Made by a program: the position numbers and the translations under genes | In this document: one piece after another, positions 1 to 20,442 of the stretch | How positions within the stretch are numbered: position 1 is the first letter of the stretch | Layout of the letters: each line of letters begins with the position of its first letter | The notes under the pieces: generated by a model | The model's input: only the letters and a program-made list of their open reading frames with translations | The model's database searches: none | What the model was told of the DNA's origin: nothing | Origin: an uncultured virus (IMG/VR IMGVR_UViG_3300045391_007423) | Taxonomy: Duplodnaviria > Heunggongvirae > Uroviricota > Caudoviricetes | Direction: 5' to 3' (one strand) | Virus record (IMG/VR): IMGVR_UViG_3300045391_007423 | DNA: 20,442 bases

Positions 1-1
1 C

Positions 2-301
2 CGGATGTATCTGCGTGCCTGTCGCTTTGGTATCCTGCCACTTGATGGCGAGACACCCCATGATGATATCTGGAAGCATGAATATGGCATCATGTGTCGG
101 CCCACGCTTTCTCTCCATGTTGCGCATGCCACTGAGACAGATCGATGGGTCGCAGGCATCAAGCGCTTCCTGATTGATACGGAGAGGGCAAATGCCGGGC
201 AGGCCGCCTACACAGAAGCCAATGCCTATCGTCCCAAACGCCTGGCTGATCAGTATCTGGCGGTCTATCGCAAAAAGTTGCCCCACTTGCTGATGCTCTA
301 G
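2..301 (+). CDS. C-terminal part (5'-truncated) of a putative GT-B/GT4-like glycosyltransferase
   Basis: The frame is open to the window edge. FGILPL..WKHEYGIMCRPTLS resembles the iaPL..K.lEY...g.P.iaS segment of GT4-like enzymes. W..GIKRFLID..RANAGQAAY....YRPKRLADQYLAVY resembles their C-terminal helices. Confidence 0.45.
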   Translation, partial: RMYLRACRFGILPLDGETPHDDIWKHEYGIMCRPTLSLHVAHATETDRWVAGIKRFLIDTERANAGQAAYTEANAYRPKRLADQYLAVYRKKLPHLLML

Positions 302-575
302 TATGCTCTCCTGGTGAGAGGAATGGGTGTAGAAGGATACTTCATGGAAGAACGCTGGGGGTTGGGATCATCAGTAGTCCATTTTTGAAGGCATGTCTGT
401 TTGTTTTTCAGTCCGTCTTACATCCTCTCTCTCCCCTTTCTTTTCTTTTCCTCTTTTCTTCTCCATGTTGCTACTGTTCCTCGGATGAGGGATATCAGAT
501 GAAACCATTCCACGCTTCTTTTCCTCTCAGTGTTTCATCGTTCCTCTTCTCTTTCCTCTTTCTTGGGAGTCTTCT

Positions 576-1616
576 ATGTCAAAGACAGGCATTGCTGGTG
601 CGATAGGGTTCGCGCACCAGAGTGGCAAGGATCTTGCTCAGACCTCCTCGGTCCTCTATCTTCCGGCAACCTCCGTCGGAATTAACCCGAACCAAAATGC
701 GCAGACACTCCCGGCTGAAGTCGGAGGGGACTACTTTTTGCGCGGATCGTATAAAGCCAGTGCCATGGGTACTGGTGATATCGCCTTTGTGGCACGTCCT
801 AATGGACTGGGCCACCTGCTTTTGATGCTCTGTGGTGTTGATACGGTGGTCAATACTTCGGCCAGCGTGTACCAGCACACGATGACTCCATTTGCGGTTG
901 GCGCTGGTGATCTCCCCTGGTATTCGGTCTTCAAAGATGTCTCGACGGTTCTGGCTGAAGAGTACATCAATACCCGGATACAGTCCCTCAAACTGGATGT
1001 ACCAAAGTCAGGTATCATGACTGGCTCGGCAACGCTGGTTTCAACTGGCTTCTCTGAAATCACTTCCGCCTCTCTTGGTATCAAGACCTTTGATAACTCA
1101 CCACAGTTTCAATCCTGCCTGGCCTCCGTCGATTTTAAAAATGAAGCGACCGGGACAACCATCTCATCTGAGGCGGTCAAAGTCGAACGGGTCTCCATGA
1201 GCTTTGATAATAGCCTGAGCAATGATGAGTTTGCAGTCGGAAGTTTCTTCCTGGAAGATATCACGCTTCAGCAGCGTACTGTTACCGTTGATCTGGATTA
1301 CGTCATTCGCTCACGTGAGATGTATGAGGCAGTGTACTACGGTGGCGCTGGTGATGGTTCTGGAACACAGAGCTGGTCCCCACAGCTCTATCGTGGCAGC
1401 CTGGGTCTGACCATGAATAGTTTAGTCAACATCCCAGGGACAACCACTCCCTACAGTTGCCAGTTTCTTTTCCCTGGCCTGGACTTCATGAGCCTGCCAA
1501 TCTCTCTCTCCGGGGCTGAAGTCGTCCGTGGCACTCTTTCCACACAAATTACTCTTGGCACGTCCGGTGCAGATCGCTTCACCGCGATTTTAACCAATGG
1601 CATTGCCAGCTACTAA
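576..1616 (+). CDS. Major tail tube protein (346 aa, siphovirus type)
   Basis: GGGAG RBS at 565-569. The protein is Gly/Ser/Thr-rich and beta-strand-like, with tube-type segments (GDIAFVARPNGLGHLL, YQHTMTP..LPWYSV, QRTVTVDLDY). It lies directly upstream of the frameshifted chaperone pair. Confidence 0.8.
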   Translation: MSKTGIAGAIGFAHQSGKDLAQTSSVLYLPATSVGINPNQNAQTLPAEVGGDYFLRGSYKASAMGTGDIAFVARPNGLGHLLLMLCGVDTVVNTSASVYQHTMTPFAVGAGDLPWYSVFKDVSTVLAEEYINTRIQSLKLDVPKSGIMTGSATLVSTGFSEITSASLGIKTFDNSPQFQSCLASVDFKNEATGTTISSEAVKVERVSMSFDNSLSNDEFAVGSFFLEDITLQQRTVTVDLDYVIRSREMYEAVYYGGAGDGSGTQSWSPQLYRGSLGLTMNSLVNIPGTTTPYSCQFLFPGLDFMSLPISLSGAEVVRGTLSTQITLGTSGADRFTAILTNGIASY

Positions 1617-1639
1617 CCATTCCAAGGAGGAAGAACACG

Positions 1640-2332
1640 ATGGGTGATTTGATCCATGTTCCCTGGAGTGTGGAGTACCCCTATCCGACACCCCCGTCGC
1701 TTTCCTCCACTCCCGCGAGGCTCTTTGCCTCATCTCAATCCGTTGTCCCGGAACCAGAAGAGGAGACATCTTCTCCTGTTCCCCCACACTTCTCCTCTGC
1801 ATCAGAGCCCTCAGATGAGCCTGCATTATCATCTGCCGCCAACCTGGATGAGAAGCAGCACGATGAGCCACGACAGACAGAGCGAGACCACCTCCGCGCA
1901 CACTTGCGCCATTCAATGATTAAAGGACAGAAACCCATGCGTGCACGAACAAAATTTATTGGGGAAGTTGTTGATTTCCCTTCTCCTATTGATAAGACCG
2001 TCAACTTTGGCATTCGTCGTCTTCCCAACCGTGATATCCTCTCCTACCGCGATAAGAACGCCGTCGTACGCTTCATCTCTGAAGAGGGCAGCGAGCGCTA
2101 TATTCAGGAGAAAGAGTATCCAGCAGGCTCAATGCGTGTTGATACTGTTCAGATGGGCCTGGCGACCTGGAACATTCTTGATGAAGAGAGCAAGTCAGTC
2201 GAGATCAGTCGAGATGCCATCCTGGACTATTTGGACCCACGTGAACTGGATGCCATCTATGATAAGGTCATGGATGTCAATCCGATCCTCAGTGGGCGAG
2301 AAGAGGAAAAAAACGACTCCAAGAACGACTAG
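1640..2332 (+). CDS. Tail assembly chaperone (lambda gpG analogue); possible second in-frame start at 1937
   Basis: AAGGAGG RBS at 1624-1630. It follows the tube gene and ends ..EEEKNDSKND*, with a slippery heptamer under the KN codons. The C-terminal ~130 aa are acidic and chaperone-like. Confidence 0.78.
   Translation: MGDLIHVPWSVEYPYPTPPSLSSTPARLFASSQSVVPEPEEETSSPVPPHFSSASEPSDEPALSSAANLDEKQHDEPRQTERDHLRAHLRHSMIKGQKPMRARTKFIGEVVDFPSPIDKTVNFGIRRLPNRDILSYRDKNAVVRFISEEGSERYIQEKEYPAGSMRVDTVQMGLATWNILDEESKSVEISRDAILDYLDPRELDAIYDKVMDVNPILSGREEEKNDSKND
2308..2314 (+). promoter_or_regulatory. Programmed -1 ribosomal frameshift slippery site A AAA AAC
   Basis: X XXY YYZ heptamer in the correct phase of the 1640-2332 ORF. 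The -1 frame is open from 2266 to the stop at 2665-2667. Confidence 0.82.
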
Positions 2333-2667
2333 AGCCGCAGATTGATGCCTTGATGGAGGGGATGACGCATATGCAGTTTGTGCGGTATTGCCAGATGCAA
2401 GAGCTTGACCCCTCTGTCTATGAGGCGATTGTCTATCCTGATGCTATTATCCTTATCTGGTTAGAATGCAAACGGCAGGCCAATCCCTGGACAGGAGTAC
2501 CTGCACTACCAGAGCCAGAGAAGGGGTATCTTGATCAGGATGCCGAGCTAACCCTTGCCTTTGAAGTCTTAGATGAGATCCAGGCGAAACATGAGGAGGA
2601 GGAGGAGAAGCGCAAGAAGCTCAGAGAGCAGGCGGCTGCCATGTTCAATCCAGCAGGAAAACACTGA
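2314..2667 (+). CDS. Tail assembly chaperone frameshift extension (gpT analogue; C-terminal part of the GT fusion)
   Basis: The -1 frame reads RLQERLEPQIDALMEGMTHMQF...GYLDQD... with no stop. The ORF track starts it at 2350 only because that is the first start codon. The predicted fusion is 342 aa from 1640. Confidence 0.75.
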   Translation, partial: RLQERLEPQIDALMEGMTHMQFVRYCQMQELDPSVYEAIVYPDAIILIWLECKRQANPWTGVPALPEPEKGYLDQDAELTLAFEVLDEIQAKHEEEEEKRKKLREQAAAMFNPAGKH

Positions 2668-2710
2668 GAAGAAAAGAACTGAGACAGGATCTCTACACCT
2701 ATCCACACAC

Positions 2711-2763
2711 ACAAAAAGAGAGCAGGAACCGTCACGTATGATGGGTTCCTGCTCTCGCTTTGT
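2711..2763. terminator. Probable bidirectional intrinsic terminator between convergent genes
   Basis: Perfect 13-bp inverted repeat GAGAGCAGGAACC (2718-2730) / GGTTCCTGCTCTC (2744-2756), flanked by ACAAAAA and GCTTTGT. Confidence 0.8.
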
Positions 2764-2778
2764 CGGATGTGTGTAGAT

Positions 2779-3003
2779 CTAACGAATAATGGGGAGACCA
2801 CAATCATGAAGCAGTTGCGCCAGGGCTGTAATATTTCCATTGGCTGCTGCTGTAATCATCTCGGCTGGGTAATTTCCACGAAAGCCGTCAATATGCTGTT
2901 GATCTGTCCAGTTGGCCGTTGTCGTTCCATCGGCATTGTTATCAGAACCAGCTTCCCGGATAAGCTCCAGGATAAATTGATTTTCCTGCTCATCTGTACG
3001 CAT
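2779..3003 (-). CDS. Hypothetical protein (74 aa)
   Basis: GAAAGGGG RBS 7 nt upstream of the ATG. It ends just before the terminator and has a protein-like composition. Confidence 0.7.
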   Translation of the reverse strand: MRTDEQENQFILELIREAGSDNNADGTTTANWTDQQHIDGFRGNYPAEMITAAANGNITALAQLLHDCGLPIIR

Positions 3004-3522
3004 CGCTTTTCCCCTTTCTTTTGTGTCATAACCGATCTTTGTGTATCTTATGATGGAACCTTCATTGTTTGGGCAACGTCAATGATAGCTGGCCCTGTCA
3101 CAAAGAAAAAGTCCCCACGCTTCTTCGCTGGTAGCTTCTTCTCATCAATCAGACGAATAACCTCCCGTTCAGGACACCCCAGGATCTGGGCACACTCCTG
3201 TGTTGAAAAGTGATAGTGTGTTTGATCACTCCACTCATTGGGGTAATGCATGATGTGGCCTAAATTTAATGGATCACTGGATAGGATCTGGAACTCTTCG
3301 ACCCAGGGGCAATCGACATATCGGGACTCGGCTTTGTGCACCTGGAAGGTATGGAGGAGTGTTCGGTATTCATCTGTGTACCAATCATTATAGACAAGAT
3401 CCTTATACGGCTCCAGAGCCATAGTGATGAAGGTACCTGTCTCATCGATGCTCCAGGCACGTGGGCGCTCAATACGATAGAGGTAGACGGTTGTTGGCAT
3501 CGCTTTTCTCCTTTCTTTTGTG
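3001..3522 (-). repeat. 25-bp direct repeat (3001-3025 and 3498-3522; 1 mismatch) covering the RBS and start codon of two genes
   Basis: CATCGCTTTTC[C/T]CCTTTCTTTTGTG, which on the minus strand reads CACAAAAGAAAGG[G/A]GAAAAGCGATG. Confidence 0.85.
3048..3500 (-). CDS. Protein with a C-terminal excisionase/MerR-like HTH (HTH_17-type) DNA-binding domain; alternative start at 3557
   Basis: FSTQECAQILGCPEREVIRLIDEKKLPAKKRGDFFFV matches the Xis-like pattern t..EaA..Lg.s...v.rli..g.lpa.k.G..w.i. GAAAGGAG RBS 7 nt before the ATG at 3500. Confidence 0.75.
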   Translation of the reverse strand: MPTTVYLYRIERPRAWSIDETGTFITMALEPYKDLVYNDWYTDEYRTLLHTFQVHKAESRYVDCPWVEEFQILSSDPLNLGHIMHYPNEWSDQTHYHFSTQECAQILGCPEREVIRLIDEKKLPAKKRGDFFFVTGPAIIDVAQTMKVPS

Positions 3523-3553
3523 GACGATCTTTTTGATCTCTCTAATAGAACGA

Positions 3554-3826
3554 TCATTCCTCTCCCTTTTTAGACACTTCCTGCCCGATATAGATTTTGC
3601 CGGTTTTCACTTCTTCATGGCGAGTCTGCCATTCCTGAAGAATTCTTTGATGCTGGATCATCAGATCCCGGTAGTTTTGTTTCATTGATCGATCACGTTC
3701 TCCTTCAACTCTTTTGTCAAAGGATGTGATTACCCTGAGAAGTATTGCTTTCTCAATGTTGCAGAACTTTTCCAGGGTTGCTTGTTCCTCAGATGTGAGT
3801 ATCCACTCCTCTATATGATCAGGCAT
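3554..3826 (-). CDS. Hypothetical helical protein (90 aa)
   Basis: AGGAG RBS before the ATG at 3826. The start overlaps the stop of the upstream gene, suggesting translational coupling. Confidence 0.7.
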   Translation of the reverse strand: MPDHIEEWILTSEEQATLEKFCNIEKAILLRVITSFDKRVEGERDRSMKQNYRDLMIQHQRILQEWQTRHEEVKTGKIYIGQEVSKKGEE

Positions 3827-4091
3827 TATTATTCTCCTGTATTGGCTCCATAGCCTCATCGATATCTGCAAGATGTGAGGTCAGCCCTAACGTCTTCTTG
3901 ACGTTGAGTACCACCTCCAGTGTTTCCCCCAGGTGGTTTTGGAGAGAGTCTCCTAACTCTGGTGGGATGGGACGAGCTCTCATCCTTGCAATGGCAACTT
4001 CTCCTGCCAGTATGAGAAGCAGGTCTTCGACCCGATCGAGATCCTGTTGAAGTTGTTTCGTATCCATCAGTCCTCTCCCTTTTTAGACACT
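3558..4091 (-). repeat. Perfect 21-bp direct repeat (3558-3578 and 4071-4091) flanking two small genes
   Basis: TCCTCTCCCTTTTTAGACACT is identical at both positions. Confidence 0.88.
3819..4067 (-). CDS. Hypothetical helical protein (82 aa)
   Basis: AAGGGAGAGGA RBS region before the ATG. Leu-rich amphipathic sequence. Confidence 0.7.
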   Translation of the reverse strand: MDTKQLQQDLDRVEDLLLILAGEVAIARMRARPIPPELGDSLQNHLGETLEVVLNVKKTLGLTSHLADIDEAMEPIQENNNA

Positions 4092-4177
4092 AGCATGGAA
4101 GTCTCGATCAAAACGCTTAATAGCGTCCCAGATCTCCTGGAATGTCGCGATCTCTTGCTATATGTCTTGTCTTATAT

Positions 4178-4591
4178 CTATTGTTTTACTAGTCGAACGT
4201 GTTGACGAATGATTTCAGGGTCAAGCCCTTTCCAGATAGGATCAATCAAGATCATGATCGAATTCATATAAGGACTGGGATAGGACACATCGCTAATAGT
4301 GAAGGTCGGTGTCAGGCACTCTCCGATCTGGGGTAGTATTTTCTGTTCGTCTTCCTGAGATATCTCATCTTCATCTATAGAATATTCATCCAGCAATGCA
4401 TCGAGCTTTTCAGCCGGAATGCTTATGTCCCACATATGGGTAGGCCATTCATCCTCTTGGGTATCAGGGTCAATGCCGTAAAATGAGAAATCAGGAAATT
4501 CTTGTCGAGGAATAAACTGAGATGAATCATCGCATGGTGTGTCGATACGAATTGAGACAATATAGTGTGTCACACCTTTAAGCAAATCCAT
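4178..4591 (-). CDS. Hypothetical acidic protein (137 aa)
   Basis: AAAGGAGG RBS 8 nt before the ATG at 4591. The longer start at 4987 runs through low-complexity, hairpin-rich intergenic DNA and is unlikely. Confidence 0.72.
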   Translation of the reverse strand: MDLLKGVTHYIVSIRIDTPCDDSSQFIPRQEFPDFSFYGIDPDTQEDEWPTHMWDISIPAEKLDALLDEYSIDEDEISQEDEQKILPQIGECLTPTFTISDVSYPSPYMNSIMILIDPIWKGLDPEIIRQHVRLVKQ

Positions 4592-4664
4592 CGTGGCGGC
4601 CTCCTTTCCTTTTCTTTCAGTGTTTTTCTTCTCGAGTACAAACGACGAAGACGTGAGAAATGTT

Positions 4665-4685
4665 GCGAACCTCAGTGAAGTTCGC
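4665..4685. promoter_or_regulatory. 21-bp near-perfect dyad, candidate operator in the divergent promoter region
   Basis: GCGAACCTCA-G-TGAAGTTCGC, with 9 of 10 arm positions complementary. Confidence 0.4.
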
Positions 4686-4796
4686 GTCATTTCTTTTGTA
4701 GCGGGTACACTATCACTGGGACCATCCCCGGTCCCATGGTCCTTTCCTTTCTTTCTTTTCTCTCCTGGTGTTTCTGGTTGGTCTTTCCTTTCTTTT

Positions 4797-4957
4797 TTGT
4801 TCGTGCACTGTGTCCGTCGCCCTTCTCTTTGCCCTCTCGCTACCCTGCCTCTTTCAGGTCTTGCTCCGCACCTCTGGCTTCCCCCAGAACACAAGAGCAG
4901 CCGTCGTGGTAGGTGCCGGGAGAAAAGGGAAGGACGACGGACGCCGAACACGAGCGA
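4797..4957 (+). other. Long nested imperfect inverted repeat (rod-like RNA/DNA hairpin) upstream of the giant gene
   Basis: Nested pairings: 4797-4805/4949-4957 (two G-U), 4812-4830/4924-4942 (17/19 Watson-Crick), 4840-4844/4908-4912, 4845-4848/4897-4900, 4859-4863/4892-4896, 4873-4877/4884-4888. Confidence 0.6.
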
Positions 4958-5040
4958 ACACACAGCAGAACCACACAGAGCACACACAGAGGGTGTGACC
5001 GCTCTTCTTCATCTGGCTGGTGTGTAGAAAGAGGATGTGC

Positions 5041-8000
5041 ATGACCACCACACCACGACACCATCATAGCGCTCATCAAGCCCACACTATTTTTACTCCT
5101 ACCACCACTGCTGTAGAGAAGGCTGCCATGCAAAACGAACCACATCGCCCACCAACCGATCCGGTCCTTCGTTTCCGCGAGGGATCAGGGACGTGGGGAC
5201 CACGCACAGCACTGCCCATGGTTGATCCTGAAAAGGTGAAGCAGCTTGAAGCAAAAGCTGCATCCCTTCAGACACCTACGCCTTCTCATGTGACAATGCA
5301 GTCACACGCACTACCAACCGTTACTCGCGCTGATGGCACTCTCGAGCCGATGATCCAGCCAGCGAACTATGCCTCACATGCGGATTATCAGCGAATGCAG
5401 AGGCTCTATGAGCAGCATGCTTCTATGCAGAATATTGCAGCCGGGGCGACTCCCTATACCGAGATCCTCAAGGAGCAGCAGTTCAACGCGCCACTTCGTA
5501 CAGGTGAGCTTCCCTACGATAAAATCAAACAGATCGCCGCCAAATCTGAGCAGTGGGTGCATGCCGGTTCTATTGAGCGGAAGCAGATCGCCGCTGAGAT
5601 CAAAGCGCTGGCCTATGGTGATCAAACGCCTGGAAGTGAGAACTTCAGCCTCGCACCTCAGCAGGAGCAGCTTCAGACGCGTTCCCAGTATCTTGCAAAG
5701 CAGGAGGCCGCCCGGCAGCAGATTGAGCAATGGTATGAGCAGACAGCTCGCAATATCAGCCAATACATTGGCCGTCCCTTTACCGCCAGTGATCTTCGTG
5801 CGCTGATCCCGAACCTTTCTTTTGAGCAGATCCAGGCAGTGACCTCTCCCAACAACTACACGATCAGCTTTGCAGGTCCAGGGGCTGGTAAAACCACCAT
5901 GATGATGGCCCAGTACGTCAACGCCGTCTTTAACCAGGGGGCCGATCCCCTGGACTGGACGATCCTGAGTAAGACACGTTCGGCAGTCGGGGCTCTGGAA
6001 GATATGATCAAGAAGCTGACGCCTATCCTTCCAGAACTCTCAGCCGTCCCACAGGACCAGTTAATCTTCCCTGGCATGACAGAAGAGGAACGTCTTGCCA
6101 AACGGCAACGCATGTTCCAGACGCTGGATACCTTCTCCATTCGCTCGCTTATACACCCCGATGCCCAGGGTGTGCGTCCTATTCGACGCCTGACCGGCAA
6201 CGATGCATTGAATATGCTGCCAATTGCCAAAGGTGATGATGCGTCTTCAACCAGAGATTATCTGGAGAAGGTCATACGCAACCAGGGTAAGAGCACCAGA
6301 TACAATGATCCGAATGTACTTGATGAGTATATCTCGGAGACCAAGGGTGGCTATCAGCCGCTCTATAACGAGCGCATGGCGCGTGGTGCCTCTATCCATG
6401 AAGCGGGTGACTGGGATGTACGACAGCAGCTTGATCCCGATCATGTACTCTACCTCTATGAGAAGGCCCTGGCTCATGCCCCTGGCTTTGAGATGCCTGA
6501 TCAACAGGGGCCACTGCGCGATCTGCATGATATGAATATTCTCTTCCGAGAGGCGGCTGAGAAGGGTATGCTGCCTCAGATGGGCAACTACATGGTGGAT
6601 GAGGTACAGGATAGTTCTGTTCCTCAGATCATGGGCCTGCGTCGTCTCTCATCAGCGAAGAAGCGTGGCTACTTTGGTGGTGATATGGGCCAGCAGGTAG
6701 TGCCTCATCAGTATCGTATCGATCAAGTGCTTTCCCATATGTTTAAGAATGCGGCATCGACTCACACCCTGACAGGCAATAACCGTTCAGGGGCCAATAT
6801 CGTGGCCCAGATCAATGCGATTAACGCCAGTGCTGCGCTCAATGGCACTGGGAAGAGTCCAATGCAGGTGGCCGCCCAGGATATCTCCTCGTTGCCCCCA
6901 ACCTATAGCATGCAGCAGGACGTTCCTGCCACCTATCGGCAGATGATAGCTGATTGGATGAAGGTCATGCGTACCTCACCACAGCACATTCAGGCGCGTA
7001 TGGATACCAGAGAGCCGGGGGAGCCGCTCTTTCATCAGGGGATGGTACAGCCTCAGCGTGCCCCGTTTGTCTTTCAAATGGGCAAGCAGGGGCGTAATGT
7101 CTTCCTCAATGAGATCCTGCCCCAGGAACTGCGCCGTGGTGGGATGGATGAGGAGCATATTGGACGTTTCCTTCGTGAGCATGTGACCAATGAGACCCCG
7201 CGTGATGAGAACAGTGATAAGCTGCATGCCTTAATGATCCAGCAGGTCCGATCACGCTCGACCGATCTTACTTTTGCCGATGCCACTCGTGGAGGTATGT
7301 GGGATACCACTGGCTATATCCGCAATATGTATACGATGCTCTCTCGTGCACGAATACAGAACCGTATCTATGCGTCGGCGACGAACTTCCCATATTCACG
7401 GCAGCACAATGTTGATCCTGTTGAATTGGGTAGCTTTCTTCTTCCTCCAGGTTTTGATGCCTGGACACAGGGAATGGCTGAGGATCTGGTCAGTCGGCAA
7501 GGGCTGAGCCGCCAGGATCTCAAGCCACAATTACAGGATCTCCTTGATCTCCCTCCGGTCTTCCATCACGTCCCACCCAAACAGGTTGCTCAGGGCGCGG
7601 TGACTCAGGCATATACCGATCGGGTGCTCGATATGCTGCCTGTCTATCAGGCTCAGGTTGGTGAGGGAAGTGGAATTACCCAGGATCTTCAACGACGACC
7701 AGGACGAAACACTGAGGATGAAGAAAACCCGGATCTTGATGACGGGCTCAGCACAAAGGGATATATCAGTGCATCGGTGGTCTCAGGGCAGACACGACGC
7801 GCTGGTGATCATTTCCAGATGGAGCTGATCAGAAATAAGATCGAGGATCTGGCTCGTAACGGCTCTCAAGAAGCGATTCCAGAGTTCTCTGACTTCTTTC
7901 GAGATGCACGTGCCATGTCTCAAACCGTTAACCGTCGCCAGCGTTACATGCCGATGCTGGTGGCCCCTGACTCTGATCTGAGTCTTCCTGATTACACGCA

Positions 8001-11000
8001 ACTGGCTGAGCGAACTTCGGCAGTCATTCCTGAAACAGATAACAGTCAGAAGGACTTTGCGCCTCGCGACCATGGCAGTTATCAAGGAGCAGACTTTCTC
8101 AAGATCCGTCAGAACATGCGTGATCTGCTCAAGAAGAGCCCGGACTTCTATCTGGGTGATCAGCAGTTAAGCGCAACCTCACAGCAGTTCTATAACCATC
8201 CTGATCTGCTCAACATGCTGCGTCAGAAGATGATGCAGCGAACAGACCCCAGGGCACAGGATCTGCTCAAACGACTCAATGTCGCCCAGCGTGCCACACC
8301 AGTGATCAAAAAGTGGCAGGCGGAGCTGGATGATCTGCAACGGGGAACATTTCTGTACAACCGCAAAGATGAGGCAGGCGAGAAAATTTCTGTTCCACCA
8401 GAAGTGACTGAGCTAAATAATGCCATCGGGAAGATCCAGGCTGCTGAGCAGAGCAAAGGGCGTATTCCTGATCTTTCTCAGGCAGAGCTTGAAGCCTATC
8501 AGACGATGCTGGCCCAGCGTGTCCAGAAATACTACTCCCCTGAGCAGCAGCAGCGCCATGATCAACTGACCGCGCATCTCGCGCATGCCGGTGGACAATC
8601 AGCTCAGCAACTGGTCTCGCGGATTATTCATCCCACGATCAATCAGTATGATCCAGACCAGAAGCAGATGCAGCAAGTGCCGAGTCCTCACTACGATAGT
8701 GAGTTGTCCCGCTTCGCTCGCTATAAAGCCACCCAACTGATGGTCAATGCGAAGATGACGCCTGCGATGCTCCAGATGCTTGCTAATCGTGGTCTCTCGC
8801 TGATGCCTGGAATTGATAACCCGGATGCACGTAAGCATCTGCTTGACATCATTCATAGCTTCCAGGGAGGTCGTGAGGCGCTGCTGGGTTCTGGGATAGA
8901 TCAAGAAGGTATCGCGCTCAATGATGACATGCTGCAAGGTTTGCCGTTACAAGAACAGAAACTGCTCCAGCAGATGTTCTCCACTGGTGCTGGTGGGTAT
9001 CGGTCTCTGGGCAGCGACGATGCGACCACAGCGATCAATCAGCTTGTCACCGAGCGTGGCAAGGTGACACGTTTTAGTACCGATGATCCTGCCATTCCAA
9101 TGCAGTTCAGTCACCTGGCACCGGCTCTTACTGCCATCCAGGGGTATGCCTCTTCTCTTGAGGGCAATGTTCGCGGTACAGAAGGAGGGATTGCTGATCC
9201 TGACGCGGTAAGGGCGCTTCCTTCTCAAGCGGAAGTTACACGTCTTCAAGGGATCACTGGCAGTGATGCAACCGATTATCATCGACTCAAGGAGCTGGCT
9301 GACGAGCCGATCAGTGATGAGGATTTCCAGTTCCATTCACTCGGTTCCGCAACGCCTCTCTCGACCCTGGAGACGCGCTATACCGATATGCTGGGACTGG
9401 GACGTGCTCATCAATCGGGGAATGCTCTTCTGGGCAATGCGAGTCCTGATGCTCGTGAGTATCTGACCACGATCTCCAATCGTCTGGATACCGTTCAACG
9501 TATCCGGCAGGCGATGCAGAACCCGGATAATCATCTGCGCTGGGCTCAGACGCTCCGTGTGGTACAGCGTGCGACAACGGGTGAGGATGTCTCAAACCGG
9601 GGACTTCCACCAGAAGGTCTTTCACCCAAAGAGCAGAAGGCATGGATAAATGCGCCAGAGAATCGAGATCCCGTTCGCACACTCTTTGAGAAACGAACCA
9701 ATGATCTCTCTGGTGGCACACGAACAATGGACTCGCTCATTGAGTTCATCTCTGCCATGAACCAGGCCAGTGAGCACATTGAAAAGACAGGAACGATCCG
9801 GCGTGCCCATCTTGATCGTGTACTTGGGGCACTGCATCAGGACCCGAATGATCCTGCCTATACGATGCTGCGTCAACTGGAACAGCAGGCAGGATTTAGT
9901 ACCGGCAGAAGGAGTAAGGACCGTCATACAGAGATCCCTCTTTCTGCAATCACTGCCAATAGCCCGGCAGGTGATCGTGGTAATGCAGCCGCCCAGCTCA
10001 CTCGTGTGCCTCTGCTTCCTGGACGGGAGTATCGCTTCCGAGGTGGTCGCAAAGGCTACGATGATCTGACCTATACCCAGAACCAGCTTTTTGGGAAAGG
10101 AAAACAGATCTCCGCCAGCACTCATCTGGTTGGGACACTGCATCCTTTTGTCTCAGATGGAAAGGAGATTCCCTTCGGACTGGCTCAGAGCCTGGCAACG
10201 CATCGGAAGCACTATATGCTCTCATCACAGGAGACCAAAGCTTACGATAGTGCCAGCCCGGATATGCCACTGCGCCCACTATTGGAGTTCCGCACTCAGC
10301 ATGAAGGGCAGTCTGTCTCCTTCCCGGTGCATCCAGGCCAGCTTGAGATGATCCCAACCGATCGTTCGTCTCAGGCACAAGCTCAGCAGCAAGAGGCTCA
10401 GCGCTGGCAACAGGTTGCTGAGATCAATCGACAGCGTGAGGGTGGGGAGTCTGATGAGCGAATTGCCAAAGCTCAGGCAGCGGCCCAGCAAGCACGTCAG
10501 AAACGCATCAGCGATATGCAGGCGAACCGTGAGCACTTTATCCGTCGCAAACGGAATGAAGGACTGGCTCTGCTGAAGAAAGGCAGTATTCCAGCTCGAC
10601 CCTTCCAGGGCTTCTCTGGTGGCTATTCCCCTCTTGCCGCACTTCAGGAACGTCTTGCGGCGCTTCCACCAACAGTTGTCCGTCCACCACGTCCAGGTTT
10701 CGATCCATCCCGGCCCAAAAGTCAAGATATGTACGAGACCCAGGGGTATGATCTCTCGACCCTGCCTGAGCGTCCTGCTCGTAGTGAGCAGGGTCTCGGA
10801 CGTATTGATCCAAATACAGTATTCAGGTATCTACTTCAATATCAATGGCGCAATCGGGGCAACCCTGTCCCGAACTTCTCTCTGGATACCTTGCTTTCCT
10901 CATCGTTTTCTCCTTCGCTGGAAACGACACCACTCACCGATTATCAGCCTGTCCCGGATCATACATTGGGACTCTACCAGAGTGTGCCAGCTCCACAACT

Positions 11001-14000
11001 GCCACTCTCAGCCTACCAGCCGGTGCCAGCGTATTCTCTGGGACTCTACCAGAGCGTACCTGCATCGGTTCAGCGACCAGCACCGGAGCCTCCGACACGC
11101 CCCTGGTACAACGAGCCAGGGATGTTATTACCCGACGATGACGATCTCGAGAGCCTGATGGCGAATGCTCCAACCCTCGAAAGAGGGAAGGGGCTTTCGT
11201 CGTTTGCCCTCTCCAGCCTGCTACCCTCACGCGATCAGGTCGCCCCACTTTCACCACCAACAACAGCAGCACTTCAGTTTTCACAGATACAGCAGCAGTA
11301 TCCTGACTCCTGGTATCCTGCGCACATACGGTCGATCCCATCACGGTTGGGCTATGGCGAGGGGAACTATACGCCACTGCTGCTTCCTCAAACAATTGCC
11401 TCCCAGAACTACCCGGATCGCGGCAATGGGATCTATCGTGGCAAGGGATTTAAATTCTATCGTGGAGCTGAGACCCCAGGTGATCTGGCTGGTCCCGGTG
11501 GTTTTGTCATGCAGGGGCTTCCCTTTGATCCTCTGGCAGGTCCTGCTGAGGGAGTGCCTGCTGTTATTCCTCTGGGAGCACACCAGGAACCTGTTCCACC
11601 ATTAGGGCTTCCTGCTGGCCCACAACCGGCTGCACTGCTTCCTCAGCGTGCCCCTGGCCTTGCACAGAATCGTCAGGATGCTCTTGGGGCGCTTCGACTT
11701 CTGACAACAATGCCACGGACCATGCAGACAGCAACTGTTCGCCTGGCTCGCAATCAGATGACGCGGCCCAATCCGATGCCGAGTCTTCCTCCGATACAGC
11801 GTCCCCCACTGATGTTACCTTCACCCGGTCGAGCGGAGAACAGACGGCTGCGTGCACGTGGACTCAATCAGGCACAACACTTTTTGCGTGTTACCCAACC
11901 CGTTGAGATTGCTGGCAGTAATACAGCCGCCAGCGCCAAAACCATTCGTTTCCATCCGCTTTCATCTGACCAGCGGCAGGCCATTGATGATCCAGCCTAT
12001 CATCATATTTTTCAAGGTGGTCCTGGTGCAGGTAAATCGGATATTCTCTCATCCAAACTGCTGGATATGTTCTCCAAAGGAACGATCCATCCCAGTACCG
12101 TTGTCTCGACCTCTCCCATGCACTCTGGTGTCTCTGAGTTGAACGCTCGCTACGAACGCAATATCCGGCCACTGCTGCCAAACCATGGCTATAGCCTGCC
12201 AGCTCCACGAACCTTGCATTCTCTGGCAAGTAGCATTGTCTTTCCCCATGGTACGCCCTCACCACATCTGAGCGCGATTGGTCGAGGCAACGTCACTGGC
12301 ATTCTTGCTAATCCAACAGAAGAAGAACTCTCGCTGCTCGGACCCAAAGAGCAGGATGAGGAACGCGATAAGCAGTATCGTTTCCTGCGTCAGACACTTA
12401 TAAGCACCTTTCCCCATGAGGCAAATCTGCCGAAGAGTAATCAGGAACTTCAGTATGCCCTCAATGATATCGGTAATGTGAAGCTCAATCGCTATATGCC
12501 CGGCAGCGACTATGACGAACGTATGGCGCGTGGGCAGCAGGATATAACGGCTGGCAACTATACCGAGAATGGGCGACTTGCAGCCTACGAGACACAAATG
12601 CAGCAGCAGGGCTATGTAGACTTCAATGATCTACCAGCAATGGCTCAGCAGCTTATCGGCCATACTGGTGTCCAGGGTCTCCCTGCCTATTTACAGAGTA
12701 TGCGTGGCATGGTCGTTGATGAGGGACAGGATCTGGTCCCTGCCTTTCAGAAGCTGCTTCAGTCTATCCTCAGTGTTCTTCCGCAATCTCCACATATGCT
12801 GGTTTCCCTTGATCCTATGCAGCAGATTGTTCCTGGTGCCATTCCTGCGGAGAAGGTTATCCCGACCTATCATCAGATGATGCAATCGACGGGTCAGGGG
12901 ATCGCGCATCATCAACTCAATGAGAACTATCGATCCGATCAGGAAACGATTGCCTTTAATAATGCGATCCTGCGCACCAAAGCCATGGCAAACGATCAGG
13001 GGAAGAGTCCTTTGCAACGGCCCCCTGATCACATGCCGATCGCACGTGGGCGACCTCCTGAGTTTCTGCTGGCAAAGTCACAGCCTGCCGTCTACCAAAA
13101 AGCCTTCTCCAAGATGCTCGATCTCTCCGGGGTTGATCCTGCACGCATGAAACAAAACATTGAGCAAGGACAACATCCCTTTGAGGGCGTCGATTGGAGT
13201 CAACCAGGGATGACAAAGCCCGGTGATATTGTCGCCCAGTTTCCTATGCCAGCCGAGCGCGAGGTCTTTGAACATGTAGCCCCTGATGTCCTTCAGAACC
13301 GTCTGGGGGTCAATCAGATGCAGGCTCGTTCTGCCTTCCAGCAGATGTATCGCGCTGGCATCCCTGGCAAAGATAGTCGTAAAGACGAGCAAGAACTGTT
13401 TGCCAATCGTGGGGCCTTCCGTGGCCTGACCGTAGGACAATCACGTGGCCTGGATGCCAGATACGTCATGAGTGATGTTGGGCGTGTCGGCCAGTGGATT
13501 AATAATGAGAATGAAAGTTCCCATCTCCGCAACCTCTTTATTGAAGGGAGCCGAACCCAGCATGGTGGGCAGAACTTCTTCATGGCGGCAAGCAATCCCT
13601 TTAATAAGAGTCAGATGCAATCCTTCGTACGAGGAACACCCTTTGTCGATGATGGTGAAACAGTCAAGCTAGGTGGGAAGTCAATCCTGCCGAAGAATAC
13701 CACCGTCTTTGAACACTACCAGGGGCAGACCGTTCCCAATGGGTTTAAGGAGATCCTGGGTCTCAAAGATCAGGAACTGCAAGGTTTTACGAAACAGGGC
13801 CAACCATCGCCGTCACCACAACCATCGCCGTCACTGACGACCCCAACCATTGTTGACTCAACGCTGGCACCATCTCCTCCCTCCTCTTCTTCCACATCAG
13901 GAGGGCAACAGATTGATACGACACAACCTATCACAATTCATGGCAAAGATATCGTGGTAAATCAGTCTGGTGGTATGAGTCTTGCTGTTCCTTCATCCCA

Positions 14001-17000
14001 GGCACTTCCCTCACCAGCGCCAGCGAACCCGACATCCTCCTTCAGTGCAACGCCTCCCAGTGGTTGGGGTGGTGGACCCTTATCCGGGAAACAGATCTAT
14101 GATCAGATTACTAATCCTACCGGCACTTCACCCTCCTCTCCCTCTTCTGGTCAGGGTAGTAGCAGAAGCACTGGTCGTGGTGGAGGGAGCCGTTCAGGCA
14201 GTGGTGGTGGCCTTGTTTCAGTAGGAAACAGTAGTGGCGGTAATGCTGGGGATATCTTCATTAATGCAACTGGTGGTGGTGGCAGCCGCTCTGGTGGTGG
14301 AGGTGGTGGCAATAAGTTTGCCTCAACGATCTCAAACCTTGGGCGTACTGCCGCCCGTATTGGTTCTGAGATGCAGTTTGTGGGCCAGCTCTTCACCACG
14401 ATGACTGGTGGGGCTGTCACGCAAGGATCACAGTATCGTCGCGCAACGGTTCCGATGACGGGTGGCGATGGCACCTCCGGGTTCTTTAACTACATGCAGG
14501 GCCAGCAAGGCATCGCTGCCTATCAGTCAGGGACGCTTCCGATGTATAGCGATACCCAGATTGCTCAGAATATGCAGGCAATGCTCGGTATGACCAATGC
14601 TCGCTTTTCTGGACAACAGACACTGGGGCCACTTACTGATATGCTCGGGATCTCCGCGATGACCGGGATTGATCCGACGCAACTGATGCAGCAGATGACC
14701 TATGCAACCTCCTATACCAGTCAATCACCACAGAGTAATCTCACGAACACTCAGCACCTTTCAGGTATGCTGGGCAGCCTCTATGGCAATAATCTGACGG
14801 CAACCAATGTCACCAATACGTTAGGGGCGCTGGATAACAGTCTGCCAACACTGCAAGGCATCTCTCCCTCAAGTAGTGATAATCAGACCGCCCAGTTGAT
14901 GTCCATCTTCAAGCTTGCCCTTGGCTCTGGAATGAGTGATAGCAGTCTGGGCAATGTCTCTACGACTGTTAATTCTCTGGCCCAGATGGGATCAGCTCCC
15001 AATCTTCAGCAGCAGTATGCCCTCTCCAATCTCTTTGGGTCCCAAAATATGACGGCCAATCCTGATCTGGTCAGCTTTAATACCGGCCAGCATCAGCGGC
15101 AGGAGCAACTGCAAGAACTGGATCTCCAGCAAAATATTGGCAATGGTCTCTCCCTGCCCAACTTACAGATCCAGATTTCTCAGGCGACTATCTCGATGGA
15201 TAAGGCTCAGCTTGATCTTTCCTCCTTTCAGCAGCAAGAGAATGTCGCCCAGTATGGCGCATCACAGTACCAGTATCAGATTGATCAGGCCCAGTACCAG
15301 GCATCGCAGTTTCAGCAGCAATACGCAACCGCTCAGTACAATGCCGCCGCCTTTAATCAGCAGTATAACCAGGCGCAATTTAACCAGAACCAGTATATGC
15401 AGAATCAGTTGTATGGCCCGATCGGTGCTGATGCCTCACGCACAAGCTACTACAACTGGCTACAAAATCAGCAGGCGACCCAGTATAATGGTCTTTCCCC
15501 TGAGTCGGCAACCCAGTTGCAACCCTCGCAAACCTTTGGACTCAAAAATGAAGAGTTCTATTCCTCGATGGAGAATCAGCGCAGTCAACTGGTGCTGAAT
15601 CGCTCACCGCTTTTAAGTGATGCTGCCTTCCAGAACCAGATGAAAAACATCGATCAGCAGGAGAACTTCTATAAGCAGGAGATCGATCTCCAGAATCAGC
15701 AACGCGCCTTCGACAAAGACTGGCAGCAGAAACAACTGGATGTCCAGAATAATCTGCTGACCTATCAGAAAAAGCAACTCTCCATTTCACAGAACCTGCT
15801 AGATATGCAGGGCAAATATCTTTCTATGCAGGGCAATCTGCTGACGATGCAAGGGAAGCAAATTACCTTACAGGGCAATGTCCTTGATATTCAGAAGAGT
15901 CAGTTTGGACTCCAGCAGGAAGAGGCTAGCTATGAGCAGCAAGAACTGACTCTGCAAAACACCTATTTGCCAACCGAGACTAGTGATATTGCTGCCATGA
16001 GCGTTGCGCTCCAGCAGCAAATTCAGGGAGAAGGACCAGTTAATGGAGGGATGGTTCAGCCAGATCAAATTATCCAGGCCCTTGCTGGTCAGAAGCTGTC
16101 TGATAAGAGTCTACGTGCCGAGGTCAATACCTTTGGTCTGCCCCCGGACCAACGGGACACCCTGGTCAAACTGGTAGAAGAGCTGCAAAAAAATGGGGGG
16201 AATATGGCTGATGTTGAGAAGCAGCTCAATAGTAGTAGTGATAAAGGACTCAATGCTGATCTCCAAAATATGATCAAGCAGGGTGCTTTCCAGGATCTGA
16301 CCCATACCGCTTCTGCCAGTAATGCCTCCCTTGATTTTGCCGGAGTTGGAGCAAACTGGCAGAAGCTGATCGGCTATGAACAGAGTATCGATACTTCCCT
16401 CAAAAGTATCGCGAGCTTCTTCAATAGTCGATCTCCTCTGCTGCTCTTCATTGGAGAGATCGGCAATATTCTGGGGCCACTCTTTATGATCATGGCAACA
16501 ATCATGAACTCCCTGGGCTTTTTCTCTTCATTGTTTGGTGGGGGAGCTGGCGCGGCTGGCGCGGGGACTGCTGGATTAGGCGCAACCGCTCTGGGAGCCT
16601 TTGGCCTTGCCGGTGGCGTTGGTGTCGGGATGATTGCCAATCTCATCAATGGCTGGACGCAGTGGACACCCCAGAGTGGGATCAATGATCAGCAGCAACA
16701 AGGGAATTTCTGGAATGTCGTCAATCCGTTCCAGGGCATGTATGACTCATCAGCCGGGATGAAAACATGGTGGCAAGCCTGGAATGATCCGGCCTATGCA
16801 GATAAAGCCTATGGAAAAGGGACCGGAAATATTGTCAAAGGTGTTGATAACACCCTTGGTGGATGGGGACAGGACTGGAATAATGCCTGGAACCCGAACT
16901 ACTGGAATAAACAGCAACAACCTGCCACATCAGCAGCACCATCGGCCCCGGTCAATCGTCTTGCTGGCCTTGCTGGCAATGCGAGTTCTTCTGTCCCTCC

Positions 17001-18504
17001 ACAATCCTGGTGGGATGCCACGATCGGCGGATTTTTCAGCAAGACACTGCCTGGTCTCTGGAATAGTACGGCTGGTACCTTCTTTGGAAAAACATTTCCA
17101 GGATGGCTCTCAGCGCTCAACAATGACTGGAATTCGATGTGGGGGAATGTTGGTGCCGGCTGGAATACCTTCTTTAAGAAAACACTCCCCGGCTGGACAT
17201 CGGCGCTCAGCAATGATTGGAACAAAATGTGGGGGAATGTTGGTGCTGGCTGGAATACCTTCTTTGAAAAGACCGTTCCTGGCTGGGGATTAGCAATAGA
17301 AAAAGGATGGAATGCTCTTTGGACTGGTATTGATAATTATTGGAACACCTTCTTTGGGAAAACAGTACCCGGCTGGGGATTAGTAATAGAAAAAGGATGG
17401 AATAATTTTTGGAGTGGTATAAGTACAAACTGGAATAAATTCTGGTCTGATCGTGGAAATGACTGGAATAAATGGTGGACGACCGCTGGCAAATGGTTTG
17501 CCAGCATTCCTGGAGATATTTCCACCTTCTTTACCAAGACCCTGCCAGATGAACTGAAAAAAGTGCTCAGTAATATTCCAGTCGTTGGTGGTCTCGTGAG
17601 TGGTGGAAGTGCCCCACCAACAGGAACAGGCAACGCACCAGGGCATCCTGGGTTCACAGTCACCCATGTAAACCAGGAATTTGGCGTGATGAATGCCCAG
17701 CGTGGCTATCATGCAGGTGTTGATCTGGCTGCCAGTCAGGGTTCTCCGCTAGGAGAGATGATTGGGGGAGAAGTCACAGCGGTTGGCTGGCATCCCTGGG
17801 GAGGTGAAGTTGATGTTGCTATCCCAGGTGGCATGATTGAACGGTATGTCCACCTCTCTGGCTTTGGGGTGAAACCCGGTGATGTCGTCAAGCAAGGTGA
17901 TTTTATTGGCCTCTCTGGTGGAGGCACCCCTCAATCTGGACTGGGCTATTATAGCGATGGGCCTCACTTACATATAGAATATGATGCCGGGCAGCTCTAT
18001 GGAACAGCCGTTTCTCCCTGGAATGTCTGGGCCGCCTTTAGTGACTACAACATTGCGAAATGGATTGATGGCTCCTATCCAAAGGCAAAGGCAGAGCAGG
18101 GAGGTCAGAGTGGCGCTGGTAGCCCAACGAGAATGCAACAGTATCTGGCGACAGGCGCAGCCCCAACACGTGAGGCACAACCTCTGCGTGGACATCTGGC
18201 AACAGGTGGTATCGTTAATAAGCGCTCTCGTGTTGAGCTAGGTGAGCAAGAGCCAGAGGCTGTTATTCCGCTTTCAAAGCTCGCTGATGTTATGAATAAA
18301 TTGCCGATTGGTCTGGGTGGGAGTGGTACCAGTAGCTCAACGAACAACAGTAAGAGCATCGTCATTCAGAATCTCATTGGCTCTCTCACTATACAGACCA
18401 ATGGGGGCGGATCACTTTCAGAGACAGAGCAAGATGAGATTATGGCTCAACTCCTGGATCTTATCTCAGCGGCAGCGCAATCCCTCATGGGCAAACTTCA
18501 GTAA
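5041..18504 (+). CDS. Giant tape measure protein (~4,490 aa) with two N-terminal UvrD/PcrA-like SF1 helicase domains and a C-terminal M23 peptidase
   Basis: Uninterrupted 13.5-kb ORF between the chaperones and a distal-tail-like gene. AGAGGA RBS before the ATG at 5041 (5020, 5035 and 5128 are alternative starts). Tape measure hallmarks lie in the last ~1,400 aa, and two full sets of SF1 motifs lie upstream. Confidence 0.85.
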   Translation: MTTTPRHHHSAHQAHTIFTPTTTAVEKAAMQNEPHRPPTDPVLRFREGSGTWGPRTALPMVDPEKVKQLEAKAASLQTPTPSHVTMQSHALPTVTRADGTLEPMIQPANYASHADYQRMQRLYEQHASMQNIAAGATPYTEILKEQQFNAPLRTGELPYDKIKQIAAKSEQWVHAGSIERKQIAAEIKALAYGDQTPGSENFSLAPQQEQLQTRSQYLAKQEAARQQIEQWYEQTARNISQYIGRPFTASDLRALIPNLSFEQIQAVTSPNNYTISFAGPGAGKTTMMMAQYVNAVFNQGADPLDWTILSKTRSAVGALEDMIKKLTPILPELSAVPQDQLIFPGMTEEERLAKRQRMFQTLDTFSIRSLIHPDAQGVRPIRRLTGNDALNMLPIAKGDDASSTRDYLEKVIRNQGKSTRYNDPNVLDEYISETKGGYQPLYNERMARGASIHEAGDWDVRQQLDPDHVLYLYEKALAHAPGFEMPDQQGPLRDLHDMNILFREAAEKGMLPQMGNYMVDEVQDSSVPQIMGLRRLSSAKKRGYFGGDMGQQVVPHQYRIDQVLSHMFKNAASTHTLTGNNRSGANIVAQINAINASAALNGTGKSPMQVAAQDISSLPPTYSMQQDVPATYRQMIADWMKVMRTSPQHIQARMDTREPGEPLFHQGMVQPQRAPFVFQMGKQGRNVFLNEILPQELRRGGMDEEHIGRFLREHVTNETPRDENSDKLHALMIQQVRSRSTDLTFADATRGGMWDTTGYIRNMYTMLSRARIQNRIYASATNFPYSRQHNVDPVELGSFLLPPGFDAWTQGMAEDLVSRQGLSRQDLKPQLQDLLDLPPVFHHVPPKQVAQGAVTQAYTDRVLDMLPVYQAQVGEGSGITQDLQRRPGRNTEDEENPDLDDGLSTKGYISASVVSGQTRRAGDHFQMELIRNKIEDLARNGSQEAIPEFSDFFRDARAMSQTVNRRQRYMPMLVAPDSDLSLPDYTQLAERTSAVIPETDNSQKDFAPRDHGSYQGADFLKIRQNMRDLLKKSPDFYLGDQQLSATSQQFYNHPDLLNMLRQKMMQRTDPRAQDLLKRLNVAQRATPVIKKWQAELDDLQRGTFLYNRKDEAGEKISVPPEVTELNNAIGKIQAAEQSKGRIPDLSQAELEAYQTMLAQRVQKYYSPEQQQRHDQLTAHLAHAGGQSAQQLVSRIIHPTINQYDPDQKQMQQVPSPHYDSELSRFARYKATQLMVNAKMTPAMLQMLANRGLSLMPGIDNPDARKHLLDIIHSFQGGREALLGSGIDQEGIALNDDMLQGLPLQEQKLLQQMFSTGAGGYRSLGSDDATTAINQLVTERGKVTRFSTDDPAIPMQFSHLAPALTAIQGYASSLEGNVRGTEGGIADPDAVRALPSQAEVTRLQGITGSDATDYHRLKELADEPISDEDFQFHSLGSATPLSTLETRYTDMLGLGRAHQSGNALLGNASPDAREYLTTISNRLDTVQRIRQAMQNPDNHLRWAQTLRVVQRATTGEDVSNRGLPPEGLSPKEQKAWINAPENRDPVRTLFEKRTNDLSGGTRTMDSLIEFISAMNQASEHIEKTGTIRRAHLDRVLGALHQDPNDPAYTMLRQLEQQAGFSTGRRSKDRHTEIPLSAITANSPAGDRGNAAAQLTRVPLLPGREYRFRGGRKGYDDLTYTQNQLFGKGKQISASTHLVGTLHPFVSDGKEIPFGLAQSLATHRKHYMLSSQETKAYDSASPDMPLRPLLEFRTQHEGQSVSFPVHPGQLEMIPTDRSSQAQAQQQEAQRWQQVAEINRQREGGESDERIAKAQAAAQQARQKRISDMQANREHFIRRKRNEGLALLKKGSIPARPFQGFSGGYSPLAALQERLAALPPTVVRPPRPGFDPSRPKSQDMYETQGYDLSTLPERPARSEQGLGRIDPNTVFRYLLQYQWRNRGNPVPNFSLDTLLSSSFSPSLETTPLTDYQPVPDHTLGLYQSVPAPQLPLSAYQPVPAYSLGLYQSVPASVQRPAPEPPTRPWYNEPGMLLPDDDDLESLMANAPTLERGKGLSSFALSSLLPSRDQVAPLSPPTTAALQFSQIQQQYPDSWYPAHIRSIPSRLGYGEGNYTPLLLPQTIASQNYPDRGNGIYRGKGFKFYRGAETPGDLAGPGGFVMQGLPFDPLAGPAEGVPAVIPLGAHQEPVPPLGLPAGPQPAALLPQRAPGLAQNRQDALGALRLLTTMPRTMQTATVRLARNQMTRPNPMPSLPPIQRPPLMLPSPGRAENRRLRARGLNQAQHFLRVTQPVEIAGSNTAASAKTIRFHPLSSDQRQAIDDPAYHHIFQGGPGAGKSDILSSKLLDMFSKGTIHPSTVVSTSPMHSGVSELNARYERNIRPLLPNHGYSLPAPRTLHSLASSIVFPHGTPSPHLSAIGRGNVTGILANPTEEELSLLGPKEQDEERDKQYRFLRQTLISTFPHEANLPKSNQELQYALNDIGNVKLNRYMPGSDYDERMARGQQDITAGNYTENGRLAAYETQMQQQGYVDFNDLPAMAQQLIGHTGVQGLPAYLQSMRGMVVDEGQDLVPAFQKLLQSILSVLPQSPHMLVSLDPMQQIVPGAIPAEKVIPTYHQMMQSTGQGIAHHQLNENYRSDQETIAFNNAILRTKAMANDQGKSPLQRPPDHMPIARGRPPEFLLAKSQPAVYQKAFSKMLDLSGVDPARMKQNIEQGQHPFEGVDWSQPGMTKPGDIVAQFPMPAEREVFEHVAPDVLQNRLGVNQMQARSAFQQMYRAGIPGKDSRKDEQELFANRGAFRGLTVGQSRGLDARYVMSDVGRVGQWINNENESSHLRNLFIEGSRTQHGGQNFFMAASNPFNKSQMQSFVRGTPFVDDGETVKLGGKSILPKNTTVFEHYQGQTVPNGFKEILGLKDQELQGFTKQGQPSPSPQPSPSLTTPTIVDSTLAPSPPSSSSTSGGQQIDTTQPITIHGKDIVVNQSGGMSLAVPSSQALPSPAPANPTSSFSATPPSGWGGGPLSGKQIYDQITNPTGTSPSSPSSGQGSSRSTGRGGGSRSGSGGGLVSVGNSSGGNAGDIFINATGGGGSRSGGGGGGNKFASTISNLGRTAARIGSEMQFVGQLFTTMTGGAVTQGSQYRRATVPMTGGDGTSGFFNYMQGQQGIAAYQSGTLPMYSDTQIAQNMQAMLGMTNARFSGQQTLGPLTDMLGISAMTGIDPTQLMQQMTYATSYTSQSPQSNLTNTQHLSGMLGSLYGNNLTATNVTNTLGALDNSLPTLQGISPSSSDNQTAQLMSIFKLALGSGMSDSSLGNVSTTVNSLAQMGSAPNLQQQYALSNLFGSQNMTANPDLVSFNTGQHQRQEQLQELDLQQNIGNGLSLPNLQIQISQATISMDKAQLDLSSFQQQENVAQYGASQYQYQIDQAQYQASQFQQQYATAQYNAAAFNQQYNQAQFNQNQYMQNQLYGPIGADASRTSYYNWLQNQQATQYNGLSPESATQLQPSQTFGLKNEEFYSSMENQRSQLVLNRSPLLSDAAFQNQMKNIDQQENFYKQEIDLQNQQRAFDKDWQQKQLDVQNNLLTYQKKQLSISQNLLDMQGKYLSMQGNLLTMQGKQITLQGNVLDIQKSQFGLQQEEASYEQQELTLQNTYLPTETSDIAAMSVALQQQIQGEGPVNGGMVQPDQIIQALAGQKLSDKSLRAEVNTFGLPPDQRDTLVKLVEELQKNGGNMADVEKQLNSSSDKGLNADLQNMIKQGAFQDLTHTASASNASLDFAGVGANWQKLIGYEQSIDTSLKSIASFFNSRSPLLLFIGEIGNILGPLFMIMATIMNSLGFFSSLFGGGAGAAGAGTAGLGATALGAFGLAGGVGVGMIANLINGWTQWTPQSGINDQQQQGNFWNVVNPFQGMYDSSAGMKTWWQAWNDPAYADKAYGKGTGNIVKGVDNTLGGWGQDWNNAWNPNYWNKQQQPATSAAPSAPVNRLAGLAGNASSSVPPQSWWDATIGGFFSKTLPGLWNSTAGTFFGKTFPGWLSALNNDWNSMWGNVGAGWNTFFKKTLPGWTSALSNDWNKMWGNVGAGWNTFFEKTVPGWGLAIEKGWNALWTGIDNYWNTFFGKTVPGWGLVIEKGWNNFWSGISTNWNKFWSDRGNDWNKWWTTAGKWFASIPGDISTFFTKTLPDELKKVLSNIPVVGGLVSGGSAPPTGTGNAPGHPGFTVTHVNQEFGVMNAQRGYHAGVDLAASQGSPLGEMIGGEVTAVGWHPWGGEVDVAIPGGMIERYVHLSGFGVKPGDVVKQGDFIGLSGGGTPQSGLGYYSDGPHLHIEYDAGQLYGTAVSPWNVWAAFSDYNIAKWIDGSYPKAKAEQGGQSGAGSPTRMQQYLATGAAPTREAQPLRGHLATGGIVNKRSRVELGEQEPEAVIPLSKLADVMNKLPIGLGGSGTSSSTNNSKSIVIQNLIGSLTIQTNGGGSLSETEQDEIMAQLLDLISAAAQSLMGKLQ
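5815..7383 (+). other. SF1 (UvrD/Rep/PcrA-like) helicase domain 1 within the giant ORF
   Basis: Q motif LSFEQIQAV; motif I GPGAGKTT (5875-5898); Ia ILSKTRSAV; Ib TLDTFS; II VDEVQD (6595-6612); III GDMGQQ (6679-6696); IV LTGNNRS (6769-6789); V-like LMIQQVRS; VI RNMYTMLSRAR (7321-7353). Confidence 0.85.
10930..11064 (+). repeat. Intragenic tandem repeat with a 72-bp (24-aa) period, about two copies
   Basis: PLTDYQPVPDHTLGLYQSVPAPQL / PLSAYQPVPAYSLGLYQSVPA; TGGGACTCTACCAGAG recurs 72 bp apart. Confidence 0.8.
11959..13590 (+). other. SF1 (UvrD/Rep/PcrA-like) helicase domain 2 within the giant ORF
   Basis: Q motif LSSDQRQAI; motif I GPGAGKS (12019-12039); Ib RTLHSLA; YVDFNDL; II VDEGQD (12715-12732); III LDPMQQI; IV LNENYRS (12916-12936); V LTVGQSRGLD (13426-13455); VI RNLFIEGSRTQ (13528-13560). 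Confidence 0.87.
13795..14310 (+). other. Pro/Ser/Gly low-complexity linker between the helicase part and the tape measure part
   Basis: QPSPSPQPSPS (16-bp repeat at 13801 and 13819), PSSSSSTSGG, GRGGGSRSGSGGG, GGGGSRSGGGGGG. Confidence 0.75.
15730..15897 (+). repeat. Four 42-bp (14-aa, double-heptad) coiled-coil repeats in the Gln-rich tape measure segment
   Basis: KQLDVQNNLLTYQK / KQLSISQNLLDMQG / KYLSMQGNLLTMQG / KQITLQGNVLDIQK. Confidence 0.75.
17080..17439 (+). repeat. Four 90-bp (30-aa) Trp/Phe-rich tape measure repeats in AABB order
   Basis: Units start at 17080, 17170, 17260 and 17350, each FFxKTxPGW...W...W......WN(T/K). Units 1 and 2 share SALxNDWNxMWGNVGAG; units 3 and 4 share GLxIEKGWN. 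Confidence 0.88.
17695..18030 (+). other. Peptidase M23 (LytM/lysostaphin-type) domain near the tape measure C-terminus
   Basis: HAGVD (HxxxD, 17710-17724), YVHLS, VKPGDVVKQGDFIGLSG and GPHLHIE (HxH, 17965-17973): all zinc ligands are present. Confidence 0.92.
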
Positions 18505-18539
18505 TAGAGCAGAAGAAGAAGAAACAGTGAAGGAAAAAG

Positions 18540-19079
18540 ATGAGTGTGACGTATGTACCGGGTCCATTGGTTCCCTTTGGTATCGGAACCTATCAATCAG
18601 TGAGTGGTGGGACCACGATCGGGGCAGGCTTTCCTACAACCGCCTTTAGCCTGACGCATCCCTATGCAGGCACGTATGGAGGAACGATGGGCTATCTCCT
18701 GGATCTCACGATCCGCACTCCAGCCCAGGTGCAATATACGCCAGCTTTGGAAGTAGGGCTTGACGGCTATGGCGCATCTGTTGTGCGATCCTATCCCTCG
18801 ATGGTCTGGTCCTATTCAACGCTTCGACCAGACTACTGGTATTACCTCATGCAACTCTATCGGCAGTCCGTCTATACCCCTCCTGGCTTTCAATATCTGG
18901 TATTACTGCAATATGCTGATCCGGCAGGCAGTGGTACCGCCATCCAGCAACTGGCCCGGATGGACCCACCTGTCGTCGGTCAGCGAACAAGCTCGGTCTA
19001 TCAGAACATTCAGCTCAAGTTTACCTATATCGGGCAGGCGCAACTTGACGCTGGCACCCCGATCCTTCTTCACACATAA
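18540..19079 (+). CDS. Probable distal tail (Dit/gpM-like) protein, 179 aa
   Basis: AAGGA RBS, 35 bp after the tape measure stop. Size and Tyr/Gly-rich beta character fit a Dit. The function is inferred mainly from position. Confidence 0.55.
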   Translation: MSVTYVPGPLVPFGIGTYQSVSGGTTIGAGFPTTAFSLTHPYAGTYGGTMGYLLDLTIRTPAQVQYTPALEVGLDGYGASVVRSYPSMVWSYSTLRPDYWYYLMQLYRQSVYTPPGFQYLVLLQYADPAGSGTAIQQLARMDPPVVGQRTSSVYQNIQLKFTYIGQAQLDAGTPILLHT

Positions 19080-19237
19080 ATGCTTTTCTTTCTCAGTGTT
19101 TTCTTGGAGCAATGAGGATGAAAGTGGCATCGCTGCACACAGACAGGATAGGATGAAAAAAAGAGAGGGAATCCGTTTCCAGTCCATTGCTGCTCGCTTG
19201 ATATCAGATAATGATATCCCCTCAGAACAGCAATGTC

Positions 19238-19379
19238 TCTGGTGGTATCTGTTTTATGATCCACCAGAAACGATATTTGTTAAAATGTTGCGGAGTCTGG
19301 TCAGCTTTGCAACATTTTAATGAGTATTTAGCCTCTGACTGGATCACGCCAGTGCTGATCTGGGAACCTTTCCAGATCA
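19238..19379. other. Four consecutive hairpins between convergent genes (terminator or structured RNA candidate)
   Basis: TCTGGTGG/CCACCAGA (19238-19268); perfect 12-bp TTAAAATGTTGC/GCAACATTTTAA (19280-19320); ACTGG/CCAGT (19338-19353); TGATCTGG/CCAGATCA (19356-19379). Confidence 0.55.
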
Positions 19380-19417
19380 AGACGGATGCCTCTCTTTCCT
19401 CTCCTTCTCTCTCGTAT

Positions 19418-20365
19418 TTATTTTAAGGCAAGGGCAATAAATTCATTGAGTCCCCATGCCCCACTAAAATCTTTCTCTTCAAATGCCTTGATCATTTGTT
19501 CTGCTCGCGTATCATAGTACTCTGCTGTGGTTACATGATAGGCCAGTGTGAGTGGTCGAAGCGTACGGATGAGCAGTTGAAGGTTCTGTATCACCGTACT
19601 GTGCTCTGGTTCAACACCAGAGGAAAAATCAATGAATTTTGCTTTCTGTTCTACTAAGGTGAAGGGACTTTCTCGAAAGAAACGAAAAAGTGCCGGGACC
19701 AGTGCCGTTTCATATTCAGAAAAGGTACGACCAGCGAGCCAGAGCGCTTTATGTTGAATCTCGCTCAGTTCATGTGCTACCGGACAATGTTCGTAGAGCA
19801 TCGTTGCCTGCTCGATGATTCTGAGGACTCCACCGGGCTTGAGAATACGATAGCATTCTTGCAGCAGTGAGGGCCAGCAGGACTTTGGCATTGCGGCAAA
19901 AATGAGACGAATAAACATATAATCTGCCGAATTATCATCAATATCAAGCGTGACGCGCATTGATTGATCGGGTAGACGCTCAATGATATTCATTTCAGCA
20001 AACTCAACATTGTTGTAATTTCGGGCCAGTTCCTGACAATAGGCAATTGCCTCTCTGTTAATGTCATATCCCTTCAGTTGAATATGCGAATAGTCCTTTT
20101 GAAACTCCTTCGCTAGCGCAAGGATATAACCACCTGTGCCACAGGCAATATCAAGGACAACCTGTGGATCTTCCTTTGCGCTTTTCAGCCTCGGTACAAA
20201 CTGTGATGGAAGATGGTCAAAGCGGGGTGTAAGAAAGAGGTCCTGCATATTCAGTCGCTGTCGTTCCAGTCCTGCATTCAGTTTACCCGCGACAGGAATA
20301 ACATAGGAGATATCCTCTTCACCCTGAATCTGCCGATGTACTTCTTCATTGTGATCGAAATCCAT
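19418..20365 (-). CDS. Class I SAM-dependent methyltransferase, LaeA-like family (315 aa)
   Basis: Motif I VLDIACGTG, GYDIN, DYMFIR...WPSLLQECYRILKPGG, and an N-terminal YVIP...ERQRLNMQD segment. AGGGGGG RBS. Confidence 0.88.
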   Translation of the reverse strand: MDFDHNEEVHRQIQGEEDISYVIPVAGKLNAGLERQRLNMQDLFLTPRFDHLPSQFVPRLKSAKEDPQVVLDIACGTGGYILALAKEFQKDYSHIQLKGYDINREAIAYCQELARNYNNVEFAEMNIIERLPDQSMRVTLDIDDNSADYMFIRLIFAAMPKSCWPSLLQECYRILKPGGVLRIIEQATMLYEHCPVAHELSEIQHKALWLAGRTFSEYETALVPALFRFFRESPFTLVEQKAKFIDFSSGVEPEHSTVIQNLQLLIRTLRPLTLAYHVTTAEYYDTRAEQMIKAFEEKDFSGAWGLNEFIALALK

Positions 20366-20442
20366 GAAATGTCCCCCCCTATTCTTGTATATCCTTAGTA
20401 TACTCGTGGAATACGTTGTTCGCTACCTCTTGCAACTCTTCA

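Follow-up and report, generated by a model that had tools for sequence, protein, structure and literature searches.

A conserved fusion of two UvrD-like helicase modules with a tape-measure-like module in an uncultured tailed virus

In the genome of an uncultured tailed virus, we have found a giant open reading frame in which two UvrD-like helicase modules are fused to a tape-measure-like C-terminal module, and this helicase–tape measure fusion is real and conserved. Given that about ten related phages keep this design, motor enzymes are probably delivered by the tail along with the DNA, as a published fusion of an enzyme with a tape measure protein (TMP), gp96 of Thermus phage P23-45, would suggest by analogy. 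That the helicases are carried in the virion, are ejected and move DNA is what we infer from the same analogy; their exact role, be it that of an import motor, an anti-defence factor or a starter of recombination or replication, is the least certain part of the proposal. In the following, "the window" denotes the whole stretch of DNA analysed, which is 20,442 nucleotides long.

The giant open reading frame and its surroundings

The frame runs without a stop from 5020 to 18504 on the + strand and encodes 4,494 aa when counted from its first GTG, in agreement with a sequence-only reading of this DNA that had claimed a single stop-free frame of about 4,490 codons. A 13.5-kb open frame cannot arise by chance and, indeed, homologues exist over the full length of the encoded protein. 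The ATG at 5041, which served as the start in that earlier reading, has AGAAAGAGG 6 nt upstream, and the public gene call begins at residue 67, giving 4,428 aa; the true start hence lies between 5035/5041 and 5218, with the ATG at 5041 as the likely choice.

Upstream on the same strand is the gene of a major tail (tube) protein (576..1616; Pfam Phage_tube_2, 9e-12; phrog_290, 9e-18). In a tblastn search, 107 phage records had a major tail protein that matched the tube protein; their hosts were Gordonia (96), Tsukamurella (6), Rhodococcus (4) and Nocardia (1), and the identity was 25-27% among the 15 matches listed. Then comes a putative pair of tail assembly chaperones, G/GT (1916..2667, +), in which G covers 1916-2332; a canonical slippery heptamer, A_AAA_AAC at 2308, is read as X_XXY_YYZ in the frame of G, and the -1 frame is open thence to 2667. 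Because the G part had no family match in Pfam, where alone it was searched, the G/GT assignment rests on its position, which is also where the chaperones are annotated in Katyusha and BaileyBlu, and on the frameshift signal.

The chaperones are separated from the giant gene by a 2.3-kb cassette of low GC content (44-48%; ~2700..5000) with ORFs on the opposite (-) strand at 3048-3557, 3554-3871, 3819-4067 and 4178-4987; the first of these has an HTH_17 match (5e-05) that falls under the cutoff, and a weak mad1-like HTH match (9e-4) was also found in the cassette. The "tape measure slot" of the sequence-only reading is right as to the tube gene and G/GT upstream, with the intervening cassette as a qualification. 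Directly 3' of the giant gene lies an ORF of 179 aa (18540..19079, +), for which Pfam and PHROG searches gave no match; its Atlas features were nearest to viral DUF6711 clusters (score 0.96; TM 0.50-0.53 with its own model), and it is a possible small tail protein, to be taken as a lead. Scans for promoters and terminators at both ends of the giant gene stayed at or below shuffle expectation, and a megablast search of the window against phages returned no match.

Modules of the protein and their relatives

The order of parts that had been read from the sequence was borne out by two matches to UvrD-helicase (PF00580), an unmatched middle region between them, a linker, a Q/N-rich body and a match to Peptidase_M23, all encoded on the + strand. 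The N-terminal part begins with a conserved block of unknown function (5344..5784, aa 109-255), delimited by the family alignment and a module HMM, which is followed by helicase module 1 (5788..7509, aa 257-830). Helicase module 2 is located at 11947..13719 (aa 2310-2900). PF00580 was matched at aa ~267-560 with 33 bits and at aa 2315-2587 with 46 bits, against a gathering cutoff of 23 bits, and the two modules are homologous to each other over ~590 aa (E 2e-10).

In both modules, the Q motif and the motifs I, Ia, II, III, IV and VI are present, where the residues are given motif names according to the SF1 consensus. The Walker A sequence is GPGAGKT (286) in module 1 and GPGAGKS (2334) in module 2, Walker B is DEVQD (527) and DEGQD (2567), and motif IV is NNRS (587) and NYRS (2636), respectively. 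When nine full-length sequences, which align end to end with 28-36% identity to the window protein, were compared, all of these motifs were invariant (9/9) in both modules: namely, at Q270, G288, G290, K291, T368, D501, D504, E528, Q530, D555, Q558, R589 and R776 in module 1, and at Q2318, G2336, G2338, K2339, T2398, D2534, D2537, D2567, E2568, Q2570, D2571, Q2601, N2636, R2638, S2844 and R2845 in module 2. Eleven of the motif residues in module 2 were invariant even in 13/13 sequences. The Walker A Lys, the DExQ(D) sequence and the arginines of motifs IV and VI, which the earlier reading had described as intact in both cores, are hence invariant at ~30% identity, and both helicase cores look catalytically intact.

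The AF2 model of helicase 2 (pLDDT 81, pTM 0.78) had UvrD, PcrA and Rep as its best Foldseek matches (E ~1e-19), with TM of 0.53-0.58 over the full length (~700 columns), which confirms the UvrD fold at the level of a predicted structure; as modelled, helicase 2 is a complete UvrD/PcrA/Rep fold including the C-terminal RecA-like domain. Pfam UvrD_C was matched in neither module, no match was obtained by phmmer with each helicase against PDB sequences, and no shorter protein sharing 5-residue words with helicase 2 was revealed by a word-based search. By PADLOC, the helicases resembled GajB/UvrD-type proteins in a generic way only.

The two helicases are separated by ~1,480 aa with no family match, in which a conserved core (aa 1291-1399 and 1542-1779; 8890..10356) can be recognized. 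An AF2 model of aa 1240-1800 had a mean pLDDT of 64.5 and gave no Foldseek match at E <= 0.001, and VIA-align returned helical hairpins only, with Z < 7. We also considered the middle region as a hidden gp96-like RNA polymerase, but this was rejected by hhalign against residues 1-1300 of gp96 (<= 0.4% per segment). Helicase 2 is then followed by a low-complexity linker rich in Ser, Gly, Pro and Thr (13720..14292, aa 2901-3091), 73% of which is P/S/G/T/Q/N/A.

The tape-measure-like body (14293..16593) is composed of the tmpN block (aa 3092-3400) and a Q/N-rich block (aa 3450-3858), as delimited by conservation, and is the most conserved part of the family after the M23 domain. Near its end, aa 3806-3839 and aa 3854-3876 (16435..16647) form two segments that are hydrophobic and rich in Gly; no others in the whole protein exceed 1.5 on the Kyte-Doolittle scale, and they match, weakly and locally, the hydrophobic region in the TMP of Katyusha. 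Repeats periodic in Trp and Phe follow at 17002..17499 (a 30-aa unit with W spaced by 11 and 30 aa), with a 90-nt tandem repeat at 17069-17420. The M23 metallopeptidase domain (17635..18054; PF01551, 2e-13) is matched by Peptidase_M23 at aa 4230-4322 with 50.8 bits against a cutoff of 28.7 and has PDB matches of the lysostaphin/LytM type; H4231, D4235, H4316 and H4318 (HxxxD and HxH), which are presumably the zinc ligands, are invariant in 9/9 sequences. The protein finishes with a conserved C-terminal end (18202..18501, aa 4395-4494) including GEQEPEAVIPL, as defined by the family alignment and a module HMM. A C-terminal motif considered as typical of TMPs, GE-x-GPE-x-V/I-V/I-P, was discarded as a marker; it occurs in the window protein and in the relatives P0008, P0009 and P0010 but in 0/4 reference TMPs.

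An exhaustive HMMER search with the TMP body hit 32 proteins at E <= 1e-3, and 16 of these, besides the window protein, are giants of 2,248-6,605 aa with the match in the C-terminal part of each. Among the 12 giant relatives scanned with Pfam, nine have PF00580, eight of which have M23 as well. By using module HMMs, furthermore, homologues of the same architecture were found: the whole collinear order N150-hel1-mid1-mid2-hel2-tmpN-tmpCC-M23-Cend is present in ten clusters including that of the window protein, where clusters are <50% identical to one another and nine of the ten were used for building the HMMs. Sequences independent of the HMM building are P0017 with the full order, P0025 with a fragment from hel1 to tmpN, and P0011 with hel2 and the TMP part. 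No confirmed relative came from scans for related loci, in which viral contigs were queried with helicase 2, the C-terminal part and the family alignment, metagenome contigs with A1 and P0003, and genome contigs with A2.

P0003 (1,212 aa) was examined as a stand-alone TMP and rejected; both P0003 and P0015 begin inside the tmpN block and are thus fragments or have mis-called starts. P0033 and P0034 have the length of ordinary TMPs, and their similarity was too weak for a cargo-less ancestor, with only a YGPIGAD...EFYAG block in common and no Pfam match. Also, more distant relatives with the same TMP chassis carry a trypsin-like protease, three helicase-like modules or no detected domain in their N-terminal part. 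Proteins of the family are currently unnamed or annotated merely as murein endopeptidase.

A proposed tail-delivered motor and its alternatives

The explanation that we favour, with moderate confidence, is that the open reading frame encodes a siphovirus-type TMP with an N-terminal helicase cargo of ~3,000 aa, which would be built into the tail and ejected. The cargo would consist of two paralogous, apparently active SF1 modules of the UvrD/PcrA/Rep type with the conserved middle region between them, and the flexible low-complexity linker would couple it to a complete TMP module. Through this C-terminal module, the full-length protein would be assembled into the tail, and upon its ejection at infection the M23 domain and the hydrophobic segments, as a hairpin, would open the wall and the membrane. 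From the orientation that we assume for TMPs, the helicase modules would be placed at the head-proximal end, beside the leading end of the DNA; they would hence enter last and may remain tethered to the pore through the linker, where host ATP could drive their translocation on the incoming genome to aid its uptake, and host end-binding proteins might be cleared or outcompeted. The lumen of a siphovirus tube is ~4 nm and folded helicases are wider, so that they would have to be stored unfolded or in a metastable form, or else in a tail of very great length.

The more specific version, in which the SF1 modules act as a pore-tethered import motor, is doubtful; once the TMP module had formed the channel, the linker would keep them at its cytoplasmic mouth, where they would reel the genome in with host ATP and strip host end-binding nucleases and defence proteins from it. 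If true, however, it would mean enzyme-driven DNA entry by virion-carried enzymes across a whole lineage of long-tailed phages, for which it has long been a question how the genome is taken up once the initial phase driven by pressure is over. The known cases of enzyme-driven entry, such as T7, make use of transcription. Such a coupling has also been proposed for P23-45.

The long linker in every member and the protease in one of the relatives fit cleavage as well as tethering. Alternatively, the protein might be a polyprotein that is cut at the linker; only the C-terminal module of ~1,400 aa would then reside in the tail, and the freed helicases would act in the producing cell or in assembly, serving replication, recombination or the support of packaging. 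TMPs can be processed, as is known for lambda gpH, and a counterpart of the linker (140-1,572 aa) is found exactly between hel2 and tmpN in 11/11 members examined. Across members, the TMP module keeps a stable length of 1,119-1,441 aa from the start of tmpN to the C-terminal end, in contrast to an N-terminal part of anywhere between 912 and 4,879 aa; a ruler of ~1,400 aa would give a tail of ordinary length, and in P0027 the TMP block is preceded by a Trypsin_2 domain. We nonetheless consider a cut polyprotein unlikely, since the fusion has been kept in ten clusters at ~30% identity, which would be puzzling for parts that work independently in the same cell, and Pfam scans of the window protein showed neither a protease domain nor a cleavage motif. 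In gp96, which is the sole characterised case, furthermore, the virions are described as containing the enzyme within the full-sized TMP (PMC10770324).

It is also to be asked whether the C-terminal module is a tape measure at all. The identification draws on the position of the gene, on the features of the module and on its profile similarity to the TMP of an Arthrobacter phage. Counting from the tube and G/GT genes, the giant gene is the first large one, in an order as in Katyusha and BaileyBlu, and the window has no other ORF that could be a TMP candidate. Three features that mark TMPs, in part according to PMC10770324, are present here: hydrophobic segments, repeats periodic in W and F, and a cell-wall hydrolase embedded in the chain. 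When compared by hhalign, the TMP of Arthrobacter phage ArV2 matched over 334 columns covering the W repeats, M23 and the C-terminal end (98.5%), and the match with M23 removed had a probability of 38% (E 3e-4); the hairpin, the W repeats, M23 and the C-terminal end are in the order of the ArV2 TMP. The TMPs of BaileyBlu and P23-45 matched at M23 only, and that of Katyusha had no significant similarity to the TMP body of the window protein.

Curated TMP families (PF10145 PhageMin_Tail, TMP_3, TMP phrogs, NCBIfam), in contrast, were not matched on the body of the window protein, nor was any on the bodies of its relatives (12 scanned with Pfam; PHROGs also searched). Matches to the TMP families phrog_4070 and phrog_167 were rejected as evidence on the body because they fall on M23, reaching ~100 aa further upstream in P0012. 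Of the 30 nearest named clusters in the Atlas, 10 belong to the PhageMin_Tail set and 17 to that of TMP_3, which is a weak indication (score <= 0.91, low recognition). The identification of the C-terminal part as a TMP in the sequence-only reading is thus supported by the position, the hairpin, the W repeats and M23, whereas its body matched none of these curated families.

A body without such matches would also fit a polyvalent ejection protein with borrowed TMP-like modules for the membrane and the cell wall, in which case a separate, conventional TMP would be encoded elsewhere in the 82-kb genome; the window of 20 kb is, indeed, about a quarter of the 82-kb contig. The cassette separates the giant gene from G/GT, and no large baseplate genes were found downstream of it within the window. 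Polyvalent proteins commonly have helicases, with UvrD-like ones in a few proteins of actinomycete plasmids (Iyer et al. 2017, PMC5512222), but tape measure proteins are mentioned 0 times in the main text of that paper. With the gene position, the ArV2-like order of parts and, weakly, the TMP clusters among the Atlas neighbours against it, this alternative appears quite improbable.

Less likely still is that all 4,494 aa serve purely as a ruler that sets an extreme tail length, with the helicases being decayed, non-enzymatic spacers. The nearest relatives of the tube protein come from phages that, according to PMC4919401, have 500-nm tails and 9-kb TMP genes, and the TMP of P23-45 (5,002 aa) is said to define a very long tail. 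At 1.5 Å per residue, as in lambda, or 1.65 Å, as calculated from the 500 nm and 3,027 aa of Katyusha, the whole chain would correspond to a tail of about 670-740 nm, and the module of ~1,400 aa by itself to about 170-210 nm. Spacers would, however, lose their catalytic residues, whereas the ATP-binding and DNA-motor motifs here are invariant in both modules at ~30% overall identity, and the model of helicase 2 is confidently that of a globular helicase. A mis-joining of a helicase gene and a TMP gene near 13590-14400 is effectively refuted, although the source is a metagenome assembly and the junction is of low complexity, because the same hel2-linker-tmpN junction recurs in 10 other sequences, none of which reaches 50% identity with the window protein, and in the fragment P0025, with no GC break at the helicase/TMP junction of the window; the fusion in one open frame, as described in the earlier reading, is confirmed.

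Comparison with known systems

As a giant chain with several enzymes (two helicases and a peptidase), the window protein fits a loose definition of polyvalent proteins, but none of the typical polyvalent-protein families appeared in its Pfam scan. Such proteins are giants with several enzyme domains that are proposed, or in some cases known, to reach the cell together with the DNA. P1 DarB is a helicase-methylase of SF2 that is packaged in the head; unlike DarB and the polyvalent proteins, the carrier here would be the TMP itself. In terms of PF00580 and the core motifs, the helicase modules resemble UvrD, PcrA and Rep of SF1A, and also the motor subunits AdnB, AddA and RecB, and helicase 2 has a full-length structural match to UvrD/PcrA/Rep with only 13-15% identity. 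Unlike those enzymes, two modules are present in one chain and are embedded in what appears to be a structural protein, and no nuclease domain was detected in this protein.

Among the TMPs, gp15 of ArV2 (1,208 aa) and gp15 of BaileyBlu (1,199 aa) have an embedded M23 domain, are encoded after the tube and chaperone genes, and are similar in size to the TMP module of ~1,400 aa in the window protein; the ArV2 protein also shares the W/F-periodic repeats, M23 and the C-terminal end. Both of them, nonetheless, lack an N-terminal enzyme extension, and the similarity outside M23 is marginal. Katyusha, a Gordonia phage (Demosthenesvirus) whose tube protein is among the closest (25.3% identity over 97%), has the gene order of tube, G/GT and then a TMP of 3,027 aa, but this TMP is equipped with PhageMin_Tail and SLT domains and has no helicase.

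The closest parallel in design is gp96 of P23-45, a TMP of 5,002 aa, the N-terminus of which is an active virion RNA polymerase; such TMP-fused polymerases belong to P23-45, P74-26, G20c and TSP4 (Chaban et al. 2024, PMC10770324). As described there, membrane and metallopeptidase domains follow the N-terminal polymerase, the gene follows the tail genes, and the polymerase is proposed to remain at the TMP pore and to work on the DNA during its entry, which is also the logic of the present proposal. Likewise, the window protein would be a giant TMP with an N-terminal nucleic-acid enzyme as well as membrane and metallopeptidase domains, and the M23 regions of the two are alike (31.9% identity in tblastn; 91.8% in hhalign). 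The cargo of gp96 is, however, a two-barrel RNA polymerase in place of helicases. Because the DxDxD motif is absent from the whole window protein and no segment of the family is similar to gp96 outside M23 (hhalign <= 0.4%), we regard the window protein as gp96-like by design and not as a member of its protein family. Also, ~1,750 aa follow M23 in gp96 whereas M23 is near the C-terminal end in the window protein, the tube proteins indicate different phage lineages, and gp96 has been characterised experimentally while the present family is known to us from its sequences.

The sequence-only reading drew a comparison with P1 DarB and knew of no characterised TMP with tandem SF1 helicases; tandem helicases on a TMP were, indeed, found in no paper, but the closest characterised precedent, the enzyme–TMP fusion of P23-45, had been missed. 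This precedent makes delivery more plausible and the novelty lower, in that a new cargo is placed on a known design: a TMP-fused enzyme has already been published, and what is novel is the tandem helicases as the cargo. If the proposed function is correct, a channel-forming TMP with two intact SF1 translocases would add, independently, a second case of a motor enzyme fused to a channel, which would broaden the discovery of gp96 beyond one group of Thermus phages and point to the N-terminus of TMPs as a slot for cargo.

The giant open reading frame and its surroundings

The window is dominated by a single open frame at 5020-18504 (+), which has 4,494 codons when counted from the first GTG and carries a Shine-Dalgarno-like AGAAAGAGG 6 nt upstream of an ATG at 5041; the public gene call of this protein (P0002), which sits on an 82,442-bp contig, starts at residue 67 and has 4,428 aa. 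As described in the sequence-only reading, the stop-free frame contains two UvrD helicases (PF00580, + strand; aa ~267-560 at 33 bits and aa 2315-2587 at 46 bits in Pfam, cutoff 23), namely hel1 and hel2, followed by a Peptidase_M23 domain (Pfam, aa 4230-4322, +). The helicase motifs that had been named were located in both modules: Walker A (GPGAGKT/GPGAGKS), DExQD (DEVQD/DEGQD) and motif IV (NNRS/NYRS). A proline-rich stretch preceding hel2 also holds two copies of a tandem peptide repeat, YQPVP...LGLYQSVPA (aa ~1960-2000; window ~10900-11020), which Tandem Repeats Finder did not report at the DNA level.

Upstream of the giant gene lie the gene of a major tail (tube) protein (576-1616; Phage_tube_2, 9e-12; phrog_290, 9e-18) and a 138-aa ORF ending at 2332, with a heptamer A_AAA_AAC in the X_XXY_YYZ register at 2308 and a -1 frame open to 2667; this is the classic arrangement of the tail assembly chaperone pair (G/GT) preceding tape measure protein (TMP) genes. 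Gordonia phage Katyusha and Arthrobacter phage BaileyBlu, as annotated, have their genes in this same order of tube, G/GT and TMP. The placement of the giant ORF in the tape measure slot therefore holds as regards tube and G/GT, with the qualification that a 2.3-kb opposite-strand cassette (2700-5000, -; ORFs 3048-3557, 3554-3871, 3819-4067 and 4178-4987; GC 44-48% versus 51-57%) is inserted between the chaperones and the giant gene. This cassette resembles a moron or a regulatory insertion within the late operon. One of its ORFs has an HTH_17-like helix-turn-helix (5e-05, below cutoff) and a weak mad1-like PADLOC match (9e-4).

Directly after the giant gene, a 179-aa ORF (18540-19079, +) without a Pfam or PHROG match has viral DUF6711 as its nearest Atlas clusters (score 0.96) and may encode a small distal tail protein; the expected baseplate genes were not seen downstream within the window. 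The last gene before the window end encodes a SAM-dependent methyltransferase (19418-20365, -; Methyltransf_31, 1e-15). Its best PADLOC match is mad2, the MADS-system methyltransferase (3.4e-17, MTase core only), and this likeness, together with that of the mad1-like helix-turn-helix, may go no further than a generic resemblance of domains.

A conserved family with variable N-termini

When the TMP body without M23 (aa 3090-4215) served as the sole query of an exhaustive HMMER search, 32 proteins were recovered at E <= 1e-3, and 16 of these, the window's own protein excluded, were 2,248-6,605 aa long with the match always C-terminal. Two shorter matches, P0003 and P0015, start within the tmpN block of the TMP body and are considered fragments. 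Among the weak matches of the Q/N-rich TMP body, furthermore, a eukaryote-type RasGEF/RA-domain protein of 955 aa (P0026, E 4e-13) is evidently a compositional false positive and advises caution with low-complexity queries. PF00580 was present in nine of the 12 long relatives scanned with Pfam, eight of which also had M23, and nine full-length sequences could be aligned end to end, with 28-36% identity to the window protein. Nine block HMMs built from this alignment found the order N150 (N-terminal), hel1, mid1, mid2 (middle region), hel2, tmpN, tmpCC (TMP body), M23 and C-end in ten clusters, i.e., groups less than 50% identical to one another, nine of which fit by construction. The homologues of the same architecture that had been asked after thus exist. 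Independent of HMM building are P0017 (6,121 aa) with the full block order, the fragment P0025 covering hel1 through tmpN, and P0011 (2,248 aa) with a hel2-type helicase and the TMP module. In every member, each helicase module scored best with the model of its own type (hel1 or hel2), and the duplication therefore predates the family.

The relatives all come from metagenome assemblies (contigs of 20-128 kb), and the sole name among them is "murein DD-endopeptidase MepM/NlpD" (P0011); searches of the phage, viral-contig, metagenome-contig and reference-genome collections yielded no relative. Five more distant relatives keep the TMP blocks and differ in N-terminal content: P0027 (4,688 aa) has a Trypsin_2 domain (8e-25) and a weak AAA_19 match in Pfam, P0021 (6,605 aa) has three helicase-like stretches, P0019 has a single UvrD module and no M23, and P0018 and P0024 have no domain detected with Pfam. 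The TMP N-terminus hence looks like a variable cargo slot.

Helicase, middle and probable tape measure modules

hel1 is a paralogue of hel2 (22% identity across ~590 aa, E 2e-10), and an insert bearing the motif Y(N/D)ERMARG occurs in both. Invariant in the nine sequences are Q270, G288, G290, K291, T368, D501, D504, E528, Q530, D555, Q558, R589 and R776 of hel1 and Q2318, G2336, G2338, K2339, T2398, D2534, D2537, D2567, E2568, Q2570, D2571, Q2601, N2636, R2638, S2844 and R2845 of hel2, which we take, by the SF1 consensus, to be the Q motif and motifs I, Ia, Ib, II, III, IV and VI; eleven hel2 motif residues are still invariant in a 13-sequence alignment. The AlphaFold2 check of the UvrD fold was run on hel2 (aa 2281-2900) and gave a UvrD/PcrA/Rep-type model (mean pLDDT 81, pTM 0.78), with Deinococcus radiodurans and E. 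coli UvrD, PcrA and Rep as the best structural matches (full length, E ~1e-19, TM 0.53-0.58; only 13-15% identical), followed by AdnB, RecB and AddA. phmmer of the helicases against PDB sequences gave no match, nor did hel2 match any of 8,000 word-sharing candidates scored from shorter proteins; among phage families, phrog_1967 "DNA helicase" comes closest, with matches in nine of ten members. Both SF1A helicases look intact. In the middle region, aa 1291-1399 and 1542-1779 form conserved cores; the moderate model of this region (pLDDT 64.5) had no Foldseek match at E <= 0.001 and, by VIA-align, only generic helical hairpins (Z < 7).

The helicases are joined to the TMP-like module by a low-complexity linker of 140-1,572 aa in all 11 members examined. 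In favour of a TMP, this module has a Gly-rich hydrophobic pair (aa 3806-3876), the only strongly hydrophobic segments in the whole protein, and Trp/Phe-periodic 30-aa repeats (W spacing 11 and 30 aa), seen in DNA as a 90-nt tandem repeat at 17069-17420. For the embedded M23, the best phage matches fall within proteins annotated as TMPs in Arthrobacter, Thermus and SPbeta-like phages, and a profile-sequence match to the TMP of Arthrobacter phage ArV2 runs from the W repeats through M23 to a C-terminal PEA(V/I) segment (98.5%, 334 columns; 38% without M23). Protein-language-model neighbours were weak (scores <= 0.91, low recognition), with 10 from the PhageMin_Tail set and 17 from the TMP_3 set among the best 30 named clusters. 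No curated TMP family matches the body of the window protein or of the relatives scanned, and the TMP-phrog matches of the family fall on M23; as far as sequence comparison goes, therefore, the module belongs to no curated TMP sequence family. A C-terminal motif expected of TMPs occurs in none of the four reference TMPs and provides no evidence for TMP identity. By position and organisation, the C-terminal module is nonetheless very probably the TMP, as had been proposed.

Possible roles and comparison with known systems

Conserved in the family is a single polypeptide in which a linker joins two intact-looking SF1A helicases to a TMP-like module; this module combines membrane-active with wall-degrading parts. 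For this polypeptide we infer delivery and a motor function of the helicases. G/GT would help assemble the C-terminal module into the tail. The N-terminus of a TMP is head-proximal, and the helicases would accordingly lie at that end of the tail, adjoining the leading DNA end. At infection the C-terminal module would leave first, M23 cutting peptidoglycan and the hydrophobic hairpin inserting in the membrane; the helicases would follow into the cytoplasm, refold and stay tethered to the pore, where ATP-driven translocation on the incoming genome could pull DNA in. Alternatively, they might clear away end-binding host nucleases or defence proteins, or make single strands accessible to annealing or replication. 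As the specific role, a tethered import or clearing motor is ranked first, albeit with a low probability.

The lumen of a siphovirus tube is ~4 nm and a folded helicase is wider, so that it would have to be stored in a metastable or unfolded state, unless the tail is very long. Such a state is assumed for TMPs and for gp96 of Thermus phage P23-45 (PMC10770324); as to tail length, the nearest relatives of the tube protein come from phages whose tails measure 500 nm and whose TMP genes span 9 kb (PMC4919401). A tail of ~170-210 nm would be expected with the ~1,400-aa module alone as ruler, and one of ~670-740 nm with the whole chain.

That the linker is cleaved and the C-terminal module alone is packaged is a doubtful alternative: the linker is universal in the family, the TMP module is stable in length (1,119-1,441 aa) whereas the N-terminal part varies (912-4,879 aa), and P0027 has a protease domain, but gp96 as a precedent and the fact that the fusion has persisted speak against it. 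That the protein is a polyvalent ejection protein and not the TMP is improbable. In the main text of the polyvalent-protein paper, UvrD-like helicases are confined to a few actinomycete plasmid proteins and TMPs are never mentioned (PMC5512222). A pure ruler with dead helicases is highly improbable given the invariance of the helicase motifs, and an assembly chimera, also considered earlier, is contradicted by the conserved family of the same architecture and can practically be dismissed.

The sequence-only reading knew of no characterised TMP with tandem SF1 helicases; it had missed the precedent of gp96, a TMP-fused RNA polymerase (RNAP). TMP-fused enzyme cargo has been known since 2024 (RNAP), and no TMP-helicase fusion was found in the open-access literature searched; tandem UvrD-type helicases as TMP cargo, conserved in a metagenome-only lineage, hence appear to be undescribed. 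According to PMC10770324, gp96 is annotated as a TMP, is 5,002 aa long and contains membrane and metallopeptidase domains; an active RNAP forms its N-terminal part, and the authors hypothesize that this RNAP remains associated with the pore of the TMP, transcribing pre-early genes during genome entry. The gp96 gene (L004 6614-21622) was also recovered as an M23 match of the window protein, and its product has DFDGD at residue 779, in agreement with that paper. The DxDxD motif is absent from the window protein, outside M23 no part of the family is similar to gp96 (hhalign <= 0.4%), and M23 is far from the C-terminus in gp96 (residues ~3107-3249) but near the C-end in the window protein. Both proteins nonetheless place a nucleic-acid motor enzyme at the N-terminus, followed by a TMP with hydrophobic and M23 domains; with no DxDxD and no likeness outside M23, therefore, they are analogous designs with unrelated cargo.

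Follow-up and report, generated by a model that had tools for sequence, protein, structure and literature searches.

The giant gene of the window, the 20,442-nucleotide stretch of uncultured-virus DNA analyzed here, is predicted to encode the tail tape measure protein (TMP) of a tailed phage, whose N-terminal two thirds hold two homologous UvrD-type domains (d1 and d2) with a middle module between them. A single ancient duplication most likely gave rise to both, and they appear as SF1A domains in which nucleotide chemistry has been retained but the DNA ratchet and 2B have been given up, asymmetrically between the duplicates. We propose, as a reading that we hold to be plausible and about evenly poised, that the giant is an injected-NTPase TMP, the duplicated pair being ejected with the tape measure and active at genome entry, and not working as a Rep/UvrD-type dimer.

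The Giant Gene and Its Tail-Gene Setting

The features of the window are listed in Table 1. The giant ORF is mapped from 5020, its true start probably lying at 5131 or 5218, with the database gene call beginning at aa67, and the next-longest ORF of genome G000 in a map of non-overlapping ORFs has at most 566 aa. In the window and in contig L003 alike, the genes run in the order tube, chaperone pair, giant and Dit-like gene, the giant being the longest tail gene; the Dit-like gene lies directly 3' of the giant in both and nearly so in L002. G and T were assigned as chaperones from their position and a frameshift signal, because they gave no family match: the −1 frame continues from the heptamer AAAAAAC at 2308–2314 into ORF T, and the two are likely joined there by a −1 frameshift. 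G and T are 44% and 50% identical, respectively, to the L003 genes at the same position. The Dit-like protein, assigned from position and size because it likewise had no family match, is about 50% identical to its L002 counterpart. In the window, T is separated from the giant gene by four small ORFs on the reverse strand; the terminase, portal, and major capsid genes are located elsewhere in G000. The sheath family PF04984 had no match in two of two genomes, and PF10145 had none in G000 or G001.

Table 1. Features of the window and of the giant protein.
Feature	Position	Strand	Remarks
Tail tube protein	576..1616	+	PF18906 E 9e-12; phrog_290 E 9e-18
Predicted tail assembly chaperone pair	1640..2667	+	G (1640-2332) + T (to 2667)
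Giant ORF, 4,494 codons	5020..18504	+	Predicted TMP with N-terminal cargo
SF1A domain d1, aa262-800	5803..7419	+	GPGAGKT, DEVQD, NNRS, SR; PF00580 E 6e-10
d1 IV-V segment, ~130 aa	6826..7221	+	Contains motif IVa; common to d2; stands in for most of 2B
Middle module, aa1290-1800	8887..10419	+	Conserved in 14/14 complete homologues
Pro-rich linker	10420..11952	+	14% Pro; mean identity 0.08-0.17, many gaps
SF1A domain d2, aa2312-2870	11953..13629	+	GPGAGKS, DEGQD, NYRS, SR; PF00580 E 3.5e-14
d2 IV-V segment	12973..13413	+	Homologous to d1 IV-V segment (profile scores)
TMP-like body	14230..17649	+	Gln-rich region, hydrophobic stretches, Trp-rich repeats; conserved 14/14
Hydrophobic stretches of TMP-like body	16435-16497 and 16582-16638	+	
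Trp-rich 30-aa repeats in TMP-like body	17069-17420	+	
M23 peptidoglycan peptidase domain	17707..17985	+	PF01551 E 2e-13; HAGVD, GPHLH motifs present
C-terminal segment	18217..18501	+	GG..GE..PEAVIPL motif; conserved 14/14
Predicted distal tail (Dit-like) protein	18540..19079	+	Immediately after giant gene
Peptide pair YNERMARG / YDERMARG	aa449 / aa2498		
Peptide pair QQVVP / QQIVP	aa558 / aa2601		
Peptide pair NGTGKSPMQ / DQGKSPLQ	aa608 / aa2659		
Peptide pair GMVQP / GMTKP	aa674 / aa2730		
Peptide pair IRNMY / LRNLF	aa767 / aa2836		

The giant protein of the window itself had no match to any TMP family. Its L003 homologue (P0003) matched the TMP family phrog_167 (E 8e-72) and four other TMP families, and the L002 homologue matched phrog_4070 (E 2e-6), with these matches located for the most part in the C-terminal hydrolase region. 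Against phrog_167, the L003 giant matched best in its C-terminal part, equivalent to window 18217..18501, where the GG..GE..PEAVIPL motif is one typical of TMP C-termini. A hydrophobic segment above threshold was present in 11 of the 14 homologues; M23 motifs were present in 11 of the 13 checked, and the other two (P0003 and P0004) carried an SLT-like domain in place of M23. The original prediction was silent on the host protein being a predicted tape measure protein.

Both UvrD-like domains are present in all 14 complete homologues (3,891–6,121 aa), with the order d1, middle, d2, TMP body, and C-terminus kept throughout. Low-complexity linkers lie on both sides of d2, and a GQxVPxGF-like motif is found downstream of d1 and of d2 alike. 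Searches of Pfam, PDB, and ESM Atlas with the middle module yielded nothing usable, and it had no match to the 2B and nuclease parts of 97 free helicases; its C-terminal part looked by eye like the RecD SH3 domain, but this likeness did not hold up. An assembly artefact as the source of the fusion was rejected: the independent contig L001, whose coverage excludes d1, is identical over window 9935–16534 and 16610–18504 apart from a 75-bp in-frame gap, and the entire fusion is a single ORF in L002 and in L003, which speaks against such an artefact. Searches for relatives of the giant found none in GTDB genome contigs and only ordinary helicases, at 21–39% identity, in GenBank phages; tube and Dit queries found no relatives among viral contigs, a single-sequence d2 search among proteins of 306–975 aa gave nothing at E ≤ 0.01, and no report of a helicase–TMP fusion was found in the open-access literature.

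Common Origin of the Two UvrD-Like Domains

The paralogy of d1 and d2 had been predicted from five peptide pairs said to lie outside the universal motifs. All five were found in the giant ORF (5020..18504, + strand) within the span assigned to the two domains; four occupy identical columns of a 30-domain alignment, and the fifth agrees in four of five columns. Two of the pairs, however, do not lie outside the motifs: QQVVP/QQIVP starts with the Gln of motif III, and IRNMY/LRNLF leads into motif VI, the motifs having been located by aligning the domains with E. coli UvrD. The YNERMARG pair is identical at 7/8 positions in the window protein and at 2–4/8 in the other 13 homologues. The near-identity of the quoted peptides is peculiar to the window protein, and the real paralogy signal is at the profile level. 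Recent gene conversion between d1 and d2 found no support, as the sole DNA match (21/24 nt, E 0.002) lies at the YNERMARG site and arises from the 7/8 peptide match there.

By BLASTP, d1 and d2 are 23% identical over 385 columns (E 1e-11), and profile–profile comparison gave a probability of 99.9% (E 7e-35, 479 columns). The d1 profile scored 16/16 d2 sequences at 127–229 bits and the d2 profile 14/14 d1 sequences at 102–243 bits, whereas the top scorer among 97 free helicases reached 74.5 and 95.7, respectively. The IV–V segments agreed: the d1 segment profile scored all 16 d2 at 33–69 bits, with 4.9 for the best free helicase (n = 97) and 6.0 for the best shuffle (n = 300), and the d2 segment profile scored all 14 d1 at 15–86 bits, with 3.8 and 5.0, respectively. 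With non-motif-region profiles, the 97 free helicases scored at shuffle level; d1 and d2 also share a 1B segment, for which none of the 97 rose above that level.

Trees of 222 core columns, in which PcrA, AddA, and Bacillus HelD references were left to profile and structure comparison only, joined d1 and d2 in a quick analysis of 71 rows (SH-aLRT 99) and in a careful one of 38 rows (100/99), although the d1+d2 stem is long (0.86–0.93), so that long-branch attraction may inflate this support. In the careful tree, support for d2 monophyly was weak (66/41, bootstrap without convergence). The sister grouping expected under duplication was thus recovered, yet one of two alternatives in the AU test stayed unrejected. 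This alternative, a constrained d2+P0024+P0028 tree (p-AU 0.069), would suit a separate origin of the domains, whether two neighbouring paralogues of AdnA/AdnB type were captured together or two helicases independently of each other, as would the nature of the nearest free neighbours, P0028 and P0024, which are UvrD + PD-(D/E)XK nuclease fusions (98/97, careful tree). Against it, the d1+P0028 grouping was rejected (p-AU 0.0013), no nuclease remnant follows either domain (no Pfam match to a PD-(D/E)XK or other nuclease downstream of d1 or of d2), and the derived IV–V segment, the 1B segment, and the downstream motif are common to d1 and d2 and absent above shuffle level in the 97 free helicases. 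By shared-segment profile scoring, a separate origin appears highly improbable and is largely refuted.

The predicted paralogy by duplication is well supported by the shared non-motif segments and by profiles that exclude the 97 sampled free helicases, and a common origin of d1 and d2 to the exclusion of those helicases is supported. Duplication within the gene is the simplest reading, and two single-copy genes, both remodelled beforehand and then recombined, would fit equally. One already remodelled domain would have been duplicated before the phage family diverged. Among the homologues found, there was no confirmed case of a single-domain TMP; P0009 (d2 + TMP, 2,248 aa) looks truncated.

Nucleotide-Handling and DNA-Contact Residues

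Both copies had been predicted to keep their catalytic residues under selection. This holds for the Q motif, the Walker A K and T/S, the Walker B E, the motif III Q, and the Arg residues of motifs IV and VI, each present in 29/29 domains, and fails for the motif V Glu (6/29) and most ssDNA contacts. Of 433 gapless columns, 12 are invariant over the 29 domains, among them eight that correspond to the Q-motif Q, Walker A G, G, and K, Walker B E, III Q, IV R, and VI R. This invariance argues for selection on the nucleotide-handling residues, whereas dN/dS gives no support, since pS was 0.73–0.78 in 5/5 pairs, a saturation at which dN/dS is not computable. The Walker B D is kept in 27/29 domains, being replaced in 2/14 d1, and in motif V (TxHxxKGxE) T is found in 9/29, H in 0/29, and K in 1/29 (R in 25/29), with the Glu lost in both window domains. 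Both d1 and d2 are predicted to bind and hydrolyze ATP; because of the motif V Glu and Walker B Asp losses, some domains may hydrolyze it slowly or not at all.

The DNA contacts are largely lost. An aromatic residue is found at the W256 position in 0/29 giant domains versus 40/42 free helicases and at the F62 position in 2/29 versus 41/42; equivalents of R257 (1/29 versus 32/42), R355 (0/29 versus 34/42), and H560 (0/29 versus 42/42) follow the same course, and the Y254 position is aromatic in 5/29 giant domains. An aromatic residue two positions past the W256 site, found in 7/14 d1 and 3/15 d2, might stand in for the lost one. Erosion of the ssDNA-contact residues has gone further in d1 than in d2, which retains the equivalents of H91 (13/15), F189 (13/15 F or Y), and T89, and it looks, from these residues, as if the copies have subfunctionalised. 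Most of 2B is replaced in both domains by the short common segment, and the median R(IV)–R(VI) spacing is 184 in d1 and 206 in d2 versus 321 in UvrD (range 181–214 versus 321–324 in UvrD and Rep; some free helicases are short as well, with 149–665). AF2 models of moderate confidence, weak in the 2A half, suggest a tandem RecA-like fold with 1B in both domains. The d1 model (pLDDT 65.9) matched Rep best (Z 21.5, rmsd 10.3, 384 aligned), and the d2 model (pLDDT 68.2) had PcrA, Rep, and UvrD as top Foldseek hits and, against Rep, a VIA Z of 15.6 (rmsd 8.2, 341 aligned). The giant domains thus resemble UvrD, Rep, and PcrA in fold, motif order, and the Q, Walker A, Walker B, III Q, IV R, and VI R residues, and differ from them in that the Ia F, III Y-W-R, IVa R, and V H and E are largely lost, the motif V K is mostly R, region IV–VI is 110–140 aa shorter than in UvrD, and the domains sit inside a predicted virion protein.

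These features bear on the dimer rationale of the original prediction, in which a tethered Rep/UvrD- or RecBCD-like pair would unwind duplex DNA. The SF1A fold and ATP motifs of both domains, the contacts kept by d2, and the shifted aromatic in 10/29 domains are consistent with such a pair, as is the activation of Rep monomers by deletion of 2B, reported in one study (bioRxiv 10.1101/2024.02.20.581227). According to the same study, however, activation of Rep/UvrD dimers is proposed to act via 2B, and the motif III aromatic has to be present in one subunit or both, its loss abolishing unwinding by dimers as well. This aromatic is absent at its position in 29/29 giant domains, as are R355 and H560; the 2B dimer surface is replaced, and d1 and d2 are 1,019–1,819 aa apart across the homologues. 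The rationale fails to transfer, because the proposed activation runs through a subdomain that is replaced here, and we regard an unwinding pair as quite improbable. AdnAB and RecBCD also have two SF1-fold units, with possible asymmetry, but as separate subunits with nuclease domains.

HelD/HelR and Gabija GajB are SF1-derived NTPases like d1 and d2. As described in one preprint, HelD-like enzymes are without DNA-binding domains and use ATP for protein remodelling (bioRxiv 10.1101/2021.05.10.443488), a pattern of kept ATP residues and lost DNA contacts that the giant domains share. They might, in the same manner, act after entry on proteins of the host (RNA polymerase, RecBCD/AddAB, Gabija-type systems) or on nucleotide pools rather than on DNA, as a remodeller or defence counter-measure. 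Polyvalent proteins, very large proteins with several enzyme domains that probably enter cells together with invading DNA, also carry a UvrD-like domain in a few actinomycete plasmid examples; these domains closely resemble their cellular counterparts and are found in conjugative contexts, unlike d1 and d2, and "tape measure" does not occur in its main text (PMC5512222). No target-binding module was identified in the giant, and the domains score lower against HelD and GajB than against Rep/PcrA/UvrD both in profiles (39 and 22 versus 75 bits) and in structure (Z 13.8 and 12.4 versus 21.5). None of the HelD_BACSU, HelD_MYCSM, and HelR models was listed for the six giants scanned, PRK11054 reached 25–34 bits against a cut-off of 543, and no family model came near its cut-off. 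We consider this role unlikely.

Proposed Role of the N-Terminal Cargo

In the literature found, enzyme cargo on a TMP N-terminus is established only for the P23-45 group. Gp96 of Thermus phage P23-45 is a 5,002-aa TMP with an N-terminal virion RNA polymerase, whose proposed site of action while the genome enters is the TMP pore (PMC10770324). Like the giant, it combines an N-terminal DNA-handling enzyme with transmembrane and metallopeptidase domains further on, and its enzyme is without a bulky clamp domain just as d1 and d2 are without most of 2B. Unlike it, the giant, known from its sequence, carries two paralogous SF1A NTPase domains and the middle module, and no DFDGD-like motif is found in the 14 proteins; "helicase" has no occurrence in the main text of the gp96 paper. 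The giant family thereby adds a different TMP cargo, kept across 14 divergent proteins (median domain identity 27–30%).

For the injected-NTPase reading, tape measure ejection would carry d1 and d2 along to the mouth of the DNA-entry channel, probably with the M23 end first and the NTPases last. Once in the cytoplasm, they may hydrolyze ATP and help the arriving genome to be drawn in or cleared; a residual translocase would more readily be sought in d2, and d1 would serve as a remodelling or switch unit. The starting point for this proposal is the observed gene context, conserved architecture, non-motif paralogy, invariant nucleotide residues, lost ssDNA contacts, and shortened IV–VI region, and we infer virion presence, ejection order, cytoplasmic location, ATPase activity, and substrate. 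A more tentative and rather doubtful form is a TMP-borne ATP-driven import motor, in which two 2B-less SF1 units would thread the tail, refold where the channel opens into the cytoplasm, and pull in the genome without transcription, with a non-canonical DNA grip perhaps provided by the middle module; the eroded DNA contacts argue against any DNA-pulling role as well. To our knowledge, how siphophage genomes complete cell entry is unresolved, and an NTPase in a predicted virion protein makes the active-import model directly testable.

The N-terminal modules might instead fold in the producer cell, serve tail building or head–tail joining, and then be cleaved at the Pro-rich linkers. The low-complexity linkers bordering d2 would suit such an assembly-stage role, folded SF1 domains probably exceed the width of the tube lumen, and cleavage in assembly is described for lambda gpH (PMC12617516). 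We nevertheless find this role distinctly improbable: neither DFDGD-like nor HExxH patterns were found in the 14 proteins, and P23-45 gp96 is full-size in virions, with its large N-terminal enzyme retained (PMC10770324).

Identification of a Predicted Tape Measure Protein Carrying Two UvrD-Type Domains

The whole span that the original prediction had assigned to two duplicated helicase domains was found inside a single ORF of 4,494 codons (5020..18504), here termed the giant gene. Since the window protein matched no tail tape measure protein (TMP) family, and PF10145 was missing from both of the genomes searched, its predicted identity as a TMP rests on context, anatomy and homologues. The 82,442-base virus contig that includes the window (G000; estimated completeness 96%) carries terminase, portal and major capsid genes. 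Upstream of the giant gene lie a tail tube gene and then two paired genes containing a -1 slippery heptamer (2308-2314), and downstream lies a 179-aa gene conserved at the same place in the related contigs L002 and L003. The closing part of the protein combines hydrophobic stretches and Trp-rich repeats with a Gln-rich body and an M23 domain, and the L003 homologue matches TMP family phrog_167 (E 8e-72).

Searches yielded a family of 14 distinct proteins, each complete and 3,891-6,121 aa long, with the window protein among them. All of these (14/14) combine both UvrD-type SF1A domains (d1 and d2) with a conserved middle module, TMP body and C-terminal motif. Five shorter matches resemble fragments: P0009 was taken into the trees and counted as a d2 row, P0018 was used in profile tests only, and P0011, P0017 and P0019 were omitted together with the near-duplicates P0112-P0114. 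P0009 starts in the linker ahead of d2, where it is 45% identical to P0004, and may be a d2-only TMP instead of a fragment. A d2 query against 1.84 billion representatives returned the family down to E 5e-28, then a gap, and then ordinary UvrD-like proteins from E 2e-5. Family and structure matching of the middle module gave none, and an SH3-like lead for it failed.

Features of the giant protein and its neighbourhood
Feature	Position	Strand	Remark
d1	aa262-800 of giant protein
d2	aa2312-2870 of giant protein
Middle module	window 8887-10419		~500 aa between d1 and d2; kept in 14/14 homologues
SAM-dependent methyltransferase gene	window 19418-20365	(-)	comes after Dit-like gene

Probable Common Origin of d1 and d2

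The two domains share 23% identity over 385 columns (E 1e-11), with a profile match probability of 99.9%. The five peptide pairs quoted as evidence of paralogy were all found in the giant ORF, mutually aligned; two of the five touch universal motifs III and VI. As the YNERMARG pair matches at 7/8 residues in the window protein and at only 2-4/8 in the other 13 proteins, such hand-picked peptides exaggerate the likeness.

Profiles were compared against 97 free helicases from outside the family, namely 15 from the d2 search, 77 from a d1+d2 profile search limited to lengths of 283-1,259 aa and to a set of 7,996 candidates, and the E. coli references UvrD, Rep, HelD, RecB and RecD. The d1 profile detected 16/16 d2 rows at 127-229 bits (best free protein, 74.5), and the d2 profile detected 14/14 d1 rows at 102-243 bits (best free protein, 95.7). 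The strongest test used profiles of the regions between universal motifs alone. Cross-detection with the motif IV-V segment was complete (16/16 at 33-69 bits and 14/14 at 15-86 bits), with free helicases at no more than 4.9 bits and 300 shuffles at no more than 6.0. The 1B segment gave 16/16 at 11-28 bits in one direction and, in reverse, 10/14 at at least 11 bits, the other four being at shuffle level. A weak motif (up to 16 bits, without shuffle control) is common to the stretches after d1 and d2; comparison of the stretches ahead of them revealed no similarity.

On 222 core-motif columns, the sister grouping proposed as a check was recovered in a quick tree with 42 of the free proteins (support: d1 97, d2 99, d1+d2 99) and in a careful tree of 8+8+22 rows, its bootstrap unconverged (d1+d2 100/99, d1 99/97, d2 only 66/41). 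Of two constraints picked after the tree had been seen, d1 with the free helicase P0028 was rejected (p 0.0013) and d2 with P0024 and P0028 was not (p 0.069). The tree by itself is not decisive because its stem is long, a weakness from which the non-motif test is free. Taken together, the sequence comparisons indicate that d1 and d2 very probably share a common origin; separate capture of the two domains is highly improbable. Median identities of 27% (d1-d1), 30% (d2-d2) and 21% (d1-d2) place the duplication before the split of all 14 proteins, and its occurrence inside the giant gene is no more than the simplest reading. P0007 and P0008 are 96.5% identical in d2 and only 66.6% in d1 and 60.7% in the spacer, a sequence pattern that suggests module exchange by recombination inside the giant gene.

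Conservation of the Nucleotide Site and Erosion of the DNA-Facing Side

The duplication, though real, is the less surprising part of the system. Because synonymous sites were saturated, dN/dS was not computable. Among 29 domains, 12 of 433 gapless columns are invariant, and eight of the 12 fall in the nucleotide site, whose residue roles we take from UvrD/PcrA work (numbering of E. coli UvrD). The claim that both copies kept their catalytic residues holds for these eight columns and fails for the motif V Glu, retained in only 6/29 domains, a loss that, from the sequences, may weaken hydrolysis.

The DNA-facing side is, judged by residue retention, eroded. H560, a further residue of this side, is retained in 0/29 family domains vs 42/42 free helicases. 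The residues that PMC3797037 names as ssDNA contacts of the D. radiodurans UvrD are inferred to correspond to F62, H91, F189, Y254, W256, R257 and R355. Aromatic residues occupy the F62, Y254 and W256 positions in 2/29, 5/29 and 0/29 family domains vs 41/42, 40/42 and 40/42 free helicases, and R257 and R355 are retained in 1/29 and 0/29 vs 32/42 and 34/42. H91 and F189 are each retained in 13/15 d2 domains, and in 4/14 and 2/14 d1 domains, respectively. An aromatic residue two positions past the W256 site in 10/29 domains could be a stand-in, which would count against erosion.

The suggestion of a tethered pair working like Rep or UvrD dimers fits poorly. According to bioRxiv 10.1101/2024.02.20.581227, dimer activation is thought to operate via 2B, Rep monomers become active on 2B deletion, and a motif III Trp-to-Ala change abolishes unwinding, leaving weaker ssDNA translocation and ATPase. 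In d1 and d2 the IV-VI region lacks 110-140 aa relative to UvrD, and the motif III aromatic is missing. Because of these two features, a canonical unwinding pair appears quite unlikely, and the sequences fit better with an NTPase, perhaps a residual translocase.

No report of a helicase-TMP fusion was found in the accessible portions of the open-access literature, including PMC7824862, PMC5512222 and PMC8616854; the supplements of PMC5512222 may list this architecture. Enzyme-bearing TMPs are a kind already known, and the twin-NTPase cargo is a new variation on them; what deserves follow-up is that this cargo is conserved while its DNA face is selectively eroded.

Possible Role at Genome Entry

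PMC12617516 locates TMP C-termini at the tail tip and describes the ejected TMP as forming a DNA channel, leaving its orientation after ejection open. The M23 end would exit first and the NTPases last, so that the ejected NTPases would adjoin the end of the genome, on the hydrophobic segment's cytoplasmic side. An entry-stage, ATP-driven role of d1 and d2 on the incoming genome is the preferred reading, at about an even chance. A precedent for an N-terminal enzyme on a TMP is P23-45 gp96: as described in PMC10770324, virions contain the clamp-less N-terminal RNA polymerase of gp96 within the full 5,002-aa TMP, and a role at the pore during genome entry is proposed for it. Remodelling of host proteins or a defence counter-measure, for which bioRxiv 10.1101/2021.05.10.443488 provides the HelD/HelR biology, is less probable, and a role in assembly is quite unlikely.

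Variation around the Giant Gene

Read in the -1 frame, the AAAAAAC heptamer of the window leads into ORF T. The L003 homologue of T sits in the +1/-2 frame, beyond a run of G (about 3217-3225), so that relatives seem to use different types of frameshift. An in-frame 75-bp segment at window 16535-16609, within the Gly/Ala-rich hydrophobic stretch, is missing from the otherwise identical contig L001. In P0003 and P0004 the wall-hydrolase module has been swapped, as an SLT-like lytic transglycosylase domain replaces the M23 of other homologues at the C-terminus. In the window (3048-4987, minus strand) and in L002 (67-3978), insertions of small unrelated genes separate the TMP gene from the putative chaperone pair. 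L002 has further ones separating its Dit-like tail gene from the PKD-domain one (19116-20733), and L003 has none ahead of its TMP gene. In the linear G000 record, the head genes (minus strand) and the tail genes (plus strand) are ~40 kb apart (1-21026, 62576-81079); the record further encodes a C5 methylase and, at 59413-60516, an actin-like partition protein.
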